From NCBI GenBank assembly GCA_000004985.1, contig GG738893.1: a stretch of 64,000 bases of DNA. One strand, written 5' to 3'. The notes under the pieces are model-generated. The model ran no database searches. It saw nothing but the letters and a program-made list of their open reading frames with translations, and was not told where the DNA came from. How positions within the stretch are numbered: the stretch's first letter is position 1; the number at the start of each line of letters is the position of its first letter. The position numbers and the translations under genes are program-made. This stretch comes from Naegleria gruberi (lineage: Eukaryota). This document shows, one piece after another, positions 1-64,000 of this stretch.

Positions 1-80
1 AACAAGGAGAGTCTTCAACCTCATCATCATTAGAGGAGGACCACAGCAGCACACAACAAGCACCACCAACCAACGAAGAG

Positions 81-1982
81 ATGACATCTCCCTCACTACA
101 ATCCATCACTTCTAATCTCACAGAAACCAACAACACACCTCAACAACTTGAATCCAATTTGACTATTGACAACAACTCACCTCCACCACAACAAACATCA
201 CGAGAGGAAGAATTGGCAACAGCTTTAGCTCTTGAAGAACAATCAAAACAACAAATTGCTACCACTTCCATTATTGAAAAATCTTCATCACCATCAGCAG
301 TGGAAGGAAAGGATGAAGCAATTTCTGAAAATGATGTGGAAGTTAATATTGTAAAGGTTTCTCCACGTTCTCCAAAATCTCCACGTAGAGAAAATTCACA
401 AAAATTGATTGTTGAACCATCTCCTTCAAATGTTGTTGCTGGTAATGGTGCTGCTGCTGTTAATCAATCGACAACTTCATTGGAATCAACAGTTGGTACA
501 GAGAGTACTCCATCCGAAGCAGCTAGTGATCCACAAAAGAACTTGTCGAATGGTAATCAGAAACATAATGAAACTTACCGAAAGAAATCTTCCAAGTTTC
601 CAACAGCTCCAAAAGCCACACACGAAAATAATATTGGATTTTTCAGGTCGTTAAAGAATTATTTCCTCTCAATGATTTATGCTTCTCAAGCACAAAGACA
701 AGAAACCAAAAATAATCTTACAAAATCTTTAGAATTATTTGAAAAATCACTCAATCATATGAAACAAACTAATAATAATGCAGCAGATGTCAGTTTGTTG
801 CACTACAATATGGGAATAGTATGGGAAAAGATTTATTCCATTAAATTAACTGCCATGCTCAATGCTAGTTTCAGTTTGGACGATCATCAAAATGTTGCCA
901 CCACAAAATCCTTCCTCCTCAGAGATAAAACCACTGAAACATTGACCGGACAGCAGAAAGTTGATCATTTGATTGAAAAGGATGGACCAACAGAAAATAA
1001 TACCAAGGAAAAGAAACAAAAAGTTGATCCTGAGAAATTACTCGAAACTAAACCTTCAATTATTGTAATGGATGGAGAATTGGGAGAATTTACTGGAAGA
1101 AGAACAACTGTTTCAGGAATTAACTACTTGACAAGTGTTACTGCAGAGGAAATTCTCTCACACTTGCAATCTGATTATGAATTGGACATGTTTTTGGAAT
1201 ATGAACAAGCAATGACTGAAAGATTCACTGAAAAGGATGAAATTTCCAATGCTGAGAGAGCCACAATGATCAAGAATATCTTTACTCACTATGCAGAGAG
1301 TTTGAGATTGAATCCAATGCATTTGGAAACCTATTTCCAACTTGCAAACATGTTCCAAAGAGTGGGCTTGTACTATCATGCTATAGCTCTATTTGAAAAA
1401 ACAGTTGAAATTCAAGAAGAATTCTCAGAGGGTTACAATTGTCTTGGTGTTTGTCTATTTAACATGGGTCAATTGGATAAGGCATCCTATTTTTACAATA
1501 AGGCACTCAAATATGATTTGAAAAATCCAATCATTTTTGCCAATTTGGGTGAAGTTTTATACGAAAGAGGAAAATTTGCAGAAGCTCTCAACATGTTTTC
1601 ACGTGCCTTTTATTTGGCTCCATCTCTTGGATCTTTGTATTGTTACTTTGGATTGTATTATTTGGAACAGGAGAAATCAAAGGAAAAGGCCCTTCAAATG
1701 TTTGAAAAGGCAATGGAACTCTCTCCTACTTCAGGAGATGTTCAATTCTACTATGGACGTTTTTGGTTAGAAATTGAAGATTATGATAAGGCCCTAACAC
1801 ATTTTGAAAGAGCAAGTCAATTAGTCCCACCAAATCGTCAAATGTACTATTATACAGGATTGGCATTGACAAAAGTTGGATCCAAGGAAGAAGCCATTTC
1901 AAATTTAAGTAAGTCAGTTGAATTGGCTCCAACATTGGATTTGTATAAGGAAACTTTGGAAAAGGTAAAAGCTGAGGTGTAA
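81..1982 (+). CDS. TPR-repeat protein with N-terminal S/T/Q-rich low-complexity region. The C-terminal approx 230 aa contain at least 6 tetratricopeptide repeats.
   Basis: Long ORF starting at ATG 81. The C-terminus shows periodic 34-aa units with the W/LG/Y–A–F–A–P pattern, for example YNCLGVCLFNMGQLDKASYFYNKALKYD and FANLGEVLYERGKFAEALNMFSRAFYLAP. The N-terminus may extend beyond the window edge. Confidence 0.6.
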   Translation: MTSPSLQSITSNLTETNNTPQQLESNLTIDNNSPPPQQTSREEELATALALEEQSKQQIATTSIIEKSSSPSAVEGKDEAISENDVEVNIVKVSPRSPKSPRRENSQKLIVEPSPSNVVAGNGAAAVNQSTTSLESTVGTESTPSEAASDPQKNLSNGNQKHNETYRKKSSKFPTAPKATHENNIGFFRSLKNYFLSMIYASQAQRQETKNNLTKSLELFEKSLNHMKQTNNNAADVSLLHYNMGIVWEKIYSIKLTAMLNASFSLDDHQNVATTKSFLLRDKTTETLTGQQKVDHLIEKDGPTENNTKEKKQKVDPEKLLETKPSIIVMDGELGEFTGRRTTVSGINYLTSVTAEEILSHLQSDYELDMFLEYEQAMTERFTEKDEISNAERATMIKNIFTHYAESLRLNPMHLETYFQLANMFQRVGLYYHAIALFEKTVEIQEEFSEGYNCLGVCLFNMGQLDKASYFYNKALKYDLKNPIIFANLGEVLYERGKFAEALNMFSRAFYLAPSLGSLYCYFGLYYLEQEKSKEKALQMFEKAMELSPTSGDVQFYYGRFWLEIEDYDKALTHFERASQLVPPNRQMYYYTGLALTKVGSKEEAISNLSKSVELAPTLDLYKETLEKVKAEV

Positions 1983-2094
1983 TAAACAATCAGTTACTTC
2001 AAGACTTTCAATCAAACTATAGTTTACAAAATATTAACAATTAATTATGTAAAAAAAATATTTCAACACCAACACAAATCCATTGATTATTATT

Positions 2095-2487
2095 ATGAGT
2101 AGATACGGATTACGTTTCTTTAGAACTCCAAGCCAAAAGGAAGATCGTGCCCTAACAGTAGAACCATCCAATGAGAGTTTAATCACTGTGAGGAAATTAT
2201 TCATGATTGAGTGCAAGATGGAAATTCTAAATATTTTGCAATTGGCAAGTGATCATGAATCTGTAATGGGAAATTTAAAAGAAGATGAAACTGATTCTGA
2301 TTCTGATAAAAAAATAGTATCAAAATCTTCAGCTGAAGAGAGAATTAAATATTATTCGAATCAGTTGGAGGAATCAAAAAAGATTGTGCAAGATTTGGAC
2401 TTTATTCAATTGGTTGAGAATGAAAATAATTTGGACGCATTGGAAAGATTAAAAATTCGAGTGGTGGATCCAGAGGAAATAAACTAG
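2095..2487 (+). CDS. Small acidic coiled-coil hypothetical protein
   Basis: 130-aa ORF from ATG at 2095; the ORF track begins earlier at a non-ATG start. The sequence is acidic and Ser-rich and then predicted helical. I recognise no family. Confidence 0.25.
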   Translation: MSRYGLRFFRTPSQKEDRALTVEPSNESLITVRKLFMIECKMEILNILQLASDHESVMGNLKEDETDSDSDKKIVSKSSAEERIKYYSNQLEESKKIVQDLDFIQLVENENNLDALERLKIRVVDPEEIN

Positions 2488-2583
2488 TTTCGAATACTAA
2501 ACAAAATATTCGAATACTATTTCATTCTTTATCATTTGTGAAAAGTCAATTTCGATATTTACAAAAAAAAATTACAAAAAAAA

Positions 2584-4341
2584 ATGCAACAACACGATCA
2601 TCACCACAGTGATGACCATAAATTACTCGACTTGCCCTCCGAAATCTTTGAATTACTAGTCAGTTATATTCCTTTTAAGGAATCTTATCATTTCAGAGTT
2701 TCGCATCGATACTTTCTTTCCGCCTTTTTAAATTATTTTCGTAGAACATTTCGGAATTATTTGAATATTTATAATGAACATTTGATTGATAAATTTAAAT
2801 TAGTGGATTTTGATGATGATGATGAATATAGAGAAATGTATCAGGTAGAATTTGAGAGAATTCAGAATGAATTTAATTGTAAAATTCCATTTATTTTGAA
2901 GGAATTATTAATGATGACTAGACATTTCAATGATGAATCGAATGGTGGCACCTATTCCTATTCACAATATCCAGCACATTGGTTCAATCCAATCAAGTCA
3001 TGGAAGAAGGAGGGAAATATTGTAAGAATTAGTAATTGTGTTGGCCTAGTTCCAAATGGAAAGTATAATAATTTATTGCTTTTAATTTCAGAGTTTAGTT
3101 CAGAGGTAGATTTGAATTATTCACTTTTTTATCCAAATTCTTCCTTGTTTAAGATTCAGGGTGATAGTTTTCCAAAGTATTGCAAATTGGATTTTAATAG
3201 AGGTTTTGCTTACTCCACTTCTAATATAACATCCATTCCTCTAGCTCTTTGTGCTCTGAAATATTTCACAACAATTGACCTTTCTCCAAGGAGGATTTCT
3301 CTTTTAATTTCAAGATTTTCTCCAGATTTATTCAGTAATAAGGAATTCCTTTGGAAAGCTGTCAATATTTACTACAAGATTGGAGAGCAAATACCTGAAA
3401 CCCTTCTCAATGATAGAGATTTTTGTCTCAGATTGGTCAGATCACACGGTAAAGCACTAAAGTATTGCACCAAATTTGTGAAAGATAAGGAAATTGTAAC
3501 TCAAGCTCTGAAACAAAATGGATTTGCTATCAAGTATATCAGTTCACAATATCTGAGATACAATCAAGACTTGTTAGAAATTGCTGTCGAAAGCAAACCA
3601 TTCTCTTTGAATTATGTTCAGAATTCGACTCGTAATTTCAAATCAATGGTCATCAAAGCACTCCAAAATATGAAAGAAATGACCACTATACCACTATTCG
3701 TGGATAATGATGAGTTTCTACAAGATAAGGAGATTGTGGAAATAATTTTAATGAAAAATCCTAAACTCATGGAACAAATGCCAAATATTTGGAGGGAATG
3801 TAGACCTCTAGCAAGAAAGATGCTTTCAACTAAATCTTCTATAACTGGCTTTTCTCAAAAAGTAATTGAGGATCCAAGATTTTTCAAAATGGTTGCCGAA
3901 ACTAAACCAACTTTGCTTATAGAAGAGAAAAAAGACACTTCCAAACTTGTGAAAAAAGTAATGAATGCATGGGGCTTACAATTCAACCATAGAGATGATG
4001 AAGAAACCATGACCAAAATTCTAGAACTAGCAAGAAAGAATCCAGATATTTATTCATTCATGTTACAAATGCCTCGTTTTGGTTGTGGGTATTCTGATTC
4101 ATTGCGATTTACATTTCTGAAAGAGGGAGTTTCACATGATCCTCTCATTATTTGTAATAAGCGAGTAAGGAATATTGTAAGCCTGATTGATTTGGAACAA
4201 CAAGAAGAAATTCTCAAAATATTCCTTAATAATAGGGATAACTCAAAAACAATTTCAGTCACCCTTTCATTTGATAAGCAGCTTTTAAAAAAATATGCAT
4301 TGGAGGGATACAAGAAGGGAATTAAATTGTGCAAATATTAA
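2584..4341 (+). CDS. F-box-like protein with DUF4116-like repeats
   Basis: Start at ATG 2584 after an A-run. The N-terminus LLDLPSEIFELLVSYIPFKE is F-box-like. The central and C-terminal regions carry repeated approx 30-aa units (DKEIVTQALKQNGFAIKYIS, NQDLLEIAVESKPFSLNYV, DKEIVEIILMKNPKLMEQM) that resemble DUF4116 repeats. Confidence 0.5.
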   Translation: MQQHDHHHSDDHKLLDLPSEIFELLVSYIPFKESYHFRVSHRYFLSAFLNYFRRTFRNYLNIYNEHLIDKFKLVDFDDDDEYREMYQVEFERIQNEFNCKIPFILKELLMMTRHFNDESNGGTYSYSQYPAHWFNPIKSWKKEGNIVRISNCVGLVPNGKYNNLLLLISEFSSEVDLNYSLFYPNSSLFKIQGDSFPKYCKLDFNRGFAYSTSNITSIPLALCALKYFTTIDLSPRRISLLISRFSPDLFSNKEFLWKAVNIYYKIGEQIPETLLNDRDFCLRLVRSHGKALKYCTKFVKDKEIVTQALKQNGFAIKYISSQYLRYNQDLLEIAVESKPFSLNYVQNSTRNFKSMVIKALQNMKEMTTIPLFVDNDEFLQDKEIVEIILMKNPKLMEQMPNIWRECRPLARKMLSTKSSITGFSQKVIEDPRFFKMVAETKPTLLIEEKKDTSKLVKKVMNAWGLQFNHRDDEETMTKILELARKNPDIYSFMLQMPRFGCGYSDSLRFTFLKEGVSHDPLIICNKRVRNIVSLIDLEQQEEILKIFLNNRDNSKTISVTLSFDKQLLKKYALEGYKKGIKLCKY

Positions 4342-4498
4342 TGTGGACCACTCATATTTATGTTTAAACGATGTATTTTTCAAAGCTAAATGCTATTCGT
4401 ACTCCTTGTGCCATTAAGTATTGTTCAATTATTCACTGTTTCATCAATAACGAATCTATTACAGTAAAGTTTCTTCAACATTTATTGGTATTATATAA

Positions 4499-5254
4499 TT
4501 ACAGAGCTATCTTTAATTGTTCACCATAATGTTTACGAAGACCTCCAATCACATTGTGAAGAATGGTATTTTCCTTCTTACTTGTTGCTGATCCCTGACT
4601 ATTAGATTGACTATTACTGTATGTAACTCCAGCACCTGTCAAATCAATAAATTGCAAATTATCACAAGCTAAATTCAAACTCTTCAAATTTTCACACCAA
4701 TTAAGTTGGAGCCTATTTAGGGCTGGGCAAGAAATAAATGGCTTGCTCAAATATTTACAGTCAATAATTTTGATTTCTTCAATGGTGTTACTTTGAATGA
4801 CAGGATTTGTCAGAGGTTCACATTCGGTCAAGTAAAGTTTTTTAAGAGAACCATACTTTCTATTCTTTACATTTCTGGCAGTATCAAAAATAGAGTCATC
4901 ATCATTATCAGCAGGTTTTCCCTCCAAATCATTTTCCTCTGTTTGTGAATTTGTATTCGAAACGGATTGCAAGTGTGCAACTTCTTCATATAATAAAGAT
5001 TTCAATGTTGCCAAGAGAAGAGTATCACCAAGACCTGTACATTTAAAGCAGATGAGTCTATCCAACTTGGAGCATTGTATAATCTTCAAGCACTTTTCAA
5101 AGGAAGAATCGTAAAATTCGAGAGAGAGTAAATTCTTTAAATATCCAACTTCAAAAGATGTAAATTTGATAGCACTGAATCGAAGCACTTTAAGCTGTTG
5201 AATAGAAGGAATATATTCGGTATCTGATGATTGTGAGAAGGACTCAGAGTTCAT
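4499..5254 (-). CDS. F-box/LRR protein, 3' exon (cysteine-containing leucine-rich repeats)
   Basis: LRR_cc-like repeats: LKKLYLTECEPLTNPVIQSNTIEEIKIIDCKYLSKP, CPALNRLQLNWCENLKSLNLACDNLQFIDLTG. The frame stays open upstream of the first Met, which is consistent with an acceptor site near 5290–5310. Confidence 0.45.
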   Translation of the reverse strand: MNSESFSQSSDTEYIPSIQQLKVLRFSAIKFTSFEVGYLKNLLSLEFYDSSFEKCLKIIQCSKLDRLICFKCTGLGDTLLLATLKSLLYEEVAHLQSVSNTNSQTEENDLEGKPADNDDDSIFDTARNVKNRKYGSLKKLYLTECEPLTNPVIQSNTIEEIKIIDCKYLSKPFISCPALNRLQLNWCENLKSLNLACDNLQFIDLTGAGVTYSNSQSNSQGSATSKKENTILHNVIGGLRKHYGEQLKIAL

Positions 5255-5543
5255 ACTCTTCTTATCCAGTATAATTGGTGAATCGAGAGGACATTCACGA
5301 ATATGAATCTCTGAAAGGTGTGGTGGTAAATTTCTATTTTTTCAAAAAATTAAATATTTTAAAAATCCAATTTTTTTGTAACGAACGTTTTGTTGATGGG
5401 GATATATTATCCAATAAATTAGTTAAATATATGATTAATTATTATTATGTAAGAAGATGAAGTACATGACAAAAGTATTCCACAAATATTTAACATGACA
5501 AGGTTTGATCGTTATTAATATCAAGATGATGAAGAATAACTAC

Positions 5544-5969
5544 TTACTCTACAAGTTTGGAAAGGCAAACATCAGTGAAAAAGTCGAGTCCGTCCAGGGA
5601 GAGAACCTTCAGTGATGGGAATCTATTCACAATATCAATCATGTTTGTCATGTTGTGGTTTTGTTGTTCTTCCTCACTTAAATGTTCAACATCACCAAAA
5701 TTTGTATTTTCACTGTCCAATGTTAAATGTTCAACAGAGTGATGCACAGCATAATGTGTTGCCTTTGAAACAAGTGCAACAGTATGGATCAACTCATCAA
5801 AATCAAGAAATGATAATATATTATAAATTGGATGTGTAAGGTTTGTATCTTGATGAATAATCAATGATGATGATTTATATTTCAAAGAGGAAGGAGAAGC
5901 CAATTCCATAGTACTATCCTCCACAACGGCAGCAGACGACGATTCTTGCATTGGTATTGACTTTAACAA
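5544..5969 (-). CDS. F-box/LRR protein, 5' exon (F-box-like)
   Basis: ILSFLDFDELIHTVALVSKATHYAV is F-box-like. The exon ends at a GTAAGT donor (plus-strand acttac near 5542–5547). It probably joins to the 4499..5254 exon across an approx 250–290 bp intron. Confidence 0.4.
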   Translation of the reverse strand: MLKSIPMQESSSAAVVEDSTMELASPSSLKYKSSSLIIHQDTNLTHPIYNILSFLDFDELIHTVALVSKATHYAVHHSVEHLTLDSENTNFGDVEHLSEEEQQNHNMTNMIDIVNRFPSLKVLSLDGLDFFTDVCLSKLVE

Positions 5970-6537
5970 GGAAACAAAATTATTAAAAATTGGAACATTG
6001 TGATGCGAACGTTTTACCCTCTTACTTCCATTGTTGTTGTTATTAGCTATTCAGATGATGAGCAGTGTTGCTATTTTCTTGTTGTTGATTTGATGCGGAA
6101 TCTTCTTCTGGTGAGGAACGTTTCATTTTTGCTGTTTTTTTTAGAAATTGTAAGCAGAAGAATTTCCAGAGAAAACTGGTTGTTGGTTTGGCGCCAATTT
6201 GAAAGGAATGTTATGCAATAATATTGAAGATTTAAGAAGATGAAAAAAATTACCTTACATTGCATTGTGTGTGTAGGAATGTGTTTTGGGGATGAGGATT
6301 TTTTTAATTAGAGGAGAGGAAATTCAACAAATAATTGGATGTAGATAATAGTATGAATTAGAATTTTTCAAATCCAACTAAATAATTTGTTCCGAAACAA
6401 AATTATCACACTGAAAGGCTTCCGATATTAATAGAATACCAAACACAATTTTCTTCCCGATATCAGTTGGTGTTTATGTCTACTTTCACGTAGAACAAAA
6501 AAAATGAGTGACTCAGAAAAAGGTCGAGGAAGTTATC

Positions 6538-9500
6538 ATGCCGAGAAGATCAACTCGACAACGTACCGTTAAAAAGCTGGATGACGATTATGAATACGAA
6601 GATACAGCAGGAAAGAAGAAAAAAGCAGCTGCTAGTACAACAACACCTAAGAAAAATCAAGCAACAAAAAGAAAGGCTTCAACGGAAGAGGTTGAGGAAG
6701 AAGAGGATGTAAAACCATCATCATCAACAATTTTACTCTCTGCTCCACCGGTGCAACCTCCTAAAGAGAAAAAGACTACGAAAAAACGTAAAACAAAGAA
6801 GGAAAAGGAAGAGGAACAGAGGGAAAGTCTCAAGTTGAGAGAAAAATTGCACAAGGAAATGGAGGAGGCAAAGGAAATGGAAAAACGTAACATGGAGGAA
6901 ATGATTAAAAAAGAGAATGAAAAGAAGAGACTAGAGGAAGAAGCTAAGAAAAAAGAGGAAGATGAAGCTAAAAATTCAACCACCTCTCCATCTCCATCAT
7001 CAACAACTTCATCAACACCTGCATCATCAAAATCATCAAAATCATCAAAAAAGAAGCCTAAGGAAGTTGAACCACAACAACAGGACATGAGTGACGATGA
7101 AGAAGAGGAAGAAGATGAATCTCTTGGATTTTCCGATTTACAAAGAGTGATAAATCTCTCTAATGATGCATTGGAAAAACCAGTACTTATCCATGGTGGA
7201 TTTATAAAGGTACTTAAACCTCATCAATTGGAAGGAATTCGTTTCTGTTGGAAGCACATTTCAAAAGGAAGAGGATGTGTTTTGGCCCACAGTATGGGTC
7301 TAGGAAAGACCTTGCAAATGATTGCTCTCGTGCATACATTAATGATTTCTAGCAATATGAAAACAAGAAATATTTTAATTGTGTGTCCTAAGAGTGTCAT
7401 TTTGAATTGGGATGCAGAATTTAGACAATGGCTTGATAAATGTGTTCATGCTACAGTCTCAATACGTACCATTAAGGATAGGGACAAGAGTTATGAAAGT
7501 AGATTGAAAAAGTTACAAAAATGGAAAAAGAGGGGAGGTATTCTCATTCTCTCCTTTCAAATGTTTCACAGATTCCTTGGTCACTACAGCAAAGATAAAG
7601 ATTATGAAAGTTTAGCCTATCAGAAAAATCAACTCCAACAATACAAAGTTCAAAAAGAAACAAGGAGATCACTGGGAATTTCTACTCTGGATCTTGAAGC
7701 CACAATTAAGGATTTGGTAGAACAAACTGAAAAAACAGAAAAAAAGCTTCGACAGAGAGAAGATTTCGAAGAAGAAGCAAGTGATATTATCATTAATGGT
7801 ACTCAGCTAGTTATAGTTGATGAAGCTCACAGAATGTGTTCCAACACAGATATCTACATCAATCAAGCTCTTAATAGACTCGAAACTCAATTAAGAATTG
7901 CACTTACAGGAACTCCAGTTCAAAACAATTTGATGGAATACTACGCAATGATAAATTGGATTAGAAAGGGATATTGGACAAATGAGGAATTTTTCGGATT
8001 CTTTTCCAAACCAATTCAATCAGGTATGAGAAAGGACTCTGATGATCAGGCTGTAGAAGAAATGAAAAAGAGTTCCTTTTTATTGGTGAAAGAATTGGAA
8101 GAATTTATCCACCGTAGAGATCAATCGGTTTTAAGAGATAGTTTACCTCCAAAACACGAATATGTCATTAGTTTCAGAGTGAATCCATTACAAGCCAAGC
8201 TATACAAGGCCTTTGCTGATGCTCGTCAAAGAGAAGAACGTAAATATGGAGCAGGATCTGCTTCAGGCTCTGGACTTTTTGATCCAAAGTTTTATAGTCA
8301 ACCGTTAACGAGAGAGCAAATTGATAGCTCCTCTAAAACTTTATTTTATCTTTCAGTTTTATTGAACAAGATTACAAACCATCCTGACCTTGTCAGAATG
8401 TACTGTGAAAGAAGAGATTTTACTTATGAAGATGCCATGAAGCACCCTGGAGTTTTCATTACCAGAGAGGAAATGCAAGAAAAGAGATATCAAAACGAAG
8501 AAGATGAGGATGGAATGTATGATGAAGATGAACCAGAAACTCCAAAAGTCAAAAAGAGTGAATCTCCAATCAAAACTGGCTCAGCTAGTTCTATCAAGAA
8601 TGAATCTCTCAAGAGAGAATCATCTTCATCTGGTGTGAAGAGTGAGCCAATTTCATTAGATGACGATGAAGATTTGTTCAGTATGGACTTGTTGGGCTCA
8701 ATATCATCACAACCAAAAACACCTTCTTCTTCAACAACCAAAAAGGAAAGTCCCTTCTCTGAAGACAAGAAATTACAACCTAAGAAAGAGGAACCTAGAT
8801 CCAAAAAATCCTCTGCCAAGTCTAAAAAGGAAGATAATGACACTCCTAAATCTAAGAAGAATAAGATTAAATCCTCCCTTGATGAAGAGGATGAACTGGA
8901 AGAAGATTTTGATAATGTTAACGCTAAGGCCGAAGAGGAATTGGGGCATAATCTCTTTTGGGCAGCACCAGTTCTAGCAAATGACTACAAATTACACAAT
9001 GCTAGGAATAGTCCAAAAATGGAATTCTTGTTGAGAATTATTGAAAAATGTTATCTCAACAATGAAAAGATATTAGTTTTCACTCAATATGTAGAAATGT
9101 TGGATGTTATGGAGGCTGTTTTCAAACATACTCCAATTGTGGTTGGAACCGAGGAAGATGAAGATAATCAAACTGTTCCTATTAGGAAAACTCTTTCTAA
9201 GGGAGATGATTATCTTAGAATGGATGGATCAATTTCAGGCAGAGCCAGACAGGACTTAGTCGATAGTTTTACAGAAGAATCAACAGCTCATGTTTTTATT
9301 ATCAGTACAAAGGCAGGTGGTTTAGGTATCAATTTGATAGCTGCAACACGAGTCGTTATTTTTGATCCGTGTTGGAATGATACTTGGGACAAGCAAGCAT
9401 TGTTTAGAGCATATAGATATGGTCAGAAAAAACCTGTCTATGTGTATAGATTTGTTACTTATGGATCCGCAGAGGAAAAGATTTTCAATCTGAGTACTGC

Positions 9501-10638
9501 CAAAGCTTGGTTGGCAAAACGTATTGTAGACGACAAGACTCCAGATCTCATTATGAAGAAGGGTGATTTGGAAATTTTGAATCAGGCCCTTAGTATTGAG
9601 GAAACCATGACTGATAAGCTTCTTCTCAATCCTAAACAGTATCAGGAAGATCCAATACTAAAAGATTTATTGGGTGTTAATTGGAACTATTCTGAAGAAG
9701 TTATTGATCCACTCAAGCCAGTACACATCACTATTGATGAAGACGAGGAAAAACCAGAGGATAAACAAGCCAAGAAACCAGATACATTCTATCCAGAAGA
9801 GGAGGAAGATCTCTCTGGCGAATTCAATGTCCAACGTAAAATTAAGAGTGTTTTCAGATATGATTCCCTCTTTGTGGAAAATGAGAGTCTTCGTCTTGAA
9901 GAGAGTGAACAAGAACGTAGTATCTCTGAATATGAACAAAGGAGAAAGGATGCACGTGAAAATCCAGGTAAATTACTTGCTGAGATTATGGCAGATGATC
10001 TCTATGATCCTAGCATGCTTATTTCACCTTCTGCACTTGTACCTTCATCGGTGGGAGTTTTACCAAACGTGGATGGTCCATTGACTCCAGCTTTAGAGTC
10101 ATCCAGATTGGGTTTATTGGCCAGATTACAACAATTCATTCAAGCTCAGGATAATAATGCAGATAATGAAAGTAATGCCGATAGAGAGGCAACCACAACA
10201 CTCAATACTATGTGGCAACAAGTTTCTGCTAACGAAGGTGTAATGAAAATGATTAACAAATTGAGGAAGAGAAGACAGAGAATGATTGCAGCCCAAGGAT
10301 TATCTGCATCACAAGCAAACACTCCTCAGAGTATGACTCCTACCACACCAAGTCTGCCACCTTCTTCATTCACATTTGATGCATTGCAACAAAATAATGG
10401 TTATGCATCCTCACCACCACCATTCAGTTTTAACAACCCATCTCAATTTAACTTGATGCCACCACCATCTTCCTCATCAGTTGCTTCATCCTCTCGTGGT
10501 CCAATTTTCTCAATTCCTGTCATTTCAGCAGATGAACCAATTGAAATTTCACCTCTCCCTTCCTCAACAGCAACAAGAAGAACCAATGCAACACCTTTTA
10601 ACAATTCCATTTCTTTAGACTCTGACGATGATGAATAA
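6538..10638 (+). CDS. SNF2/RAD54-family DNA-dependent ATPase (ATRX/ARIP4-like) with a long acidic/basic low-complexity N-terminus and C-terminus
   Basis: Helicase motifs are present: LKPHQLEGIRF, motif I GCVLAHSMGLGKTLQ, DEAH box VIVDEAHRMCS, LTGTPVQNNL, and the helicase-C region ISTKAGGLGINLIAATRVVIFDPCWN plus QALFRAYRYGQKKPVYVYRF. The first ATG is at 6538; the track start at 6508 is GTG. Confidence 0.8.
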   Translation: MPRRSTRQRTVKKLDDDYEYEDTAGKKKKAAASTTTPKKNQATKRKASTEEVEEEEDVKPSSSTILLSAPPVQPPKEKKTTKKRKTKKEKEEEQRESLKLREKLHKEMEEAKEMEKRNMEEMIKKENEKKRLEEEAKKKEEDEAKNSTTSPSPSSTTSSTPASSKSSKSSKKKPKEVEPQQQDMSDDEEEEEDESLGFSDLQRVINLSNDALEKPVLIHGGFIKVLKPHQLEGIRFCWKHISKGRGCVLAHSMGLGKTLQMIALVHTLMISSNMKTRNILIVCPKSVILNWDAEFRQWLDKCVHATVSIRTIKDRDKSYESRLKKLQKWKKRGGILILSFQMFHRFLGHYSKDKDYESLAYQKNQLQQYKVQKETRRSLGISTLDLEATIKDLVEQTEKTEKKLRQREDFEEEASDIIINGTQLVIVDEAHRMCSNTDIYINQALNRLETQLRIALTGTPVQNNLMEYYAMINWIRKGYWTNEEFFGFFSKPIQSGMRKDSDDQAVEEMKKSSFLLVKELEEFIHRRDQSVLRDSLPPKHEYVISFRVNPLQAKLYKAFADARQREERKYGAGSASGSGLFDPKFYSQPLTREQIDSSSKTLFYLSVLLNKITNHPDLVRMYCERRDFTYEDAMKHPGVFITREEMQEKRYQNEEDEDGMYDEDEPETPKVKKSESPIKTGSASSIKNESLKRESSSSGVKSEPISLDDDEDLFSMDLLGSISSQPKTPSSSTTKKESPFSEDKKLQPKKEEPRSKKSSAKSKKEDNDTPKSKKNKIKSSLDEEDELEEDFDNVNAKAEEELGHNLFWAAPVLANDYKLHNARNSPKMEFLLRIIEKCYLNNEKILVFTQYVEMLDVMEAVFKHTPIVVGTEEDEDNQTVPIRKTLSKGDDYLRMDGSISGRARQDLVDSFTEESTAHVFIISTKAGGLGINLIAATRVVIFDPCWNDTWDKQALFRAYRYGQKKPVYVYRFVTYGSAEEKIFNLSTAKAWLAKRIVDDKTPDLIMKKGDLEILNQALSIEETMTDKLLLNPKQYQEDPILKDLLGVNWNYSEEVIDPLKPVHITIDEDEEKPEDKQAKKPDTFYPEEEEDLSGEFNVQRKIKSVFRYDSLFVENESLRLEESEQERSISEYEQRRKDARENPGKLLAEIMADDLYDPSMLISPSALVPSSVGVLPNVDGPLTPALESSRLGLLARLQQFIQAQDNNADNESNADREATTTLNTMWQQVSANEGVMKMINKLRKRRQRMIAAQGLSASQANTPQSMTPTTPSLPPSSFTFDALQQNNGYASSPPPFSFNNPSQFNLMPPPSSSSVASSSRGPIFSIPVISADEPIEISPLPSSTATRRTNATPFNNSISLDSDDDE

Positions 10639-10731
10639 ACATTTACAATACCAACCTTGAACAACGAACCCTTTCCCACTTCCAAAAACAGATTCTAGCT
10701 GCAACCAGCAGTCACCAATCAGTAAAAAAAA

Positions 10732-11991
10732 ATGCTTTCTCAATCAACAGTGTTTGCCAGTGGTAAAAACAGAGCCTTTCAGCTCGGAATTGACTCCAAA
10801 GACACATCACTATTAGATGATATTCCCTTCACTCGTGTTGCCTTCTTTGATCGGAATCCACATTTAAAAATTGTGAATATTTCTAGCTCGAGTATTTCTA
10901 CATTTTTTCTAATTGATGAATCATTATCTGCACATGAAAGTGGACAGTTATCGTTGTATGGATGTGGTTGTAATCAATTCGGTCAATTATCATTGGGTGA
11001 GATTTCCTTCATCAAGGAAATTACAAAAATTCCACTCCATGATGAAAAATTGTGGATTGACAAGATTAGTTGTGGAACGAAACATAGTTTGTTATTGACT
11101 GTGAATGGAGATTTGTATGCTTGTGGAGCTAGTGATGATGGTCAATTGTCAATTCAACCAGGAGAATGTGTTACAAAGTTTACAAAAATATTGGAAAATG
11201 TTCAAATTGCAAAAGCTATTGGAAAGAGAACAATGATTATTACTCGAGATTGTAAATTATTAGTATGTGGAGAAAATCAATTTGGTCAACTGGGAATGGG
11301 AGATGCAAAAAATCGACTGACACTCGTTCCACATGAATTCTTTACCGATTTACTCATTCAAAACAATGAATTTCCAATAGATATCGATGGTGGAATTTCA
11401 CATACGATTGTCATGACAAACAAGAAGAGAATTTTCTATTTTGGAAATACTTTTCAAGCATGTTCATTGAAACCAATTGAATTATCCTTCTCCTCACCCA
11501 AATCTATCAAGTGCACCAATTATGCAACATTCGTCATTACAGAACGAAACAAAATCTTTAGTTGTGGATTGTGTGGAAGTGGTCAAATTCCATTTGATTC
11601 GAAACTTCTTCCAAAATCATTGATTAGTTGTAATTCAATGATTTCTCTTGTGGAATTGAGTAAATCTTTAGATAGAGATGAAATTGTGGTGGATATTAGT
11701 GGTGGATCGAATCATACTTGTTTTCACACCAATTTTGGAAGAGTTTTTATTTGTGGGAAACGTTTCGAAAATTCAAACGAACTTCAAAAGCCAATTTTAA
11801 TGGAAAATCCATTCGATTCGATTGAAAATTTACAAGATTATAAGATTATGCATTATTATGGAAGAAGTTCATTCTTTGTTACAAAAACATTGCACAGTTA
11901 TATTGTAAACTTTAAGAAACAATTATTGAATTGTTCAATATTTGATGTGTTTATAATAACATTTCAAAATTCGCAACAGGATGACGATTAA
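10732..11991 (+). CDS. RCC1-repeat (regulator of chromosome condensation-like) protein, gene A
   Basis: Repeated motifs YGCGCNQFGQLSLG, YACGASDDGQLS and VCGENQFGQLGMGD are typical of RCC1 beta-propeller blades. ATG at 10732; apparently single-exon. Confidence 0.7.
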   Translation: MLSQSTVFASGKNRAFQLGIDSKDTSLLDDIPFTRVAFFDRNPHLKIVNISSSSISTFFLIDESLSAHESGQLSLYGCGCNQFGQLSLGEISFIKEITKIPLHDEKLWIDKISCGTKHSLLLTVNGDLYACGASDDGQLSIQPGECVTKFTKILENVQIAKAIGKRTMIITRDCKLLVCGENQFGQLGMGDAKNRLTLVPHEFFTDLLIQNNEFPIDIDGGISHTIVMTNKKRIFYFGNTFQACSLKPIELSFSSPKSIKCTNYATFVITERNKIFSCGLCGSGQIPFDSKLLPKSLISCNSMISLVELSKSLDRDEIVVDISGGSNHTCFHTNFGRVFICGKRFENSNELQKPILMENPFDSIENLQDYKIMHYYGRSSFFVTKTLHSYIVNFKKQLLNCSIFDVFIITFQNSQQDDD

Positions 11992-12197
11992 AGATCACTG
12001 AATTTTCGAATAATATATTGAGTTTACTTTAACTTTTATTCGAAACTTGTCTTCATGAAGTGAAGGTAGTGCTTCGCTGTTTTGTAACTTATTCGATTCA
12101 CTGCCACTTTCGAATATCATCAAGGCCGACTGTCAAATGTTGAGATGAGCTTGATGCCATTTAACGGCTTTCAATTGTCAAATTTCAAAAAAAAATA

Positions 12198-12246
12198 ATG
12201 GAGGTCAAACAGAGGACGCTCCTTGTCTCGGGTGATAATGACTTTG
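12198..12246 (+). CDS. RCC1-repeat protein gene B, exon 1
   Basis: ATG at 12198 encodes MEVKQRTLLVSGDNDF. The exon is followed by the donor G|GTTTGT. Splicing to 12328 recreates the RCC1 motif DNDFGQLCTGNNKP. Confidence 0.5.
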
Positions 12247-12327
12247 GTTTGTTATCAATAATTTGAAAATAATACTAAACAATATTCTAAACCTTTCCAA
12301 TAACTAAAACAACATTTTTTATAATAG

Positions 12328-12444
12328 GACAACTTTGTACGGGAAACAACAAACCCACAAAAAAACTTGTGGAACCAAAACTCCCGCCAGAATTAGTCAT
12401 TCAACAAGTTGCTGTTGGTTATGATCATACGTTGATTTTGACTG
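12328..12444 (+). CDS. RCC1-repeat protein gene B, exon 2
   Basis: Acceptor ataatag precedes 12328. The exon encodes GQLCTGNNKPTKKLVEPKLPPELVIQQVAVGYDHTLILT. The donor ACTG|GTAAGT lies at 12445. Confidence 0.55.
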
Positions 12445-12772
12445 GTAAGTTTTATAGTAGTTGTAGATTTTTGGAGGGAAAAAATTGTGTTGCTTGTTGT
12501 TGTGCTTTTTATTGCGGAATTTTTCTTCTTGTTGTATTTTGTGTGCTGTTTTTTATAATGATTTATATCATCATCATGGGATGATTTTTATTTATATATT
12601 TAAATTTAATTATACTGTTTATGTGTAATACAATAATAACATCATCATCATGATAAAACAATAATAATAACAAATTCATCATCTCATCATCATCTTTCAA
12701 TATTACTCTATATTGTAACAACTGTTAATAATACTAAATGTGGTGTATTATTGATTTGATTAAAAATAATAG

Positions 12773-15195
12773 ATACCAATGAATTGTACGTTTGTGGAAG
12801 TAACGCCTATGGTAAACTAGGAATGGGCAAACATCAAGAAGAAATTAACAAATTAACACGAGTCGATTTTTCACATTTGCATCAACGAAGAACAACTTTG
12901 GAAAGTCCATTCACTGGATCACCTATGAAATTTGCTGCGACAGATTTTGATGAAACACAATCAATGCCACAAGCTCTTCATCATTTGACAAATATTGGAT
13001 ATGGAACATTGAGAACGAACAAGAAGAAGGTAGCTTCGGGTAATAATTCGAGCTCTGTTTTTAAAATGTTTCAATCCAATACAAATGCAAATGATGCACT
13101 GGGTGATTTGGCAGATTTTAGAAAGAGAAAGAATATGATGAATGGTACTGGTAATAATGGTGATGAAAATTCTGCAGAAACATTTTCAACGAGTGCTCCT
13201 ATCACGAGTGAAACTTTTTTAACACAAAATGTGGCAGATTCTAATACATTTTCCTCTCCTATTGGATCAAGTGGTTCGGGATCTCCATTTGGAGAAAGTT
13301 TGGAAATTAGAGAATCTGCATTGAATTCAGTTTCTCCCCAACAGAATAATTCTACAGGAAGTAATACAGTCAATCAAGTACCATTTGATGCTTCTCTCTA
13401 TGATTCAAGCCATTCAAAGCGAAGGGGACATACAAAATCATCTAGTATTGCAACATCTCCACTCGAATCTGAATCTACATCCTCCACACAAAGCCGATCG
13501 AATTTTGTAAAGGAATTGGTTTCAAATGATGGAGATTTTAGATTGAGTGTGAGTGGTGAATCCAATCAAGCAGTTCATATTCATCAACAACAACATCAAC
13601 AACAGGATAGTGATGATATCAACATTGTAACAACTTCTCCATCTCCAATTTCAGCTTCAGTAGGTGGAACTCCCTCTGCATTATTATCACCAAACTCTGA
13701 TCAATCTGCAACTGGATCACGTCGATACAGTGATGCACACCCACCAACCCATGTTCGATACGATTCTGCTTCGCTTCCAACTATTAATACAGCTACTGTC
13801 AAGGCCACTAAACATAATACTAGAGATATGGGAAGTTTTGACTTTGATAATGTTGTCTTTTCAGTGGGCAGTGATCCAGGTATGACACCAATTAGTGAAG
13901 AAGATGCAAACATGACATCTAGCACTGATGAGGATAAGGAAAAGAAGAGAAATAGTGGAGGATTGAAACCATTTGGATCTCTTTTAATTAGACAAAGAAA
14001 GTCTTCAAATGCCACAGTGAAAGAAGTTCCAAAATTGAAAACTGACAATTCAGATTCCCGTGCCCAGTTGGATTTCTTACGAGATGTACATCTACAAACA
14101 ACTCCAAACACTGCAAGAAATTCAGGAAATGGTCAAATTCCACCATTTGAAATTAAGAGTATTTTCTGTGGAAGAAATAATAGTTTCATTCTAACAAAGG
14201 ACGATGAAATTTATTGGTGTGGTGAACGTTCATCATGCTATTTTAAGAGATTGCAAGATGAAGAATTGGAAGGAAAGAAGATTAAATTATTTTCGACATC
14301 ACCTTTCGCAGATCATTTCCTCATTGTTACTTCACAACAGGAGGTTTTAGTGAGTGGTAATAATAGTAATGGTCAATTGGGAGATGGAACAACATTGGAT
14401 TGTTATGGATTTTTGAAAAAGATTCAATTTGATTTTGGTGAAGATTATACGGATGAAGAAAAGAAATATGTTGATTTCAAATTTGGTGCTTGTGGTAGAG
14501 CACATACCTGTCTTGTTGCTACATTGAATGGAGGCATTGATGTTTTCTACAGTACAGGAAATAACCAATTTTCACAATTAGGTTATGCTCTACCAGTTGA
14601 GAGAGCATACTTTGAAAATCCACCATCTCTCCCATTCGAAAGAAAGCCAATCAAGGATTTAGCATGTGGAGCCCAACATACAATTGTATTGACAGAGGGA
14701 AATGAAATTTGGGCATGCGGTAAAGGAGATTTAGGTCAATTAGGTAACGGTTCTTATTCACCAAAGAATGTTTTCCAAAAGATTGACCTTCCAACCAATT
14801 ACATTATTAGACGAGTTTTTTGTGGAGGTGGTTATACTGTTTTATTGACCACAGATAATGTAGTGCTCAGATCTGGAGGTAACTATTATGGACAAGCTTT
14901 CTTGGGCAGTACTGAGATGGTTTGCGATTATAAGGAACAGAAAATTGAAAAGATTGGTTCCTCCTACAAGGTCTATTCCATACATCCAACAACTCTCTTC
15001 TGTATCATACAATGTACCAAGACAGTTACTACTGGTAAAAAATCATCTCGAACCGTAGAGACTCCAACACAAGAGAAGGAAAAGAGTTCCACCTTAAAGT
15101 CAGGCATGTTCTCTTCCAAATCTAAACTCAATTTGAAATTAGATCTGTCAGGAGTACAGGATAGTGATAGTTACAGGCCCAACACAACTAGATAA
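12773..15195 (+). CDS. RCC1-repeat protein gene B, exon 3 (large; central S/T/N-rich linker, C-terminal RCC1 blades)
   Basis: Acceptor aataatag at 12765–12772. The splice yields ...LILTDTNELYVCGSNAYGKLGMGK. The C-terminus carries VSGNNSNGQLGDGTT, WACGKGDLGQLGNGS and LRSGGNYYGQAFLGS. Confidence 0.6.
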
Positions 15196-15218
15196 ATGTA
15201 TCATATATTTTACATTGT

Positions 15219-16112
15219 TTATTTTGTCTTGTACTTTTGTACAATATTAAGCAAAGGTTGGATTTTATCTTTCATTCTTTCCAAATAGTTTGGTAATTTG
15301 GAAGAAAACTCTTCTAGTGTGCAATGTCGTGTTTTAGCTGTCAAGAATGTGTTCCTCGTTACAGGTTTAAGGAAAGCGACTGAAGGTAAGGATGTGTGTA
15401 AATTAACCCACTTTTCGTTCATTGTACTGGTGGACTTGCAATTTACTGGAATAATCTTTCTGCCCATCATTATCATTAAGCCAACAGGACATCCTTAATA
15501 GCAACATCTTCGAAAGGAAAATTATATGATTCTCCAAATGATGTATGCTGGTTTATCAATTCGCAAAATCTTTCAACTTCAGATCTATTGAGAGTTAGGC
15601 CATTTTCAAAACTGAAGCCCAAATTCATCCTTATTAAAAAGTAAGTGTGCTCTGACAATTCTTAGAATTTGTATTGCTTTTTGTGAAAATCCAAATTGAT
15701 TCATAGTTGTGTCATCCAAAGTACGTACAATAAATGAACTTCCAGTAAACGGATTATTCATATTTGTTGCCTTTTTGATATCTTCTGCACTCAATCCACA
15801 CGTTTTCAAAAGTTGAACCCATTGCATAGATTGTGGTAGAAATGATTTAATTGTATCAGGGTTGAGTTGCTTGGCATAATTGATAAGATTTTGCCTAAAT
15901 TTTTCTGATACATATTCTTCTTTTTCCTTTGGAACTTCTTTTTGAACCACATCGATAATTAATACATCATCATCTTCCATTGCATCCTCAATTTGAGGTT
16001 GTGTTAATACTAACTCCTCTGGATCGTTAATTGGCTCAGCTTCTCTTTGAACTGATTCTTGCTTACTTGGGGAAGCAAGGTTGGTTTGTGATGTACTTGG
16101 ATGGCTCGACAT
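15219..16112 (-). CDS. Hypothetical protein, 3' exons of the gene above. Three successive ORF segments (15606..16112, 15476..15658, 15219..15476) are linked by short introns.
   Basis: Consecutive minus-strand ORF segments in different frames run directly downstream of the 16063..17928 exon. No recognisable domain, and the splice junctions are not resolved. Confidence 0.3.
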
Positions 16113-17928
16113 TGGATGAGTGATTGCTGTATTGATTGTATTGTTTGGTGGTGGTATAATTGTTTGGGAATGGCAGTGTCTGTTGTAATTTTCCTACACT
16201 ATTAGTTGAGGAAGGTTGAAAATTGTTTTTCAAATTAACTGTTGTCGAATGTGAATTGCTGGTAACTGGTGATGATGTAATTTGGGTGCCCTTTTGAGGT
16301 GTTGATTTAATGTGGGCAGTCTGATTTCTAATAACTGGGCTAGCAGTACTAGTTGAAATCACATCACTTGGAAGAGTACATTTAACTGATGGAGGTGGTG
16401 GTGTACTGCTATTTGATTTTAATTGAGGTGGTGGAGTTTCTGAGTTCATTGGTAGTGTCATATTATTTGATAGAGTTTTTGGAGTTGATGATGAAATATT
16501 CATTGTTGATTTTTTGATATCTGACTTTCTCATGTACATGTCTTTGTTCAAATAAACCAATTCCAACAACTTCCAAACTTGATCCTCCATACCTTCAATA
16601 GTCACATTATGGAGATCAGATGTCTGTTCAACAATTTGATGATTGCCAACACCTACTGCCAAGTTTTGATTTAAACCTGGTTTGGATTTTGGTTCAAGTT
16701 TAACACAGGAATTTTTGACAATAGTTGCATCAAATTGTGTTTCCTCCTTAATGACACACTTGAAAACCTTGGCAATGATTTTTCTCTCTTCTCTAATGCA
16801 ATCTTCTTCATCACAGTCACTTGCTTCTTGTGGAACTTTCATACATAAGGGAACTACATGCCCATCCTCATTAATCATTCCACGTAGAAACATTTCAGTC
16901 TTCCTCTTTAAAACAGCAACCATATTATTGTGTAATTCCTTTCCATCAATATTAAAATAGGTAATCGTATCATGATTTGTATTGTTGATTAATTTCAAAG
17001 TTATTAATTGATCATTGTCTGGATTTTCCAAACAACAAATGATTTTCTTTGTTAAACCATCATCTTTGATGCAACGAGAAGGTACTGGTGAATGTCCTTC
17101 TGAATTAATAGTACACAAATAGATGGAGAAATTATCGTGGATGATGTTATTGCTACTACTAGTACCAGTACTACTTTGATTATTAATAATATTATTTAAA
17201 TGATTACTATTACTAATGATGCTAGTGTTTGTATTCTTATTATTATTAATATTATTAATATTATGATTAGCCTTTGAAATTGTATTTAAATTAATATTAT
17301 TATGCAAGCCACTAGAAGATGCTGCTGCATTGCCATTATTACTAATATTGGAAGCCTTGCAGCTAGCTTTCTTTTCTCTTACTTGATCAATAACTAATTT
17401 CTTTCCTATGAAGGAATGATCCGAGCTTTCGCTTCCAGAATCAAAGTCTTCATATTTTCTCTTCTTCATTCTAACATCTTCTTCTTCTTCACTTGAGGAT
17501 GACAATAAATCACTGAAATCAAGTTGTGGAGCAATCTTCTTCTCAACCCGTCTGATAAGCTGATTATTATACTTCGGATCAGAATTTGAATATTTTTTAA
17601 TTAATTTTAAATTATTGCTGTTATGATGATTTGATGGATTTGATGAGGAAGGTGTTGAAGTGTTAGTAGGGGTGGTGGGTTGTTTTCTTTTTAAAAGTAG
17701 TGGACGAGTGGTAGGTGTGCTTTGGTTCTTCTTGTTTCTTTGTGGAGTACTAGTTTGGCTTGAAGAAGCTTTCGATGATGAAGGAGTTGTTGCTGTGTTC
17801 ATTGATGAAGAGGATGAAGATGATGATACTGTTCTCTTTGGTGTGCCAGAGGAACCACGTGGTGGTTTTGATAGAAACAAGGATTGGTTCTGAATCACCT
17901 TGTCCTTGTCAGAGCGCAAGAATGGCAT
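16063..17928 (-). CDS. Hypothetical protein, large 5' exon (S/T/N-rich low complexity plus an unrecognised central domain)
   Basis: First ATG at 17928 (MPFLRSDKDK...); the track start is TTG. The frame shift relative to the downstream ORF 15606..16112 implies at least one intron. Confidence 0.4.
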   Translation of the reverse strand: MPFLRSDKDKVIQNQSLFLSKPPRGSSGTPKRTVSSSSSSSSMNTATTPSSSKASSSQTSTPQRNKKNQSTPTTRPLLLKRKQPTTPTNTSTPSSSNPSNHHNSNNLKLIKKYSNSDPKYNNQLIRRVEKKIAPQLDFSDLLSSSSEEEEDVRMKKRKYEDFDSGSESSDHSFIGKKLVIDQVREKKASCKASNISNNGNAAASSSGLHNNINLNTISKANHNINNINNNKNTNTSIISNSNHLNNIINNQSSTGTSSSNNIIHDNFSIYLCTINSEGHSPVPSRCIKDDGLTKKIICCLENPDNDQLITLKLINNTNHDTITYFNIDGKELHNNMVAVLKRKTEMFLRGMINEDGHVVPLCMKVPQEASDCDEEDCIREERKIIAKVFKCVIKEETQFDATIVKNSCVKLEPKSKPGLNQNLAVGVGNHQIVEQTSDLHNVTIEGMEDQVWKLLELVYLNKDMYMRKSDIKKSTMNISSSTPKTLSNNMTLPMNSETPPPQLKSNSSTPPPPSVKCTLPSDVISTSTASPVIRNQTAHIKSTPQKGTQITSSPVTSNSHSTTVNLKNNFQPSSTNSVGKLQQTLPFPNNYTTTKQYNQYSNHSSNVEPSKYITNQPCFPK

Positions 17929-18172
17929 TTTTTTTAGTATGATTGAAAACAAACTTGTTTGTGTCCATCAAATTTTTAAGTACTTGATGGAACCAATCAT
18001 TTTTTATTTTAATAAAAGGCACAAGGGGATACGATAAGCTTAATGAGTCAAAGCTTACAGAGCTCTATCGGACACTACTCGCCACCAATACCAATGGTAT
18101 TAACAGAGTTAAAGTGTATAAATAAAGCTGCGTAAATTTTTTATTTTAATAAAACAAGAGATTGAGTTACAT

Positions 18173-19995
18173 TTATTCGAATGTGTCTTTTGGTACTTTT
18201 TCAATTGTTGTTGATTCCAATTCTTCTTTTGGTTTGTTGATAGTTTTTTTCAAAATTAACGAAACTAAAAACATGAGAATGCTAATGGAAGTCGCAACAT
18301 AAAAAACCAAACGATGGTCAATTGGAAATTTGGACACTGCAACAGAGCTAGCGAATATAGATCCACCAATTATTGGACTAACCATTCTTGAAAGTGAAAC
18401 AAATGATTGAGAAGTTCCGTTCACTTTCCCATAGTTTCTTCTAGAAACACTATTATTGGTGAAAATAAAAGTTCCTAAAAAGGTATAACCCGTTGCAACC
18501 TGTTTAACCAAAAGAATAGATCCAAGAGCGCCCCAGAATAAGATATGTTTCCACATTGGATCAGTATCTGAAACTACCAACCAAATAATTTCAGGAAATA
18601 TGACATTGAAAATTGCTTCAACTATAATACTCCATCTATAACATGTCAATGGACCAAACCTTTGAACTACAAGTGGTGTAATAAACAATTGACTCAAAAA
18701 TAGAATAAATCCCAAAGTTCCACCCAAAACTAAACAATTAATCTACTTTCGAATAGTCTATATACTTACTACCTAACTGATAAGAAGACATGCCTAATCC
18801 TCCTTTGTCTATTGGCATGACTGAAAATAGAGGATAGCATTCGTCAAACATGATTTGTCTCGAACCCAAAAACAAATACAAGAAACAAGTAGCCAATGGA
18901 ACAGGAGAGGACAACATTTCATGTTTTCTGAAATTATTAAAATTTTTCTTGAATTTTTCAAAACGGCTTTCCTTAATAATTGGTTCCTGTTCAGAGTATT
19001 CGAATTCAGTGGTTGGAGAGGACAATAAATTGGTTTTGGAAATGGTAGTGGATGATTTTTGGATGGTCTTTTCAGATTCTTTTGAAATGAACTTTCTGTA
19101 ATACCAACTCGATTGATTAGTTTCTTCCAATTTAAAATAGGCCAAAATGAAAGATAGGAAGGATAAAGTGGAAATGAATAGACTAGGTAAAATATAAGGG
19201 AATTGAATAATAAAGCTTTGTAACCATTCTGGGAATAACATTACAAAACTTGGATATTGTTGGAAAGGCCTTGAAAATAATCCTCCAAGTAATGGACCAA
19301 TGACAGATGCCAAACTAAATGTAATACTTGTAAAAGAAAATGCTCTCGCCTGATTGGTACTATCTGTGATTTCTCCCAAATAACTCTTTACCACTCCTAA
19401 ATTTCTAAGTGAAGTTTAGTTTGATTTCTCTAATTAAACTATTGGAAACCTACCCATTTAATAAACCATAAAAGAATCTACAAATGCATGCCCACCACAA
19501 CCACTTTGAAAATCCAAACATTAAAACACACACTGCTCCAAAAAATGTTCCAAAAAGTAAAACTGGCCTTCTTCCTAAATTATCCGAAATTGTTCCCCAA
19601 AGAAATGAACTAATAAACTGAGATATAAAATAGGAAGCTGCTAATAATCCAACATAATATCCATACTCTCTTGGATTGTCTGTCAAGTTAAAGTCAGCAA
19701 TCATGAACGTGACATATGGAAATAGAGACGTCACGCTCAAACTGTCACACAAATACATGAAAAACACAACTGATAATTTTCCCCATGGTAAAGGTGTTAC
19801 TTTTTCAGGTATTTCTTCAGTTTTCTCTTCATTTTCCAACTGTTTTTCAGTCAATTCTTCCAAATTTCCATTGCTCAGCAAGTGATGATCAATTGGCAAG
19901 GAATTTTCTTCATCAATCTGTTTTGTACTTTTCAATTCAACATCTTCCGATGATGGTTGTGAATTATTCAATTCATCGAAATCCCTTCTGGTCAT
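18173..19995 (-). CDS. Major facilitator superfamily transporter, 3 exons (19995..19450, 19394..18738, 18727..18173 approx)
   Basis: ATG at 19995. The canonical MFS motif GTISDNLGRRPVLLFG is present. Exon junctions are consistent: LLNG|GTAGGT then acceptor cacttag gives ...GLLNGNLGVVKSYLGEITD; YQLGA|GTAAGT then acceptor tgtttag gives ...ILGGTLGFILF. Multiple predicted TM helices. Confidence 0.65.
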
Positions 19996-20323
19996 TGTTG
20001 ATTCTTTTTTTTGATTCTTTTTTGTGTGAATATTGAAACAGGAGAAAGATGCAATTTTAATCCTTCCGCAATTGTTAGTTCCCGGAGTTGAAATTTTCTC
20101 CTGTGAGTTGTTTCAATATTCATTTGTTAATATTTTTATTCATGATTGTAAAATTGAATTTTTTAAGATGATAATTGAAATTATTGCTGTTTTCCTTTTG
20201 AAGAATTAAAAAATGTTAAAAAAAAAGAAAATCAAATTCTCCATGTGAAAATTCCATTAATATATAGTACACTAGAATATGATTTATTCCAATTTTAAAT
20301 AATCTTGATAAAGTTCACTTCCC

Positions 20324-21820
20324 TTAAACATCATAAATACCCACATGATCTGCCAAATTCATTTCTCGAATATATTTTTCACCCTCATCACTTATATTGT
20401 TGTCAACTGTGTTAAGTCTTGTTAATTGCTTCATTCCACATAGGAATTTAACGCCTTCGTCACCAATTTCATTGTAACCAATATCTAGAAAAGTTAATTG
20501 TTCCATTTCACTTATAAATTTGGCTCCCTCATCTCCAACAGCATTGTGATAGATAGAAAGCTGTGCTAGGTGCTTCATTTCACTGATTTGTTTTGCACCT
20601 TTTGCTCCAATATTATTATGAGCACTTATTAGATACGTTAAATTATCCATTTTACAGATATATTGTATACCTATTGGTGTAATATCAATACTAGAAACAT
20701 TAAGTTCAGTTAATTGGTTCATTTCACTTATAGATTGGACTCCGTTATCCCCAATATCATTATCAGAAATGTCAAGCTTAATTAAATTTTTCATTTGGCT
20801 AATGTGCATAGCCTCATACAGTGAAATCAAATTTTTAGCTATAGAAAGATGAGTTAATTGATTGAATGATGAAATGTATTCTACTCCATTCGATCCAATA
20901 CAGCGACTGTTTACATTAAGATCTGTTAATTGTTTCATTTCTCCAAAACACTTAACACCGTCATTAATAGAATTAAAACCAATATTGAGTTTGGTTATAT
21001 TCATCATTTCACTAACATACTTGGCACCGTTCTCGCCTATATTATTAACAGAAATATCAAGATTAGTTAATTGTTTCATTCCACTAATAAATTTAGCTCC
21101 TTCGTCACAAATATTGTTGCCAATAATGTTAAGGACAGTCAACTGTTTCATTTCACTAATAAATTTTGCTCCATCCACAGTAATTTCATTGGCACGGATA
21201 TTAAGAAAAGTCAACTGTTCAAGGCCACTAATATACTTGGCTCCTTCTGGGCCAATATTATTATTAGCAATATGAAGTTGTTTCAATTGCTTCATTTCAC
21301 CAATATACTTGGCTCCTTCTACACCAATATAATTACCCGTAATAAGAAGATAAGTTAGTGATTTCAATGATGGTAAATGTTTAGCAATAGGCAATCTAAA
21401 ATAACAGAAAGTCATATAAAGATCAGTCAATTGTTCCAATGAACATATATACTTGAATCCACTTGGATCAATATTAGAATTATATTCTATATTGAGCTTT
21501 TTCAATTCTTTCATCGAATCCAATATCTCACAATTAAATCCAATTTCCTCATTATTTATCACTCTTAGATTTGCAATATTTTCCAAAAACGGCAATTGAC
21601 CAACCATTTCCCAATCACTACTACGTGTTATCGAGAGGTGTTTACATGAATTTTTAATGACACGAAACCACTGTTTGGAAACCAATGCACACCTCTGTAC
21701 AATAAATTTAAAATCATCATGAAAAGATAAAATTTCAAAGAGCGAATCGTCAGAGAATGGAATATTTTCTACATTTTCTTGCACTTTAGAAGTGATGGAA
21801 TGGCTTGGTTGTGTGATCAT
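20324..21820 (-). CDS. F-box / RNI-like leucine-rich repeat protein
   Basis: N-terminus FSDDSLFEILSFHDDFKFIVQRCALVSKQWFRVIK is F-box-like. It is followed by about 16 tandem 24–25-aa repeats of the form QLTxLNIxxNNIGDEGAKYISEMK (ribonuclease-inhibitor-type LRR). ATG at 21820. Confidence 0.7.
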   Translation of the reverse strand: MITQPSHSITSKVQENVENIPFSDDSLFEILSFHDDFKFIVQRCALVSKQWFRVIKNSCKHLSITRSSDWEMVGQLPFLENIANLRVINNEEIGFNCEILDSMKELKKLNIEYNSNIDPSGFKYICSLEQLTDLYMTFCYFRLPIAKHLPSLKSLTYLLITGNYIGVEGAKYIGEMKQLKQLHIANNNIGPEGAKYISGLEQLTFLNIRANEITVDGAKFISEMKQLTVLNIIGNNICDEGAKFISGMKQLTNLDISVNNIGENGAKYVSEMMNITKLNIGFNSINDGVKCFGEMKQLTDLNVNSRCIGSNGVEYISSFNQLTHLSIAKNLISLYEAMHISQMKNLIKLDISDNDIGDNGVQSISEMNQLTELNVSSIDITPIGIQYICKMDNLTYLISAHNNIGAKGAKQISEMKHLAQLSIYHNAVGDEGAKFISEMEQLTFLDIGYNEIGDEGVKFLCGMKQLTRLNTVDNNISDEGEKYIREMNLADHVGIYDV

Positions 21821-22158
21821 ATTTTTTTTAAATAATTTTATTTTGGGGCTAAAAGTTTCCGGAAACTATTCCGGTCTTAAAAGTAATTCAGAACATATTC
21901 TGCAAGAGAAGGAAGATAGAACTATTGGTTTTGTGATGATTGAAAGAAAACAAGCTTATTTGTGTCCAAAACAATTTTCAAAAGCTGGAAAGTGCACTTA
22001 AACCGAAAAAACAAGTAGAACATTTTCTTCATCAAAAAGAAAGAGCAGTACATTGACTTCCTCTAATTAACCAATAACTATATATTGAAAATATAATACA
22101 AATATTTACATAATTTAAACAGCAACAAATATGATCACATAGAAAAACAAGGCCCTTC

Positions 22159-23111
22159 CTACACAAGCATATTTGCCTTCAACATTTTCATAATTCTAAC
22201 AGTGTGCTCGGAAAGTTCAAACTCTTGCATCCAACAATAACCATAACAAAATTCCCAACCATTGAAAACAATCTTCTTGTAATCATCAGGGAAGAGAAAA
22301 TTACCCTCAACATGAGCATGATCATCATTATCATCATTATGAAATTCATCAAAGCTTAATTCTCTCATCAATTCTTGAGAAGTGAGCATGCAAATTCTAC
22401 TTCTGGAGAGAGTTTTGGCCTTTGCAAGGATTTCTTCTTCAGTAGGAGGTTGCCATACGACTCCGTATCGATGTAGATAAGGTGTTTCGAGTAGAAGGTT
22501 GGCTTCTGGAAGATAGCCTTCCAAGGTATGGTCTAAATCATCATCATCGGAATATAAATTATTATTATTTATATTAATTATTAATAATAATTAATTACTA
22601 ACCTTCTACTTGTTGGACAACAACACCAAGATCAGCCATAGCCACAGCTGGAGCAATATCTTGATCTGAAATTATTCCAAATTATCATCATCAGGAATAT
22701 ATATTTATTTAATTATTATTTAATAATAATAAGTAATATATCAAGTTGTAGAAACTTACCAGCACTTAAATTACCAATAATATCACTTCCGTAATTAAAA
22801 TATGCTTCAACATATTTCAAAGGAGACGTGATGTGTTCTCCGGCGAAGGAAAAGAGAGCAGAAACATCAACAATACGTCTACGAAGATCTCTACCTTCAT
22901 CACGGATGTGAAATTCATATTGTTCATTGTTGTTAGCAACAGAATGAGTAGTAGCTTCAGAAGTTTCAGAAGTGGAAGGAATTGGAAGATTTGGTTCTGG
23001 ACGAGATCGGACTCTACTGGCCAAAACTCTTCTTATCAGCCAATGTTCTCTCTCTTTTCTAGTCAAACGGAAACCTCTTTGTACTTCTTTGCTCACAAAC
23101 CGTCCTGGCAT
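22159..23111 (-). CDS. Hypothetical conserved-looking protein, 3 exons (23111..22717, approx 22663..22601, approx 22543..22159)
   Basis: Donor NLSAG|GTAAGT after 22716. The middle mini-exon encodes DQDIAPAVAMADLGVVVQQVE and ends in GTTAGT. The third exon begins after the acceptor gatttag. I could not assign a family. The two introns are extremely AT-rich with near-palindromic aattattatt runs. Confidence 0.35.
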
Positions 23112-23277
23112 TTTTATATTTATTTAAATTCTGATAAACTTGAGTTTTTCTCTTTCTTTTTTCTGGGTCCAAGGTGATACAAATATTTTTTGACGCCAAA
23201 GAAAAAAGAAAGAGGTAAAAATAAGAAAATTAGCGCGAAAGAGATTAGGTTTGCAATAAACCTGAAAAGGAGCAATA

Positions 23278-24420
23278 TCAGTTTTCACCAGAGTTATTCT
23301 TCGTGTAAAGGTCTGTAAAGAATGATTCTAAATCTTTTGCTGACGGTCTGTTCTGTGGATCAGAATCAACCATTTTTAAAACCATCACACCAAATTCAGT
23401 AATATCCCACTTGATAGTTTTCATTATTAGATGTAAGTTGATATTTTCCTCATCCATAGCATTTTCGAATACTGCAGTGAACACCGTCCTATTTTTCAAA
23501 TATAAAAGTGAAGCTCCAAGGCTGTATATGTCTACTTTTTCATTATAATTGAGCTCTTGGCTAACCTCTGGAGATTTAAACAGAAGAGTTCCCACATTTT
23601 CATTGGCAAGCACAGTTTCGTTTTCTCTCACTTCATAATAATAACCCTTTTCATCCTCTTCAATCTCAAAACTCACACCAAAATCTATTAAAACAAAGCA
23701 TGAAATATTACTTGCGTTATTGAATGATCTTTTCATGATATTGCTTGGTTTTATATCTCTGTGAACTATTTTGTTTGCATGAAGAAAACCCATAGCTATT
23801 GAAATATCACTTGCCAATTTTAAGAGATATGATTCATTGCAATCATCTTCATTAATGGATTGAAGCTTTTCAAATTCAACACTATTGGAATAAATATTAA
23901 GCACTTGTGGAAGGTATAGACAATACTCCTTCCTATTCACTAATCTCATTATTATATTTCTTTCTTCATTATTTACATCCTTAATTACTGAAGTGGTTCG
24001 AACAATGTAGATATCTTCACTATTGTTTACAACTCCAACAACTTGCTTATACTGTTTCATTCTTTTGTGAGGTTTGATTTTTCTGTCTGTTGTAAGTTCA
24101 TCAATTAATCCAACCTGATTTTTAAAGGGTGTCTCTAATGCAGGCCTATATGGCCTCATTTCTGAACCAATATCTTTAGGAACATAGTGTTGAATGAAAT
24201 ATCCAATGTCCAAAAACAATTTCAACATTTGAACTGGACGTGTCGAATATTGGTGCATGTAAATTGAATATTTGGGAACAATTAGCAATTCTTTCTGATA
24301 GTTCACTTCCTCAAAGTTTGCCTCTAAAATGAATAAGTAAACAACTCTTTGAAGATATGAAATTCCCATCACCTTACTGTATTTTGTCATTTCTTCCTTT
24401 TTGAAGGCATATTTTTGCAT
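23278..24420 (-). CDS. Protein kinase-like protein (C-lobe clear, atypical N-lobe)
   Basis: HRDIKPSNIM catalytic loop, DFGVSF, SPEV (APE-like) and C-lobe helices are present. No canonical GxGxxG or VAIK was recognised. Upstream ORFs 24454..24696 and 24689..25339 on the same strand are probably 5' exons of the same gene. Confidence 0.5.
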   Translation of the reverse strand: MQKYAFKKEEMTKYSKVMGISYLQRVVYLFILEANFEEVNYQKELLIVPKYSIYMHQYSTRPVQMLKLFLDIGYFIQHYVPKDIGSEMRPYRPALETPFKNQVGLIDELTTDRKIKPHKRMKQYKQVVGVVNNSEDIYIVRTTSVIKDVNNEERNIIMRLVNRKEYCLYLPQVLNIYSNSVEFEKLQSINEDDCNESYLLKLASDISIAMGFLHANKIVHRDIKPSNIMKRSFNNASNISCFVLIDFGVSFEIEEDEKGYYYEVRENETVLANENVGTLLFKSPEVSQELNYNEKVDIYSLGASLLYLKNRTVFTAVFENAMDEENINLHLIMKTIKWDITEFGVMVLKMVDSDPQNRPSAKDLESFFTDLYTKNNSGEN

Positions 24421-24453
24421 GTTTTCTCTAATTTCGTATAAACATAATCTGAA

Positions 24454-25339
24454 TCAAATTACGCACCTTAATAAACTCTTCATACATATTATCAACTTGT
24501 GAAAATCAGTTCCCAATTGATACCATTTTTCAGTTTCATCCAAAGCTTTGTCTTCTTTCAGTAAAAAGGTGATTTCCTTATTATATAAATATCCATCATT
24601 TCGTTGATTTATCAAAGGTAATTCATCACTCAACCAAACTGTTGATTGCATATCACTATCAACCGTAAGTAAAAGAGGTTGTAATGACCTACCCATTCAA
24701 ATTAATTGTCCCAAATGAAGAGCAAATCACATCCAATAGACTGTTAATGGCAGAGGAGACTATTAGTTCTCCAATATTAGTTCTACAAGACATATCATGT
24801 AATTTTCGGGTTGCTAATATCAATTCACACAAGCACATTCGTGTAATATTACAATCAGAAAGGATGGACTCAATTTGATTCTTCAACATTTCACAAGCCT
24901 CTGTTTCAAAGCACGATTCTGACTTTTTTAATAATAACTGAGCAATATTGTCTGCATCTTCAATTGGAAACTCAAAGTTTTGATTCCAATCCTTCGGAAC
25001 AACATTTAAGGCATTAAAGAATGAAGCCTTTCCTTCAACCCAACACGGTTGCTTACTAGGTAAAGTTTTTACTCTTTCGCAATAATTTAAAAAAAACTCT
25101 AATTTACAATCATCATCATCAATAGTGTCCAGCAAGGAATTAAGCCTTTGATACCAGAGAGCTTTATCTGTTTTCTTCTCTTGCTTTCTCTTTAGCATTT
25201 TTTTTTTTAAATTTGAAAAAATATTAAGAAGCGCGAGTGCAACAGTTTTGTGATAAGGGATGTTATGGTAAGGATTGTGAAATTGCTGATTTTCATGTGG
25301 AGGAAATGATGGGTAGTAAATGATCCAACTGCAATGCAT
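24454..25339 (-). CDS. Probable 5' exons of the kinase gene, or a separate hypothetical protein (two ORF segments: 24689..25339 and 24454..24696)
   Basis: Same strand, contiguous and frame-shifted relative to each other. No recognisable domain. Confidence 0.25.
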
Positions 25340-25537
25340 TGGAGATGACCCAGTGCTTTATTATTTGACCAAATTCAATATTTGTACAATCTCAATATCT
25401 TTTTTGAATATCAGTGGCTAACCTAACCAACTATTTAACAGAGATCTACTTCTCAAATGTTTTGTGTGAGATTTCAAATATATGTCATTTGGATCGCTTA
25501 CAATAAACAATATTTGAAAAAAACAAACTCACACAAA

Positions 25538-25664
25538 ATGTTTTTCCTACTGGAAACAAAAGCTGCTAGTTATGCCTTGTTCCGTATTTTGGATGAAAGT
25601 AAAATTGGCAGTGTGCAATCAATCAATGAATTGTTTGATTCTAATAATCAATCACTTTCGGAAT
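25538..25664 (+). CDS. Nop5/56/58-family protein, exon 1 (NOP5 N-terminal motif)
   Basis: ATG at 25538 encodes MFFLLETKAASYALFRILDESKIGSVQSINELF. This matches the conserved N-terminus of Nop56/Nop58 (MLVLFETxxGYAIFKVLDE...). A GTATGT donor follows. Confidence 0.5.
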
Positions 25665-25730
25665 AGTATGTATATATTTTCTCCAAATAATTACAATTTC
25701 TAATGATGATGATGATGATATATGAAATAG

Positions 25731-27435
25731 TATTAAATTAGTATCGTTGGAAAGCTTTCAAAATTTATCCGAAACTAATGCTGAATTAAAATTGGAAAAG
25801 TTGGCCAAGTTATTGCATCAATTGACTGATCAAAGTTTATTGATGGTTTGTGATGAAAAACTTGGAGCTACCATCAAGAGTGAATTTGATATTGAATGCA
25901 TCTGTGATGAGATAGCAATTGCCTTGACGAAATTAATTCGTTCTAGATTTGAACACTTGTTGAGAGATGCAAATATTGATGATTTGGAAGAAACTCTTTC
26001 TAATAATCAAGCAAAAATAGAAAAAACTGATACAATGATTGTCCAATCTGTTTCATTATTGGATGAGCTTGAAAAGGAAGTGAATACGTATGTAATGAGA
26101 GTTAAGGAATGGTATGGTTGGCATTTTCCTGAATTGGCAAAGATTTTATCTGATGATTCTCTTTATATAGAGACTGTTTTATGTCTTCAAAATAGAAGCA
26201 ATGCCCAAAATGCTCCATTGACCAATTTTTTAACACAAGCTTTGGCTTTACAAGTTAGAGAAGGAGCCAGTTTTTCAATGGGTGGTGATATTTCTGATGA
26301 AGATATGCTTCAAATTACTAAATTGGCTGAGCAAGTTAAAAGTGTGAGTGAATACAGATCTTCCCTCTTGGATTATGTAAAGAAAAGAATGCAAACCATA
26401 GCACCAAATTTGACTAATCTAGTTGGTGAAATAGTTGGTGCTCGTTTAATTGCTAAATCTGGTGGTTTGGTGAGTTTGGCTAAACAAACATCAGCTTTGA
26501 ATAGTAATAGCAACATTTCTGAACGTGCTCTATTAAGAGCATTATCAAAAAAACAAAACACTCCAAAATATGGTTTATTATATTATCGCGATACACAAAA
26601 AAAGCGTGCTGAATTGGAAAGCGTAGCCAAGGATTCGACTCAAAAGAGAATTCATCAAGTTTTGCCAGCTGATTTATTGCTTGAGATATTTGTAATACTA
26701 TTCGATAGTTTAAACGATGATTGGCAATTCACAACTTTACAAAATTGTTCACTAGTTTGCAAGGAATGGAATGATTTGTTGAATTGGAGAAATTATTCAC
26801 ATGACAGCAATTTGTGGAAATTACTTTTGAGAAATAATTCTATTACATTGGATCAAGAGGAAACTACAGATGTTAGAAAGGAATTATGTAAATATTGGAT
26901 TCCAAGAGGAGAATTGACTGAAATTAGTCCAAATATTGAATTTAGTTATTTTGATTTTGGAAATTATCAAACTTTTGGAGAAATTCATGCTTTCAAAATG
27001 AAAAAGTCATTTGGATTTGGAATTTTAAAACGAATTATTAAGCAAGATGAAGAGATTCATGGATTATTCAAAGAATTCATGACCAATGCCAATCCAGAGC
27101 TTTATTTCCAAGATATTTCCTTAAATTCAGATCTAGTAGACAAGTACGAATCATCTATGGATGATGCCAGAGAGGAATATAATGGAGGAAGAACCTTTGA
27201 GGAAGAAAAGAAGGATTTGGAATCTGATTGTTTATTCTCGCAATTAACTGAACACATCAGAGGAGAAAAGGTAGAGCTATCGGATTTGAATCATTTAAGA
27301 GAATTCATTAAGGAGGAATGTCCTATTGTGGCTGAATATAAGGATTGTATTATTGGTGGTGTATTCTCAATGGCTTTTCTATTAATTACGAAACATGAAC
27401 GATGCGTTTATTTCGAATATTGTGCTGAGGTGTAG
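25731..27435 (+). CDS. Nop5/56/58-family protein, main exon: coiled-coil + Nop domain, fused to a C-terminal F-box-like region
   Basis: TDTMIVQSVSLLDELEKEVNTYVMRVKEWYGWHFPELAKIL and IAPNLTNLVGEIVGARLIAKSGGLVSLAKQTS...TPKYGLLYY align with the Nop56/58 Nop domain. Downstream lies LPADLLLEIFVILFDSLNDDWQFTTLQNCSLVCKEWNDLL, which is F-box-like. There is no KKE/D tail. Confidence 0.6.
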
Positions 27436-27496
27436 GTTTCTTGGCAATCTCATTAAATAAAATTACAAAAATTAGCATTAGAAAGAGAAAAGGATT

Positions 27497-30235
27497 TTAA
27501 TAGGAAGCCAATGCTTCAAAAGCTTGTTTGGCAGTTGGTCTTGAATCTGGATCCAAATTTAACATGTCAAATGTGAGTTTTTTAAGTGAGGTAATAATTT
27601 CCAAATCTTGTCCAGACCAAGTTCTCTCGATTTGGGTGGTCAAAAAGTCGAATTCACCATTTTGGACTTTTCCTTTCACATCAGTATTAAAATCAAATGA
27701 AAGTAATTGGTAGAACATGACTCCCATCGACCAGATATCTGTTGAGAGGTTGTATCCTCTTCTACTTGACATTTCAGGACTCATATAACTATTAAATTGA
27801 AAATTATTGAAATCTTGTTAATTAAAAGTGAAAACTTACCTTGCAGTACCTGCAACTTGAGTTTCAGTTTTGAGTAAAGTCTTAGCCAAACCAAAATCAG
27901 ACAAGATTGGTTTGAGTGTCTTGTTAGCCAAATCAATGGATTCAATCAAGACGTTTTGAGGTTTGATATCTCTGTGGACAATTGAATATTCTTCATGTAA
28001 ATAGGTCAAGGAATCCATCAATTGTTTCATAATTGAGCCCAATAACTTTTCAGTAATGATTTGAGATTGATTCTTAACAAGCTCATACAAGTCACCATGA
28101 CTGTACAATGGCATGGCGAAACAAAGATATCTCTTTGTTTCAACACCCATAATACCAATGTCAGAGCTTTGAACTTCAAAGACATCTGAAATTCTGGCAA
28201 TGTTTGCGTGATCCAATTGCAACATTTGAATACCTTCTCTCATGGATCTGTTAAAGTTTACAATACTGTCAATTTCAATGTATTTAAGGGCACAAAGAGA
28301 TGGTTTGGTCTCTGTTGAGGAATAGGCATTGGCAGAATAAACACTACCGAAACCACCCTTACCAATACGTTTCAAGATTTGATACTTGTCATTGACCAAC
28401 TGAATATTAGTGTTTCTTTCAATAATTTGACTGATTTGGTTGACTTGGATTTCTTCCTTAATAATTCTAATCTTGGCAACTTTTGGTGATCTAGGAATAT
28501 CTTCAATTCTCTCTAATTCAACCCAATCATTGATAGAATCTTCAAAGTATTCTACAATAACTCCCCTATCAAACAATTCATTCATGCTTTGATGTTCTTC
28601 TTGGATTTGGAACTTTTCAAGAATGGACTTGACAAGTAATGCAAAAGTGATATTTCCAGATTCCTTAGTCTTCTTCTTCTTTCCATTAAATTCAATGAGG
28701 AGAATGAAATCTTCACCTGCTTGTGAATCGTCATCTCCACTTTGCAAATTCTTCTTCAAATCAAATAATTCTTCAATGTAGGTCTTATTGCTGTCAAACA
28801 AGAGTTTCTTACTCTCATTGATTGATGTCTCATAGAAATCATATTTTTCACTATTGAAAAACTTTTCTGGATTATCCTTAACCATATTATACAATCCATT
28901 ACAGAAAAGTCTTTCAATTGGTTCATTTCTCAGCTTGATTAAATCTCCCAATGTAACAACAGCCTCTTCAATGAATGGCTCCACATATTCTGGATATTTG
29001 GCTGCCTCCTTATAGACCTGTGCACAATAACTAGCACAGACAGTTGCTGGCAATTTGGCTGCAAAATAAACTTTGGAATATCTTTGGAAAAACATTTTGA
29101 AATCTACCTTGGCCAATGTTGGATATACAGCTCCCAAAACTGCCTTTGAAGTTTCACTAGCTCCATACTTAATTACCAATTGATTCATATTATCATTCCT
29201 CAAAATATCCAACAATAGGTCAATTTTTTCCTGAGTTCCAAATGCCATTTGAATAAACAATGAAAAGAGTGTAATAATATTCGAATCTTGCTTTTCAATC
29301 AAATGACAATGTCTCAACAATACTTTCACAACCAATCTTAAATCATCTGTCACTTTTCCAAGTGCCATCACTTGCAAAACAGAAGAAATAATCGAATTAA
29401 TTGTAAATATATTATCCATATATAAATCAAGAGTTGTTTTCAAACTGTCAAATGTAAATGCTACAGTAGATGGTAGCTCATCTCTTGTTTGACAATTATT
29501 TTGTTGTAAAATCAAATCTAATTGTCGTTGAATGGGTTGGAGTGAGCTTGACATTGGAGAGGATGAAACAATTGCTTTCAATTCGGAGAGAGAAACTAAA
29601 AATTCACCTTGTTTGGTTGCATCTTGTGGAATTTCCTCTTGATTAGTTTCGGTAGTTTCGTCTGGAATTTGAGGAGTGGTTTCTTCTTGTTCTTGCTGTG
29701 GAATTTCTTGTGTGGAAATGGTTTCTTCTTCTTCTTGTTGTTGTGGAATAGTTTCAGAGGTTTCTTCTGGAATAGTTTCGTCTACTACTTGAGAGGTTTC
29801 TTCCAAGGAATTTTCTGTTGATGATTCTACAATGGATGATGAAGGTAATTCTTCAACAACAATAGAGGATTCGTCTTGAGATTCCAATGGTGCTGAAGGA
29901 GTTTCTTCTTGTGGTGGAACAATAGTTGATGTTGTTTCGTCTTGAGATTCTTCCAATGTTGTGTGAGTTTCTTCTTGTGGTGGAGCTGATGGTTCAATAG
30001 AATTTGATTGATCATTAGAAGTGATTGTTTCGTTTCGAATATTTTCATTAATGATGATATTTGATGGTTTACTACTTTCGTCCGGAATAGTTTGAATATT
30101 CTGTGGTTGGTTATCATCAGAACTAGTTGGTTTCTTGAAAATTGTTCGTTTTGGTGGAATGTTAGAAGCAGTGTTATTATTATTCGATTCTGCTTTCTTC
30201 TCCCACATTGAAAGAAGAGAACTCAACTTGCCCAT
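27497..30235 (-). CDS. Serine/threonine protein kinase with a long N-terminal S/T/E/Q-rich region and an unassigned central domain; 2 exons (30235..27836, 27784..27497)
   Basis: ATG at 30235. Kinase motifs: IGKGGFGSVY, ALKYI, HRDIKPQNVLI, DFGLAK. The splice ACTGCAAG|GTAAGT...tttaatag restores GTASYMSPE. Subdomains IX–XI sit in the second exon. Confidence 0.75.
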
Positions 30236-30599
30236 TTTTTTTTCTAGATGACAAAAAAGTGTTCTGATTTGTTCCCTTTCACATCAACAAATGTTCATCA
30301 TCATCTCCACAAAGAAACATTAATATACAATAAATTGTATAAAAACTAATTAAAAAAAACTATTCGAAACTCAAATAGAGACTCATATTCATTGCATCAT
30401 TTACTTAAATTCTCTATGAATTGAATGTTTTTCAATGGAAATTATTCCACCATCCTCTTCTCCATCCTCATCATTCTTCTCTTTCAAAAACTTGGCTCTA
30501 TATTTAATTTCACTAAATTCACCATGTAAGGTTTGCCATGAATTGCGAGGGAGAAAACTATTCTTTCCCGATCTACATTTCCATTCAAAAGTTTCACTT

Positions 30600-31472
30600 C
30601 TATTGGCGAACTGCTACCTGATCCAAATTTTCCACAAAACATTTGGCTTGCTCTTTATGGTAAATGGACGAAATGCCAATTTTTGAGCTAGTTGACTTTT
30701 CAGAATCGAATAGAATTTTGTAAAAATCTTCAAAATTATCAAATCGAATACAGACACACAGGGCAGCAATTGTCATTTCAGTCCTTTGTAAAATCTTTTC
30801 TTTCGAGTTGACTAGGGAAACAATGACACGATCTGTCCACACATTTGGTGAATACTGTTCAGAACCGAGAATTGTAAGAATGGCAGCCATCTTTGCCAAA
30901 CTATATTTCATTTCAAAATCAAATTCTTCTCCATCCCTTTTAAAGGCAACTTCCACATTTGGTCTAAACGGATTGGGAATTCGAAACTCTGTAAATGTCT
31001 CCAAACTAAATTCTGTAATAATTTCCTCTTCCTCTTCTGAATCATTCTCACTACTACTACTACAACTACAACTACTCAAATCATTATCATCATTGTCATC
31101 ATTCTTTCGTTTCTTTTTGGGTGGTGAAGTAATTTTCTTCTGCCTCTTCTTTCCATCATTATAATACTCGGCCTCATCTTCCTCCTGATACCAAATCAGA
31201 TATCTATGAAATAGTGGAAAACAAAACAAGGTTCTAAATAATAGGTACCAATATTCATCCCGATCAAGCTTTTCGGAAAAGATTAATTGATCACTCCACT
31301 CAAAATCTGCTTCCATCAATAGATCGGAATAGAGCGGAAACCATAGATCATTATGTTTACTTGCCTTGTACCATTTTCTATTGATTAATTGAATGGAATT
31401 GCTGAGCAGTGATTGTGGCGGTAAAAATTGGAAAATTTTGAGGAGGAAAAATTCATTCACTTGTTTTGGCAT
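30600..31472 (-). CDS. F-box-like protein with acidic Ser-rich linker
   Basis: N-terminus FFLLKIFQFLPPQSLLSNSIQLINRKWYKASKHNDLW is F-box-like. ATG at 31472. Confidence 0.45.
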   Translation of the reverse strand: MPKQVNEFFLLKIFQFLPPQSLLSNSIQLINRKWYKASKHNDLWFPLYSDLLMEADFEWSDQLIFSEKLDRDEYWYLLFRTLFCFPLFHRYLIWYQEEDEAEYYNDGKKRQKKITSPPKKKRKNDDNDDNDLSSCSCSSSSENDSEEEEEIITEFSLETFTEFRIPNPFRPNVEVAFKRDGEEFDFEMKYSLAKMAAILTILGSEQYSPNVWTDRVIVSLVNSKEKILQRTEMTIAALCVCIRFDNFEDFYKILFDSEKSTSSKIGISSIYHKEQAKCFVENLDQVAVRQ

Positions 31473-31552
31473 TTTTTTTTAATGTTTTCGAGCATTTGCT
31501 GGAAGTTTGAGTGAACTTTGTTAATTTTCTATTGGAATGTTGAGTGGGAAAT

Positions 31553-33190
31553 TTATTTGAGAAGAACAGGACTGTATTTACCTCTAGTACAAGCAACCAG
31601 AAGGCATGCCATCCCATAGAATATCATAGAAGTCCATAAAATAATGGTTGGAGCGAGTGGTGTCGTTGCCTGAAGAACATTCGTATAGATGAGCATGAGT
31701 ACTTCACAAATTGTTTGGAAAGCAATAGTTACGAGCATGGTAGTGGATGGATGCACTGGATAGGTAATGTAAACTGTCATTTGAGTCAATAATGATGGAG
31801 TAGGACCTGTGAAAAATCCAATAATGACAAATGCCATTCCTGACATGACTAACATTCCATCATCCTTATACCACAACGTTAGAATGCAAAACCAGAGATA
31901 TCCCAAACTCCCCGAAAAGCTCGTAATGATAGTAATCAATCTAAACTGTTTCGTTCTGTCAAAAAGAAATGAAAAGATAAAAGATCCAATCGTTCCAAAC
32001 ACAACCAAGATAATGTTCATATTTCCTGCATCGATAGCTGTATACTTATTCACCTTAATTACCTGCTCAAGAATTGAAATGCTATTGGTAGCAGCGGAGA
32101 AGAGTGAGATGGCTCCCAACAACATGAAATAGGATGGCATTCTTATTAAGGTCTTTAGACCAAACATGAGAGTTTGTGGAGGATACACATCCTTACTTTC
32201 TTCTACTTTCTTTTCAGCGGTCGATTCTTCTTCTGACAACATTGGCTCAGTAAGTGAAGATGGCGAATCCTCCTTTTCAGTTGGTGCATAAAGAGGTGGA
32301 GTTGGTGGTTTTTCCTTGAAGAATAACAGTCCCAATAACCCAACTATTGTTACAAAAATTGCTTGGGATATGAAAAAGATTGAAGTTCCCAATACGGAGA
32401 ACCTTAAATCTTCTGAACTTTCACTGCCAATGGTCATTACTCGAGTGCTGATGGTTATTCCGACAATGCTTCCAATGGCACCAGCTGCAATAATAACGGA
32501 CATGATGAATGTTCTTTCATTATTACCAAACCAGAGCATGCCCAATAGGTCAGTAGTATGATTAAGGAAAGGTAAACCAATTAACATGACAACATGTCCA
32601 ATGAATGAAATCCAATATGATGATTCAGTTCCCTATTTGATTCGTATTAAATTAAGAGAATTGATGCGGAAACTTACCTGAATTCCCATTAATTTAATCC
32701 AAGAACCCACTGAGGTGAGAATTGAAAAAACCACAATCGAAGTTCTCAATCCAAAATTCTTAATAACAAAGGAAACAACCAGAGATAATGGAATGGCAAA
32801 CGGTCTTGTCAGCAAACTACTCACATTAATCTTCCAATTCTGATTGCTGCCAAGATGATAATATTTCATCATGAGTGTTCTGCATTAAGGCAATTAAGAG
32901 AATATATATATTAAGGATCATGCAAATATTGAGGAAACTTACCCTGCTGATGAGAATGTTGCGGTACAAGTAGGTCCAACAATCATCAAGAGAGCAAACA
33001 ATAATAATTGGAACCATCTTCTGATATACAATTTTGGTGTCTGCTGCTCTTTTGTTAGTTCCTCTTCTTCTTGTGGTACAATATTTGACCCATCAGAAAT
33101 ACTGTCCACCGTACATGCTGATAATGATTGAATGTTATTGATCGAGTTGGAGTTGGAGTTGGGCATCTCCTGAATATCTTCTTGTTGCAT
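31553..33190 (-). CDS. MFS transporter, FLVCR/MFSD7-like, about 4 exons (ORF segments 32939..33190, 32826..33017, 32633..32872, 31553..32587)
   Basis: N-terminus KLYIRRWFQLLLFALLMIVGPT resembles the FLVCR family. Many predicted TM helices continue across frame-shifted ORF segments separated by GTAAGT-type introns. ATG at 33190. Confidence 0.55.
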
Positions 33191-33426
33191 TTTTATAGGG
33201 ATATTGAAATTTCACACACAGCGTTGATTTTCTCTCAAATGAAGAAACATTGCGCATATTATGTAGTAAGCGGGCTCAAAATAAATTCCTGAGAATTATG
33301 CACACCGTAGTGGAACCGGAGATTACTAGAAAAAGAGAGGGATATTTCATCCTCATTCCTTCTATTAAGGAGTCGTAGGAAATGGCAAGAATCAACAGAT
33401 TTTGGTAAGGGAATTGATAATGGACT

Positions 33427-35937
33427 TTATAATTTGGAAACTCTTGATCCAGTCTTCCAATTGACTGGTAAGAATGCAGAGACACATTCTGGATTTTTGA
33501 GAGAGCTGATTTCTGATGGTTGGACTGGATCTTGATTGGTCAATTTCTTGACAAACTTTTCCATCTTTTTGCCATTCACATTTACTGGAACACCATTCAC
33601 TTGGGCAATGACAGATGGACGATGTCTAGATGATAAATGAGTCTTGATAGTGTCATGAATCTTATCAACAAGTTGTTCGTTCAATTCCAAGTTTGGAGCT
33701 AATTGAACAAAGAGAACGACTTGCTCGTTACCATCCTTTTGTCTTTGACCTACGACAATTGAATCAACCACTTCCTTAACATGTTGCAAGACATCATAGT
33801 AATCACCAGTTCCAATTCTGACTCCTCCTGGATTAAGGGTACTATCACTTCTTCCCTTCACATAGAATCCAAAACGAGGAGTTTGTTCACTCAAATCTCC
33901 TTGAGCCCAAATTCCATCAAATGTTGTAAAGTAACTTTCAAAGTAACGTTTCTGATTCTTTTCTCCCCAGAAAAAGAGTGGATAGGATGGGAATGGATTC
34001 AGACAAACCAATTCACCATTATCTCCAAAGATACGTTCTCCAGCATCATTCCAAACTTGAACATCGAGACCTAGACCTGCACATTGCAATTCACCTGGAT
34101 AGACTGGTAAGAATGGAGAACCCAATGCAAAACAACCATTCAAATCGGTACCACCACTGATAGAGCTCAAGTGAACATGTGGAATCATGTACTTGTAGAG
34201 GTAGACTGCAGTGGATGGAGCCAATGGTGAACCAGTGGTTGTAATTAAACGAAGATGAGAAATATCCAATTTTGTCTTGTGAACCAAATCAATCTTGTTA
34301 GTAACCATGAAAGATAAATATCTTGAACTAGTTCCAAAGAAGGTAATCTTTTCAGTTTCAATTAATTTCCACATGGCCAAAGCATTAGGGAAGAGAGGAC
34401 TTCCATCATATAGCACATTCTTACAACCAGTATATAACATTGAGACACACCAATTCCACATCATCCATCCACAATTAGTATATACAAATGAAGTATCAGA
34501 ATCCTTAACATCGCAATGCAAATGAGTTTCCTTAATATGATTAATCAATACACCAAATCCTTGACAAATACATTTTGGAGCTCCTGTACTTCCACTTGTG
34601 TACATGATCCAAACTGGATGATCCACATCCACAGGTTCAAATTGAATATCCTTTTCATTACAGAGAGTTGGTGATAAATTTCTCAAAAATCCACCATTCA
34701 CAACATCACTATGATAATCGACATATTTGATACGAGAATGTTGAGTGAGCTTATTCACACAATCTTCATTGGACATGATTTCCTTAAGACAGGTATTTCT
34801 AGAGAATTGAGGGAAGAACTTTTCATCGTATTCGAGAGTTTTGACCTTGATAACAGCACGAAGAGTTGGAACATGGTGCATGAGGTATTTACAAGTTTCA
34901 TTGGTGGAGAATAACTTGCCATTGAATGTGTAATATTCAGTTGTAAAGAGGACAACTGGTTCAATATGTTGAAATCTTGCAAAAACAATCTTCTTTCCCA
35001 AATCTGGACTTACACTACTCCAGACAGCTCCAATACTAGTCACAGCCAATAAGGCAACAATGGATTCAGAGCAATTTGACATGATTGATACAACACGATC
35101 CATCTTTTTAACCCCCAGCTCATTTCTCAAGTAGTGAGCCATCTTGGCCACCCGATTCCACAATTCTCCATAGGTCATTTCCACTCTCGGAACCGTAACA
35201 CCCTTAATACCATTCTCACCAATGGCCAAGAGTGCAACTCTATTCACATATTGAGGATCCAAGCATTTGTGAAGTAAATTTTGAGCATAATTGACCTTAG
35301 CTCCCACAAAGAAACGACTTCCCATATGAGGATGAGTTGTAGTCAAACTTGCAAGCATTTCCTCTTCAGTTTGCTTTTTTCTTTCCTCATCAGAAATCTT
35401 CTTTGGTCTTGAAATTACTTGAGAATAGTTTTTAAAGGATTTAATCTTTAAGAATTGCCACAATAAACCCCAGAAACGATCATCCTTAACAGTCCACTCA
35501 AAGAACTTTTGATGATATTTAACTGGATCATCTTGCATCTCCATTTTAGTAAATTCATATGAACAATTGCCTTGCTTATTCAATTCCTCTCTGGCAAACA
35601 ATGAAAAGGCAAACATGACACTCTTCTCCATTGAATCAGCAGAAGGTTTCCAAAGCATTTTGTTCAAATCGACATTGTGAATCTCAGAGTCATTATCAGA
35701 GGGATGAGGTTGAAAGTGTTGAGAAGAAGAACAAGCAACAGCAACAGATGAAGAAGAGGAGGATGGTTGCTGATGAAAATGTCGGTGCTGGAGATGAATT
35801 TGTTGTTGGTGTTGATGGTGATGATGAGCGTGGTGAAGATGAGACATGTTGAATGTTTTTCTGTTGAAAATTTCGCGAATTTTTGGAACATTCAAGCAAT
35901 AACAATTGAACGTTCTGTTACCGCCTTTTCCACACAT
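33427..35937 (-). CDS. Acetoacetyl-CoA synthetase (AMP-forming acyl-CoA synthetase family) with His/Gln-rich N-terminal extension and C-terminal -SKL
   Basis: LWKPSADSMEKSVMFAF...DDRFWGLLW is the AACS N-terminal signature. The AMP-binding motif IMYTSGSTGAPKCI and the conserved C-terminal region are present. The protein ends ...GSRVSKL, followed directly by the stop. Confidence 0.8.
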   Translation of the reverse strand: MCGKGGNRTFNCYCLNVPKIREIFNRKTFNMSHLHHAHHHHQHQQQIHLQHRHFHQQPSSSSSSVAVACSSSQHFQPHPSDNDSEIHNVDLNKMLWKPSADSMEKSVMFAFSLFAREELNKQGNCSYEFTKMEMQDDPVKYHQKFFEWTVKDDRFWGLLWQFLKIKSFKNYSQVISRPKKISDEERKKQTEEEMLASLTTTHPHMGSRFFVGAKVNYAQNLLHKCLDPQYVNRVALLAIGENGIKGVTVPRVEMTYGELWNRVAKMAHYLRNELGVKKMDRVVSIMSNCSESIVALLAVTSIGAVWSSVSPDLGKKIVFARFQHIEPVVLFTTEYYTFNGKLFSTNETCKYLMHHVPTLRAVIKVKTLEYDEKFFPQFSRNTCLKEIMSNEDCVNKLTQHSRIKYVDYHSDVVNGGFLRNLSPTLCNEKDIQFEPVDVDHPVWIMYTSGSTGAPKCICQGFGVLINHIKETHLHCDVKDSDTSFVYTNCGWMMWNWCVSMLYTGCKNVLYDGSPLFPNALAMWKLIETEKITFFGTSSRYLSFMVTNKIDLVHKTKLDISHLRLITTTGSPLAPSTAVYLYKYMIPHVHLSSISGGTDLNGCFALGSPFLPVYPGELQCAGLGLDVQVWNDAGERIFGDNGELVCLNPFPSYPLFFWGEKNQKRYFESYFTTFDGIWAQGDLSEQTPRFGFYVKGRSDSTLNPGGVRIGTGDYYDVLQHVKEVVDSIVVGQRQKDGNEQVVLFVQLAPNLELNEQLVDKIHDTIKTHLSSRHRPSVIAQVNGVPVNVNGKKMEKFVKKLTNQDPVQPSEISSLKNPECVSAFLPVNWKTGSRVSKL

Positions 35938-35999
35938 TTCCTTTTTAGAATGTGCATAAAGGGAACTAGATAATTTGTTAAATTAATTGGAAAAGTAGT

Positions 36000-37017
36000 T
36001 TATTCTTGTTGGTGGAATGGATAGTCAGTGTAACCAGTAGCAAGATCACCACCAGCATAGTAGAATGTTTCTCTATTGTACTTGTTCAATGGTAAATCCT
36101 TTTCCAATCTGTAAGGCAAATCAGGTGTGGAAATAAAGTGACGTCCAAAAGCAACCAAATCAGCATCACCACGTTCCACCATTTCAATAGCAGTTTGTCT
36201 ATTGAAACCACCAGCAGCAATAATTGGGTTCTTGAAGAATTGTCTCAAATGCTTGCAGGCAACTGTTTCAGTTTGTTCAACTTCTTCAGTGCTCTTGGAA
36301 TACATTAATGAAGTACGTGGTTCAACAACGTGCAAGAAGGCCAAATCATACTTGTCAAGAGTCTTGGCAACTTCAGAGAAAGTTTCAGTTGGTGTAGAAT
36401 CGCTCATTTGGTGAAGAGCACCAGATGGACTAATTCTGATACCAACACGATTAGATTCACCATTGACAGCCTTCAAAACTGATTCAACAACTTCACGCAT
36501 AAATCTCAATCTATTTTCAATAGAACCACCATATTCATCAGTTCTCTTATTGACTCCATCTTGAATGAATTGGTCAATCAAGTATCCATTAGCTCCGTGA
36601 ATTTCAACACCATCAAATCCAGCTTCAATAGCATTCTTAGCAGCAGCACCATATTGTTCAACAATGGTCTTGATTTCTTCAACTGATAAACTCTTTGGTG
36701 GTTCAGCAGTAACTTGTTCAAAGGTCTTCAAGTTGAAACATGGAAGATCAGTCATGGCAATATCAGATGATGAAACAGAATCAGCATATCTGACTCTACC
36801 TACGTGCCATAATTGCAAAAAGATGATACCTCCCTTTTGATGGACAGCATCAGTAATCTTCTTCCAGGCCTTAACTTGAGCTTCGGAATAACAACCTGGT
36901 GTGAATGGATAACCTTGTCCTTGTGGTGTAATTTGTGAAGCTTCAGCAATGATTAAACCACCCTTTGAAGCACGTTGATTGTAATAGATAGCACCAACAT
37001 CAGTATGTTCACATTCT
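36000..37017 (-). CDS. Old Yellow Enzyme (NADPH:flavin oxidoreductase / 12-oxophytodienoate reductase-like), paralog 1, exon 2
   Basis: YYNQRASKGGLIIAEASQITPQGQGYPFTPG, WKKITDAVHQKGGIIFLQLWHVGR, GFDGVEIHGANGYLIDQF and RLRFMREVV are OYE hallmarks. Acceptor aataacag sits upstream. Confidence 0.8.
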
Positions 37018-37219
37018 CCCTGTTATTGAATTAATTGAATGATCATGAAATGAATTTGATTCCATATATTATGAATATTCACACAAAACAAAGTAGTTGT
37101 ATGTAGTAGTAAATAGTTAATGATGATATTATCGTTCGTCATCATTGTCATCATTGAAATATTCATCAAATGATAATCGACACAATAATTAACAAAAAAG
37201 GCTATAATTTCAAACTTAC

Positions 37220-37336
37220 AGCAACAGCTCTTGTTCTAGTAAGTGGGGCCATAACAATACGATGGTCCAAAGACAAGCCGTCCTTTCCTCCCAACTTGAG
37301 TGAAGTAAATAACTTTGCAGGTGATGAAGCAGACAT
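37220..37336 (-). CDS. Old Yellow Enzyme paralog 1, exon 1
   Basis: ATG at 37336 encodes MSASSPAKLFTSLKLGGKDGLSLDHRIVMAPLTRTRAVA|GTAAGT. The 117 nt end in phase 0 and join to exon 2 (GECEHTDVGAIYY...). Confidence 0.7.
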
Positions 37337-37739
37337 TTTCAGTGATGAGTTTTTATCGTAGTTTTTTTTGAATTTGATTGTTGTTCGCAGTAAGTTTGTT
37401 GCGCGCCAAGAATTTATAACTTTGATATCTTAGGACGCTTTAATTTCGCACTTAATAGGAAAAAAATAGAGAATTTCAAGTGGTTTTGTTCTGAGCCAGC
37501 CACTGTGGAACGTGGATGCATATTATTTGAGGAAGGAATATTTCAGTGCTCAGTTAATTGTTCCGATTGAGCATGTACTATTAATAACAAGTTGGAAATT
37601 GAATTATTATTTGATGGAGTTAATTAATAGTAAAAAAGCTAGCTTACTTAATCATTTGATGATATTGAATTTAATATTACACAATATTAATTAAAAAAGA
37701 AATCAAAAGAGGAAATTAAATAATCAGTGTGATGATAAT

Positions 37740-38750
37740 TTATTGAAAAGTTGGATAATCGGTATAACCAGTAACAACATCTTTGGAACCATAGAAAGTA
37801 CTTCTGTCATAATGAGTGAGTGGATGACCATTTCTAATTCTTTCAACCAAATCAGGATTAGAAATAAAGTGTCTTCCAAAAGCAATCATATCTGTGACAC
37901 CCTCCTCTGTGGTAATCTTTGCTGTGGCTGGAGTAAAACCACCAGCTGAAATAATTGGAGATCTTGTCAATGGTTTCAATTCCTTGGTTACAACCACAGG
38001 TTTGGATTCAGCTTCGCCATTATCTGAAATTGCTCCACCTGATACTCTTGGTTCTACAAGGTGAATATATGCCAAATCATATTCATCCAATGCCTTGACA
38101 GCTGCTTCAAAGAGTGGTTTTGGATCTGAATCACTAATTTCCAAGAAACATCCACTTGGACTCATACGAATTCCAACACGATCTGATTCATTATCAAATC
38201 CTTCAATACATGCTGAAATAGCTTCACGCATAAATCTCAATCTATTTTCAATAGAACCGCCATATTCATCAGTTCTCTTATTGACTCCATTTTGTAAAAA
38301 TTGGTCAACTAGATAACCATTAGCAGCATGCAATTCCACACCATCGAATCCAGCCAATTTGGCATTTCTAGCAGCTTGCTTATATTGTTCCATAACGACC
38401 TTAATTTCCTCAACAGACAATGCCTTTGGAGTAGTTGGCAATTGTTGTTCTCTGGTTTGCAAATTTGTAGATTTCACATTTTGAATTGGAACTGCAGAAG
38501 AGGAGACATTGTCAGCATAACGTTGTCTACCAACATGCCACAATTGCAAAAAGATGACACCTCCTTTTTGATGGACAGCATCTGTCACCTTTTTCCAAGC
38601 TTTAACTTGAGCTTCGGAATAACAACCTGGAGAACATGGATAACCTTGTCCTTGTGGTGTAATTTGTGAAGCTTCAGCAATGATTAAACCACCTGGTGTG
38701 GCACGTTGAGAGTAGTAAGTAATTGCATGTTCTGTTTGTTCACAATCTCC
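37740..38750 (-). CDS. Old Yellow Enzyme, paralog 2, exon 2
   Basis: ITYYSQRATPGGLIIAEASQITPQGQGYPCSPG, LQLWHVGRQRYAD, GFDGVELHAANGYLVDQF. Acceptor ctattag upstream; stop at 37740. Confidence 0.8.
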   Translation of the reverse strand, partial: GDCEQTEHAITYYSQRATPGGLIIAEASQITPQGQGYPCSPGCYSEAQVKAWKKVTDAVHQKGGVIFLQLWHVGRQRYADNVSSSAVPIQNVKSTNLQTREQQLPTTPKALSVEEIKVVMEQYKQAARNAKLAGFDGVELHAANGYLVDQFLQNGVNKRTDEYGGSIENRLRFMREAISACIEGFDNESDRVGIRMSPSGCFLEISDSDPKPLFEAAVKALDEYDLAYIHLVEPRVSGGAISDNGEAESKPVVVTKELKPLTRSPIISAGGFTPATAKITTEEGVTDMIAFGRHFISNPDLVERIRNGHPLTHYDRSTFYGSKDVVTGYTDYPTFQ

Positions 38751-38885
38751 CTAATAGTTGTGTGAAATAATATTTAACAGTTAAAGGTGATGAATTATTG
38801 TAGTAATCAATCAAAAGTGATGTCAAGATGATGAATATTTAGTTTTCGGAATTTAATATCGGAATTTGTTGATAATAGTACTTAC

Positions 38886-39023
38886 ATCCAATGCTCTGCA
38901 ACGAGTGAGTGGAGCCATCACAATACGATGGGAGAGAGTAATTCTCTGACTGGCAGGAATTTTGTCAGTTCCCAATGTGAGTGGTGTGAAGAGTTTGCTT
39001 GTTGATTCGGAAGTGGCAGACAT
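38886..39023 (-). CDS. Old Yellow Enzyme paralog 2, exon 1
   Basis: ATG at 39023 encodes MSATSESTSKLFTPLTLGTDKIPASQRITLSHRIVMAPLTRCRALD|GTAAGT. Confidence 0.7.
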
Positions 39024-39402
39024 TTTGATTTTTTAAAGTGTGAAAATTATTGGAACAATTAAAATTGAAGGCGAATTTAAATACAATTTGGAGGTAGGAG
39101 TAAATTGGATGAGGTTTGGATGTTGAACAGTGATTTTCTTGGATGTCTTTGTAGAAAGTACGTACGAAAGGTCAAGAGAACGGTCTAATGTTAATGCATC
39201 TGAATAGTATTGACAAATTCTCAGTTAAAGTTACAATTCTTGGATGTTCATAAGGCACATCTTCCAATTTTATTTCTAATAAATAACAACGAAAACCCCT
39301 AAGGCAAAGTTGTTTATGTTTCATGTTCTTTAGTTGCTTTTGTAGAATGTAATTTGGTGAATGATTTCTTGTTAACTTTATTCTATTGCTTCAGATACAA
39401 GG

Positions 39403-40674
39403 TTAACAACAAGAACTACCACTACATGAGCTTGGTGAACAACTATTGGCAGTTGAAGGTTGTTGAGAAGTTGATGGACCCTTAGAACAATCAAAAGCTC
39501 CATAATGTGTACTCATATCACCAATAATTTGGAAATAAGGACCTAACCAAGATGGTTTGGATAACATACTGGCAGTATTTCCACAAACGAGAACTGGTCT
39601 ATTTCTCTCAAAGACATGTCCAGCATCTAAGGTGTAAGCATGCTTGTAGACATGATCAACTTCTGAGCCTCCTCTATAAATTGCAATTTGTCCATAATCT
39701 TCACATTGTGGTTCCAAATCATTCAATTTGAATAAACGATAAGTGATGGAATAGAATTTGGCATTTCCAAGAATTTCCTTCAATTTCAAATCATGAATAA
39801 CAATTTCACTTCTTGTCAATTCTCTTGGATCATCGAATCCAACCTTCTTACAGAGTGCTAAAAAGTCATTTGTGTACAATGCTCCAGCAATACATTCTCC
39901 AAAGAGTAATTCATGAGAACGAACGTCAGATGGCAAACGACGATCACAATAAACATCAGAAAATACAAACTCTCCTCCAAATCTCAAGCTATTGTAAACA
40001 CCTTTCAAAACGGAAGCCTTATCTGGTGACAAATTCACAACACAATTAGAAATGACAATATCAACAGAATTTTCCTCAATTCCAGCACCTTTCAAATCTT
40101 CAATAAATCCCTTTTTGAATTCCAGAGTTGCCAAATTGTCAGCTCCAAAATTTTCTTGCAACTTTACAACATTGTCCCTTGCAACTTGCAATTGCTCATC
40201 AGTCATATCAACTCCAATAGCTTTTCCTCCCTTTCCACAAAGCATACTTGCCAAATAGACATCTCTTCCACTTCCACAACCCAAATCCAAGACAGTTAAT
40301 CCAGAAATGCCAGCCAATGGCAATGGTGACCCACATCCATAATATTTACTCAATACTTCATCTGGAATTTTAGCAAGTAAAGCTTTCATAATCGGATGAG
40401 GTGCTCCACTTGAAGTGCATGCAGAAGTTTTCAAATCTTTAGTAGTAGACAAGACTTTTCCGTAATATTCCTTCACAGATTCATAAACTGCATTGGAATT
40501 TGTATAGGATACTCCTGTTGTATTTTCACTAATTAAATTATGATTATCCGATGATGATGATGAAGATTGATTGTTGGTTGAACAACATGAAGCAGTTGTT
40601 TGTTTAGGTGTATTTTCCATTGGTGATGATGAAGAAGGAGGACAACAGGATTTTTGGCTTCCACAACAAGACAT
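39403..40674 (-). CDS. Arsenite S-adenosylmethionine methyltransferase (AS3MT/ArsM family), single exon, with Cys-rich N-terminal and C-terminal tails
   Basis: VLDLGCGSGRDVYLASMLCGKGGKAIGVDMTDEQL (SAM-binding motif I), ISNCVVNLSPDK, LRFGGEFVFSDVY, and the conserved Cys pair in YYGCG. The N-terminus MSCCGSQKSCCPP and the C-terminus CSPSSCSGSSCC are unusual. Confidence 0.85.
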   Translation of the reverse strand: MSCCGSQKSCCPPSSSSPMENTPKQTTASCCSTNNQSSSSSSDNHNLISENTTGVSYTNSNAVYESVKEYYGKVLSTTKDLKTSACTSSGAPHPIMKALLAKIPDEVLSKYYGCGSPLPLAGISGLTVLDLGCGSGRDVYLASMLCGKGGKAIGVDMTDEQLQVARDNVVKLQENFGADNLATLEFKKGFIEDLKGAGIEENSVDIVISNCVVNLSPDKASVLKGVYNSLRFGGEFVFSDVYCDRRLPSDVRSHELLFGECIAGALYTNDFLALCKKVGFDDPRELTRSEIVIHDLKLKEILGNAKFYSITYRLFKLNDLEPQCEDYGQIAIYRGGSEVDHVYKHAYTLDAGHVFERNRPVLVCGNTASMLSKPSWLGPYFQIIGDMSTHYGAFDCSKGPSTSQQPSTANSCSPSSCSGSSCC

Positions 40675-40827
40675 TTTTTTGTGTTGATTGCTTTTATCCT
40701 CAGCACTTCTATCGCTTTAGTTTTCCAATCTATCCACAACAGTAACGGCGAAACTAAAGATGTGTGGATGTTATTGCGTCCATGTCTTGTGATTGGATGT
40801 TTGATTTCTGCATTGTAAAATGATGTT

Positions 40828-42153
40828 TTACAAAATCCACCACCATACCTGACATAAAACATAAGTCAACAAGCAAACAGTTAAAATACTCAAATAGCTC
40901 AACACGGATTTGAACTTGAAGATTGAATAAATGGTAGCAATAATGAATAATATGGCATAGAATATGAAAATATTCCAAATCTTTGGCAAGTAATAGATGG
41001 ACAAGTCATGTACAGAGTTTCGTTCCATATCCAAGGTCAAAATTCCATAACCATATTTGAAAGTACCTTGTAACATGCTAAATGTTGGAATGGTATGCTC
41101 TGTAACAGTGTGCTCATAGACATTGTGTTGGAATTTGCAATATTCGTGATCATCTCCACTCAGAACAAGAATTGGTTTGGTGAGTGAGACTAATTTCTTT
41201 GAATCTGAAGGATTGAGCATGTTTCTGTAACCTGCTCCATAACCCTCTTCCAAAGGTCTACTCCTAGATTTGGTTCCCATTCTGGTATCGAAGTCATCGT
41301 TCTGGCAAAGCCCATCTCTATACAATGGAATGTGTGTCAGTAAAATATTCTTTGAATTTTCTGCATCTACGTTTTTCAATAGAAAATCATAAATTGGTGT
41401 TCCCAAATACATTGAATTCACTCCAATAATATTCATCTTACTATTGATGGCATAATTAAAATTGAGTGGCATGAAATGCTTTTCAAATCTGTCCAAAATC
41501 TTCTTTTCCCAATTTTCTAATCCAATATCATGATTTCCACTCAGATAAATCGTCTTGATTCCATCTCTATTCTCAAAAGTTTTCCTAAATCTCTTCAATT
41601 CCCTCCCATATTCTTCATCAGTGATCCTCCTTCCATTATCAAATAAATCTCCCATAAATATAATTGTGTGAATATTGTTCCTATTCATTCGGAGAATGGA
41701 TTGAAAATTCTTCCTCATGAAAGTATCACACAACATGAATATAAACCTTGAAAGAATTGCAAATTCATCATTCACAAACGAATAGGAATATCTATCGGTC
41801 AATTGTGGATCTCCAATCAATAATATATTATGATACTTGTCATTTACCTTCGGAGCATATGTAAATTGGAATCTAAATATCAAAACTTCCATAAAAACAA
41901 TCAAGAACACCAATAGCATGATAAATCGAGTCAGATGAGAAAATTCCGAAATGAAATGTTGAATCCTCTCCACATAGGAAAATACAATAATTAATAGGCT
42001 TTGATTTTTCTCTTCTGTATGTGATGAAAATTCCTCATGATGATGATTATTTCCTTCCGATGATGATTGTCTGATGGATAAATCGACTCCTCCTTCCTCT
42101 TCTTCAAGATTATGAGTGGATGATGTGGTTTTCCTGTTTCTTGATTGCAACAT
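40828..42153 (-). CDS. Calcineurin-like metallophosphoesterase, Cdc1/Ted1/MPPE1 (PGAP5)-like, with N-terminal and C-terminal TM segments
   Basis: LIGDPQLTD, FMGDLFDNGR, GNHDIG and SGDDHEY metallophosphoesterase motifs are flanked by hydrophobic helices. First ATG at 42153; the track start is TTG. Confidence 0.7.
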   Translation of the reverse strand: MLQSRNRKTTSSTHNLEEEEGGVDLSIRQSSSEGNNHHHEEFSSHTEEKNQSLLIIVFSYVERIQHFISEFSHLTRFIMLLVFLIVFMEVLIFRFQFTYAPKVNDKYHNILLIGDPQLTDRYSYSFVNDEFAILSRFIFMLCDTFMRKNFQSILRMNRNNIHTIIFMGDLFDNGRRITDEEYGRELKRFRKTFENRDGIKTIYLSGNHDIGLENWEKKILDRFEKHFMPLNFNYAINSKMNIIGVNSMYLGTPIYDFLLKNVDAENSKNILLTHIPLYRDGLCQNDDFDTRMGTKSRSRPLEEGYGAGYRNMLNPSDSKKLVSLTKPILVLSGDDHEYCKFQHNVYEHTVTEHTIPTFSMLQGTFKYGYGILTLDMERNSVHDLSIYYLPKIWNIFIFYAILFIIATIYSIFKFKSVLSYLSILTVCLLTYVLCQVWWWIL

Positions 42154-42397
42154 TTTTTTTAATTTAAAATTAAATTTAAAATTAGTTTGGTCAATTAAGT
42201 CCAAAGAAAATCATTTTATTTAACAAGCTGATAAGATTTAGAATTTCACAATTTGATAGAATAAATATCAAGGATCCATTAGATCTTGGATAGGAATCGC
42301 TACATCTGATCACCATCTATGAAAATAAGAATGAAGAAACAATTTTGAAATAAATTAAACATGTATGAGAGGTTGAAAATTAATTTTGCTTGGTTTT

Positions 42398-43450
42398 TCA
42401 TAGAACTACGTAATTCTTCTTGGCAACCATCACTCCTCTGCAAACCATAGCCAATCCAAAACAAACCAAAAGTAGAACAATGAATGCAAAGAAGGAACCA
42501 ATCACAGCCACTGCAGTATCATGTTCATTGGAGGCAAATGCAGTTTTGGCAAAAGTAATGGCGCTATTGGCTTTGCATTGATCTCCAACTTGTGTTGGAC
42601 AATCAATAAAACTCAATTCCTTATTCAGACAAAATCTGACCTCTACCAATATGGAACTATTGTAACAAACGAGAGCAGGTGTTCCAAATCCACTGGCTTT
42701 GAATCCTTCCTTCATGAATTTAATGTCATAGGTTGTGGTATTGGATGGAACAATGTTTTGTTTCTTGAGGGATGGTAAAATTGACATACTCTTTCTCAAT
42801 TTGATTGATTGAAGAAAATAATCACGAACTGCATTACTTGAGAATTGAGGTAATTGTGCAGCACACGTTCCATGTTTATCATATTCGTGTTGCCACAATC
42901 CAGGAGCAGCATTCTTATAATCTGAAATAATTTCCAAATATTCAATCATTAAATATTCAATCTATTAATAATTGTGAAATATTTACCTGTCCAATAAATA
43001 TCCAAATCACTTCTCAAATCCTCGATAATACTGTAATTAAAAGCAGGAGCATTACAATTGAAAGGTCCCATTTTTCCTACCAATTTACTTTCATTATTCG
43101 AAATTAATTGAATTTAATCATCAACCTACTTTGGCCACAATCCATGAATTGTAAAATCCTTCACTTCAGGTTTCAAAAAACAAGGCTTCAATGTATAACA
43201 TGCTGATCCAGGCCACGACAATGCAAAAACCTAATTTTTCATTAAAATTCAAGCATCAAGATTATTATTATTTAATTATAATTTTCTTCCAAACTTTATC
43301 CGAAAAACCTACAAATATATCAAAATCATCATCTGCAGCACCTGATCTCTTCATCATGTTGAGTTTTCCCTCTGTGATCCCTCCATTCATCAACCCAATA
43401 GCAACGATGCAAGATAACACCAAGATAATACGCGACACTATCTGCGACAT
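42398..43450 (-). CDS. Ribonuclease T2 family, secreted; about 4 exons (43450..43317 signal peptide, 43230..43130 CAS I, 43076..42987, 42921..42398 CAS II)
   Basis: CAS I FTIHGLWP and CAS II WQHEYDKHGTCAA are present. Exon 1 has an N-terminal signal peptide (MSQIVSRIILVLSCIVAIG). Exon 3 encodes GPFNCNAPAFNYSIIEDLRSDLDIYWT. The exon 3–4 junction (ACAG|GTAAAT...tttcag) is clean; the exon 2–3 phase is unresolved. Confidence 0.7.
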
Positions 43451-43549
43451 TTTTTTTTCAAAATCTAAAAAAAGCGCAAGATTTTTACAAATTTTTCAAA
43501 GACTTTTTTAAAATGTTACAATTTTATATTGGAATGAAGATAAAGACTA

Positions 43550-44509
43550 TTAATAATTGAGAGTTATATTAATATTCACATTAAAGAGAGTAGTACCATC
43601 AAATAAGGCAAATACGAAAGGTCCATCTCTTGATTGTTTGACTGTGAATTGCACAAGTTGATTTCTCTTGGCTTGGATTTGATAATTTGCATTGTTTGGA
43701 TTCAATTGATATAGAGAAGGATTGGTAGAATATAATAATTGATAAGGATATGAATAATTAATGCCTGTTAGTTGGAATTTGACATTGACAGGTGTATTTT
43801 TTGGAATGAAATCTTTCTTGAATTGGATGAGATTGATTGTTTGATCGAAATTCAAGTTACTAAGGGAGAGTGAATTATCTTTCAAGGAATATTCAGTAGT
43901 AAAGTGGGTAAACAATTTTGGAAGAATGGTTAATGAAGCTTTAGAGTTTGAAAATAAACTAAAGTAAACGATTGTGAAATTGTGGATATCTCTAGAGAAT
44001 GAAACAGTTGCATTCAATCCAGAAGATTGGGAAACTGAATTGGCAGGTGTTGGATAACCACTTCTCAAAGAAGCATATACAGTAACTCCATCAAACTGAT
44101 TCTTTCCAATAAACGAAACTTGTGCAATATCATTTTCAGAAACTTGTGGATCCAAACTCATGTAAACATTATTAATCTTTGCTGCATGTACTTCAAACAC
44201 ATGACCATCCACTATCTCACTTGCATCCTCTGGAGTATCCTCCAACAAACATGCAGTTCTATGTCCATTACTTCTCTTGGATGGACACACATAACATGAA
44301 CTAGCACCAAATATTCCAGAAACACTTCCATGTGCACAATCATGTGATTTATCATCACCTGGACAGAATTTTCCTGGTTCACACTGATGACATGGAATAA
44401 AACTAAATTGTTTGTAATATCCAGGACCACATTCACTTGTCAGGATTGAACATGTGAAACATGCAAGGATAACGAACAGTGTTAAAGAAAAACTGAGAGA
44501 TGGTTTCAT
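43550..44509 (-). CDS. Secreted cysteine-rich protein (signal peptide + approx 12-Cys module, then N/S/Q-rich region)
   Basis: MKPSLSFSLTLFVILACFTCSIL signal peptide. The module CGPGYYKQFSFIPCHQCEPGKFCPGDDKSHDC...CYVCPSKRSNGHRTAC is ephrin-receptor-like / TNFR-like. No confident family assignment. Confidence 0.4.
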   Translation of the reverse strand: MKPSLSFSLTLFVILACFTCSILTSECGPGYYKQFSFIPCHQCEPGKFCPGDDKSHDCAHGSVSGIFGASSCYVCPSKRSNGHRTACLLEDTPEDASEIVDGHVFEVHAAKINNVYMSLDPQVSENDIAQVSFIGKNQFDGVTVYASLRSGYPTPANSVSQSSGLNATVSFSRDIHNFTIVYFSLFSNSKASLTILPKLFTHFTTEYSLKDNSLSLSNLNFDQTINLIQFKKDFIPKNTPVNVKFQLTGINYSYPYQLLYSTNPSLYQLNPNNANYQIQAKRNQLVQFTVKQSRDGPFVFALFDGTTLFNVNINITLNY

Positions 44510-45888
44510 TGATGTTTTTTTACACTTCTTTTCAGTGTGGTCAGTTCAGGTTGACCAAGGAGAGAAATAAAAGAACGAGTCCATCCTATGATTGCAATCT
44601 TTTTGAAAATGCAAAGATTTAGAATAGAAATTTTGTCAAACTTGAACGGAGTTTCAGATAATCATTTGTTGGTATCCACTACATATCTGATTCCTTAACC
44701 GTCAACGAATTGTTTTCTTCTCCCTAATTCGAATAATGATTTCAATTACAAAACGAAACGGGAAGCCTGCCAGGAATATGGCGACTATCCCGCTGCAGTC
44801 TTTGACTGCATGAACAGTGAAAATAAAAAACAGAAGAGTCCTCAACTTTGAGGACCCTCAGTTCTTTTTGTGTTTGGGATAACACAGAGAGGATGAAGTT
44901 ATAGAATTGGACACATGGCTGTGGATTTATTGGTTTTGGTAGGTGTGGCCAAAGTGAACTTGGGTTGTGGTTTGGAAATTTAGAAATTAAAAAAGTTCAT
45001 TTCTTGTGGTTTGGATGGAAACAAATGTTGAATCTTCTCACCTGTTAATTAACCTTCACCAATGTACGCGTAAGTTCATTTTTTGTAACTCTCCAAGTTT
45101 GTTCCGCGATCATGGTATTTTGGAACTTTAAAGAATGGAAATGTTCAATGTTTGGATTTCAGTCATTATATGCAAGGAAGGATATTACGGATCTGACAAG
45201 GTTTTGTTCATGTTTCACTGCTTAAACTTGTAAATGTACTTGAAGAATACATTCGGATCAAATTGTAAATTTGTTGCAACATCTTCAGAATCAAATAATG
45301 TTAATGAAAATATCCAAGTCTCTAACATCACAAAAGCTAGTACCCGTATAAATTTTTGGAGTGGTTACAAGGACATCAACAAAAGCTAGTAAGGCAAAAT
45401 TTTTAAAAATTAAAAAATTGAAATCAATCTTCACCCACAAGCCTTTTTTCGGATCATGTTGAAGAACATGTTATCTTTAAAAGAAGTTTTGCAAGCGGAA
45501 TGTGATTGGCCTTAACTATTCAATTTATTCTCTAATGATCATAAAATAATTATTGTTTATTAAGAAAATACAACAGGTTGAAATTTTCCCCATCACCATA
45601 ATGGATTAATTTCACTTCGTTATAATCATCATTCCACATTATTTGATTCCAAATCATCATACAAAATTCCTAACAGCAATATTCAAAATAATTATTACGC
45701 TCCAAGTACTTGCTCAACCTTCCATAATCAACCTCCAGCACAAATTATAATCACAGCGCCTATTCTTATCCCATTTGATTATCATAATTTGTTTGTATTC
45801 TCAACTGGCCTGTCAACAATAGTAACTGCACACAATTAACATGTTCAGCTATCACATTTATTCTAATCATCAGTAAAAAAAAACGAAA

Positions 45889-47445
45889 ATGAAGTTGACA
45901 TCTGCCATTGTCATGGCCATTTTGATGGCTGTGCTTTACGCTACATATGTTACCGCTTCCACAGATTCATTCGATGCATTGACAGATGCCATGGTCGAAG
46001 CAATCTATGCCAGAAGATTACCTAGATCTGGTGGAGGTGCCAGAGGTGGCTCAAGAGGAGGTGCCAGAGGAGGTGCTCGTGGAGGATCAAGAGGTGCTAG
46101 AGGAGGAGCCAGAGGTGGATCTCGTGGTGGTGCCAGAGGTGGTGCTAGAGGAGGTTCTCGTGGTGCCAGAGGTGGATCTAGAGGTGGTGCCAGAGGTGGT
46201 GCTAGAGGAGGAGCCAGAGGAGGATCAAGAGGTGGAAAAGCTGGTAAAGCTGGTAAAGGAGGTAGAGGTGGATCTAGAGGTGGTAAGGCCGGAAAGGGAG
46301 GAAAAGCTGGTAAAGGAGGAAAAGGAAAAGCTGGTAAGGGAGGAAAAGCTGGTAAAGGTGGAAAAGGAAAAGGTGGAAAAGCTGGTAAGGGAGGAAAAGG
46401 TAAAGGAAAAGGAGGTAAGGGTAAAGGTGGTAAAGGAAAAGGTGGAAAGGGAAAGAAGGATAAGAAGGGAAAGAAAGACAAGAAGGGAAAGAAGGATAAG
46501 AAAGATAAGAAGGGAAAGAAGGACAAGAAGGATAAGAATCAACAACAACAAGGTGGAGAACAAGGAGGTCAAGATGGTGGTCAACCAGGAGGTGAACAAC
46601 CACAACAACCAGAACAAGGAGGTGAACAACCACAACAACCTGAACAACCACAAGAACAACCACCAGTTGAACAACCACAACCTGAACAACCACAACAACC
46701 TGAACAAGCTCCAGTTGAACAACCACAACAACCTGAACAACAAGCTCAACCAGAACAAGCTCAACAACCTGAAGTTGCTCAACCACAAGCTCAAGAACAA
46801 CAACCACAAGCTCCAGTTGAACAAACTCAACAACCAGCTCAACAAGCTCCTGTTGAACAACAACCAATTGCTCAACAACCAGCTCAAGAACAAGCTCCAG
46901 TTGCTGCCCAACCTGTTCAAGAACAACCACAAGTTGCTCAACCTCAAGTTCAACAACCTGAAGTAGCTCAACAAGTTGCTCAAGAAGGTCCACAACCAAT
47001 TGCTCAACCTGATCAACCACAACCAGATCAACAAGTTGCTCAACAAAACCCAGACTTCCAACGTGCTCCACAATATGGTGACAAGCAAAGAATTGAATAC
47101 TTGAGAGGAATGATCAAGAAGAATATTTCCCCACAAGTTGCTCAACCAGAACAACAAGTTGCTCAACCTGAAGTAGCTCAACAAGAAGTTCCACAACCAA
47201 TTGCTCAACCTGATCAAGTTGCTCAACCAACTGAACAAACTCAACCAGCTAGAAGAACTAGAAAGTACAACAGAGGTGGTAACAGAAGAGGTACCAGAAG
47301 AAATCAATTCTCTCAAATTCCTGAATTTGGTAGATATTTCTTGGGTAATCAAGCTAAGGCTCAAAATGGTGATAACGATAGAATCAACTTTTTGAGAGGT
47401 TTGATTGATTTGCTCATTGCTCAAACTAAAGCTCAACAAAATTAA
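45889..47445 (+). CDS. Secreted, extremely repetitive low-complexity protein: signal peptide, (GGARGGSRGG)n, (GKAGKGGK)n, (KKDKKG)n, Q/P/E-rich (QPEQPQ, VAQPE)n, basic C-terminal region
   Basis: MKLTSAIVMAILMAVLYATYVTAS signal peptide. There are more than 14 RGG-type decapeptide repeats, then Gly-Lys repeats, then Lys-Asp repeats, then approx 250 aa of Gln/Pro/Glu repeats. Two RI(E/N)(Y/F)LRG(M/L)I motifs occur near the end. Confidence 0.6.
   Translation: MKLTSAIVMAILMAVLYATYVTASTDSFDALTDAMVEAIYARRLPRSGGGARGGSRGGARGGARGGSRGARGGARGGSRGGARGGARGGSRGARGGSRGGARGGARGGARGGSRGGKAGKAGKGGRGGSRGGKAGKGGKAGKGGKGKAGKGGKAGKGGKGKGGKAGKGGKGKGKGGKGKGGKGKGGKGKKDKKGKKDKKGKKDKKDKKGKKDKKDKNQQQQGGEQGGQDGGQPGGEQPQQPEQGGEQPQQPEQPQEQPPVEQPQPEQPQQPEQAPVEQPQQPEQQAQPEQAQQPEVAQPQAQEQQPQAPVEQTQQPAQQAPVEQQPIAQQPAQEQAPVAAQPVQEQPQVAQPQVQQPEVAQQVAQEGPQPIAQPDQPQPDQQVAQQNPDFQRAPQYGDKQRIEYLRGMIKKNISPQVAQPEQQVAQPEVAQQEVPQPIAQPDQVAQPTEQTQPARRTRKYNRGGNRRGTRRNQFSQIPEFGRYFLGNQAKAQNGDNDRINFLRGLIDLLIAQTKAQQN
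46020..47230 (+). repeat. Coding tandem repeat array (30-nt GGARGGSRGG units, GKAGKGG units, KKDKK units, QPEQ-type units)
   Basis: ggtgccagaggtggtgctagaggaggatcaaga-type periodicity is directly visible. This region generates many spurious overlapping ORFs on both strands. Confidence 0.7.
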
Positions 47446-47813
47446 ATCTGAGTAAAATAAAGAGTAATGTTTAGATAAGATTTAAATTGAGCTAATTCAA
47501 TGCTTATATTTTTCATTCTCAATCACTTCAAAACCTGCTCTGTATTGAGAAAAATTAGTAAGGAAGAAATCTTCAATATAGAGTGCACAATTGATCATTC
47601 AGTTTGAGCACTATGAATACCTGTTGTTAAAAGTTCAGAGCATTCCTTTTTACAAAGAAAGTAGTCTTTCATATGTATGATTCTTCCAACAAAAGCACAA
47701 CTTATTATAAAATTGTTATATAATAACCGTAGTAGTGGATTGAATAGTCTCTTTCCTCCTGATTAAGGGAGTAGTTATAACCTTCAAATCAATTCAAAAA
47801 TTAACAAAAGATA

Positions 47814-47886
47814 CTCCCCCTGGTGGGCTCGAACCACCGACCTGCAGATTAACAGTCTGACGCTCTACCGACTGAGCTAAGGGGGA
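47814..47886 (-). tRNA. tRNA-Asn (anticodon GUU), 73 nt, no encoded CCA
   Basis: Minus-strand sequence TCCCCCTTAGCTCAGTCGGTAGAGCGTCAGACTGTTAATCTGCAGGTCGGTGGTTCGAGCCCACCAGGGGGAG. It folds as a 7-bp acceptor stem, D-arm GCTC/GAGC, anticodon loop CTGTTAA and T-arm GGTGG/TTCGAGC/CCACC. Confidence 0.85.
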
Positions 47887-48343
47887 TTATAGTTAGTGAA
47901 TTGCAGTTTGGATTAACACCACGAAGGTGCAGAACACATTGTGATTGTTTAAACACATTTTACAACAGTAGAGGGTTGGAATTATTGACATCAAAAAGTT
48001 CAACAATGGATGCTTTGAAAATCAGTCAATGAGGGCACAATTATTGAGATATGAACAAATTCTGGGCGAAATTTACAACATTTCCAAAACTACAGATTCA
48101 AGTTGGACAATATTTATCAAACTTGTAAGAAAGTTTTCAATTGCAAATAATATTCGAATAAAAATCAACTATTCATTCAATAATTATTCAATTTAGCATG
48201 TTTTTCGTTTTATTCCAAAACTTCAAGGGTGCCTTATTGACACAATAAAATTACAATTATTACTGGTACAATTAGTTCTCTAACGAAGATCCATCCAATA
48301 TTTACGCTGTGGATCCACAAAATCAAAATTCCAATTTGTTTAA

Positions 48344-48565
48344 CTAGCCATCCTGTGGTCCGTATCCCTTATTGGCACATTCCTGCTTTGAAGGAGCAAG
48401 CACCAACTCTACAATTGAAAATCTAATGTCATCATGTTTAATCAATTCACTCATGGCCGATCTATTATTGGCTCTTTTAATGTGATGTCCGAGGGATTTC
48501 CAAACTCCCTTTCCTTGTTTTCTGACAATTCCCTTTCTGCTATTGTTTGATCTGGTCATTTTCAA
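48344..48565 (-). CDS. Small basic hypothetical protein (73 aa)
   Basis: Isolated ORF MKMTRSNNSRKGIVRKQGKG... with no neighbouring exons. I recognise no family and it could be spurious. Confidence 0.2.
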   Translation of the reverse strand: MKMTRSNNSRKGIVRKQGKGVWKSLGHHIKRANNRSAMSELIKHDDIRFSIVELVLAPSKQECANKGYGPQDG

Positions 48566-49296
48566 TTATGTGTTTAGTTGTTGGGTGTTGAAGGTGGTTG
48601 TTTTTTTTGATTTTGTTTCTAAAAATAAATTTTTGAAGTGCGAAATTTATTGAAATTTGCAAGAAATATTTTTAGCAAATGGAAAATGATCGGAATTTAT
48701 TACAATGCAGTGAAAGGTTGTATCTCAATAAAAACATGATGATTGCTCAATATTACTTTAAAGAAGAAATGGATGGATTAAAGCAGGAATTGAAGAATGT
48801 TGTTACTGAGGGTGAACAAGAATGTTGACACACTGTACCAACTCCTATTAGAGTAATTATTAAGAGAAAAATATAATATTGTCCCTTAAAGATATGTCAG
48901 TTTTCATTCAGAAAGAGACAATTACAAGAACAGGAGATGTACCTGATTGTGTTTGCAAACTTTAACTACTCAGTGAAGATGTGGCTAATTGTCAACACCA
49001 TCCAATAAAAACATATTGCTGATATGTTATTCTTTACTCCATCTCAACGACAATCTGTAGTGAGAGTTGAAAAGAAGAAAACAATCTGATAACTTCCCAA
49101 ACATTCAAACTGAAAAACTCAAACTCTAAAAAGCACTTTCAAATTTGAGTTACAAAATTCATGGGTGATGAACTTTGAACAAATTTCAAAATCAAAAAAA
49201 AATTCCAAACTCAAAAGTGCACAAAAACCTTTCAGAGTTTCGGAACGATCACAAAAAACAATCATTAAATAATCGGATCAACGCATTGATAGTGTA

Positions 49297-50663
49297 ATGA
49301 CTTCTATTTTTAATTTTTTCAAGAGTGGAGGAGCCTATTCAAAGAGTAGTACTGGAGCAGTGACGAATAGTAGTAGTGAATCTTCATCTTCTTCTGATAC
49401 TAGTAATAATAATAGTAATAGTAATAATGGAACTCCTTTGAGTAATCCTCCGAGTGTTGATAATAACAATGTAAATAATGTATCACCGAATGTAAACACC
49501 ACCACCAATGAGCAAAAATCCATGACAAGTCAGATTGTTGAGGGAAAGAGCATGATTTTGTCAATTCAACCTGGAGAGAGACCACTTTTTGATTCTGTCG
49601 ATTTGGCAGAATTGATCAAGTTGAAGGAACATTTACAATACAAACCAAGTGTTTTGAATTTGATTGCTGTTTATCAGGCAGAGATTCAAAAACACGTCGA
49701 GTATGGTGTTAAAAAATCAAACAAGAAGGTGCAAAACTATCAGATTGAGCCAGCTCCAACAAACACAAAATATGTCTATCTCACATCATCTGGTTTGCCG
49801 GGAGTATTCTGTACAAATAATGATATGATTGATTATAGTCACTATCAAGCTATTTCGAAAGGAAGATGTGTTTCTCATTCTTTCGATTCACAAGAGTTAT
49901 CGAAAATTGAGGAAGTATTGAAAAAGCAAACCTCAATTTCAGAAAATTCAACAATTGTAAATAAGCGAAATGAATTGGAAAATTTAGAAAAGCAATACAC
50001 TCGATTGATGAAAGAAAAGGATAAATTATTGATCGATAGAGCAGCTGTTCTTTCACTTGAGGAATTGGCCATAATTGAAGCAGAGGAAGGTAGCATCAGA
50101 AGAACCAATGGAGAAGATAATGATGAATGGGAAATTGAAAGAAAGAAGAGAATTATAGAAAATGAAAGAAAATTGATTGAAAAAAGATTGGTCGAAGCTA
50201 AAAAGCACAAAAATGTTCGCTTCTACTGCAAGGGAGAATTAGACTATCTCACCAAATGGAATGACCACTTTGTCAAGACGAACAGTGAGACCACACCAAA
50301 AGGCGTAGACCAATTGCTGAGATACAATTTCAGTCCAACCAATGTCTTTGATTTAGGTGCAGAAGAGATTCACTTTAGATTTTGTGAATCCCAACTTCAT
50401 AGACTTGCCTCCTCTCCAATGTATGGCTCTTCTTATCCAACTGCCAGGGTCGTAAAGGTTGACTACATTGTCAATCCGGTTATTATGAAGAGATTTAATG
50501 CATGTAAGCAGGAATTGGCTGAAAAGCATGGCTTTATGCTTGAAAGTATGAAGCCATTGCTCTTATTCCATGGTACATCAGATGCCAATATGGAGAATAT
50601 CTTAAAGACCAATTTTTTATTGAACAAAATTGGAAGTACAACAGATATGGGATATTATGGAAA
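49297..50663 (+). CDS. PARP catalytic-domain protein, exon 1 (N-terminal S/N-rich region, coiled coil, start of ADP-ribosyltransferase domain)
   Basis: ATG at 49297. The C-terminal part LLLFHGTSDANMENILKTNF...GYYGK carries the H-G-T/S motif. Donor AA|GTAAGT at 50664. Confidence 0.6.
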
Positions 50664-50714
50664 GTAAGTTTCTTATTCTTATTTTGGATTTATTGACCTT
50701 TTTCTTAATAATAG

Positions 50715-50949
50715 AGGATTTTACTTTAGTGAATATCCTGGATTATCAATGGCCTATGCCAGAAATCAATATTTATTAATTTGTATGGTTTTGATTGGTA
50801 AGGCTTTCCACATGAATCAAGTAGAAACTGGTAGAGCTATCGAACCTGGCTATGATTCACACGTGGCTCCAGATGGTTGTAGTGAAGTTATTATTTTCAA
50901 TCCAGACCAAATCATTCCTCTTTACAAGATTGAATGGGCACAAAATTAG
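50715..50949 (+). CDS. PARP catalytic-domain protein, exon 2
   Basis: Acceptor aataatag at 50707–50714. The splice recreates YYGKGFYFSEYP (the Y-G-x-G-x-Y-F motif). The exon continues ...CSEVIIFNPDQIIPLYKIEW, which holds the candidate catalytic Glu. Stop at 50947–50949. Confidence 0.6.
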
Positions 50950-51022
50950 TGAATTACAATTAAAAAAAAGTTTCTCAGATTTGGAAACAACCTTTGCAAT
51001 ATTTTTATTGATAAAGTTAAAT

Positions 51023-52884
51023 TTATGCAAAGAAATATTCCAATTTCACACTATTCTTTCCATTTACACAATTCAATTGAGAATGATCAATGAATGGTCT
51101 AGTCAACACTTGACCATTCAATACTACTTTAAGAATTTTTGGAGAATCTGGCTTAAAGTTATAAGATTCAATAGACAAGAAACAACCATTCTCTCTCTCC
51201 ACCTGAATACTCTCAAACAATGGAGATCCAACAAAATATTCACTAGAACCAGCTCTTGGATACAAACCAAGTGCTGACCACACAAACCATGCACTCATCG
51301 TTCCATAATCGTTATTTCCAGGCAAACCATCTGGATTCACACTGTATAATCTATCCATCATTTGTCTCACATAGTATTGAGTCAAATCTGCTCTGTCCAC
51401 ATAGTTAAACAAGTACATGCTCATTAGATCATGTTCATTTCCTCCCCAATAGAATGGATTTGGCAATACGGTGAATGGAAAGTCGAAGGAATCTTTTGCG
51501 AATTGTTCCAGTGCAGCAGTGAACTTTTCCTTTGATCCAAACAGGGAAATTAATCGTGGAATATCGTGTGGAACAAAGAATCTATAATGCCAGGCATCAC
51601 CTTCGACATTATAGATTATCGACTGTCCCATCCATCGGCAAATGTTAATTCTGGACAATTCCACTTTCCAGAAATTGATTTTGGACAGAAGAATTGTTCC
51701 TTCTCGTGCCACACATTCTTATAGAATTGAGAACGAGCAGTAAAGTTCAAATAGTCTGCAGTTTCGTTAAGGACCTTAGCAACGGAGGCAATGCATGAAT
51801 CTTCGTAGGAATAATCTAGAGTGAGAACTGCTCCAACTTGGGCAGATTCTTCTGGGACAAAACCAAGAGAATTATATTGAGCTGGATTGACTCTTCCAAC
51901 ATAATTGACTGGTTCATTAGATGTCTTTTTCATTGCTTGATACGTCTTTTGCATATTAATCTTTGAACTTCTCAATTGACCTTTTAGGAATGCTTCTGTA
52001 ATGATAACAATTGCATGATTTCCAACCATTGAACCAGTTTCTCCATTACAGAAAGGCCACTTTGGAAGGAAACCAACTTGATCATTGACTCTTATCAATG
52101 GTATGTGAAATATCCAAAATGATAAAAGATTCTTTCGATTGATCGTTGAAAGTATATCTGTGAATTCCAGAATAATAGCCACTGGTCAATTCTTCATCAA
52201 TGTCATATCTTTCCAAAGTAGTTCTGAAATAACCTGGTTGAACAAATTGAGTTTCCTTATTATAGGCCCTTACTTTTTTGTCTTTCAACAAGAAATCATA
52301 ACTCAATTCTCCCTTATATAGACAAACTGGCATTATTCCAATATTTCCCATATCTGGAATTCCTGCACCTACCAAACGCATATGTGAATGTAATCATCTG
52401 GATAGTAGAAACCACCTGGATGCTCAAAAGAAATCTCCAAATCGAAAGTATTAGTAGTATCAGGTCCAACTCTAATCATTCCATAAGGAGTTTGAGCCAT
52501 TGGACTCATGGTTCCAGAACCAAAGCCCTTGCCAGTTCCAATGAATGGATTCACGTATTTCATATTCTTGTTGCTGTCCTTCTTGAATTTTCTTCCACTC
52601 TTTCCGTTATGTTGTTGTTGAGTTTGTCCAAGATTGTCTGGATGGCCATGGACACGATTTTCCATATCTTGATGATCATCATGATGCATAATATTAATTG
52701 ATGGTTGCTTCATCATTTGTTGATGTGAATAAAACCTCATATTTTGTCTTGGTTGTTGCTGTTGATGATTCATCATTTGTATCATTCTTGATTCTACCAA
52801 CGTGATGATAACAATCAAAATGATCAATAGCATCTGCAGAAGAACATTCGTACGAATCGAACCATCTCTCATCTTCCTATTCAT
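51023..52884 (-). pseudogene. Glycoside hydrolase family 92 (alpha-1,2-mannosidase-like) gene with N-terminal signal peptide and His/Gln-rich region, interrupted by three frameshifts
   Basis: GH92 signatures: NPFIGTGKGFGSGTMSPMAQTPYGMIRVGPDT, NVEGDAWHYRFFVPHD, DYGTMSAWFVWSALGLYP. The protein is spread over 4 overlapping minus-strand ORFs (52369..52884, 52082..52381, 51616..52182, 51023..51712). Homology continues directly across the overlaps, so there is no room for introns. Confidence 0.6.
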
Positions 52885-53247
52885 CTCAATTTTTTCGCTT
52901 AATATCTTCTTTCAATATTAGTGATGTTAGTGTTATCAAACGGGAAGATAAATTGTGAAGGTTCATCATTGGAACAGTTAGCTACTTGGATTTTAGGAGC
53001 AATTACTGCATTTTGGTGTTACTTGAAAGTGGACTGTTGGGAGATTTGGAATTTTATTGGTGTGGTTATTATTTGTTGATATTATTTGTAAAGAATTTCA
53101 GGTCAGAGTAAACTTTGTTGATTAGCTCTATACCCAAAGAATTTCAAGTAATACATGTTTATTTTTCAAAACTAGAGGAAAATTGCAAACGATTCATGTA
53201 TAAAAATGTACAGTAGCTCCAAAGTTGATTAAGATTAAAACAAAAGC

Positions 53248-53267
53248 TGCAGAAGGTGGGATTTGAA
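53248..53267 (-). tRNA. tRNA-Leu (CAA) 3' fragment: T-loop remainder, 3' half of T-stem, acceptor 3' strand and discriminator
   Basis: Minus strand TTCAAATCCCACCTTCTGCA. CCCAC pairs with the GTGGG in the 5' fragment. CTTCTGC pairs with the 5' acceptor GCAGGGG (5 Watson-Crick + 2 G-U pairs). This gives an 81-nt tRNA when joined. Confidence 0.6.
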
Positions 53268-53539
53268 GTTTGAATTTTAAAATATAAAAATATATGAAAA
53301 CAATACAATATTGATGAATAACCTCACGGTGTTTGATGAACAGTCATTTAAAGTTTAAATTTTAGAATTAAAATAATGAAAATAACATCAAATTATCAAT
53401 AGCCAAGGAGTAACCCCATGGTGTTTGATGAACAGTGACTAAAAATTTGAATTTTAGAATAATTTTATCAACAACCATAGAGTAATCCCACGATCTATTA
53501 CCATATATAGATAAAACCTTAATAAAAAAACAATAAAAT
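53268..53539. repeat. 272-bp insertion/tandem array of three degenerate approx 70–90-bp repeat units inside the tRNA-Leu T-loop, flanked by a 9-bp direct duplication GGATTTGAA (53259–53267 and 53540–53548)
   Basis: Units at approx 53268–53327, 53328–53419 and 53420–53492. Each starts with ggtg(t/g)(t/g)(a)tttga and ends with gagtaa(c/t)cccat(g) or similar. Repeated phrases include ggtgtttgatgaacagt and tttgaattttagaat. Confidence 0.6.
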
Positions 53540-53609
53540 GGATTTGAACCCACGAAGCTTGCGCAGTAGAACTTGAGTCTACCCCCTTTGACCACTCGGG
53601 AACCCCTGC
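53540..53609 (-). tRNA. tRNA-Leu (anticodon CAA), 5' portion (positions 1 to approx 64: acceptor 5' strand, D-arm, anticodon arm, long variable arm, 5' half of T-arm), interrupted in the T-loop
   Basis: Minus strand: GCAGGGGTTCCCGAGTGGTCAAAGGGGGTAGACTCAAGTTCTACTGCGCAAGCTTCGTGGGTTCAAATCC. It has the GAGTGGTCAAA D-loop typical of tRNA-Leu, anticodon loop CTCAAGT and a long variable arm. It then runs into AT-rich non-tRNA sequence. Confidence 0.7.
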
Positions 53610-53718
53610 TTCACATAAACAAAACCTTAATACGAGCAATTCTTTTAGATTTAGTGTAACCTAATTTATCGACAGATTGGTAAAAGATAGATATTTGTAA
53701 AGTTGTTTGGTTTTTTAT

Positions 53719-55570
53719 TTAAAATACAAAGGATTCAGTTCTAATGTTATTTTCTGGATATTTGAGTTCTTTAAGCCAATTTCGAATAGAATTCATAAAT
53801 TGAGGAGGTCCACAAAGATAAATTATTGGAATTTCTGAATTGCTGATATTGGAAGCACCTTGTAGAGCTTGTGCAACATCATTAGAATTAATTCTTCTAT
53901 TGAAAATTGAATAATTATTCTCTGCATGTGTAGCATGTCTGGTGGAATCAAAAACTTGTAAACTTGAAACTCTTTCATCATTTCTGAAAGATTTGGTAAA
54001 TTCGGCTTCACTTCCTCTTCCAGAATAGAGAACAGATAACTTGACATTAGATTTACATTCCTGTAAGGCAGACCACATGGAAAGGAATGGAGTTATTCCA
54101 ACTCCGGCAGCTATCCAAATCATATTTGGAGTTTCCACTCGATTGGTTTCCTTTTCAAAACATGTGAAATTTCCACCAACTCCAATCAATTTCAAACTCA
54201 ATTCAGAAACATTGGAATGTAGCAATGGAGTGACAGCTCCATTTTCCACTAATTTGATAGTGCATGAAATAAAATTGGAAGATTCAAATTTGGTGGTTTC
54301 AGTTGTTTCGTCAATTAAGGGAGATGAAGAAATGGTCCAAGTTCTAATGAGATCATCATTGAGTGATTTTGGATTTAAATTATTCATATGTTGATACTTT
54401 TTTTGAATAATTTCACTAAAATCAAATAATGCATAAGATCCTGGCTGATACTTGATTGGAAATTCCAATTTAAATGTAAACTTGGAAATGAGGGGAGTTA
54501 ATTTTTCAACAGACCAAAGTTTAGCTTGATTGGAAGGAATGTGTTGCTCATTTTCAACATGAGTCGATTGATATACTTCTCCTTTCACATGACGAATTGG
54601 TGGATTGTAAGGAGAATATTGATCTGAACCTTCTTGTTTCAAATTCAATCCTTGTTTTACAAATACATGACCTGTCACTCTAATTCTTGTAATCAAAGTG
54701 ACTCGTGGCATGATTTCTTCAGCTTGTTCATCGAATAGATTCTCTGCATCACCAGTAATGTACAACATGTCACCAGTCTGGAAGTTTGGAATTACTAGAC
54801 CAGCAACTCTATCAGATTGTACATTTCCTAAAGATTGATAGAATCTATTACCTGAATAATCTGGTATTACAACATAGGATTGGCCATTTTCATTGTAAAC
54901 TCGGCAAAATCCTGGATTTCCTCCTCTGTGGTTGACTCCAATATCTGAATCTGAATCTTGAGAGATGTGTCGTGTGGAAATGAAGATTGTACTTGCTTGG
55001 TGGATGTGGAATGTTTCTTCTGGTTCTAAAGTAGTGGAATTTGGAGAATCAATTGCAAGTTGAGGAGTTCTTTCCACATACGAAAGCTTTCGAATAGTGA
55101 TATATTTTGGACAGTTTCCCAAGCTTTCATTTGTTTGAATGTCCAAGTTGATGAACTGATTCTTGTACTGGCTAGAATTAATCAATCCACTAACCTTATT
55201 TCTTCTCCTATTACTAAAATCAATACCAAGACCAGCAAAGTATCTAATAGAATTATCCAATTCTCCAAAACAATTGCCAAATGGATCTCCAACTGACAAT
55301 TTTGCCCTAATCGACATTCTACTTCCCTTCTTAATCTTTACAATATCCTCTTCTTCTGCATTTCCAACAATAATACTTGTCCATGGCCTTTGAAATTCAT
55401 CCAATGTGGCCACAACAAAATAACTCAATTGGGAAAAGAATACTTGATGTTGCAAAGGCATTTCGTCTTCAATAAAATCTGGTAATTGACTAGAAACTTG
55501 AAGAGGAACTTGTCTTTTCATTTGGACGAATAATTCGCCCTTGTGTTGTGTGTGATTTTTCAATATCATG
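53719..55570 (-). CDS. Fused oxidoreductase: N-terminal FMN-binding split-barrel (pyridoxamine-5'-phosphate-oxidase-like) domains + C-terminal ferredoxin-NADP reductase-type FAD- and NAD(P)-binding domains; intronless
   Basis: C-terminus: RTWTISSSP (FNR R-x-Y-S/T FAD motif), IAAGVGITPF (NAD-binding Gly-rich motif), CGPPQFM. The N-terminal half has two PNPOx-like segments. First ATG at 55570; the track begins further upstream at a non-ATG codon. Confidence 0.55.
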
Positions 55571-55910
55571 TTAAATTGCTGTTGTGTTGTTGTTTTGTTT
55601 TTTTTTGTTTGTTTTGTGAAATTAATAGATTGGAATTTCAATCTTTTGATTGGTTGGAATTTCAAAAATAGAAAAAACGAGGGAAAATAGTGCGTCCTGT
55701 GTGAGAGGTCTTTTTTGTTGGTCAACTTCCGTGAAGGTAAATGAAAAATTTGGAATAAAACAATAGTTTTTCAATTTTTGATCCACCACCTTATTCATTT
55801 CAAGAATTTTCTCATTTGAATGAGGTTTATTGGATTCATCCACACACGGTCGAGTAACCACTCACACGTAGGCATTAGATGATATTCCAATATCCATAAT
55901 TACTTCCATT

Positions 55911-56471
55911 CTAATTCTTGTAATCATTACAAGTCTTACTATCAATACAGAACATTTCAATGTCCTTTCCTAATGCTTCATTACTTGTAGTATTGCAAGT
56001 TTTCATAGCAACTTGACACTTATCTTCACATGGGTACAAATTACGGATATAATTTGTCTTTTGAACACATAATGGAAAAACAGCATGACAAACAATGGAA
56101 TGAACCAATTCTTGACATTGCTTTGATGGTGTTTGACCATTGGCATTATCCCAATTCATTAAATTATAGTATAAAGCAGCAACCTTATCAGCATTTCTAG
56201 CACCAACTGCTTCAGTTTCTGTTGTCTTATTCCATTCAGGAATGGTAGTCAAATAATTCACTCTATCATGACAAAAATTCAAAGATTGTTGATTAATTTC
56301 GGAATCAATCAATTCACAAGTTTTAGCAGAAGAAGCGCTTCCGATAGCAAAAGAGCGAGAAAGAGAATTTCTAATTCTATCAGACAAACTGTGGGACGAT
56401 CCAATCATGAAGAACAAGCATAATATCATCATCATGATGACAAAAATTCGTGATGAGGCAATTTGGCGCAT
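55911..56471 (-). CDS. Small secreted protein with a Frizzled-type cysteine-rich domain (CRD)
   Basis: Signal peptide MRQIASSRIFVIMMMILCLFFMIGSS. This is followed by CELIDSEINQQSLNFCHDRVNYLTTIPEW...CQELVHSIVCHAVFPLCVQ...YPCEDKCQVAMKTC, a 10-Cys spacing like the FZ/sFRP CRD. There is no 7TM region. Confidence 0.5.
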   Translation of the reverse strand: MRQIASSRIFVIMMMILCLFFMIGSSHSLSDRIRNSLSRSFAIGSASSAKTCELIDSEINQQSLNFCHDRVNYLTTIPEWNKTTETEAVGARNADKVAALYYNLMNWDNANGQTPSKQCQELVHSIVCHAVFPLCVQKTNYIRNLYPCEDKCQVAMKTCNTTSNEALGKDIEMFCIDSKTCNDYKN

Positions 56472-56607
56472 TTTTTTTCGGGTGGAATATCCAAGAACTT
56501 GTAAAAGTGAACCAAAAAATCTATTACGGAGAATTTTATTAAGCAAAATCTTAATCTTTTTGTAATTAAATAATTAAATATATATTGAATTAATAATTTT
56601 AAAAAAA

Positions 56608-58380
56608 ATGCCGTGTATGTATGATTGGGTTCCTGAAGATTATTTTGAATCCATACAAAACGGAAGACAATTAGAAAAATTTATTCATTCACTATTCTTT
56701 ATTACAAGAAATGATGTTGATCAAGATGATGATCGATATGGTGATGATCAATATACTGTATTGGGAAGGCAATTGTTATCATTAAATTTTCGGAAGGAGA
56801 ATGGTTGTAAGAATAACATTGGGAAAATTAGAATGAGCTTGGGTTGTCGGAAGGAAATTAATCGTCTGATTGATATTGATGAGTTTGGATACTTGATGGT
56901 ATTGAATGAATATTTGGGAATTATTGAGGTTGATTCACAAATTGGATCGGAGAGTTCAGCTACATTGAGAGTAGAGGATGGTGAGGTGTTGGAGAAATTA
57001 GCAAATTCTATTGTGTTCGGAAGTGAGAAAGTGAGAGAATGTAGTAATGTTGAAAACAAAGTTCCATTGGGGCACTATGAGAAATTCATTAGAAACCATG
57101 CCATATGTTCTGTATTTGAATTTATTGGAACGAAGGAATTGATTGAATCATGCTCGAATGTTTGTAAAAGTTGGAATGAGATTATATTGGATGATAGAAA
57201 TAATATAGAGCAGATTTTTGGAAATAGATTTAAGAACAATTCTCAAAAATTAGGACTTGATTTAGATTTTGAAGCAATTAGAGAAGGTTATATTAATATG
57301 AATTGGATGGAGATATACATGATGAGTGGGATGTTTCATTTAGAAATTAATCCAGAATATTCAAGTTGGCTCAGAACAGAAGATCAATTCCTTACTCTTT
57401 TGTTTTTGAATCCATTAATTTTCTTAGATTTACCTCCTAATCATTGTTTAATTGAACGATTCTGTAATTATAAGCGTGTTTTGATTTTATCAGAATCAAG
57501 ACCTACCTTGGAATTAATTCAAAGATACAAGTCAAGGCGCTTCATTAACTCTTTACTTCATCATTCTAATTCCAAAACTGCTATTCAGAATATTTTACAA
57601 ACTCCTGTTATTTTCCCTTTTCATGGTAAGGTATTCTCAATTGATTTTGAATCAGAAATACCTATCTATCTGGATTTTTTGAAAGACATTACTTCAACAT
57701 TATCATCAATTATTGAAAAAACCCATTCAGTGAAAATTGCAACATTTCTAGATAAGATGGTGGAAAAGGCACACGAATATTTGCAACATTTTTCAACTAT
57801 CAGCAATTATAGAGTGGGAAAGGATATTGTAATTGGTCTACATTTGATTTTCTTGGATAGATATTATATGGGAGACAATCTTCTATCATCTCCAAATCTC
57901 AATTTTGGAAAATTATTGAAGAACTTGAACAATAATCAAGTCCAATTGTTTGAATCTGATTCATTTTCTACTGATTTATTGTCTGATTTAGTTACATCTC
58001 TGCAAGACCAAACTAACCAACCCAATCAAACATGGCTTCCCTCTCCAAACTCACCATTCAAACATCAATTTAATGCTTTTGAATTCCTCCAAGAGCACAC
58101 CTTTGAGCTGAGCTCAGTGTCTGAATCAATTTCTAAATTAAGCGAACAACATTTACAACTCCTACAAAAAGACGACATCTCCTTCCCTAACAAAAACTCA
58201 GACCTCATCCTCCACTATCATCTTCTCCATCCACAACACTACATTCATGATTGTTCCAGATTGCTGCCCAACAACTCGATCAAATTTCATGATTTTAACT
58301 TTCTTTACCATCACAACCCTCACTTTTTCTACAACCATCACAGTTGGACAGACAATACAAAGAAACACCATGAAAAATAA
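56608..58380 (+). CDS. Hypothetical protein with internal F-box-like motif
   Basis: ATG at 56608. HAICSVFEFIGTKELIESCSNVCKSWNEII is F-box-like. The rest is unassigned. Confidence 0.35.
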   Translation: MPCMYDWVPEDYFESIQNGRQLEKFIHSLFFITRNDVDQDDDRYGDDQYTVLGRQLLSLNFRKENGCKNNIGKIRMSLGCRKEINRLIDIDEFGYLMVLNEYLGIIEVDSQIGSESSATLRVEDGEVLEKLANSIVFGSEKVRECSNVENKVPLGHYEKFIRNHAICSVFEFIGTKELIESCSNVCKSWNEIILDDRNNIEQIFGNRFKNNSQKLGLDLDFEAIREGYINMNWMEIYMMSGMFHLEINPEYSSWLRTEDQFLTLLFLNPLIFLDLPPNHCLIERFCNYKRVLILSESRPTLELIQRYKSRRFINSLLHHSNSKTAIQNILQTPVIFPFHGKVFSIDFESEIPIYLDFLKDITSTLSSIIEKTHSVKIATFLDKMVEKAHEYLQHFSTISNYRVGKDIVIGLHLIFLDRYYMGDNLLSSPNLNFGKLLKNLNNNQVQLFESDSFSTDLLSDLVTSLQDQTNQPNQTWLPSPNSPFKHQFNAFEFLQEHTFELSSVSESISKLSEQHLQLLQKDDISFPNKNSDLILHYHLLHPQHYIHDCSRLLPNNSIKFHDFNFLYHHNPHFFYNHHSWTDNTKKHHEK

Positions 58381-58488
58381 ATTTATTCCACTCTCAATCT
58401 AATTTCTCAATCAACAACTTTCACATCCCAACGAATACTTTTTCTTTCAAATGCAATTTTCTTTAAAAAATCATAAAAAATTGCTAAA

Positions 58489-60939
58489 ATGTTATCTTCG
58501 ACGTCGGTTGAGAGTTCTACTGCTGATCGATCATCAGGAAATGGTAGTGCTACCCTCTCGTATGATGAACAAGATCCGTGGAAGGGATGGACTGTGCAAG
58601 ATGTTCAACAAATGCGAGAACAACAATTGAGAGAATTTTGTAGAGAAGTGATGATAATGGCTTCATCAGAAATTCCTTCACAAGATTTGAGACGTGCTGT
58701 TTGGAAGGTAGGTTTTTAAAACAATGTCTTGGATTTTATAGTGGTGATCAATATTAATTTGTATTCCTTTGTTGATGCGGAATTACTTTTGATCATGAAT
58801 TATATATTATTTAATAATATTATAATTCATTGTTATTATTATTGTTGTTGGATGTGGACGTTGTGAAAATAACAGAAATTACTTTATAGTAAAGTGGCTC
58901 CTTCAAGCTTGAAAGAGCAAGACTTTGAAAATGTTTCCTGGAGTGATGTTAGCAGAGAAGATTTAAAACAACATCTTTCATCAATAACCACAACACTCTC
59001 TGATGAAGTAGTAGAAAAGACGTACAAGATACTTTCTTTCCATCATCAATTTATGAAAGAAAAGTTTGATAAAGCAAATACTCCATCAAGTACTATTGCA
59101 CCAAACATTATTGAACACATTCTCTCCTACAGACCAGATATGGGTCGATTTGTCTATCACTTTATTAATTGTGTTGATGATGGATCGGAAAAGATGAATC
59201 TATCAGAATTATTTCCAATGGTTTATATCATGTTAAATCAATACTTTAAACCACTTGATTCAAGGAAGAATATTGCTTCATTGACAACAGCAACCGATTC
59301 AAAGATTGGATATTTATTGGATTGTTTCGATCAAATGTTTAGACTTTTGGTTCAATATCATGATCCTGATTTACAACTTCATTTCGATAGACACAGATTG
59401 GAAGTTATTATAGATGAAATTATTCCTTGGTCCAAATCTTTATTATTTGATTTTATTGCTTCATCTATTACTGATGCTTCTGAATTGAAACAAACACTAA
59501 CTTATTTGCTTGATATTTTGATTATTGAACGTGATCCTGTCATGTACACATTCTTGATTATTTCTATTCTAGTGAGAGATCGTAGTAATATTATGGCTCT
59601 TGACATTCCAGAAGAACTCAGATCATATTGTCAAGCTGGACTCTCATCAAAGGAAAAACAACAAATTATCAAGAGCAAAATGGATATTTTCTCACTCTAC
59701 TTGGAAGCCAAGAATTTGGAAAAGGAAACACCAACCAGTGCTAGAAATCAATTACAATCTATTTATCAAGCTTCTTTTGAAGCTAAGTTTGACACAATGA
59801 AGCAACTCTTGCAAGAAAGTGTTATTCTTCCACTTCCAGCTACTGAAATTGCCGACTGCTTTACTAAGGACAAAACCAGACAACAACAAAGATCACAAAA
59901 CTCCAAGGTCAAATATCTTGTCATTGATTGTAGAAGTGTAAAGAGCTTCCAATATGCAAGACTACCAACAGCCATTCATGTTGGAACACGTGTTGGTTAT
60001 GATAATGACAAGATGAAGGCCATTCTCTCCAAGTTTGAAGATGCCAAAGGATCTCACTTTGTTATTTTTGGTACAGGAAGAAAGTTGCCAGAAGAGGAAA
60101 ATTTATTACGAGTTATTGCTATGAAGTTTGTTACAGGTGGATTCCCTCATATTTCTATTGCTGTTGATGGATTCAAAGGGTGTATCAAATATATGACCTC
60201 TAATTTGATTGAATATGTCAAGGATGAAACTTTAGAAAACACTAAAACATCCTCAGCTGAGGAATGGACAAGTAAGGTTTCTGAAACTATTTTCTCATGG
60301 GGTAAGAAGGCAATTGGTGACATTGAAGAATATGTAAAGGAGAAGAAACTTGTGGAACAAGCTTTGACAAAACTCAATAGTAACAAGGAAAGTGCCCTTT
60401 CTACACTCAATTCTTTGAAGAATATGGAAAAAAAACTGGAAAAGACTTTGGAAAAGAGGATTAAACCAGTCTTTTCACTTGGTGACAATGATTCTGATGA
60501 TGATATTTCCACCTCTCCAACAAGTGTTGAAAGTACAGAGGCCACCACTGTCAAATTGGATGATTTGTCCAAACTTGGAGACAATATCAAATTATTTACT
60601 CTCCAATTGAAGAAGAATAAGGAAACAAGATATCTCGCCATTGGAGACAATTTAATAATGTGTCTGAAACCTCATCCACAACTTTTCCAAAGTGGAATCA
60701 TTCAATGGAAGAGAACATTGAGGCAAGTATGCAAGCTAACCTTTAAAAAGACAGATGCAACATCTCTTACTTTCACACTCAAAGGATTCCCAAATACTCT
60801 TTCCTATACTCCTCAACCTCAATCTACAACAGATAACTCACCACCTCCAAGCTTTACTGAACAATTCACCACTGACAAGGCAACGGAAATTATTAATTTG
60901 GTGCAAGGAAATATCAAGAAACTGAAAGAAAATAAATAA
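58489..60939 (+). CDS. TBC1D23-like protein (TBC/RabGAP-like domain + rhodanese-like domain), at least 2 exons (58489..approx 58711, approx 58895..60939)
   Basis: Exon 1: WTVQDVQQMREQQLREFCREVMIMASSEIPSQDLRRAVWK (start of the TBC domain). Exon 2: KYLVIDCRSVKSFQYARLPTAIHVG...VIFGTG (rhodanese fold). There is a GTAGGT donor at 58708, but the exact junction phase is uncertain. Confidence 0.5.
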
Positions 60940-61024
60940 TTTATTGTTGTGTGATTTTAGAATGTTGACAATAACTTAACACAACCACTTCCAGTCTCTG
61001 CTCGAAATTAGCCAAACAAAAAAA

Positions 61025-62044
61025 ATGTCACAACTTACCAATGAAGAGATTTTTGATCCTCCAACTAAAAAGATTAAACTGTCTCGTTCGGAAGACAATA
61101 TCATGCCAAATGTCATTATATTACTGGATCGATCACTTGGTGATTCATTGTTATGGGAAGTTTATCAGGAAACAATTGAAAGAGATTTGAATGAATTTGT
61201 TATATTGCAATTGATGAAAGATTATGGCAGTTTCTTCAACATTAAGATAATGAAAACCCTTCCTCATTTAGTGGCATTTGAAAAGATGTGCAGGGAGAGG
61301 AGTGTCATTTACGAACTGATAAGGGAAGGATTACTCTATGAATCAATTAATGGTAACTTCTTTAGGGCTTCTAGCTTTTTCCAGAAATATTACAATATTA
61401 AGCAATTGTTATTTTCTAAACATGCATTCGAAACTGAGGATCAGTACAAGAAGTTTATAATGAATGTCATTGATTATGATAGAGAGGGAATAATTTATGA
61501 TATTGTTTCTGATTCAATAAGGGATGATTTAGAATTTGTGTTGAGAGCTACCTTAATATGTCCCAAAATACTGTACAAATATCCAGAAAGATTTCTCAAT
61601 TTACAATTTGCATTGGAATATTCAATGAGAGAGCATCCAAGAACTGTCATGAAGACCTTCTTGAAAGATAATGAATCTCCAATCCTAGAATTGGAGGAAT
61701 ATCAAGCAGTTAACAAGTTCAAGGAAGAATCCAGTACATTTATGAGTGCAAGAAGATTCGTAGAGAATGGTTCTAATCTAAGATATTCATTTTACAATGA
61801 TGATCCCCTTCCTAAACTTCCACATGACTTGAATCCATCTCGTTATATGACCAGGATAATTGATTTCGAAGTAATTGAGGAGCTATGTTATTATTTTAAC
61901 ATAGAAGTACCTGCAAAGCTGGGTCCAACAGATTATAGATATACCATACAAGGTATATTCAAAGCTGGATTAGATATAAAATGTCTGGCCTATCCGCAAG
62001 TGGTTAGAAATTTGGGTTTAATATTGGGATATTTGTACAAGTAA
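61025..62044 (+). CDS. Hypothetical protein
   Basis: 339-aa ORF from ATG 61025. No recognised domain. Confidence 0.3.
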   Translation: MSQLTNEEIFDPPTKKIKLSRSEDNIMPNVIILLDRSLGDSLLWEVYQETIERDLNEFVILQLMKDYGSFFNIKIMKTLPHLVAFEKMCRERSVIYELIREGLLYESINGNFFRASSFFQKYYNIKQLLFSKHAFETEDQYKKFIMNVIDYDREGIIYDIVSDSIRDDLEFVLRATLICPKILYKYPERFLNLQFALEYSMREHPRTVMKTFLKDNESPILELEEYQAVNKFKEESSTFMSARRFVENGSNLRYSFYNDDPLPKLPHDLNPSRYMTRIIDFEVIEELCYYFNIEVPAKLGPTDYRYTIQGIFKAGLDIKCLAYPQVVRNLGLILGYLYK

Positions 62045-62048
62045 TAAA

Positions 62049-63983
62049 TTATGAAATTAACTTTTTGAGAACTGCTGCTTTTGTAAAGCCACCTGTCAAA
62101 ATGCCAGTTGTGGTGCAGGCACTAGCTGCTTTGACGTATTCAGTTCCCTCCTTGACATATTCATTGGCCTGTTGAATGTTCTTTTCGATAATGTTGAGTC
62201 CTTGACCTTGTTCTCTAATGAGGAAATTCATTTGTTCGTACATTTCATGAAGTTCAGCGTAATCCTTTTCCACAGCTTCCAACTCTGCCTTTGTTTCAAG
62301 GGCAATCTTCTTTTCCATTTCAATAGTTTCTGCATCGGCAGTACTGAGAATGAATTGAATCTTTTGTTGTTGATCTTGCTCCTTCTTGTGTTGGAGTTCC
62401 ATTTGCTTCTCTTCGTACTTTCTCACCAAGTGATCTGGATTGGTTGCACCCGAATCTCTAGCTCCAGCCATGATGGCTTGCATGAATTGCTTCTTTTTCA
62501 TAACTTGTTCCTCCTTCTTTCTGGCATTTCTATCCACCTTACCTTCTTTTGCTGTGGCAACGGTAGGTGAAGGAATTTCAAGAGATTTCTCTTTAGATTT
62601 CTTGGAAGTTTGTTGAGTGGTAGAAGCTCCTGTTTGATATAATACATGGTCCATTAACTCGTCAAATTCCAACATTCTTTCACTTCTCTTCTTTTTGTGA
62701 TGTCTTTCAATCTTTTGGCGTTTCTTTAAAAAGTTTTGGTATTGCTTGTCAATGTTCTCGAATTGTATTTTAAGTTTTGTTAGTTTCATAATGGTTAATT
62801 TACAGTTAGTGACCTGAGGTAATTTCTTGCTCAGTTTTGGAATAAACTTGTCCAGTAATTCCCTCTTCTTCTCAGCTTTTGAAATACATGATTGAATGGA
62901 ATTTCTAATCTTTTCAGTGTCGTTTTCAAAGTGTTCCCACTTGCTCAAGAGAGCTTCCAGTTTGTTAACCTTCTCTCCAAACATTTGAATATCCATAGCC
63001 ATAACATAGAGCAATTTGAATTGTTGTTTGGTTTTGGTAAATTCCTTCTCGCCTTCTATTTGAATAAGATTGGGTCCACTATTCGAAAACAAGTGATCCT
63101 CTCCCATGCTTGTCGTATTGGCTGATTGAAAATTCACATCATCAAAATTGAAACTCGATTCCAGAGTTGGTGTGCCGAGTGGATCAGCACCAAACCATCT
63201 GGATTTTCTCTTTTGAGCTGCATCATTGTCGAGAGGACATGCATGCTCTTCCTCTTCCTGTGGTGGTAAATCGAAATGTGGTTTGTGATCTGATTTCTTC
63301 TTTGGATGATGATCACCATTGCTTGCTGTCGTCAATGCAACAGCACCAGGTACAGGTGAAGAAGTATTACTCTTATCAGGTGATTCATTTCTCTCAGCAC
63401 CACCTTTCTTCTTCTTCTTTCCAATACCCAATTTAGAAGCCTCCTTCTCTGTAGCTCCAAAATTCAAAGGTTTCACATCCACCTGAATACTTCCACAAAT
63501 TCCATCAGTAAAAATCGAACTCCTTGTCAAGTCAGCAATTGAAGGAGCTTCCAAATCCAACTCCAACGAAGTAATATTTCCAAAATTAAATTGATTCAAA
63601 TGATCAATCGTACAAAATCCAATCGTCTCTCCATTCCTCTCCTTATCATGAACATAAATTTGTATGATATCCCGATTCGGATTCTCCAAGCCTAACAAGA
63701 AGGTCTGATTAAAGGAGGGATTTAAATTATTTCTCTTAGCCTTGGTCCTCTGTTTATAAACTCCATTCACCTTGATCATCAGATAGGGAGAAACCTCCAC
63801 TTGATTGGTCTGCTGGAGCGACGAGGCATCAATCGAGACTTTTTCTATGGTTAATTCGAGCTGGAAAAATTCGGCGGGAGAATTTCCGTTAGCATTGTTG
63901 GCGCCATTTTTTATTTGCGTTAGAAAATTCTGTTCACCCTCGCTGATGAGTCCGTGAAGGTGGTTGGTTCGACTCTTGAACAT
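62049..63983 (-). CDS. C2-domain + syntaxin-like (Qa) SNARE-motif protein
   Basis: The N-terminal C2-like beta-sandwich region is YLMIKVNGVYKQRTKAKRNNLNPSFNQTF...IYVHDKERNGETIGFC. The C-terminal SNARE heptad region is IREQGQGLNIIEKNIQQANEYVKEGTEYVKAA, with a zero-layer Gln. The short tail lacks a clear TM helix. ATG at 63983. Confidence 0.5.
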   Translation of the reverse strand: MFKSRTNHLHGLISEGEQNFLTQIKNGANNANGNSPAEFFQLELTIEKVSIDASSLQQTNQVEVSPYLMIKVNGVYKQRTKAKRNNLNPSFNQTFLLGLENPNRDIIQIYVHDKERNGETIGFCTIDHLNQFNFGNITSLELDLEAPSIADLTRSSIFTDGICGSIQVDVKPLNFGATEKEASKLGIGKKKKKGGAERNESPDKSNTSSPVPGAVALTTASNGDHHPKKKSDHKPHFDLPPQEEEEHACPLDNDAAQKRKSRWFGADPLGTPTLESSFNFDDVNFQSANTTSMGEDHLFSNSGPNLIQIEGEKEFTKTKQQFKLLYVMAMDIQMFGEKVNKLEALLSKWEHFENDTEKIRNSIQSCISKAEKKRELLDKFIPKLSKKLPQVTNCKLTIMKLTKLKIQFENIDKQYQNFLKKRQKIERHHKKKRSERMLEFDELMDHVLYQTGASTTQQTSKKSKEKSLEIPSPTVATAKEGKVDRNARKKEEQVMKKKQFMQAIMAGARDSGATNPDHLVRKYEEKQMELQHKKEQDQQQKIQFILSTADAETIEMEKKIALETKAELEAVEKDYAELHEMYEQMNFLIREQGQGLNIIEKNIQQANEYVKEGTEYVKAASACTTTGILTGGFTKAAVLKKLIS

Positions 63984-64000
63984 GGGATGATGTGATTTTT

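What the first reader, a model, noticed from the sequence alone, without database searches (positions are those of the whole stretch)
25538..27435. Divergent fourth Nop5/56/58-family paralog in which the C-terminal KKE/D tail is replaced by an F-box-like domain
NOP5NT, the coiled-coil region and the Nop domain are all recognisable (MFFLLETKAASYALF..., EWYGWHFPELAKIL, GARLIAKSGGLVSLAK...TPKYGLLYY) but strongly diverged. After the Nop domain the protein continues into LPADLLLEIFVILFDS...LVCKEWNDLL (F-box-like) plus approx 250 aa of unassigned sequence. Nop-domain proteins are normally limited to Nop56, Nop58 and Prp31. An SCF-adaptor-type fusion would link snoRNP/15.5K–RNA recognition to ubiquitin ligase recruitment.
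Basis: partly seen in the sequence, partly recalled or inferred. Interest (0 to 1): 0.65.

Follow-up and report, generated by a model that had tools for sequence, protein, structure and literature searches.

The report
Nop58 copy fused to F-box protein
In the amoeba Naegleria gruberi, a fast-evolving extra copy of the snoRNP core protein Nop58 has lost the end of its RNA-binding domain and is fused in one reading frame to a small lineage-specific F-box protein; this is a curious single-species chimera that probably recruits a ubiquitin ligase, and it has no functional data.

Summary
Window 25538-27435 (+) encodes a two-exon, 610-aa protein identical to GenBank EFC40276.1, "NOP58-like protein" of Naegleria gruberi NEG-M.

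- **N-terminal part (aa 1-330):** clearly Nop58-derived (human NOP58 E=6e-67; Pfam Nop E=1.6e-49).
- **Extra copy:** a canonical Nop58 (EFC39244, 463 aa) lies on another scaffold, so this is a paralog. It is about 55% identical to that copy, whereas N. gruberi and N. fowleri Nop58 are 90% identical.
- **Losses:** the last 51 of 228 Pfam Nop positions, the STVQILGAEK motif, the SRYKLKF segment and the KKE/D tail.
- **C-terminal part (aa ~350-610):** not unassigned sequence. It is a full copy of a tiny Naegleria-only family that also exists as a stand-alone 289-aa protein (EFC43996, E=6e-34).
- **F-box:** below Pfam's cut-off in this protein but above it in a homolog. It matches a validated F-box profile (hhalign 93%, E=3e-7).
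- **Selection:** the ORF is kept open by selection, though constraint is relaxed.

Most likely it is an SCF substrate receptor carrying a Nop58-derived protein-binding module. Intact 15.5K/K-turn RNA recognition is doubtful. No ortholog, transcript or publication was found. It is a new variant of known kinds, of moderate interest.

The parts
25538..25665 (+). Exon 1 (aa 1-42 plus two bases of codon 43); start of the NOP5NT-like N-terminal domain
   Evidence: ATG at 25538; the spliced product is identical to EFC40276.1; it aligns with human NOP58 from residue 2
25666..25730 (+). 65-nt spliceosomal intron, GTATGT...ATAG, phase 2
   Evidence: Needed to join the two frames; the model equals the GenBank protein exactly
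25731..27435 (+). Exon 2 (aa 43-610 plus the TAG stop), one uninterrupted reading frame across the Nop58-like and F-box halves
   Evidence: ORF list; P(no stop)=3e-19; other frames carry 22-68 stops
25984..26046 (+). Degenerate linker (aa 128-148, LEETLSNNQAKIEKTDTMIVQ). It replaces the conserved LGLSHSLSRYKLKFSPDK segment of Nop58, with a 7-aa and a 2-aa deletion
   Evidence: Alignments A1 and A2
26056..26592 (+). Pfam Nop match (aa 152-330): coiled-coil helices plus the first part of the Nop domain, ending at TPKYGLLYY; profile positions 1-177 of 228 only
   Evidence: (168.9 bits), compared with canonical 1-227/228 at 282.8 bits
26494..26544 (+). Degenerate GAEK/ALFR region (aa 298-314): ALNSNSNISERALLRAL in place of ASTVQILGAEKAFFRAL
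   Evidence: Nine changes at columns that are >=95% conserved. The role of the GAEK motif in separating the guide strand is described in PMC5499572
26587..26658 (+). Junction segment (aa 329-352, RDTQKKRAELESVAKDSTQKRIHQ). It is basic, predicted helical at low confidence, and shows no credible homology to the last Nop helices
   Evidence: Retention of conserved Nop58 columns after aa 330 is 5/30, about chance level. The stand-alone paralog starts at MKQILPEL, which corresponds to aa ~350
26650..26835 (+). F-box (aa 350-411): LPADLLLEIF ... CSLVCKEWNDLL ... NLWKLL, with two family-specific loop insertions of 8 and 9 aa
   Evidence: Pfam F-box-like 19.6 bits here and 25.6 bits (above the cut-off) in homolog P0136. 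hhalign against a PDB-validated F-box profile gives 93.4%, E=2.6e-7
26836..27432 (+). Family-specific C-terminal domain (aa 412-610), alpha/beta by prediction, ending ECPIVAEYKDC...CVYFEYCAEV; presumed substrate-binding part of the F-box protein
   Evidence: Homologs EFC43996 (E=6.3e-34), EFC39519 and Logan contig L001. No Pfam match and no fold match

Best explanation
This is a lineage-specific chimeric gene of Naegleria gruberi. A duplicate of the Nop58 gene, truncated inside the last part of its Nop domain, became joined in frame to a member of a small Naegleria-only family of F-box proteins (F-box plus a ~200-aa domain of unknown fold). The product most likely works as an SCF (Skp1-Cul1-F-box) substrate receptor. 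In that reading the internal F-box docks on Skp1, and the family-specific C-terminal domain does whatever it does in the stand-alone paralogs. The Nop58-derived N-terminal 330 aa would then act as an added protein-binding or localising module, keeping the fibrillarin-binding N-domain and the coiled coil that normally pairs with Nop56. This could bring box C/D snoRNP proteins, or their unassembled forms, to the ligase, or bring the ligase to the nucleolus. It is probably no longer a bona fide snoRNP core protein, because the elements that handle the guide RNA and the Snu13/K-turn platform are degenerate or missing. Shown here: ancestry of both halves, paralogy, truncation, motif loss, F-box homology at profile level, and selection for an open frame. 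Inferred only: Skp1 binding, retention of fibrillarin/Nop56 binding, any substrate, and expression.
For: Nop58 ancestry: human NOP58 E=5.7e-67 over aa 2-330. The best database relatives are the canonical Nop58 of N. gruberi, N. fowleri and Willaertia. The protein shares 24 of 57 heterolobosean-specific residues, against 11 shared with outgroups.

Paralogy: canonical EFC39244 is on another scaffold.

Accelerated but constrained evolution: identity to the canonical copy is 54.6%, while canonical N. gruberi and N. fowleri are 90% identical. NG86 gives dN 0.32 and dS 0.68. Synonymous codons are still more alike than chance: 117 of 173 observed against ~99 expected, reached in 0 of 2000 permutations. 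Identity is 69% at conserved Nop58 columns and 37% at variable ones, Fisher p=3e-9. Under neutrality 12-35 nonsense hits are expected in the Nop58 part alone, giving P(none) <= 9e-6.

Loss of RNA-handling elements: Nop profile 1-177/228 against 1-227/228 in the canonical copy; the GAEK region and the SRYKLKF segment are ablated. The review PMC7065041 places the protein- and RNA-binding regions of the Prp31 Nop domain at residues 222-254 and 278-307. By my motif mapping, the second region corresponds to the lost segment.

C-terminal half as a pre-existing gene: stand-alone EFC43996 (289 aa, E=6.3e-34, aligned end to end) and Logan contig L001, which has its own start Met preceded by an in-frame stop.

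F-box.

Single translation unit: there is no Met between aa 263 and 466.
Against: No ortholog of the fusion was found in N. fowleri, Willaertia or any other data set, so conservation of the architecture cannot be shown. No transcript contig encoding it was found, although the canonical Nop58 is present as transcript-like Logan contigs. The averaged dN/dS is high, roughly 0.3-0.9 on this branch by rough reasoning. That fits neofunctionalisation but also a gene drifting toward loss. The F-box is below Pfam's own cut-off in this protein, and the family profile found no F-box protein in PDB by hmmsearch. AlphaFold2 models were poor (mean pLDDT 55 and 51) and include a low-confidence Nop core, so no structural support exists for either half being folded as proposed.
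Confidence: 0.55

Rival explanations
1. One reading: the Nop58-like half still recognises the Snu13(15.5K)-K-turn RNA platform. The protein would then target box C/D (or U4-like) RNPs as RNPs for SCF-dependent ubiquitination.
For: The core Nop signatures EWYGWHFPEL, APNLTNLVGEIVGARLIA, LAK and TPKYGLLY are retained. 40 of 57 strongly conserved columns in aa 251-330 are kept.
Against: The last 51 Pfam positions of the Nop domain are replaced by unrelated sequence, and only 5 of 30 conserved columns are kept after aa 330. The STVQILGAEK motif, which ends helix alpha9 and separates the guide strand in archaeal Nop5 (PMC5499572), reads ALNSNSNISER. The second protein/RNA-binding stretch of the Prp31 Nop domain (residues 278-307, PMC7065041) maps to the missing part by my motif mapping. 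AlphaFold2 gives pLDDT below 50 for aa ~269-328.
Confidence: 0.15
2. An evolutionary accident without function: a young chimeric gene (or a transcriptionally silent one) on its way to becoming a pseudogene. It may still be kept open by weak or past selection.
For: It is known from one genome only. dN/dS is high and hallmark motifs are lost. No transcript contig was found. Both parent families remain intact elsewhere in the genome.
Against: The reading frame is open across 610 codons, with P <= 9e-6 for the Nop58 part alone under neutral drift at the observed synonymous divergence. Substitutions avoid conserved columns, p=3e-9. The splice sites are canonical. The F-box consensus residues are all in place.
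Confidence: 0.22
3. Assembly or annotation artefact: two separate genes (a Nop58-like fragment and an F-box gene) were joined by a chimeric clone or a collapsed assembly.
For: Only one assembly contains the junction. No independent contig spans it.
Against: The junction lies inside one long exon. The frame is preserved, and no stop, Met or intergenic-type sequence lies between the halves. The stand-alone paralog's start codon has no counterpart here. GC3 is similar in the two halves, 0.24 and 0.26.
Confidence: 0.03

Closest known systems
Canonical Nop58 (N. gruberi EFC39244/XP_002671988; human NOP58, PDB 7MQ8 chain SB)
   Same: Collinear homology over aa 1-330: the NOP5NT-type N-domain, the coiled-coil helices and the first part of the Nop domain. 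Retained signatures include EWYGWHFPEL, APNLT.LVGE.VGARLIA and TPKYGLLY.
   Different: Only 54.6% identical to its own species' Nop58. It lacks the last ~50 Nop profile positions and the KKE/D tail. The GAEK region and the SRYKLKF segment are degenerate. It carries 280 extra residues with an F-box.
N. gruberi EFC43996 (XP_002676740, 289 aa 'predicted protein') with its relatives EFC39519 and Logan contig ERR1598038_23936
   Same: aa 350-610 align end to end with the stand-alone protein at 41% identity (E=6.3e-34). They share the same F-box with the same two insertions and the same C-terminal ECPIVxEY...CIxFEY ending.
   Different: Those proteins start with a Met a few residues before the F-box and have no Nop58-like part. 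Here the start Met is absent and 349 residues precede the F-box.
F-box proteins / SCF substrate receptors (Skp2, Fbw7, beta-TrCP, TIR1)
   Same: LPxxLLxxIF ... CxLVCKxW ... LW pattern. Profile-profile match to a profile built from these proteins: 93.4%, E=2.6e-7.
   Different: The F-box lies in the middle of the protein rather than near the N-terminus and has two loop insertions. It scores below Pfam's cut-off. The flanking domains are not WD40, LRR or any other known substrate-binding type. Skp1 binding is untested.
Prp31 (U4 snRNP Nop-domain protein)
   Same: A precedent for a Nop5-family paralog that diverged to a new partner set. It matches aa 145-332 at E~1e-16.
   Different: Prp31 keeps a complete Nop domain that binds 15.5K-U4 RNA. 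This protein is much closer to Nop58 than to Prp31 (E=6e-67 against 8e-17) and has a truncated Nop domain.

Membership tests
Nop5/Nop56/Nop58 family | Significant match to the Pfam Nop domain (PF01798) above its gathering score | tested here: met
   168.9 bits against a cut-off of 25.4, E=1.6e-49
Nop5/Nop56/Nop58 family | Complete Nop domain, including the C-terminal helices after the YGLIYH motif | tested here: not met
   Profile positions 1-177 of 228 only, whereas the canonical N. gruberi Nop58 covers 1-227. Only 5 of 30 conserved columns are kept after aa 330
Nop5/Nop56/Nop58 family | NOP5NT N-terminal (fibrillarin-binding) domain | tested here: inconclusive
   Pfam NOP5NT scores 20.3 bits, below the cut-off of 27. 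However, phmmer aligns aa 2-330 collinearly with human NOP58 residues 2-345, and 31 of 46 conserved columns are kept in aa 1-125
Nop5/Nop56/Nop58 family | Conserved STxQxLGAEKALFR motif (GAEK/ALFR) | tested here: not met
   It reads ALNSNSNISERALLR, with nine substitutions at columns >=95% conserved plus a one-residue insertion
Nop5/Nop56/Nop58 family | Lys/Glu/Asp-rich C-terminal tail (eukaryotic Nop56/58) | tested here: not met
   The tail is absent and is replaced by the F-box module
Nop5/Nop56/Nop58 family | Being the organism's Nop58 ortholog | tested here: not met
   The canonical 463-aa Nop58 (EFC39244) is on another scaffold and is 90% identical to N. fowleri Nop58. This protein is 54.6% identical to it
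Nop5/Nop56/Nop58 family | Binding to Snu13/15.5K-K-turn RNA, fibrillarin and a coiled-coil partner | not testable with these tools
   Needs biochemistry. The AlphaFold2 model is of low confidence
Nop5/Nop56/Nop58 family | 'Fourth' member, alongside Nop56, Nop58 and Prp31 in the same genome | not tested
   Only Nop58 was confirmed.
F-box proteins (SCF substrate receptors) | Match to a Pfam F-box model above its gathering score | tested here: not met
   F-box-like 19.6 bits (cut-off 24.3) and F-box 13.5 bits (cut-off 20.5). Homolog P0136, 49% identical in this region, scores 25.6 bits and passes
F-box proteins (SCF substrate receptors) | Profile-level homology to solved F-box domains, including the LP...IF / VCKxW / LW pattern | tested here: met
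   hhalign of family alignment A6 against F-box profile A7 gives 93.4%, E=2.6e-7 over 48 columns. A7 retrieves only F-box proteins from PDB. As a caveat, hmmsearch of A6 against PDB found none
F-box proteins (SCF substrate receptors) | Binding to Skp1 and assembly into an SCF ligase | not testable with these tools
   Needs an interaction assay
Naegleria EFC43996-type F-box family | End-to-end homology to the stand-alone family members (F-box plus C-terminal domain) | tested here: met
   E=6.3e-34; query residues 22-279 align with target residues 3-288 of 289; alignment A3

The most novel reading that the evidence does not exclude
The protein is a dedicated ubiquitin-ligase adaptor that uses a Nop58 'mimic' (fibrillarin-binding N-domain plus Nop56-pairing coiled coil, stripped of RNA-binding elements) to capture unassembled or surplus box C/D snoRNP proteins. 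It would then hand them to SCF for ubiquitination. That would be a built-in quality or abundance control of snoRNP assembly, made by domain fusion.
Probability: 0.15. Interest if true: 0.6.

Novelty: new variant of a known kind. Interest (0 to 1): 0.38.

Why it matters
Nop-domain proteins are among the most conserved and architecturally rigid RNP proteins in eukaryotes. A copy that keeps the protein-interaction scaffold, sheds the RNA-handling parts and gains an F-box would be a natural experiment in re-using an RNP core protein as a targeting module for ubiquitination. If functional, it would offer a handle on how the levels or assembly of box C/D snoRNP subunits can be policed. It is also a clean, datable example of gene birth by fusion of a duplicated essential gene with a lineage-specific gene. 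The limits are serious: one species, no expression or interaction data, and fast evolution that leaves a drift-to-loss reading open.

Tried and rejected
- **Word-indexed protein search with the C-terminal 281 aa:** nothing found. The exhaustive HMMER search then found the family.
- **Search with the family alignment for more members or other Nop-F-box fusions:** it returned only two of the known members.
- **Exact look-ups of the ORF, the spliced protein and paralogs in the contig collection:** not on record. So there was no independent contig, no transcript evidence, and no genomic DNA of the canonical Nop58 for intron comparison.
- **Metagenome scans:** a scan for the junction sequence and a scan for relatives of the C-terminal half both found nothing.
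- **AlphaFold2:** I modelled aa 44-610 with a Nop58 alignment and aa 345-610 with the family alignment. Mean pLDDT was 55 and 51.
- **Foldseek against PDB with the second model:** no match at E<=0.001. The top hit, MAF1, had TM 0.2-0.3 and rmsd 13 Å, so I disregarded it. I ran no further search on low-confidence models.
- **hmmsearch of the family's F-box profile against PDB:** only a chance dynein hit.
- **Possible homology between 'KRIHQVLPA' and the Nop helix 'GKIARVLAAK':** MAFFT suggested it. I rejected it because the stand-alone paralog already has 'KQILPEL' at its own N-terminus.
- **H328Y as loss of the Prp31 His270-type RNA contact:** I recalled this from memory, then rejected it. The PRPF31 numbering in PMC7065041 shows that the YIYH histidine is His276, and His270 aligns with the retained Lys322.
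- **Literature searches:** searches on the accession numbers and on Naegleria with Nop58, Nop56 or F-box gave nothing on this protein.
Full report
**What is there.** The window is a gene-dense, 34% GC stretch of the Naegleria gruberi NEG-M genome. Several window ORFs are identical to GenBank proteins of one 337,165-bp scaffold: EFC40270, EFC40350 and EFC40357. At 25538-27435 on the + strand lies a two-exon gene. Exon 1 is 25538-25665, the intron is 65 nt (GTATGT...ATAG, 25666-25730), and exon 2 is 25731-27435. The spliced 610-aa product is identical to EFC40276.1 / XP_002673020.1 / UniProt D2VS33, named 'NOP58-like protein' by the annotators. It did not appear in my first homology search. The reason is that its 90% cluster in the search database is represented by an unrelated 54-aa marine peptide. 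The frame is open for 562 codons in exon 2, where the base composition predicts a probability of 3e-19. The other five frames of the same DNA have 22-68 stops each.

**The N-terminal 330 residues are a diverged Nop58.**
- Pfam gives Nop (PF01798) at E=1.6e-49, aa 152-330.
- phmmer against PDB aligns aa 2-330 collinearly with human NOP58 (E=5.7e-67) and with yeast and Chaetomium Nop58 (E~1e-59). Nop56 follows (E~1e-57 and weaker), then archaeal Nop5 (1e-26) and Prp31 (1e-16).
- The closest proteins in 5.8 billion are the canonical Nop58 of N. gruberi (EFC39244, 463 aa, another scaffold), N. fowleri and Willaertia magna. So this is an extra copy, not the organism's Nop58.
- Over 324 gap-free columns it is 54.6% identical to its own species' Nop58. 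N. gruberi and N. fowleri Nop58 are 90% identical, and Naegleria and grapevine Nop58 are 60% identical.
- It shares 24 of 57 residues that are specific to heterolobosean Nop58, against 11 shared with outgroups. It therefore derives from a heterolobosean Nop58 rather than from an ancient paralog.
- Whether the duplication preceded or followed the N. gruberi / N. fowleri split is not resolved by the few informative sites.
- Synonymous sites against a canonical Nop58 transcript contig (L002) are not saturated. NG86 dS is 0.68 and dN is 0.32. Identical codons occur at 117 of 173 identical residues against ~99 expected, a value reached in 0 of 2000 permutations. This points to a fairly recent duplication followed by strongly accelerated protein evolution.

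**What the Nop58-like part has lost.**
- The canonical N. gruberi Nop58 matches Pfam Nop over positions 1-227 of 228 (282.8 bits) and NOP5NT at 68 bits.
- This protein matches Nop only over positions 1-177 (168.9 bits) and NOP5NT at 20 bits, below the cut-off.
- After TPKYGLLYY (aa 320-328) the sequence no longer resembles Nop58. Only 5 of 30 strongly conserved columns are kept, against 117 of 167 before that point.
- Two further conserved blocks are ablated. ASTVQILGAEKAFFRAL has become ALNSNSNISERALLRAL. The LGLSHSLSRYKLKFSPDK linker is shortened and rewritten.
- A review of PRPF31 places the conserved protein- and RNA-binding regions of the Prp31 Nop domain at residues 222-254 and 278-307 (PMC7065041). 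By motif position (YIYHS = 273-277 in that paper's mutation table), the second region corresponds to the segment missing here. That mapping is my inference.
- The Lys/Glu/Asp-rich tail is absent.
- I therefore consider it unlikely that the protein still recognises the Snu13/15.5K-K-turn platform in the canonical way.

**The C-terminal 260 residues are a pre-existing gene.** The word-indexed search found nothing for aa 331-610. An exhaustive HMMER search of 1.84 billion representatives found four relatives.
- EFC43996 of N. gruberi is a 289-aa stand-alone protein, 41% identical, E=6.3e-34, aligned from its residue 3 to 288.
- EFC39519 of N. gruberi is 196 aa and covers the C-terminal domain only.
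- Two adjacent ORFs lie on one 1.6-kb Logan contig from run ERR1598038. On that contig the protein starts with its own Met, preceded by an in-frame stop, and has no Nop-like sequence upstream.
- No member was found in N. fowleri, Willaertia or elsewhere.
- The stand-alone proteins begin 'MKQILPELWIEIF' and 'MAPPVIVVLPSELWIEIF'. The fusion reads '...QKRIHQVLPADLLLEIF'. The junction therefore lies at about aa 349-352, and the start codon of the F-box gene is not present.
- The fusion protein has no Met between residues 263 and 466. The F-box half cannot be made separately from an internal ATG.

**Is the F-box real?**
- In this protein Pfam F-box-like scores 19.6 bits (cut-off 24.3), and F-box scores 13.5 bits.
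- All three family members that contain the region hit F-box-like at the same place. One of them (P0136) reaches 25.6 bits, above the cut-off.
- I built a small F-box profile from Skp2, beta-TrCP, Fbw7, Cdc4, TIR1, cyclin F, FBXO2 and FBXL3 segments, which I recalled from memory.
- I validated that profile against PDB. It retrieves those proteins at E~1e-14 to 1e-21, and at E<=1e-5 every other named hit is an F-box protein apart from one ECT2-like entry and one unnamed expressed sequence.
- hhalign of the Naegleria family segment against the profile gives probability 93.4%, E=2.6e-7 over 48 columns. LP, the hydrophobic face of helix 1, CxLVCKxW and the trailing LW all align, and two loop insertions of 8 and 9 residues are specific to the family.
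- A plain hmmsearch of the three-sequence family profile against PDB found no F-box protein.
- I conclude that the segment is a true, somewhat atypical F-box. Skp1 binding is untested.
- The following ~200 residues have no Pfam match. AlphaFold2 models were poor (mean pLDDT 55 for aa 44-610 and 51 for aa 345-610), and Foldseek against PDB gave nothing credible. The fold and ligand of that domain remain unknown.

**Is the gene under selection?** Two observations argue against a decaying pseudogene.
- Substitutions relative to the canonical copy avoid conserved positions. Identity is 69% at columns >=95% conserved among Nop58 proteins and 37% at the others (Fisher p=3e-9).
- The canonical CDS has 174 single-base routes to a stop codon in its first 350 codons. 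With neutral divergence of 0.2-0.6 per site on this branch, 12-35 nonsense hits would be expected, giving P(none) between 9e-6 and 8e-16. Yet the frame is intact.
- On the other side, the pairwise dN/dS of 0.47 is very high for a Nop58. Almost all of the dN must lie on this branch, because the canonical copy is so conserved.
- Constraint is therefore strongly relaxed, or mixed with adaptive change.
- No transcript contig for the gene was found, although the canonical Nop58 is represented by transcript-length Logan contigs. This is weak negative evidence only.

**Most likely mechanism.** The architecture is a Nop58-derived scaffold, then an F-box, then a family-specific domain. It is best read as an F-box protein that has acquired an extra N-terminal interaction module.
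- By analogy with all characterised F-box proteins (established knowledge, not tested here), the F-box would dock on Skp1-Cul1-Rbx1 and the other domains would select substrates.
- The Nop58-derived part keeps roughly 70% of conserved positions in each of its three sections: N-domain 31/46, coiled coil 46/64, Nop core 40/57. It has lost RNA-handling motifs.
- The parsimonious inference is that it retains protein-protein contacts (fibrillarin, the Nop56 coiled coil) rather than RNP recognition.
- It could thereby direct ubiquitination to box C/D snoRNP proteins or their unassembled forms, or localise the ligase.
- I give this 0.55.

**Surroundings.**
- The gene is flanked upstream by a divergent 216-aa ORF without a family (24689-25339, -) and a kinase (23278-24420, -).
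- Downstream lies a convergent kinase gene (27497-30235, -) that ends 60 nt after the stop.
- An unrelated sub-threshold F-box-like ORF lies at 30600-31472 (-), and an LRR protein at 20324-21820 (-).
- No second Nop-like or family-like sequence is present in the window.

**Novelty.** The gene has been in GenBank as 'NOP58-like protein' since the genome release. I found no paper that mentions its accession numbers or a Nop-F-box architecture in Naegleria. New here are the recognition of the two-gene fusion, the truncated Nop domain and lost motifs, the stand-alone F-box family, and the selection analysis. It is a new variant of known kinds (a Nop-family paralog and an F-box protein), confined so far to one species, with no functional data. 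Interest is moderate.

Noticed in passing
window 45889-47445 (+): A 518-aa ORF with a hydrophobic signal-like N-terminus, followed by about 20 (S/A)RGG repeats, GKG/GKAGKGG and KDKK runs, and long PEQ/QPQ-rich blocks. It forms a GC island (up to 54%, strong purine skew) in a 34% GC window. The low complexity spawns several spurious long ORFs in other frames and on the other strand. No Pfam match.
   Followed up: partly
window 30600-31472 (-): A 290-aa ORF with a sub-threshold F-box-like match at its N-terminus (23.2 bits, cut-off 24.3). It is unrelated to the C-terminal family of the target.
   Followed up: partly
window 20324-21820 (-): A 498-aa leucine-rich-repeat protein (LRR_6, E=5e-41). 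Its N-terminus (21748-21668) gives a weak tblastn match to the target's F-box (42% over 33 aa, E=0.13), so it may be an FBXL-type F-box protein.
   Followed up: no
protein database cluster of EFC40276.1 (P0139/P0140; loci L003-L006): The 90%-identity cluster that holds this 610-aa protein is represented by an unrelated 54-aa peptide from TARA Oceans contigs. The protein is therefore invisible to the word-indexed homology search. This is a database artefact, not biology.
   Followed up: yes
L001 (Logan ERR1598038_23936) 409-1288: The stand-alone family member on this contig is split between two reading frames at about nt 700-720. This could be a frameshift, an assembly error or a pseudogene. 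The source organism of the run is unknown, and the contig is 33% GC, similar to Naegleria.
   Followed up: partly
window 27497-30235 (-): A convergent neighbour encoding a protein kinase with a long Ser/Glu/Gln-rich N-terminal region. Its kinase domain appears interrupted by a short intron at about 27785-27835, and its stop lies only ~60 nt from the target's stop.
   Followed up: no
window 24689-25339 (-): A divergently oriented 216-aa ORF that shares a ~200-nt promoter region with the target. It has no family assignment apart from a sub-threshold AHH nuclease hit (18.5 bits, cut-off 22.3), and this exact ORF is not in the protein collection.
   Followed up: no

What the first reader, a model, noticed from the sequence alone, without database searches (positions are those of the whole stretch)
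45889..47445. Secreted protein built of four successive simple-repeat blocks (RGG decapeptides, Gly-Lys, Lys-Asp, Gln-Pro-Glu) with local GC enrichment
After a clean signal peptide, more than 90 percent of the 518 aa are perfect or near-perfect short repeats arranged in charge-segregated blocks: polycationic RGG/GK, then zwitterionic KD, then polyanionic QPE. The protein ends with two RIxxLRGxI motifs and a basic tail. This architecture (extracellular, block polyampholyte) suggests a matrix/spore-coat, biomineralisation-like or coacervating role. The underlying DNA is a conspicuous tandem array that is noticeably less AT-rich than its surroundings.
Basis: seen in the sequence. Interest (0 to 1): 0.6.

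Follow-up and report, generated by a model that had tools for sequence, protein, structure and literature searches.

The report
Unannotated secreted charge-block repeat protein, Naegleria
This is a real Naegleria gruberi gene that no protein database lists, encoding a probably secreted, disordered protein with a long positively charged Gly/Arg/Lys half and a negatively charged Gln/Pro/Glu half; it has no relatives anywhere, so it is a curious orphan whose role is untested.

Summary
The 518-aa ORF at 45889-47445(+) is confirmed. The window is Naegleria gruberi NEG-M nuclear DNA.

- **Coding:** it is coding in this frame. Codon log-odds are 381 bits against 79 or less in the other frames. Repeat copies differ by 21 synonymous and only 4 replacement codon changes. 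Codon bias is stronger than in all 22 neighbouring ORFs, also in the non-repeat parts.
- **GC rise:** GC of 0.48 against about 0.33 comes from amino-acid composition alone. GC3 is 0.16, the lowest in the window.
- **Secretion:** the N-terminus passes rule-based signal-peptide checks and is the only hydrophobic segment. SignalP was not available.
- **Blocks:** [A/S]RGG, GK and KKD/KKG together carry +56. A degenerate Q/P/E block carries -23. A short helical module is duplicated. The protein has no Cys, Trp or His.
RGG units are tetrapeptides in a 23-aa super-repeat, not decapeptides. The KD block is cationic, not zwitterionic. About 80% of residues are low complexity, not more than 90% perfect repeats.
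- **Relatives:** none found in 5.8 billion clustered proteins, 1.84 billion representatives, metagenome and viral contigs, Pfam, NCBIfam or PDB. Not even a fragment of this ORF is in the collection.

Best guess, at low confidence, is a self-associating extracellular polyelectrolyte such as a cyst-wall, coat or adhesive matrix. This is a modest curiosity.

The parts
45889..47445 (+). Complete intron-less ORF, 518 codons plus TAA. It is an orphan, and neither it nor any fragment of it is in the protein collection searched.
   Evidence: ORF listing and sequence. Coding log-odds 381 bits with 0 stops, against 79 bits or less in the other five frames. The A-rich start context resembles that of neighbouring genes. 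The exact product and any fragment of it are absent from the 15-billion-protein collection.
45889..45960 (+). aa 1-24 MKLTSAIVMAILMAVLYATYVTAS: signal-peptide-like N-terminus. A type II signal anchor is not excluded.
   Evidence: Kyte-Doolittle 11-residue maximum is 3.11 and the 19-residue maximum is 2.06. It is the only hydrophobic segment of the protein, and small residues sit at -3/-1. AF2 models a helix at 2-21. Coding score is +15.9 bits in frame, negative in the other frames and upstream. SignalP was not available.
45961..46026 (+). aa 25-46 TDSFDALTDAMVEAIYARRLPR: short acidic predicted helix ending in RR/PR.
   Evidence: AF2 helix at 26-42 with low confidence. Composition. The dibasic RR is at aa 42.
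46027..46233 (+). aa 47-115: [A/S]RGG block with 17 Arg and 34 Gly. Three 23-aa super-repeats.
   Evidence: TRF period 69 nt, 2.9 copies. Amino-acid autocorrelation is 0.91 at lag 23. In register there are 21 synonymous and 4 replacement codon differences, including AGA/CGT. The only sequence resemblance is to GAR tails of fibrillarin, GAR1 and METTL14, at E >= 1e-3.
46234..46446 (+). aa 116-186: Gly-Lys block (GKAGKGGK-type), 23 K and 38 G. Lys is mostly AAA.
   Evidence: TRF periods 9/18/42/51 nt. Composition and codons.
46447..46536 (+). aa 187-216: KKD/KKG block with 20 K, 6 D and 4 G, net +14. Lys is mostly AAG.
   Evidence: TRF periods 9/18/27 nt at 77-88% matches. Composition and codon use.
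46537..47073 (+). aa 217-395: degenerate Gln/Pro/Glu(/Ala/Val) block with 70 Q, 36 P and 20 E, net -23.
   Evidence: TRF periods 18-60 nt at 61-77% matches. Best amino-acid autocorrelation is only 0.34. All 70 Gln codons are CAA and all 20 Glu codons are GAA. Modelled as coil with pLDDT of 50 or below (40-50 by ten-residue blocks).
47074..47148 (+). aa 396-420: copy 1 of the helical module (GDKQRIEYLRGMIKKN). The motif RIEYLRGMI is at 47089-47115. The single N-glycosylation sequon NIS is at aa 412.
   Evidence: Internal duplication score 57, against 24 +/- 4.8 in shuffles with a maximum of 42. Reciprocal tblastn hits between the two copies. AF2 helix at 398-413. Sequon.
47149..47253 (+). aa 421-455: second, short Q/P/E/V/A block, net -4.
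   Evidence: Composition. TRF periods 15-21 nt. This stretch produced the only hit in the exhaustive search, and that hit was purely compositional.
47254..47442 (+). aa 456-518: Arg-rich stretch (RTRKYNRGGNRRGTRR) followed by copy 2 of the helical module (GDNDRINFLRGLIDLLIAQ). The motif RINFLRGLI is at 47380-47406.
   Evidence: Composition gives net +9. Duplication. AF2 helix at 495-517. Coding score is +29 bits in frame, against -10 and -97 in the others.

Best explanation
This is a genuine, intron-less, lineage-restricted gene of Naegleria gruberi. Neither it nor any fragment of it appears in the protein databases searched.

**Product.** The protein is about 52 kDa after removal of aa 1-24, free of Cys, Trp and His, and almost entirely disordered.
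- An N-terminal signal peptide takes it into the ER and outward.
- A 170-residue polycation follows ([A/S]RGG, then GK, then KKD/KKG; net +56).
- A roughly 240-residue Gln/Pro/Glu-rich polyanion comes next. It is interrupted and then followed by two copies of a short amphipathic-helix module.

**Most likely mechanism (inferred).** Outside the cell it acts as a self-associating polyelectrolyte.
- The cationic block of one chain pairs with the anionic block of others, giving complex coacervation or a gel.
- The two helices add oligomerisation points.
- The excess positive charge binds polyanionic partners such as wall polysaccharides or surfaces.
- Together these would build or cement an extracellular layer, such as a cyst wall or pore plug, a surface coat or an adhesive.

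**Shown:** gene reality, selection on the protein sequence, composition, charge blocks, and ER-targeting features by rule. **Inferred:** actual secretion, self-association, and the place and time of action.
For: - **Organism and native origin.** Neighbouring ORFs are exact matches to N. gruberi proteins on a 337-kb scaffold. Codon use and GC3 are host-like.
- **Real coding gene.**
  - Frame-specific log-odds are 381 bits with no stops.
  - In the RGG super-repeat there are 21 synonymous and 4 replacement differences, where 31% synonymous is expected.
  - Mean log2 RSCU is 0.62 overall and 0.50 in the 134 non-repeat codons. Both exceed all 22 background ORFs, whose maximum is 0.475.
  - The coding signal begins at the first ATG, and the start context is A-rich like that of the neighbours.
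- **ER targeting.** There is a single N-terminal hydrophobic segment with a legal -3/-1 cleavage site. An acidic stretch follows it, so the flanking charge difference favours translocation of the C-terminal side.
- **Disorder.** Mean pLDDT is 45.9, with only four short helices.
- **Charge blocks.** Values are +56, -23, +3, -4 and +9. SCD lies about 10 SD below shuffles.
- **Oligomerisation candidates.** The duplicated helical module is significant.
- **Precedent for the kind.** 48% of the proteins secreted during the C. elegans molt, when the pharyngeal cuticle is built, are predicted disordered, and many belong to families with phase-separating sequence properties (PMC9629831).
Against: - There are no expression, proteomic or localisation data.
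- SignalP or DeepTMHMM could not be run.
- No homologue exists, so conservation cannot support function.
- Even a metagenome that contains a 95-98% identical Naegleria relative yielded no copy. Those contigs are short, however.
- The protein is net +41, so it is far from charge-balanced. That argues against simple self-coacervation without an anionic partner.
- Repeat codons are not independent, because they are copied by slippage. Codon-bias statistics in the repeats are therefore inflated.
- RGG, KKD and acidic tracts are, from general knowledge, typical of nucleolar proteins rather than secreted ones.
Confidence: 0.4

Rival explanations
1. It is a secreted or phagosomal polycationic weapon with a built-in safety block. 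The 170-aa Arg/Lys/Gly polycation agglutinates or kills bacterial prey or competitors by condensing with their polyanions ('polycation poisoning'). The anionic Q/P/E region masks the charge during transport, like the anionic propieces of cationic antimicrobial peptides. It would be removed by cleavage at basic sites.
For: - A +56 block sits directly after the signal peptide, followed by an anionic block.
- Dibasic or RxxR-like sites lie at the block borders: RR42, and RRTRK and RRGTRR at 455-471.
- Naegleria is a bacterivore (general knowledge).
Against: - The polycation is far longer than typical antimicrobial peptides.
- It has no amphipathic or hydrophobic face.
- The anionic block (about -27) neutralises only half of the positive charge.
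- There is no regular processing site between repeat units, and no homology to any AMP family.
Confidence: 0.15
2. It is a membrane-anchored surface coat. The N-terminal hydrophobic segment is not cleaved and acts as a type II signal anchor. The protein then forms an extended, charged brush on the plasma membrane, working like the acidic Pro/Glu-repeat procyclin coat of trypanosomes.
For: - The hydrophobic stretch can be read as 19 residues long with mean hydropathy 2.06, which is borderline between a signal peptide and an anchor.
- The Pro-rich Q/P/E block would be extended.
- The flanking charges place the bulk of the protein outside.
Against: - The strongly hydrophobic core is only 11 residues long, and a canonical small-residue cleavage motif follows it.
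- There is no C-terminal hydrophobic GPI signal.
- The repeats are not EP or GPEET, and there is no sequence similarity to procyclins.
Confidence: 0.15
3. It is not secreted but is a nucleolar or RNA-binding-type low-complexity protein. Either translation starts at the internal Met35, or the N-terminus merely tethers it to a membrane facing the cytosol. RGG, GK, KKD and acidic tracts would then act as in fibrillarin, GAR1, Nop56/58 and nucleolin.
For: - The only database resemblances are to GAR domains of Nop1/fibrillarin, GAR1 and METTL14.
- KKD/KKE tails and acidic tracts are typical of nucleolar proteins (general knowledge).
- An in-frame ATG exists at codon 35.
Against: - The coding signal and the GC step begin at the first ATG (+15.9 bits for codons 1-34, negative upstream).
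- The first ATG has the A-rich context of other genes.
- The flanking charge distribution predicts lumenal or extracellular topology.
- There is no RNA-binding or catalytic domain.
- The GAR hits are weak and compositional (E 7e-4 to 0.02).
Confidence: 0.1
4. It is a non-functional or very young ORF created by microsatellite-like expansion, or an assembly artefact. It would be open only because the repeats lack stop codons.
For: - Four other ORFs of 173-404 aa are open across the same repeats in other frames and on the other strand.
- There is no homologue anywhere, and no entry for it in any source of the collection searched.
- Repeat arrays are prone to copy-number errors.
Against: - Only frame +0 has coding statistics (381 bits).
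- Differences between repeat copies are overwhelmingly synonymous.
- The non-repeat N- and C-terminal parts also score as coding, with strong codon bias.
- The repeats are imperfect (61-95% matches), so assembly is not ambiguous.
- The duplicated C-terminal module has diverged while keeping its motif.
Confidence: 0.07

Closest known systems
GAR (glycine-arginine-rich, RGG) domains of fibrillarin/Nop1, GAR1, nucleolin and METTL14
   Same: The [A/S]RGG tetrapeptide array of aa 47-115 is nearly the same repeat as in fibrillarin N-termini (P0007). These domains gave the only sequence hits.
   Different: Those are nuclear proteins without signal peptides, and their RGG tail is attached to a folded catalytic or RNA-binding domain. 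Here there is a signal-peptide-like N-terminus and no folded domain. The similarity is compositional (E 7e-4 to 0.02).
Secreted intrinsically disordered, phase-separating matrix proteins (C. elegans pharyngeal-cuticle families such as IDPA, IDPB and IDPC; PMC9629831)
   Same: Both have a signal peptide plus a low-complexity disordered chain. Both are lineage-specific families, with a presumed role as extracellular material.
   Different: There is no sequence relationship. The nematode families are not built as polycation-then-polyanion blocks. Expression during wall building is shown for them and is unknown here.
Oppositely charged adhesive/cement protein pairs that form complex coacervates (sandcastle-worm cement proteins; recalled from general knowledge, not tested)
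   Same: Secreted Gly/Lys-rich polycations are combined with polyanions to give a condensed extracellular material.
   Different: In the worm the two charges sit on separate proteins and the anion is phosphoserine. Here both charges are in one chain, the anion is Glu/Asp in a Gln/Pro context, and the net charge is +41.
Procyclins (EP/GPEET) of Trypanosoma brucei, a fellow discoban (general knowledge)
   Same: Both have a signal peptide and an extended acidic Pro/Glu-rich repeat exposed outside the cell.
   Different: Procyclins have perfect EP or GPEET repeats and a C-terminal GPI signal. Here the block is degenerate and Q-dominated, there is no C-terminal hydrophobic tail, and a large polycation precedes it.
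Cationic antimicrobial peptide precursors with anionic propieces / 'polycation poisoning' (PMC10028949)
   Same: Both have a signal peptide, a strongly cationic segment and a charge-masking anionic segment in one precursor.
   Different: The cationic segment here is 170 aa of simple repeats without an amphipathic structure. The order is cation then anion. No regular processing sites and no homology were found.
Plant cell-wall glycine-rich proteins (class I GRPs) and transglutaminase substrates of cornified envelopes (loricrin, involucrin, SPRR) (general knowledge)
   Same: Both have a signal peptide plus (GGX)n-type glycine-rich repeats. The abundance of both Lys (50) and Gln (91) would suit Gln-Lys cross-linking into an insoluble layer.
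   Different: There is no homology and no Tyr- or Cys-rich cross-linking motifs. A literature search on Naegleria and transglutaminase turned up no paper on transglutaminase cross-linking in Naegleria (titles and abstracts only). The idea is purely speculative.

Membership tests
GAR-domain nucleolar RNP proteins (fibrillarin PF01269, GAR1) | RGG/RGA repeat array | tested here: met
   There are 17 [A/S]RG(G) units at aa 47-115. Weak hits to Nop1 and GAR1 tails.
GAR-domain nucleolar RNP proteins (fibrillarin PF01269, GAR1) | Folded methyltransferase or GAR1 core domain adjoining the repeat | tested here: not met
   There is no Pfam or NCBIfam family at E <= 0.01 or E <= 1 respectively. AF2 shows no folded domain.
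GAR-domain nucleolar RNP proteins (fibrillarin PF01269, GAR1) | Nuclear protein without ER signal | tested here: not met
   A hydrophobic, signal-peptide-like N-terminus is encoded from the first ATG. This is rule-based, and localisation was not measured.
Procyclin-type acidic repeat surface coat | Perfect EP or GPEET repeats | tested here: not met
   The Q/P/E block is degenerate, with Q more abundant than P and P more than E, and autocorrelation of 0.34 or less.
Procyclin-type acidic repeat surface coat | C-terminal hydrophobic GPI-addition signal | tested here: not met
   All top hydropathy windows are at residues 1-8. The C-terminus is ...LIAQTKAQQN.
Procyclin-type acidic repeat surface coat | N-terminal signal peptide | tested here: inconclusive
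   It passes the n/h/c-region and -3/-1 rules. No trained predictor was available.
Cereal prolamin/gliadin-type Q/P-rich secreted storage proteins | Conserved Cys-containing prolamin domain and a Pfam match | tested here: not met
   There are zero Cys and no Pfam hit.
Kex2-processed repeat proteins / multi-copy peptide precursors | Repeat units regularly separated by KR/RR processing sites | tested here: not met
   There are no dibasic sites inside the RGG or Q/P/E blocks. Only KK occurs, inside the KKD block, with scattered RR sites at aa 42 and 455-471.
Secreted phase-separating matrix IDPs (functional class, not a homology family) | Signal peptide plus a predominantly disordered low-complexity chain | tested here: met
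   The signal peptide is called by rule only.
Secreted phase-separating matrix IDPs (functional class, not a homology family) | Demonstrated secretion, expression during wall or matrix building, and condensation in vitro | not testable with these tools
   This needs RNA-seq or proteomics and recombinant protein.

The most novel reading that the evidence does not exclude
This would be a single-chain extracellular 'polycation-polyanion' material protein. It would be the first RGG/GAR-type repeat domain shown to work outside a cell in a protist. It would condense by inter-chain pairing of its +56 and -27 blocks, possibly fixed by Gln-Lys cross-links. The result would be a salt- or pH-responsive cyst-wall or pore-plug matrix. 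Alternatively, it would act as a charge-masked polycationic weapon against bacterial prey. The gene has been invisible because repeat masking kept it out of the annotation. In addition, trypsin would cut the cationic half into very short peptides and leave the K/R-poor anionic block as one very large peptide.
Probability: 0.15. Interest if true: 0.6.

Novelty: new member of a known kind. Interest (0 to 1): 0.3.

Why it matters
If the product is made and exported, it adds a missing component to the Naegleria secretome or cyst wall, about which little turned up in my literature searches. It would also give a natural one-chain model of block-polyampholyte condensation with an RGG domain in an extracellular setting.

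It has a practical side too. This is a clear example of a well-supported gene that no searched database holds, presumably because low-complexity DNA was masked. Naegleria proteomic or transcriptomic studies that rely on the reference gene set cannot see it. None of this touches a long-standing open question, and lineage-specific repetitive secreted orphans are common in protists.

Tried and rejected
**Homology searches**
- Full-length homology search: only two compositional hits, a fibrillarin GAR tail and an ABC ATPase.
- Search with the concatenated non-repeat N- and C-terminal parts: 16 candidates, none scoring.
- Exhaustive phmmer of aa 385-518 against 1.84 billion representatives: one hit. 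It is a Cys-rich repeat protein that matches only the Q/E/V-rich stretch, so it was rejected as compositional.
- Back-translated scans of JGI metagenome contigs and IMG/VR viral contigs: pattern matches, but none confirmed. This gives no support for a viral or environmental relative.
- Pfam, NCBIfam and PDB sequence searches: nothing beyond GAR tails.
- No paralogue of the N-terminus or the helical module exists elsewhere in the window.

**Annotation status**
- Exact-sequence look-ups of the ORF returned no record.
- I tried to read the reference gene models around the locus through the neighbouring proteins. The position index does not hold this genome. 'Unannotated' therefore rests on the absence of any identical fragment in the protein collection.
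- The ENA metagenome contig carrying a 98%-identical neighbour is only 1677 nt long and stops short of the target.

**Other checks**
- Genomic context: the neighbours are unrelated housekeeping genes, namely RNase T2, a metallophosphoesterase, an arsenite methyltransferase, old yellow enzymes, GH92 and a PARP-like protein.
- Rfam finds only the tRNA.
- My kappa charge-patterning calculation was only marginally above shuffles (0.226 against 0.174 +/- 0.019) and used an approximate maximum. I rely on SCD instead.
- The NNC against NNT codon preference was not significant (p = 0.08).
- Literature searches on the Naegleria cyst wall, secretome, transglutaminase and encystment gave nothing about such a protein.
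- A GC-island or foreign-DNA explanation is rejected. GC3 is the lowest in the window and codon use is host-like.
Full report
**Where the window comes from.** Three neighbouring ORFs are exact matches to predicted proteins of Naegleria gruberi NEG-M on a 337-kb scaffold:
- 43550-44509(-) is XP_002673104 / D2VS43.
- 39403-40674(-) is D2VS40, an arsenite methyltransferase.
- 62049-63983(-) is D2VS50, a C2-domain protein.

The window is therefore nuclear DNA of a free-living heterolobosean amoeboflagellate. Background GC is 0.29-0.40 per kb.

At the protein level the layout is as follows:

| Residues | Content | Net charge |
|---|---|---|
| 1-24 | Hydrophobic N-terminus | +1 |
| 25-46 | Short acidic helix ending in RRLPR | -1 |
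| 47-115 | [A/S]RGG tetrapeptides in three 23-aa super-repeats (autocorrelation 0.91 at lag 23) | +17 |
| 116-186 | Gly-Lys repeats | +25 |
| 187-216 | KKD/KKG repeats (20 K, 6 D) | +14 |
| 217-395 | Degenerate Gln/Pro/Glu/Ala/Val block (best autocorrelation only 0.34) | -23 |
| 396-420 | First helical module, containing RIEYLRGMI | +3 |
| 421-455 | Second short Q/P/E block | -4 |
| 456-518 | Arg-rich stretch, then second helical module, containing RINFLRGLI | +9 |

- 80% of residues lie in low-entropy windows, against 0-29% in 22 other ORFs of the window.
- Charge segregation is far beyond chance. Sequence charge decoration is 4.8, against 17.7 +/- 1.3 in shuffles.
- The two C-terminal modules are a true internal duplication. 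The local alignment score is 57, against 24 +/- 4.8 in shuffles with a maximum of 42 in 500. Reciprocal tblastn hits confirm it.

- 'RGG decapeptides' is wrong.
- The 'zwitterionic KD' block is in fact polycationic.
- The '>90% perfect or near-perfect repeats' figure is too high.
- The 'basic tail' actually precedes the last motif.

The whole protein is strongly cationic. Net charge is +41. After removal of aa 1-24 the calculated pI is 10.4 and the mass about 51.6 kDa. There are no Cys, Trp or His.

**The GC enrichment.** The 46001-47000 bin has GC 0.479, the highest in the window. The excess is confined to codon positions 1 and 2. GC by position is 0.70/1.00/0.12 in the RGG block and 0.97/0.38/0.02 in the Q/P/E block. 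GC3 of the whole ORF is 0.16, lower than in all 22 comparison ORFs, which range from 0.22 to 0.39. The enrichment is a consequence of Gly, Arg, Ala, Pro and Gln codons. It is not a compositional island and not foreign DNA.

**Is it a gene?** Repeats that lack stop codons keep several frames open. Four other ORFs of 173-404 aa overlap on both strands, so ORF length alone proves nothing. Five other lines of evidence do:
- A codon-usage log-odds score trained on 22 long ORFs of the window gives 381 bits and no stops for this frame. The other five frames score -102 to +79 bits with 5-52 stops.
- In the 23-aa register of the RGG block, 25 of 46 codon pairs differ. Of these, 21 are synonymous and 4 are replacements. 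Only 31% of random single-base changes would be synonymous, and the differences include AGA/CGT arginine switches. The amino-acid sequence is therefore under purifying selection.
- Codon bias (mean log2 RSCU) is 0.62 for the ORF and 0.50 for the 134 non-repeat codons alone. Both exceed every comparison ORF (0.13-0.475). In the non-repeat part, Arg is AGA 15/15, Gln is CAA 10/10, and Lys is AAG/AAA 6/1. The bias is therefore not only inherited through repeat copying, and it is consistent with substantial expression. That last step is inference.
- The coding signal and a GC step (0.27 to 0.42) begin at the first ATG. Codons 1-34 score +15.9 bits in frame, and upstream DNA is non-positive in all three frames.
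- The start context, aaaaaaaaacgaaaATG, resembles that of the neighbouring genes.

A stop lies four codons upstream of the ATG. I see no need for introns.

**Targeting.** SignalP was not available. By rule the N-terminus qualifies as a signal peptide:
- It has a basic n-region (Lys2).
- It has an 11-residue strongly hydrophobic core, AIVMAILMAVL, with a Kyte-Doolittle mean of up to 3.1.
- It has a polar c-region with small residues at -3/-1 (V-T-A|S or T-A-S|T).
- No other hydrophobic segment exists anywhere in the protein.
- The segment is followed by acidic residues, while its N-terminal side is basic. By the charge-difference rule (general knowledge) this places the rest of the chain in the ER lumen or outside.

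Read generously, the hydrophobic run is 19 residues long. An uncleaved type II anchor therefore cannot be excluded. There is no C-terminal GPI-type tail and no KDEL/HDEL signal. One N-glycosylation sequon, NIS, lies at aa 412.

**Structure.** AlphaFold2 without an alignment gives mean pLDDT 45.9. Helices appear at 2-21, 26-42, 57-75, 398-413 and 495-517, plus a few shorter ones, and the rest is coil. The confidence is low. The model serves only to show that nothing folds into a domain and that the two RIxxLRGxI modules are helix-prone. Their hydrophobic residues fall on one face (I, Y/F-L, M/L-I), which suits oligomerisation. That is inference.

**Relatives.** None were found.
- The full-length search scored 8000 candidates and returned only a fibrillarin GAR tail and an ABC ATPase, at E of about 7-9e-4.
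- A query made of the non-repeat N- and C-terminal parts found nothing.
- An exhaustive phmmer of aa 385-518 against 1.84 billion representatives gave a single hit. It matches only the Q/E/V-rich stretch and is an unrelated Cys-rich repeat protein.
- Scans of JGI metagenome contigs and viral contigs were negative.
- Pfam and NCBIfam gave no family.
- PDB sequences gave only GAR tails of Nop1, GAR1 and METTL14, at E 1e-3 to 0.02.

The collection holds the N. gruberi reference proteome, since the neighbours are in it. Even a 100%-identical fragment of this ORF is missing. I therefore conclude that the gene is not annotated in the reference set, most likely because the low-complexity DNA was masked. 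I could not read the gene models directly.

A metagenome assembly (ERZ929261) contains a Naegleria whose proteins are 95-98% identical to the neighbours. It yielded no copy of the target, but its contigs are under 3 kb.

**Surroundings.** Upstream lies a 1.4-kb spacer shared with the divergently oriented D2VS43 gene. That gene is itself signal-peptide-like and Cys-rich, with no Pfam match. Downstream, 370 nt after the stop, is tRNA-Asn(GTT) on the minus strand. The further neighbours give no functional clue: RNase T2, a metallophosphoesterase, a methyltransferase, two old-yellow-enzyme paralogues, a PARP-like ORF, a GH92 mannosidase and others.

**What it most likely does.**

*Shown:* this is a selected, probably well-expressed, ER-targeted, Cys-free disordered protein with a +56 block, a block of about -27, and two helix-prone modules.

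*Inferred:* it is exported and behaves as a self-associating polyelectrolyte.
- Cationic blocks pair with anionic blocks of other chains.
- The helices add cross-links.
- The surplus positive charge binds anionic partners.
- This gives a condensed extracellular layer, of which a cyst wall or pore plug, a surface coat or an adhesive are the candidates in Naegleria.

Secreted disordered, phase-separating families that contribute to an extracellular matrix are documented for the C. elegans pharyngeal cuticle (PMC9629831). The abundance of both Lys (50) and Gln (91) would also allow Gln-Lys cross-linking, but I found no evidence on this in Naegleria. I put this composite reading at about 0.4.

*Rivals:*
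- A charge-masked polycationic weapon against bacteria, as in 'polycation poisoning' (PMC10028949): 0.15.
- A type II anchored surface brush that works like procyclin: 0.15.
- A non-secreted nucleolar-type RGG/KKD protein using Met35: 0.1. weakens this.
- A non-functional repeat-born ORF or an artefact: 0.07. weaken this.

**Comparison with known families.** It works like secreted low-complexity matrix proteins and polyelectrolyte adhesives. It is not a member of any homology family.
- It fails the defining features of GAR-domain RNP proteins, since it has no core domain and does have an ER signal.
- It fails those of procyclins, since it has no EP/GPEET repeats and no GPI signal.
- It fails those of prolamins, since it has no Cys domain.
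- It fails those of Kex2-processed repeat precursors, since it has no regular dibasic spacers.

**Verdict.** This is a real gene, absent from the databases searched and without relatives, with an unusual but not unprecedented architecture. Novelty: a new member of the broad, well-known kind 'lineage-specific secreted repetitive disordered proteins'. Interest is modest at 0.3. It would rise if the protein proved to be an extracellular RGG-type condensate or a weapon.

Noticed in passing
47814-47886 (-): tRNA-Asn (anticodon GTT), 370 nt downstream of the target's stop codon. It is the only RNA gene found in the window by ARAGORN and Rfam.
   Followed up: yes
36000-36818 (-) and 37740-38588 (-): Two adjacent ORFs both match the C-terminal ~250 positions of the NADH:flavin oxidoreductase (old yellow enzyme, PF00724) model. 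They look like tandem paralogues, each probably with a separate upstream exon.
   Followed up: partly
51023-52884 (-): A glycosyl hydrolase family 92 (alpha-mannosidase-type) gene is split over three ORFs (51023-51712, 51616-52182, 52369-52884). This could reflect introns or frameshifts.
   Followed up: no
49297-50667 (+): An ORF with an Asn/Ser-rich N-terminus has a sub-threshold match to the PARP catalytic domain (20.4 bits against a cut-off of 26.7). The match ends at the ORF end, so the gene probably continues in a further exon.
   Followed up: no
43550-44509 (-): The divergent upstream neighbour (D2VS43, 'predicted protein') also has a signal-peptide-like N-terminus followed by a Cys-rich stretch (CGPGYY...CHQCEPGKFCPG). 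It has no Pfam family. A second secretory-pathway orphan therefore sits next to the target.
   Followed up: partly
L001 (ENA metagenome ERZ929261, contig k127_51906, 1677 nt): A public metagenome assembly contains a Naegleria whose proteins are 98% (D2VS43) and 95% (D2VS40) identical to those of the window. A close relative of N. gruberi NEG-M is thus present in that sample, and it could be mined at read level for the target locus.
   Followed up: partly
45986-46966 (+), 46005-46526 (-), 46225-47439 (-), 46274-47071 (-): Four long ORFs (173-404 aa) overlap the target in other frames and on the other strand. They encode E/V/L-, P/L/F- and L/S/W-rich nonsense and have poor codon scores. They are by-products of stop-poor repeats and could mislead automatic gene callers.
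   Followed up: yes
46234-46536 (+): The two Lys-rich blocks use opposite Lys codons: AAA 18/23 in the GK block and AAG 18/20 in the KKD block. This suggests each block grew by separate amplification of its own DNA seed unit.
   Followed up: partly
6508-10638 (+) and 16063-17952 (-): These two other long ORFs have 22% and 29% of residues in low-entropy windows, the highest fractions after the target. They were not examined further.
   Followed up: no

What the first reader, a model, noticed from the sequence alone, without database searches (positions are those of the whole stretch)
51023..52884. GH92 alpha-mannosidase gene with a signal peptide but three in-line frameshifts: a decaying, probably horizontally acquired gene
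GH92 is predominantly bacterial, with sporadic eukaryotic occurrences. Here the homology runs uninterrupted through four overlapping ORFs, so the frame changes cannot be introns. An example is the frameshift at ...FADGWDSR* / MGQSIIYNVEGDAWHY near 51616–51712. All neighbouring genes are intact, which argues against general sequence error.
Basis: partly seen in the sequence, partly recalled or inferred. Interest (0 to 1): 0.5.

Follow-up and report, generated by a model that had tools for sequence, protein, structure and literature searches.

The report
Broken GH92 mannosidase pseudogene in Naegleria
This is a recently disabled copy of an alpha-mannosidase gene (family GH92) in the amoeba Naegleria gruberi, broken by two small indels and one large internal deletion; it is an ordinary pseudogene, except that public databases list it as a 508-residue protein built with three invented introns.

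Summary
Window 51023-52884 (- strand) holds four overlapping ORFs, all homologous to GH92. They alternate between two reading frames.

The homology is not uninterrupted. Compared with an intact relative (locus L001), there are three lesions:
- a 10-nt deletion at about 52387;
- a deletion of about 200-245 codons plus a frame change at about 52092, which removes the end of the N-domain and the first quarter of the catalytic domain;
- an 8-nt insertion carrying a TAA stop at 51608-51618, one codon upstream of the Val-Glu that holds the catalytic acid.

None of these is a 1-bp homopolymer slip or a possible intron.

The window is Naegleria gruberi. The NCBI 'predicted protein' P0001 threads exactly through this locus using three false introns of 104, 97 and 23 nt. 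These remove conserved GH92 sequence.

Decay looks recent. There are no in-frame stops in 620 codons, dN/dS against the relative is 0.21-0.27, and there is no significant rate acceleration.

Recent horizontal acquisition is not supported. Base composition matches the neighbouring genes. The gene sits in a clade of eukaryote-labelled GH92s, apart from the labelled bacterial ones.

I had no read-level data and no second allele to examine. Verdict: an ordinary pseudogene, mis-annotated as a protein; low interest.

The parts
52792..52884 (-). Start codon and N-terminal basic plus hydrophobic segment (MNRKMRDGSIRTNVLLQMLLIILIVIITLVE), a signal peptide or signal anchor
   Evidence: ORF list. The Kyte-Doolittle 19-residue mean is 2.56 for aa 13-31. 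Intact homologues also start with hydrophobic N-termini. No dedicated signal-peptide predictor was available.
52387..52884 (-). Piece 1 (frame -2): N-terminal segment, His/Gln-rich linker, and start of the GH92 N-domain (MKYVNPFIGTG...YYPDDYI)
   Evidence: PF17678 positions 1-49, E = 6e-10. 73% identity to L001 aa 150-209.
52386..52388 (-). Lesion 1: a 10-nt deletion relative to the intact relative. It removes the codons for 'VAF' before the conserved SH..GAG motif and shifts the frame.
   Evidence: Nucleotide comparison: L001 has GATGATTACATTGTTGCATTTTCTCAT, the window has GATGATTACATTCACAT. tblastn pieces abut at 52387 in different frames.
52094..52387 (-). Piece 2 (frame -1): middle of the GH92 N-domain (SHMRLVGAGIPDMGNIG...ILDISHTID)
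   Evidence: PF17678 positions 55-149, E = 2e-17. 44% identity to L001 aa 213-313.
52088..52096 (-). Lesion 2: breakpoint of a large internal deletion (about 207 codons against Adineta P0004, about 244 against L001, about 198 Pfam positions) with a frame change
   Evidence: Homology jumps: P0004 190 to 398; L001 about 313 to about 558; Pfam N-domain 149 to catalytic domain 112. The missing segment is not found elsewhere in the window.
51619..52092 (-). Piece 3 (frame -2): catalytic-domain segment (NDQVGFLPKWPF...FADGWDSR)
   Evidence: PF07971 positions 112-260, E = 2e-34. 66% identity to L001 aa 554-714.
51608..51618 (-). Lesion 3: TAATCTATAAT where the relative has TAT. This is a net 8-nt insertion that opens with an in-frame TAA stop and shifts the frame.
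   Evidence: Nucleotide comparison with the L001 coding sequence. tblastn pieces end at 51619 and resume at 51607.
51023..51607 (-). Piece 4 (frame -1): C-terminal part of the catalytic domain through the native stop codon (VEGDAWHY...LEYFFA*)
   Evidence: PF07971 positions 272-452, E = 3e-54. 62% identity to L001 aa 716-908. Matches PDB GH92 chains such as 2wvx/2wzs at E = 1e-26.
51602..51604 (-). GAA codon equivalent to the general acid Glu533 of Bt3990. It is retained, but lies just downstream of lesion 3.
   Evidence: Alignment to 2wzs_A, TEGNSWHY against VEGDAWHY. Coordinates. Residue roles from PMC10167667.
51308..51310 (-). GAT codon equivalent to the general base Asp644 of Bt3990 (GNNDYG against GDEDNG). 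The Asp642 equivalent is Asn (51314-51316), as in the intact eukaryotic relatives.
   Evidence: Alignment. Coordinates. L001 also has GNNDYG, Adineta has GNDDYG and Pelomyxa has GNEDYG.
52269..52372 (-). False intron 1 (104 nt) of the public gene model P0001. It removes conserved GH92 N-domain sequence (VGAGIPDMGNIGIMP...).
   Evidence: Exact threading of P0001 through the window. The removed sequence aligns to L001.
51993..52089 (-). False intron 2 (97 nt) of P0001. It removes NDQVGFLPKWPFCNGETGSMVGNHAIVIITEA, one of the best-conserved stretches.
51601..51623 (-). False intron 3 (23 nt) of P0001. It removes lesion 3 together with the catalytic-acid Glu codon.
   Evidence: For contrast, the real intron of the neighbouring gene is 51 nt (GTAAGT..AATAG, GC 0.22), and the L001 intron is 46 nt.

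Best explanation
The locus is a non-functional remnant (pseudogene) of a secreted or membrane-anchored GH92 alpha-mannosidase gene in the nuclear genome of Naegleria gruberi.

The ancestral gene encoded an N-terminal hydrophobic targeting segment, a low-complexity linker, the GH92 N-domain and the GH92 catalytic domain. An unnamed Naegleria-like relative still has this gene intact (L001).

Three mutations disabled the N. gruberi copy:
- a 10-nt deletion in the N-domain;
- a deletion of about 0.6-0.7 kb spanning the domain boundary;
- an 8-nt insertion with a stop codon just before the catalytic-acid motif.

Inactivation is recent. The remaining 620 codons are still stop-free, still encode the catalytic Glu and Asp, and show the signature of past purifying selection.

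The public 508-aa 'predicted protein' is a gene-prediction artefact that splices around the lesions.

Shown here: the homology, the lesions, the identity with the public model, and the intact relative. Inferred: that no functional product is made, and that the lesions are real in the organism rather than in the assembly.
For: - GH92 homology of all four pieces.
- Exact nature of the lesions against the intact L001 coding sequence: a 10-nt deletion, about 244 codons deleted, and an 8-nt insertion with TAA.
- P0001, labelled Naegleria gruberi, threads through the window at 100% identity using 'introns' of 104, 97 and 23 nt that delete conserved coding sequence, including the catalytic Glu.
- Real introns in this lineage look different. 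The neighbouring gene's intron is 51 nt, GTAAGT..AATAG, GC 0.22; the L001 intron is 46 nt, GTTAGT..AACAG.
- The L001 GH92 is intact: 909 aa with one canonical intron.
- There are no in-frame stops in 620 codons, although 5.1% of random substitutions would create one. P(no stop) falls below 0.05 beyond about 60 substitutions, or about 3% divergence.
- dN/dS against L001 is 0.21-0.27, and third positions are the most diverged.
- Relative-rate tests are not significant, with chi-square 0.05-1.1.
- The neighbours have long intact ORFs.
- The region lost at lesion 2 covers Pfam N-domain positions 150-236 and catalytic-domain positions 1-111. No frame repair could restore a folded enzyme.
Against: - No read-level or independent-assembly evidence was available. 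The window appears to be the same assembly on which P0001 was modelled, so that agreement is not independent.
- Exact look-ups of P0001 and two of the ORF products found no other contig. A metagenome scan for the junction-3 flanks found nothing.
- I saw no expression data.
- An intact second allele, or a distant paralogue elsewhere in the genome, cannot be excluded. Only the top 120 of 2987 hits were visible, and no other Naegleria protein was among them.
Confidence: 0.85

Rival explanations
1. Assembly or sequencing artefact: the organism has an intact GH92 gene, and the three lesions were introduced during sequencing or assembly.
For: No read-level data could be examined. No independent contig carries the locus. 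The remaining codons look fully coding, with no stops and low dN/dS, which is also what an intact gene would show.
Against: The lesions are 10 nt, about 0.7 kb and 8 nt. They are not the 1-bp homopolymer errors typical of sequencing noise. Three independent multi-base errors in 1.9 kb contrast with long uninterrupted ORFs in all neighbours. No repeat that could collapse the missing 0.7 kb was seen in the region; the only tandem repeat call inside the gene is a trivial 18-nt unit at 51038-51074.
Confidence: 0.06
2. The frame changes are bridged by real splicing, as in the public model P0001. This would give a functional 508-aa GH92-derived protein.
For: The model's three intervals begin with GT and end with AG. 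A protein of this sequence is deposited in NCBI and UniProt.
Against: The 'introns' encode GH92 sequence that aligns in frame to the intact relative. One is among the most conserved stretches of the family, and one contains the catalytic-acid Glu. One 'intron' is 23 nt. Their GC (0.34-0.38) is coding-like, against 0.22 for a genuine neighbouring intron, and they lack its GTAAGT start. Even when spliced, the product lacks about 200 residues across both domains.
Confidence: 0.03
3. A recent horizontal transfer from bacteria that failed to establish and is decaying.
For: GH92 is best known from bacteria (PMC12858847). The family is patchy in Heterolobosea: no N. fowleri, N. lovaniensis or Willaertia protein appears among the top 120 hits.
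Against: - GC and GC3 are indistinguishable from the neighbouring genes.
- The N-terminus and linker are typical eukaryotic low-complexity sequence.
- The nearest relative is an intron-containing eukaryotic gene at 62-73% identity.
- The next nearest named hits are bdelloid rotifers, Pelomyxa, Arcella and EukProt transcriptomes at 40-48%.
- The labelled bacteria reach only 33-37% identity and fall on the other side of a split found in 200 of 200 bootstrap replicates.
Confidence: 0.05

Closest known systems
GH92 Ca2+-dependent exo-alpha-mannosidases (for example Bacteroides thetaiotaomicron Bt3990, PDB 2WVX/2WZS)
   Same: The domain types are the same (PF17678 plus PF07971). The motifs TEGNSWHY/VEGDAWHY (general acid Glu533) and GDEDNG/GNNDYG (general base Asp644) align.
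   Different: About 200 residues across the domain boundary are missing, and the reading frame is broken three times. The Asp642 equivalent is Asn, a feature shared with intact eukaryotic relatives.
Intact GH92 on L001 (Logan assembly of SRR15442445, an unnamed Naegleria/Willaertia-like heterolobosean)
   Same: It is the closest relative: 62-73% amino-acid and about 70% nucleotide identity. It is the sister sequence in 200 of 200 bootstraps and has a similar hydrophobic N-terminus and similar GC.
   Different: It is intact: 909 aa with one 46-nt GT..AG intron. Its flanking genes (an MFS transporter and a DUSP11-like phosphatase) are not in the window, so the loci are not demonstrably syntenic.
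NCBI/UniProt 'predicted protein [Naegleria gruberi]' (P0001, 508 aa)
   Same: It derives from exactly this DNA. All four exons match at 100%.
   Different: It is a model that skips the lesions with three non-credible introns and starts at an internal Met (52773). It should be flagged as a pseudogene.
Fungal GH92 enzymes (for example Aspergillus nidulans AnGH92A)
   Same: They are eukaryotic GH92s, some with predicted signal peptides, and they conserve the Glu/Asp catalytic pair (PMC12858847).
   Different: I did not compare them here. The nearest named relatives of the Naegleria gene are protist and bdelloid-rotifer proteins, not fungal ones.

Membership tests
GH92 alpha-mannosidase (homology) | Significant match to the GH92 N-terminal domain (PF17678) and the GH92 catalytic domain (PF07971) | tested here: met
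   All four pieces score above the Pfam gathering cut-offs: 39.7 and 64.3 bits against 34.5, and 119.8 and 185.3 bits against 24.6. PDB GH92 chains match at E = 1e-26.
GH92 alpha-mannosidase (functional enzyme) | Complete two-domain architecture in one open reading frame | tested here: not met
   Pfam N-domain positions 150-236 and catalytic-domain positions 1-111 are absent. The frames run -2, -1, -2, -1, and there is a TAA at lesion 3.
GH92 alpha-mannosidase (functional enzyme) | General acid Glu (Glu533 of Bt3990) and general base Asp (Asp644) | tested here: met
   The codons are retained: GAA at 51602-51604 and GAT at 51308-51310. Residue roles are from PMC10167667. They cannot be translated together with the N-terminal part.
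GH92 alpha-mannosidase (functional enzyme) | Second base/Ca2+-site Asp (Asp642 of Bt3990) | tested here: not met
   This position is Asn (GNNDYG). The same is true in intact L001, Adineta (GNDDYG) and Pelomyxa (GNEDYG), so it is a feature of the clade and not a sign of decay.
GH92 alpha-mannosidase (functional enzyme) | Ca2+-dependent exo-alpha-mannosidase activity | not testable with these tools
   This needs biochemistry.
Unitary (non-processed) pseudogene | Clear homology to a functional gene, plus disabling lesions that splicing cannot remove | tested here: met
   A 10-nt deletion, a deletion of about 0.7 kb and an 8-nt insertion with a stop, all relative to intact L001. The model introns are not credible.
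Unitary (non-processed) pseudogene | No functional copy remains in the genome | tested here: inconclusive
   P0001 is the only Naegleria-labelled protein among the top 120 of 2987 hits. The whole genome, a second allele and distant paralogues could not be searched.
Processed (retro-)pseudogene | Intron loss, a poly-A tract after the 3' end, and no native 5' region | tested here: inconclusive
   There is no long poly-A run after the stop codon, and the native start with its targeting segment is present. However, the one intron position known from L001 lies inside the deleted segment, so intron loss cannot be judged.
Recent bacterial HGT | Atypical composition and nesting within a bacterial clade | tested here: not met
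   GC is 0.367 and GC3 is 0.308, within the range of the neighbours. The sequence groups with eukaryote-labelled sequences in 200 of 200 replicates. The tree is NJ only, and the sample is limited to the top hits.

The most novel reading that the evidence does not exclude
Naegleria gruberi is caught in the act of losing a member of an under-recognised GH92 clade. This clade spans several eukaryotic supergroups: Heterolobosea, Amoebozoa, jakobids, choanoflagellates and bdelloid rotifers. A 2026 paper states that among eukaryotes GH92 occurs only in fungi. If the clade is ancient, the patchy distribution within Heterolobosea would reflect repeated loss of an old eukaryotic lysosomal or secreted mannosidase. 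That distribution is: intact in the L001 organism, a pseudogene in N. gruberi, and no hit seen for N. fowleri, N. lovaniensis or Willaertia. It would then not reflect horizontal transfer.
Probability: 0.4. Interest if true: 0.3.

Novelty: new member of a known kind. Interest (0 to 1): 0.15.

Why it matters
The main value is for curation. A public 'predicted protein' of a model amoeba is really a pseudogene, and its sequence lacks conserved segments because of invented introns. That can mislead CAZyme counts, orthology tables and HGT screens.

As a minor point, it gives a dated-by-eye example of very recent gene loss in Naegleria. It also shows that GH92 enzymes are present in many non-fungal eukaryotes, contrary to a recent statement in the literature (PMC12858847).

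Tried and rejected
- Tiny introns as an explanation of the frame changes. Rejected because junction 3 is an 11-nt stretch replacing 3 nt, junction 1 is a net loss of sequence, and junction 2 lacks about 200 codons.
- Homopolymer or 1-bp sequencing errors. Rejected for the same reason.
- Relocation of the missing segment within the window. tblastn at E <= 10 gave only chance hits.
- Independent confirmation from other assemblies. Exact-product look-ups for P0001 and for two of the ORFs found nothing. A metagenome scan for the junction-3 flanks with a variable gap found nothing.
- Literature on Naegleria GH92. One paper holds both terms, on thraustochytrid genomes, and I did not open it. The run accession SRR15442445 is not mentioned in any paper searched.
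- Synteny between L001 and the window. Only the GH92 matches.
- Rate acceleration in the pseudogene lineage. Not significant.
- Compositional anomaly as a sign of HGT. None found.
- Structure prediction. Not run, because the sequence-level evidence was decisive.

Full report
**What is there**

On the - strand between 51023 and 52884 there are four overlapping ORFs of 171, 99, 188 and 229 aa. Each one matches a GH92 Pfam model above its curated threshold:
- The first two cover positions 1-49 and 55-149 of the 236-position N-terminal domain model (PF17678).
- The last two cover positions 112-260 and 272-452 of the 464-position catalytic-domain model (PF07971).

The last piece also matches solved bacterial GH92 structures (2WVX/2WZS and others) at E = 1e-26. 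tblastn with intact GH92 proteins finds these four pieces and nothing else in the 64-kb window, in frames -2, -1, -2, -1.

**Source organism and the public annotation**

A search of the protein collection with the concatenated pieces returned one near-identical entry, P0001. It is a 508-aa 'predicted protein [Naegleria gruberi]'.

Threading P0001 through the window reproduces it exactly as four exons: 52773-52373, 52268-52090, 51992-51624 and 51600-51023. The exons are joined by GT..AG intervals of 104, 97 and 23 nt. So the window is N. gruberi nuclear DNA, and the deposited protein was modelled on this same sequence.

The three 'introns' are not credible:
- They consist of GH92 coding sequence that aligns in frame to intact relatives. 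One is NDQVGFLPKWPF...GNHA, among the best-conserved stretches. The 23-nt one removes the catalytic-acid Glu.
- Their GC is 0.34-0.38, like coding sequence.
- A genuine intron in the adjacent PARP-like gene is 51 nt, GTAAGT..AATAG, with GC 0.22. The intron in the relative's GH92 is 46 nt, GTTAGT..AACAG.

**The lesions**

The best reference is L001, a 6-kb Logan contig from run SRR15442445. It carries an intact GH92 of 909 aa, interrupted only by one canonical 46-nt intron. It is 62-73% identical in protein and about 70% identical in DNA to the window pieces.

Its flanking genes have Naegleria lovaniensis (49%) and Willaertia magna (41%) as their best named hits. The contig therefore comes from an unnamed heterolobosean close to Naegleria.

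Against this reference:
- **Junction 1 (about 52387)** is a 10-nt deletion. It removes the codons for 'VAF' before the conserved SH..GAG motif.
- **Junction 2 (about 52092)** is a large deletion with a frame change. Homology jumps from L001 residue about 313 to about 558. Equivalently, it jumps from residue 190 to 398 of Adineta P0004, and from Pfam N-domain position 149 to catalytic-domain position 112.
- **Junction 3 (51608-51618)** has TAATCTATAAT where the relative has TAT. This is a net 8-nt insertion that opens with a TAA stop. It lies immediately upstream of VEGDAWHY, which holds the equivalent of the Bt3990 general acid Glu533.

About 200-245 codons are gone, and they are not elsewhere in the window. 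None of the lesions is a 1-bp homopolymer change, and none can be an intron.

**Is it a dead gene, and for how long?**

The large deletion removes the end of the N-domain and the first quarter of the catalytic domain. No frame correction could yield a complete enzyme, which argues strongly against function.

Apart from the three lesions, however, the sequence still looks like a gene:
- The 620 homologous codons contain no stop, although the other two frames of this region (where not the homologous frame) carry 20-48 stops. In addition, 5.1% of random substitutions would create a stop. P(no stop) drops below 0.05 after about 60 substitutions, or about 3% divergence.
- dN/dS against L001 is 0.21-0.27, and the third codon position is the most diverged.
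- Relative-rate tests against four outgroups show no significant excess of changes on the N. gruberi branch, with chi-square 0.05-1.1.
- The catalytic Glu and the Asp644 equivalent are retained. The Asp642 equivalent is Asn, but the same holds in the intact eukaryotic relatives.

Together this indicates recent inactivation of a gene that was long under purifying selection.

**Horizontal transfer?**

The gene's GC (0.367) and GC3 (0.308) lie within the range of eight other ORFs in the window.

The nearest named relatives after L001 are all eukaryotic. They include bdelloid rotifers, Pelomyxa, Arcella, EukProt transcriptomes, Andalucia and Salpingoeca, most at 40-48% identity. The named bacterial hits (Myxococcota, Bacteroidota) have 33-37% identity.

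A neighbour-joining tree of the top hits places window plus L001 as sisters inside the eukaryote-labelled group. With 200 bootstrap replicates on the labelled subset:
- the sister pairing appears 200 times out of 200;
- the split between labelled eukaryotes and labelled bacteria also appears 200 times out of 200.

The caveats are that this is NJ only, that only the top 120 hits were available, and that many metagenome sequences carry no label. A recent bacterial acquisition is not supported. An ancient bacterial origin of the whole eukaryotic clade is untested.

Within Heterolobosea the gene is patchy. No N. fowleri, N. lovaniensis or W. magna protein appears among the top 120 hits. This fits ongoing loss.

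**Sequence error?**

Neighbouring genes have long intact frames with domain hits. The lesions are multi-base. Even so, I could not obtain independent sequence. Exact look-ups of P0001 and of two ORF products returned nothing, and a metagenome scan for the junction-3 flanks found nothing. Read-level confirmation and the state of a possible second allele remain open.

**Comparison with what is known, and verdict**

By homology this is a member of family GH92. It fails the tests for a functional member, because its architecture is incomplete and its frame is broken. The best description is a recently formed, apparently unitary pseudogene that is deposited in public databases as a protein.

I found no literature on it. 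A 2026 paper states that among eukaryotes GH92 occurs only in fungi (PMC12858847). The hit list here shows otherwise, which is a small side observation.

Overall the finding is ordinary. I score interest at 0.15 and rate novelty as a new member of a known kind.

Noticed in passing
window 51023-52773 (-), exons 52773-52373, 52268-52090, 51992-51624, 51600-51023: The public N. gruberi 'predicted protein' P0001 (508 aa) is a gene model that bridges the pseudogene lesions with three non-credible introns of 104, 97 and 23 nt. It should be re-annotated as a pseudogene.
   Followed up: yes
L001 819-3594 (+): A Logan contig from run SRR15442445 carries an intact 909-aa GH92 with one 46-nt GT..AG intron. 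It is flanked by an MFS transporter and a DUSP11-like phosphatase. The best named hits of these neighbours are Willaertia magna (41%) and Naegleria lovaniensis (49%), so the organism is an unnamed Naegleria-like heterolobosean. Gene callers split the GH92 into two products (548 and 377 aa) at the intron.
   Followed up: partly
hit list; trees: GH92 proteins are labelled from Pelomyxa, Arcella, Andalucia, Salpingoeca, many bdelloid rotifers and several EukProt transcriptomes. Among the top hits they separate from the labelled bacteria. This contradicts the statement in PMC12858847 that GH92 occurs only in fungi among eukaryotes.
   Followed up: partly
window 45889-47445 (+): A 518-aa ORF has a hydrophobic N-terminus followed by long RGG/KGG/KKD repeats and Pro-Glu-Gln-rich repeats. 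Locally GC rises to 0.42 and AT skew to 0.30, and long ORFs overlap on the opposite strand because of the repeats. It has no Pfam hit.
   Followed up: no
window 49297-50949 (+): A PARP-like gene is split by a genuine 51-nt intron (50664-50714, GTAAGT..AATAG, GC 0.22) that joins ...YYGK to GFYFSEYP... The Pfam PARP match is weak (20.4 bits, below the 26.7 cut-off).
   Followed up: partly
window 47814-47886 (-): A single tRNA-Asn (GTT) gene lies between the repeat-protein gene and the PARP-like gene.
   Followed up: no

What the first reader, a model, noticed from the sequence alone, without database searches (positions are those of the whole stretch)
53248..53609. tRNA-Leu(CAA) gene split in its T-loop by a 272-bp triple tandem-repeat insertion with a 9-bp target-site-like duplication
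The two pieces reassemble into a canonical 81-nt class II tRNA: 5' part at 53540–53609, 3' part at 53248–53267. The acceptor stems are complementary, and TTCAAATCC is present on both sides of the insert. A T-loop is not a eukaryotic intron position. The insert consists of three diverged approx 70–90-bp units. This looks like either a small non-autonomous element that targeted a tRNA gene or serial slippage duplication of the B-box region. Dictyostelid retroelements are known to target tRNA genes, but normally they land beside the gene, not inside it. I know of no description of this arrangement in that literature.
Basis: seen in the sequence. Interest (0 to 1): 0.7.

Follow-up and report, generated by a model that had tools for sequence, protein, structure and literature searches.

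The report
Insertion-broken tRNA-Leu gene (pseudogene)
A leucine tRNA gene in a Naegleria-like amoeba genome has been cut in two by 272 bases of AT-rich repeated DNA in its T-loop; the result is almost certainly a dead gene copy, not a new kind of intron or a slime-mould transposon target.

Summary
On the minus strand, 53609-53540 is nt 1-62 of a class II tRNA-Leu(CAA), and 53267-53248 supplies the rest. Removing the 272 bp between them plus one copy of TTCAAATCC gives an 81-nt sequence that ARAGORN calls tRNA-Leu(CAA). It agrees with all 49 columns that are invariant among 19 intact tRNA-Leu(CAA) genes from other eukaryotes. The 3' piece is the only match in the window to the pattern that completes the T and acceptor stems, so chance is excluded.

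The window is not dictyostelid: Nop58 and an SNF2 protein point to a heterolobosean near Naegleria/Willaertia. The 3' piece is not an external B box. The insert is a 47-nt leader plus three tandem units of 72, 92 and 61 nt, about 83% identical between neighbours. It has no terminal inverted repeats and no other copy in 64 kb.

The insert carries nine T-runs of four or more on the tRNA strand, including T4 and T7 directly after the B box. It has no bulge-helix-bulge motif and exceeds known tRNA intron lengths. Pol III should therefore stop before the 3' piece. Best reading: an insertion-inactivated tRNA pseudogene. How the insert arose is unresolved. Interest is low.

The parts
53540..53609 (-). 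5' part of tRNA-Leu(CAA), tRNA nt 1-62 (70 bases because of the long variable arm). It holds the acceptor 5' strand, D arm with A box, anticodon arm (CAA), variable arm, T-stem 5' strand and T-loop, with the B box GGTTCAAATCC intact.
53540..53548 (-). Left copy of the 9-bp direct repeat TTCAAATCC (T-loop plus the first two bases of the T-stem 3' strand).
   Evidence: (D6)
53493..53539 (-). Insert leader 'A' (47 nt). It begins ATTTTATTGTTTTTTT, i.e. T4 at 53535-53538 and T7 at 53524-53530, which are Pol III terminator-like. Read on the + strand, the same bases form an A-rich end.
53507..53524 (-). 18-nt copy (16/18, with an exact 12-mer TATTAAGGTTTT) of the tRNA gene's own 5' flank, located inside the insert leader.
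   Evidence: (D4)
53615..53632 (-). 5' flank of the tRNA gene (-23 to -6), the source or partner of the 18-nt copy inside the insert.
53421..53492 (-). Tandem unit B (72 nt). It starts CGTGGGATTAC, and together with the last two bases of leader A this gives TCGTGGG, identical to the T-stem 5' strand context.
53329..53420 (-). Tandem unit C (92 nt), 83% identical to B with a 20-nt indel.
53268..53328 (-). Tandem unit D (61 nt), 83% identical to C. Its homology to C runs 7 nt further, into the right copy of the 9-mer (TTCAAAT against TTTAAAT).
53259..53267 (-). Right copy of the 9-bp direct repeat TTCAAATCC.
   Evidence: (D6)
53248..53258 (-). Orphan 3' end of the tRNA, CACCTTCTGCA: the rest of the T-stem 3' strand, the acceptor 3' strand and discriminator A73.
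53237..53245 (-). Original Pol III terminator TTTTGTTTT, starting 3 nt after the discriminator. Its position is comparable to the T4 at +5 of the intact tRNA-Asn gene at 47814-47886.

Best explanation
This is a tRNA-Leu(CAA) gene of a heterolobosean-like eukaryote that was inactivated when 272 bp of AT-rich DNA came to lie inside its T-loop, between tRNA positions 62 and 63. The 9 bp TTCAAATCC is duplicated on both sides of that DNA.

What should happen at the locus (inferred). The A and B boxes in the 5' part are intact, so TFIIIC and Pol III can still assemble and start transcription. The transcript meets T4 one base after the B box and T7 eight bases later, with seven more T-runs after that. 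It should therefore end at about 75-87 nt, lacking the 3' strands of the T and acceptor stems, and cannot become a tRNA. The 20-nt 3' piece with the original terminator is an orphan.

Origin of the insert (inferred, unresolved). The insert is a short minisatellite: a 47-nt leader and three units of 61-92 nt. I put roughly 45% on a repair or replication template-switch capture that re-annealed on the TTCAAAT microhomology and used some local sequence. I put about 30% on a small non-autonomous mobile element with a true 9-bp target-site duplication. The rest goes to more complex local rearrangement.

Shown: the anatomy, the intact tRNA halves, the T-runs, the absence of a bulge-helix-bulge (BHB) motif, and the taxon. 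Inferred: termination and non-function, and the way the insert arose.
For: - Split gene: the joined halves give ARAGORN tRNA-Leu(caa). The unjoined locus falls below the Rfam threshold. The 3' piece is the unique match in the window to the stem-completing pattern.
- Functional-type tRNA body: a scan found 41 metagenome loci holding 44 copies from other eukaryotes that share its anticodon arm and B box exactly. Among them are 19 distinct full-length intact genes, and the joined sequence agrees with all 49 columns invariant among those.
- All 44 matched copies in that scan continue with CA(C/G) after GGTTCAAATCC, so this kind of disruption is an exception.
- Nine T-runs of four or more lie within the insert on the tRNA strand, including T4 at +72 and T7 at +80. 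The true terminator TTTTGTTTT sits 3 nt after the 3' piece, as it does after the intact tRNA-Asn.
- With the cloverleaf enforced, the junction is a 9x3 internal loop, not a bulge-helix-bulge. The unconstrained fold is 12 kcal/mol better than the cloverleaf fold.
- A review states that eukaryotic tRNA introns are 6-133 nt at position 37/38. It also says that insertions at other positions in one of many synonymous genes are taken to be pseudogenes (PMC4090602).
- Local origin of part of the insert: the exact 12-mer TATTAAGGTTTT occurs only twice in the window, once in the gene's 5' flank and once in the insert. The targeted alignment test gave p about 0.004-0.006. Units begin with T-stem-like CGTGGG and end with T-loop-like TTYAAAT.
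- No TIRs, and no other copy in the window, in GTDB genomes or in IMG/VR.
Against: - The repeat units differ by about 17% (JC distance 0.19), yet the tRNA halves show no visible decay. If the units duplicated in place after the gene died, about 4-5 changes would be expected at the 49 invariant columns (Poisson p about 0.01). This needs a recent insertion of already-diverged repeats, gene conversion from intact paralogues, fast minisatellite evolution, or selection.
- Termination at T-runs is inferred from general Pol III biology and from two genes in the window, not measured in this organism.
- The number of other tRNA-Leu(CAA) genes in this genome is unknown.
- The source of the insert could not be traced because the genome is not in any searchable collection.
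Confidence: 0.8

Rival explanations
1. The 272 bp is a small non-autonomous mobile element, MITE- or SINE-like, that transposed into the T-loop/B box and made a genuine 9-bp target-site duplication. The gene is still a pseudogene, but the insert belongs to a dispersed family, possibly with a preference for tRNA genes.
For: An exact 9-bp direct repeat flanks the insert, and removing it restores the gene perfectly. On the + strand the insert ends in an A-rich stretch, TTAATAAAAAAACAATAAAAT, next to the repeat, as in target-primed reverse transcription. There is precedent for elements inside tRNA-Leu genes: Dada transposons in fish and in the protist Perkinsus, which lack TIRs (PMC3706591). Already-diverged internal repeats together with undecayed tRNA halves would fit a recent insertion.
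Against: No terminal inverted repeats were found. No second copy was found in 64 kb by blastn or nhmmer, nor in the GTDB or IMG/VR scans. The insert contains a copy of this gene's own 5' flank and T-arm-like motifs. The homology between units C and D runs into the 'target duplication', so the 9-mer is not a clean TSD. Dada TSDs are 6-7 bp, not 9.
Confidence: 0.3
2. The whole structure arose in place by serial tandem duplication (slippage) of the segment from the 5' flank to the T-loop. No foreign DNA is involved, and the 9-mer is simply the end of each duplicated unit.
For: A flank-like 18-mer, TCGTGGG and TTYAAAT occur in the insert in the same order as in the gene. Global alignments of each unit to tRNA nt 1-60 score above shuffles (z about 2.9-3.1, p 0.004-0.007). 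The test is lenient and the three units are not independent.
Against: Such a duplication leaves the LAST copy intact and the first one truncated. Here the first copy is pristine, while the last 53 nt of the insert bear no resemblance to tRNA nt 1-53. Local alignments of the units to the tRNA are at chance level. The unit profile does not hit the tRNA 5' part.
Confidence: 0.12
3. The gene is functional. The insert is removed as a very long non-canonical T-loop intron, or at the DNA level using the 9-bp repeat as a pointer, and selection keeps both halves intact.
For: Both halves are undecayed although the repeats between them are about 17% diverged. Non-canonical T-arm introns exist in nucleomorphs and Cyanidioschyzon (PMC4090602). 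In the free fold, unit B's GTGGGATT pairs with the AATCCCAC of the 3' piece, which brings the ends together (I8, 27).
Against: Nine T-runs of four or more, including T7, lie on the coding strand. There is no BHB motif. The insert is 272-281 nt, against 3-24 nt for nucleomorph T-arm introns and at most 133 nt for eukaryotic introns. The units have no significant structure (z -1.5, -1.05 and +0.5). No Rfam intron or snoRNA family matches. None of 44 tRNA-Leu(CAA) copies from other eukaryotes is interrupted there.
Confidence: 0.04
4. The 3' piece is a coincidental match or an external B box, and the 5' part is merely a truncated tRNA fragment.
For: TTCAAATCC alone is not rare: 5 copies in the window against 2.7 expected.
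Against: The 11 nt after it complete the T stem (5/5), the acceptor stem (7/7) and the discriminator, and are followed by a terminator. This is the only such site in the window, with 0.12 expected across the whole window. The B-box GG is missing, and the organism is not a dictyostelid.
Confidence: 0.01

Closest known systems
Eukaryotic tRNA pseudogenes with insertions at non-canonical positions (as summarised in Yoshihisa 2014, PMC4090602)
   Same: One tRNA gene copy is interrupted outside position 37/38. The interruption is not expected to be spliced, and the canonical gene can be recovered by deleting the insert.
   Different: The insert here is unusually long and is itself a three-unit minisatellite. 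It is flanked by an exact 9-bp duplication, and both halves look undecayed.
Dada DNA transposons inserted inside tRNA-Leu, other tRNA and snRNA genes (Kojima & Jurka 2013, PMC3706591)
   Same: Insertion is inside the tRNA gene rather than beside it. Short direct repeats of gene sequence flank the insert. There are no terminal inverted repeats. Non-autonomous derivatives exist, and a protist host (Perkinsus) is known.
   Different: Dada TSDs are 6-7 bp and their sites lie elsewhere in the gene. Dada elements have sub-terminal inverted repeats that match the target. There is no transposase here, no such sub-terminal repeats, no second copy, and a 9-bp repeat.
BHB-dependent non-canonical tRNA introns (Crenarchaeota, Cyanidioschyzon merolae, nucleomorphs)
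   Same: The position is in the T arm, and the exons rebuild a canonical tRNA.
   Different: There is no bulge-helix-bulge, the length is 272-281 nt, the insert is full of Pol III terminators, and direct repeats sit at the borders.
Dictyostelid tRNA-gene-associated features (TRE5/TRE3, DGLT-A, external B box)
   Same: Only the general theme of extra DNA and B-box-like sequence near a tRNA gene.
   Different: Those elements land upstream or downstream of an intact gene, and the ex-B box is a bare B-box copy. Here the gene is broken, the 3' piece is the real 3' end, and the genome is heterolobosean-like, not dictyostelid.
Templated insertions from microhomology-mediated repair or replication template switching (MMBIR/FoSTeS-type events; from general knowledge)
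   Same: There is microhomology at a junction (TTCAAAT), a short duplication of target sequence, and at least one piece copied from within about 100 bp (the 5' flank 18-mer).
   Different: Such insertions are usually shorter. The donor of most of the 272 bp is unknown, and the diverged tandem units cannot have arisen in one step.

Membership tests
Nuclear class II tRNA-Leu gene (functional) | Cloverleaf with long variable arm, CAA anticodon, A73 and conserved nucleotides | tested here: met
   Met only after the insert is removed in silico. ARAGORN calls the joined sequence, and it agrees with 49/49 invariant columns of 19 intact genes.
Nuclear class II tRNA-Leu gene (functional) | Contiguous coding sequence (or an intron at 37/38) that Pol III can transcribe up to the first T-run | tested here: not met
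   A 272-bp insert sits in the T-loop, with T4 and T7 at +72 and +80. The locus is not called by ARAGORN and scores 22.1 bits against the Rfam gathering score of 29.
Non-canonical (BHB-type) tRNA intron | Bulge-helix-bulge or hBH/HBh' motif at the exon-intron junctions | tested here: not met
   The cloverleaf-constrained fold gives a 9x3 internal loop next to the T stem, with no staggered 3-nt bulges around a 4-bp helix.
Non-canonical (BHB-type) tRNA intron | Length within the known range and free of Pol III terminators | tested here: not met
   The insert is 272-281 nt, against at most 133 nt (eukaryotes) and 3-24 nt (nucleomorph T arm). It has nine T-runs of four or more.
Non-canonical (BHB-type) tRNA intron | Excision shown at the RNA level | not testable with these tools
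   No expression data are available for this organism.
Transposable element insertion (MITE, SINE, Dada, MULE) | Target-site duplication flanking the element | tested here: inconclusive
   An exact 9-bp repeat is present. However, 7 of its 9 bases are also homologous to the unit ends, so it may be microhomology. Its length does not fit the 6-7 bp of Dada.
Transposable element insertion (MITE, SINE, Dada, MULE) | Terminal inverted repeats (DNA elements), or a Pol III promoter head with a 3' tail (SINEs) | tested here: not met
   No inverted repeat lies at the insert ends. An A-rich end exists on the + strand, but there is no A/B-box head at the other end.
Transposable element insertion (MITE, SINE, Dada, MULE) | Multiple dispersed copies in the genome | tested here: inconclusive
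   No other copy was found in the 64-kb window or in the GTDB and IMG/VR scans. The source genome itself could not be searched.
Dictyostelid external B box | A B-box consensus copy (GGTTCRANTCC) downstream of an intact tRNA gene, in a dictyostelid | tested here: not met
   The 3' piece reads AACTTCAAATCC, with no GG. The upstream gene is not intact. The taxon is heterolobosean-like.
Minisatellite / tandem repeat | Head-to-tail units of 10-100 bp with recognisable homology | tested here: met
   Three units of 72, 92 and 61 nt are 76-83% identical. The array is too diverged and gapped for TRF to report.
Integrase-type att site at a tRNA 3' end (prokaryotic islands) | The element carries a replacement tRNA 3' end, so the gene stays intact | tested here: not met
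   ATTTTATTG follows the left 9-mer, so the gene is not restored.

The most novel reading that the evidence does not exclude
The two halves are intact because the gene is still used. In this reading, the 272-281-nt T-loop insert is removed either from a read-through or non-Pol III transcript by an unknown splicing route, or at the DNA level with the 9-bp repeat acting like a pointer. That would be a very long T-loop interruption of a nuclear tRNA gene in a heterolobosean. A milder version is that the insert is the first seen member of a small element family that targets the B box or T-loop of tRNA genes in this lineage.
Probability: 0.05. Interest if true: 0.85.

Novelty: new member of a known kind. 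Interest (0 to 1): 0.22.

Why it matters
As read here it matters little. It is one more dead tRNA gene copy, useful mainly for annotation, because tRNA finders miss it and it should be flagged as a pseudogene. It could also serve as a neutral marker of an insertion event between the reductase and GH92 genes.

It would matter if the halves turn out to be expressed and joined, or if the same T-loop interruption recurs in other tRNA genes of this lineage. In that case it would extend disrupted-tRNA biology (non-canonical introns, split genes) to Heterolobosea, or reveal a mobile element that targets the B box. The one point worth a specialist's glance is the contrast between undecayed tRNA halves and about 17% divergence among the repeats.

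Tried and rejected
- Exact-protein look-ups of three window ORFs to find the source genome found nothing on record.
- The only near-identical public sequence, L001 (ENA metagenome contig, 97.7% identical), skips the whole tRNA locus by joining 54415 to 52294. It gives no orthologous site.
- The metagenome scan for the tRNA body returned 41 loci, all intact genes from other organisms and none from this lineage.
- Scans of GTDB genomes and IMG/VR for the unit core CTGTTCATCAAACACCRTGRGGTTA gave 0 hits.
- blastn-short and an nhmmer profile of units B/C/D against the window found only the three units themselves.
- Units as decayed tRNA copies: local alignments were at chance level. Global alignments were mildly above shuffles but the test is lenient. 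Treated as suggestive only.
- Units as snoRNA or other structured RNA: only sub-threshold Rfam hits (SNORD72 18.6 bits, TtnuCD29 17.7 bits, E about 7-8). There is no CUGA D box (read by eye from the sequence, no dedicated search), and folding z-scores are -1.5, -1.05 and +0.5. Rejected.
- Group I or II intron: no Rfam match.
- Solo LTR: no TG...CA ends under any placement of the repeat (read by eye).
- Ciliate-type IES with pointer: the genes read in the standard code and the relatives are heterolobosean. Kept only as part of the low-probability novel case.
- Literature searches for T-loop introns or tRNA-targeting elements in Heterolobosea found nothing specific.

Full report
**1. The observation**

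On the minus strand, 53609-53540 reads GCAGGGGTTCCCGAGTGGTCAAAGGGGGTAGACTCAAGTTCTACTGCGCAAGCTTCGTGGGTTCAAATCC. This is a tRNA-Leu(CAA) from nucleotide 1 through the T-loop. It is followed not by the T-stem 3' strand but by ATTTTATTGTTTTTTT.... 281 nt further on, 53267-53248 reads TTCAAATCCCACCTTCTGCA.

Joining the pieces and dropping one copy of TTCAAATCC gives 81 nt. ARAGORN calls this tRNA-Leu(caa). It has a 7-bp acceptor stem (two G.U pairs), a 3-bp D stem, a 5-bp anticodon stem, a short variable arm, a 5-bp T stem and discriminator A. The same cloverleaf is the minimum-energy fold.

Left as it stands, the locus is missed by ARAGORN. It scores 22.1 bits against the Rfam tRNA model, whose gathering score is 29.

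The 9-mer is repeated exactly at 53540-53548 and 53259-53267, and the neighbouring bases differ. The stem-completing pattern CCCACYYYYTGY occurs once in the window on both strands, against 0.12 expected. That single match is at 53249-53260. Since it also lies on the right strand, 280 nt downstream, and is preceded by the T-loop sequence, chance can be dismissed.

**2. Is the rebuilt tRNA a functional-type sequence?**

I scanned public metagenome contigs for the anticodon arm plus B box of this gene. The scan returned 41 loci with 44 copies. All are uninterrupted tRNA-Leu(CAA) genes from other eukaryotes, and all continue with CA(C/G) after GGTTCAAATCC.

Aligned with the 19 distinct full-length genes, the joined window sequence agrees at all 49 columns that are invariant among them. 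Its variable arm, TGCGCAAGCTTC, is of the same form as in several of them (TGCGTAAGCTTC, TGCATTAGCTTC). Neither half therefore shows recognisable decay. The only candidates for change are the two G.U pairs (U67, U68) in the 3' piece.

**3. Anatomy of the insert**

The insert 53268-53539 (272 bp) has four parts:
- a 47-nt leader A (53493-53539)
- unit B (53421-53492, 72 nt)
- unit C (53329-53420, 92 nt)
- unit D (53268-53328, 61 nt)

These were defined. B-C and C-D are each 83% identical (JC distance 0.19), with a 20-nt indel and several smaller ones. B-D is 76% identical.

Each unit starts with CGTGGG, CATGGGG or CGTGAGG and ends with AAAATTYAAAYTTYAAAT. The homology of D to C runs on through the first 7 bases of the right-hand 9-mer (TTCAAAT against TTTAAAT) and stops there. 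By my rough estimate this has a chance probability of about 0.004. The 9-bp repeat is therefore not a clean target-site duplication.

The leader contains TATTAAGGTTTTATCTAT, a 16/18 copy of the gene's own 5' flank (-23 to -6). The exact 12-mer occurs nowhere else in the window. I estimate p at about 0.03 after allowing for the search space.

There are no terminal inverted repeats. On the + strand the insert ends in an A-rich stretch. The units are not significantly structured (z -1.5, -1.05 and +0.5) and match no RNA family. No other copy exists in the window. The unit core has no match in GTDB genomes or IMG/VR.

**4. Which organism?**

The window is a gene-dense eukaryotic nuclear region of about 34% GC with short introns. 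The best named relatives of its Nop58 are Naegleria fowleri (55%) and Willaertia magna (48%), clearly ahead of all others. The best match of its SNF2 protein is Willaertia magna (38% over 78% of the query). No dictyostelid appears. The source is therefore a heterolobosean-like amoeba whose proteins are not in the collections.

**5. What the locus should do**

The A box and B box are intact in the 5' part, so Pol III initiation is plausible (inferred). On the tRNA strand the insert carries nine runs of four or more T. These include T4 starting one base after the 9-mer (+72), T7 at +80 and two T5 runs.

Both tRNA genes in the window have their first T4 within 3-5 nt of the 3' end: TTTTGTTTT after the orphan 3' piece, and TTTT...TTTTT after tRNA-Asn. 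Most of the metagenomic genes show the same arrangement. By the established rule that Pol III terminates at T-runs, a transcript should end about 75-87 nt from the start. It would lack the 3' strands of the T and acceptor stems.

With the cloverleaf enforced, the junction forms a 9x3 internal loop rather than a bulge-helix-bulge. The unconstrained fold is 12 kcal/mol more stable than the cloverleaf-compatible one. Known eukaryotic tRNA introns are 6-133 nt at 37/38, and nucleomorph T-arm introns are 3-24 nt. Insertions elsewhere in one of several synonymous genes are regarded as pseudogenes (PMC4090602).

I conclude that the gene is dead (confidence about 0.8, or higher if all pseudogene scenarios are pooled).

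**6. How the insert got there**

A pure tandem duplication cannot give this structure:
- Duplicating [T-loop ... downstream] would leave the first copy intact.
- Duplicating [upstream ... T-loop] would leave the last copy intact and put tRNA nt 1-53 at the end of the insert. Neither is seen.

Some non-tRNA DNA was therefore inserted. Two routes fit:
- (a) A repair or replication template switch. The nascent strand left the T-loop after ...TCC and copied a pre-existing minisatellite, perhaps with a piece of the local 5' flank. It returned by annealing its terminal TTCAAAT to the T-loop and re-copied CC. This explains the 9-bp repeat, the homology running into it, the flank copy and the absence of TIRs.
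- (b) A small non-autonomous mobile element with a true 9-bp TSD and an A-rich tail. The precedent is Dada elements inside tRNA-Leu genes, including in the protist Perkinsus (PMC3706591). But Dada makes 6-7-bp TSDs, and nothing here shows mobility.

I put roughly 45% on (a), 30% on (b), and the rest on more complex local histories. Only the whole genome can decide.

**7. The one oddity**

If the units duplicated in place after the gene was broken, their 0.19 distance predicts about 4-5 substitutions at the 49 invariant tRNA columns. None is seen (Poisson p about 0.01). The simplest explanations are:
- the repeats were already diverged when they arrived, so the insertion is recent
- the 70-nt 5' part is homogenised by gene conversion from intact paralogues
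- minisatellites evolve faster than flanking DNA

Selection on a still-functional split gene is the exciting alternative. It conflicts with the terminators, the missing BHB motif and the length, so I give it about 4-5%.

**8. Verdict**

The feature is real and was correctly described. The tRNA halves and the 9-bp repeat are confirmed. The taxon and the ex-B alternative are wrong. The mobile-element idea is untested and has some evidence against it.

This is an insertion-disrupted tRNA pseudogene, a known kind of object, in an unsampled heterolobosean-like genome. Interest is low (0.22). A quick genome-wide BLAST of the insert and a count of intact tRNA-Leu(CAA) genes would settle what remains.

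Noticed in passing
L001 (ENA ERZ929261, contig k127_89678) versus window 55757-54415 and 52294-52090: A metagenome contig is 97.7% identical to the 5' two-thirds of the reductase gene. It then jumps directly to GH92 exon 2 (93.7% identical), skipping 2.1 kb that include the split tRNA. After its nt 1560 it diverges again. This is either an assembly chimera or a structural variant in a close relative.
   Followed up: partly
window 53719-55569 (-): This gene encodes a fusion of a pyridoxamine-phosphate-oxidase-like domain and a ferredoxin-reductase-type FAD/NAD-binding domain. Its best named relatives (46-49% identical) are bdelloid rotifers and chytrids, followed by oomycetes and many alpha-proteobacteria. 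The patchy distribution suggests horizontal transfer.
   Followed up: no
window 45889-47445 (+): This ORF encodes a signal-peptide-like N-terminus followed by long RGG/SRGG, KGG/KDKK and PQ/EQ-rich low-complexity tracts. The region has raised GC (0.42) and strong AT skew (0.30), with overlapping ORFs on both strands. It has no Pfam match.
   Followed up: partly
window 47814-47886 (-): An intact tRNA-Asn(GUU) gene (Rfam 67.9 bits) has TTTT at +5 and TTTTT at +15. It served as the local reference for Pol III terminator placement.
   Followed up: yes
window 53621-53632 and 53513-53524 (-): The exact 12-mer TATTAAGGTTTT occurs only twice in the window, once 12-23 nt upstream of the tRNA and once inside the insert. 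It could be a duplicated flank or a shared upstream promoter element of tRNA genes in this organism. tRNA-Asn does not have it.
   Followed up: partly
window 51023-52884 (-): The gene just downstream appears to be a glycoside hydrolase family 92-like alpha-mannosidase, judged by eye from the ORF translations and not confirmed by any family search. It is spread over at least four ORF pieces, i.e. it contains short introns. GH92 is mostly a bacterial and fungal family.
   Followed up: no
window 25747-27435 (+): A single long ORF carries a Nop58-type Nop domain (aa 104-282) followed by a weak F-box-like match. It probably represents two adjacent genes or exons read through. The N-terminal NOP5 domain is not in this ORF, so there is probably an upstream exon.
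   Followed up: no
window 2584-4341 (+): A DUF4116-repeat protein is encoded here. No other notable feature was seen in this gene.
   Followed up: no
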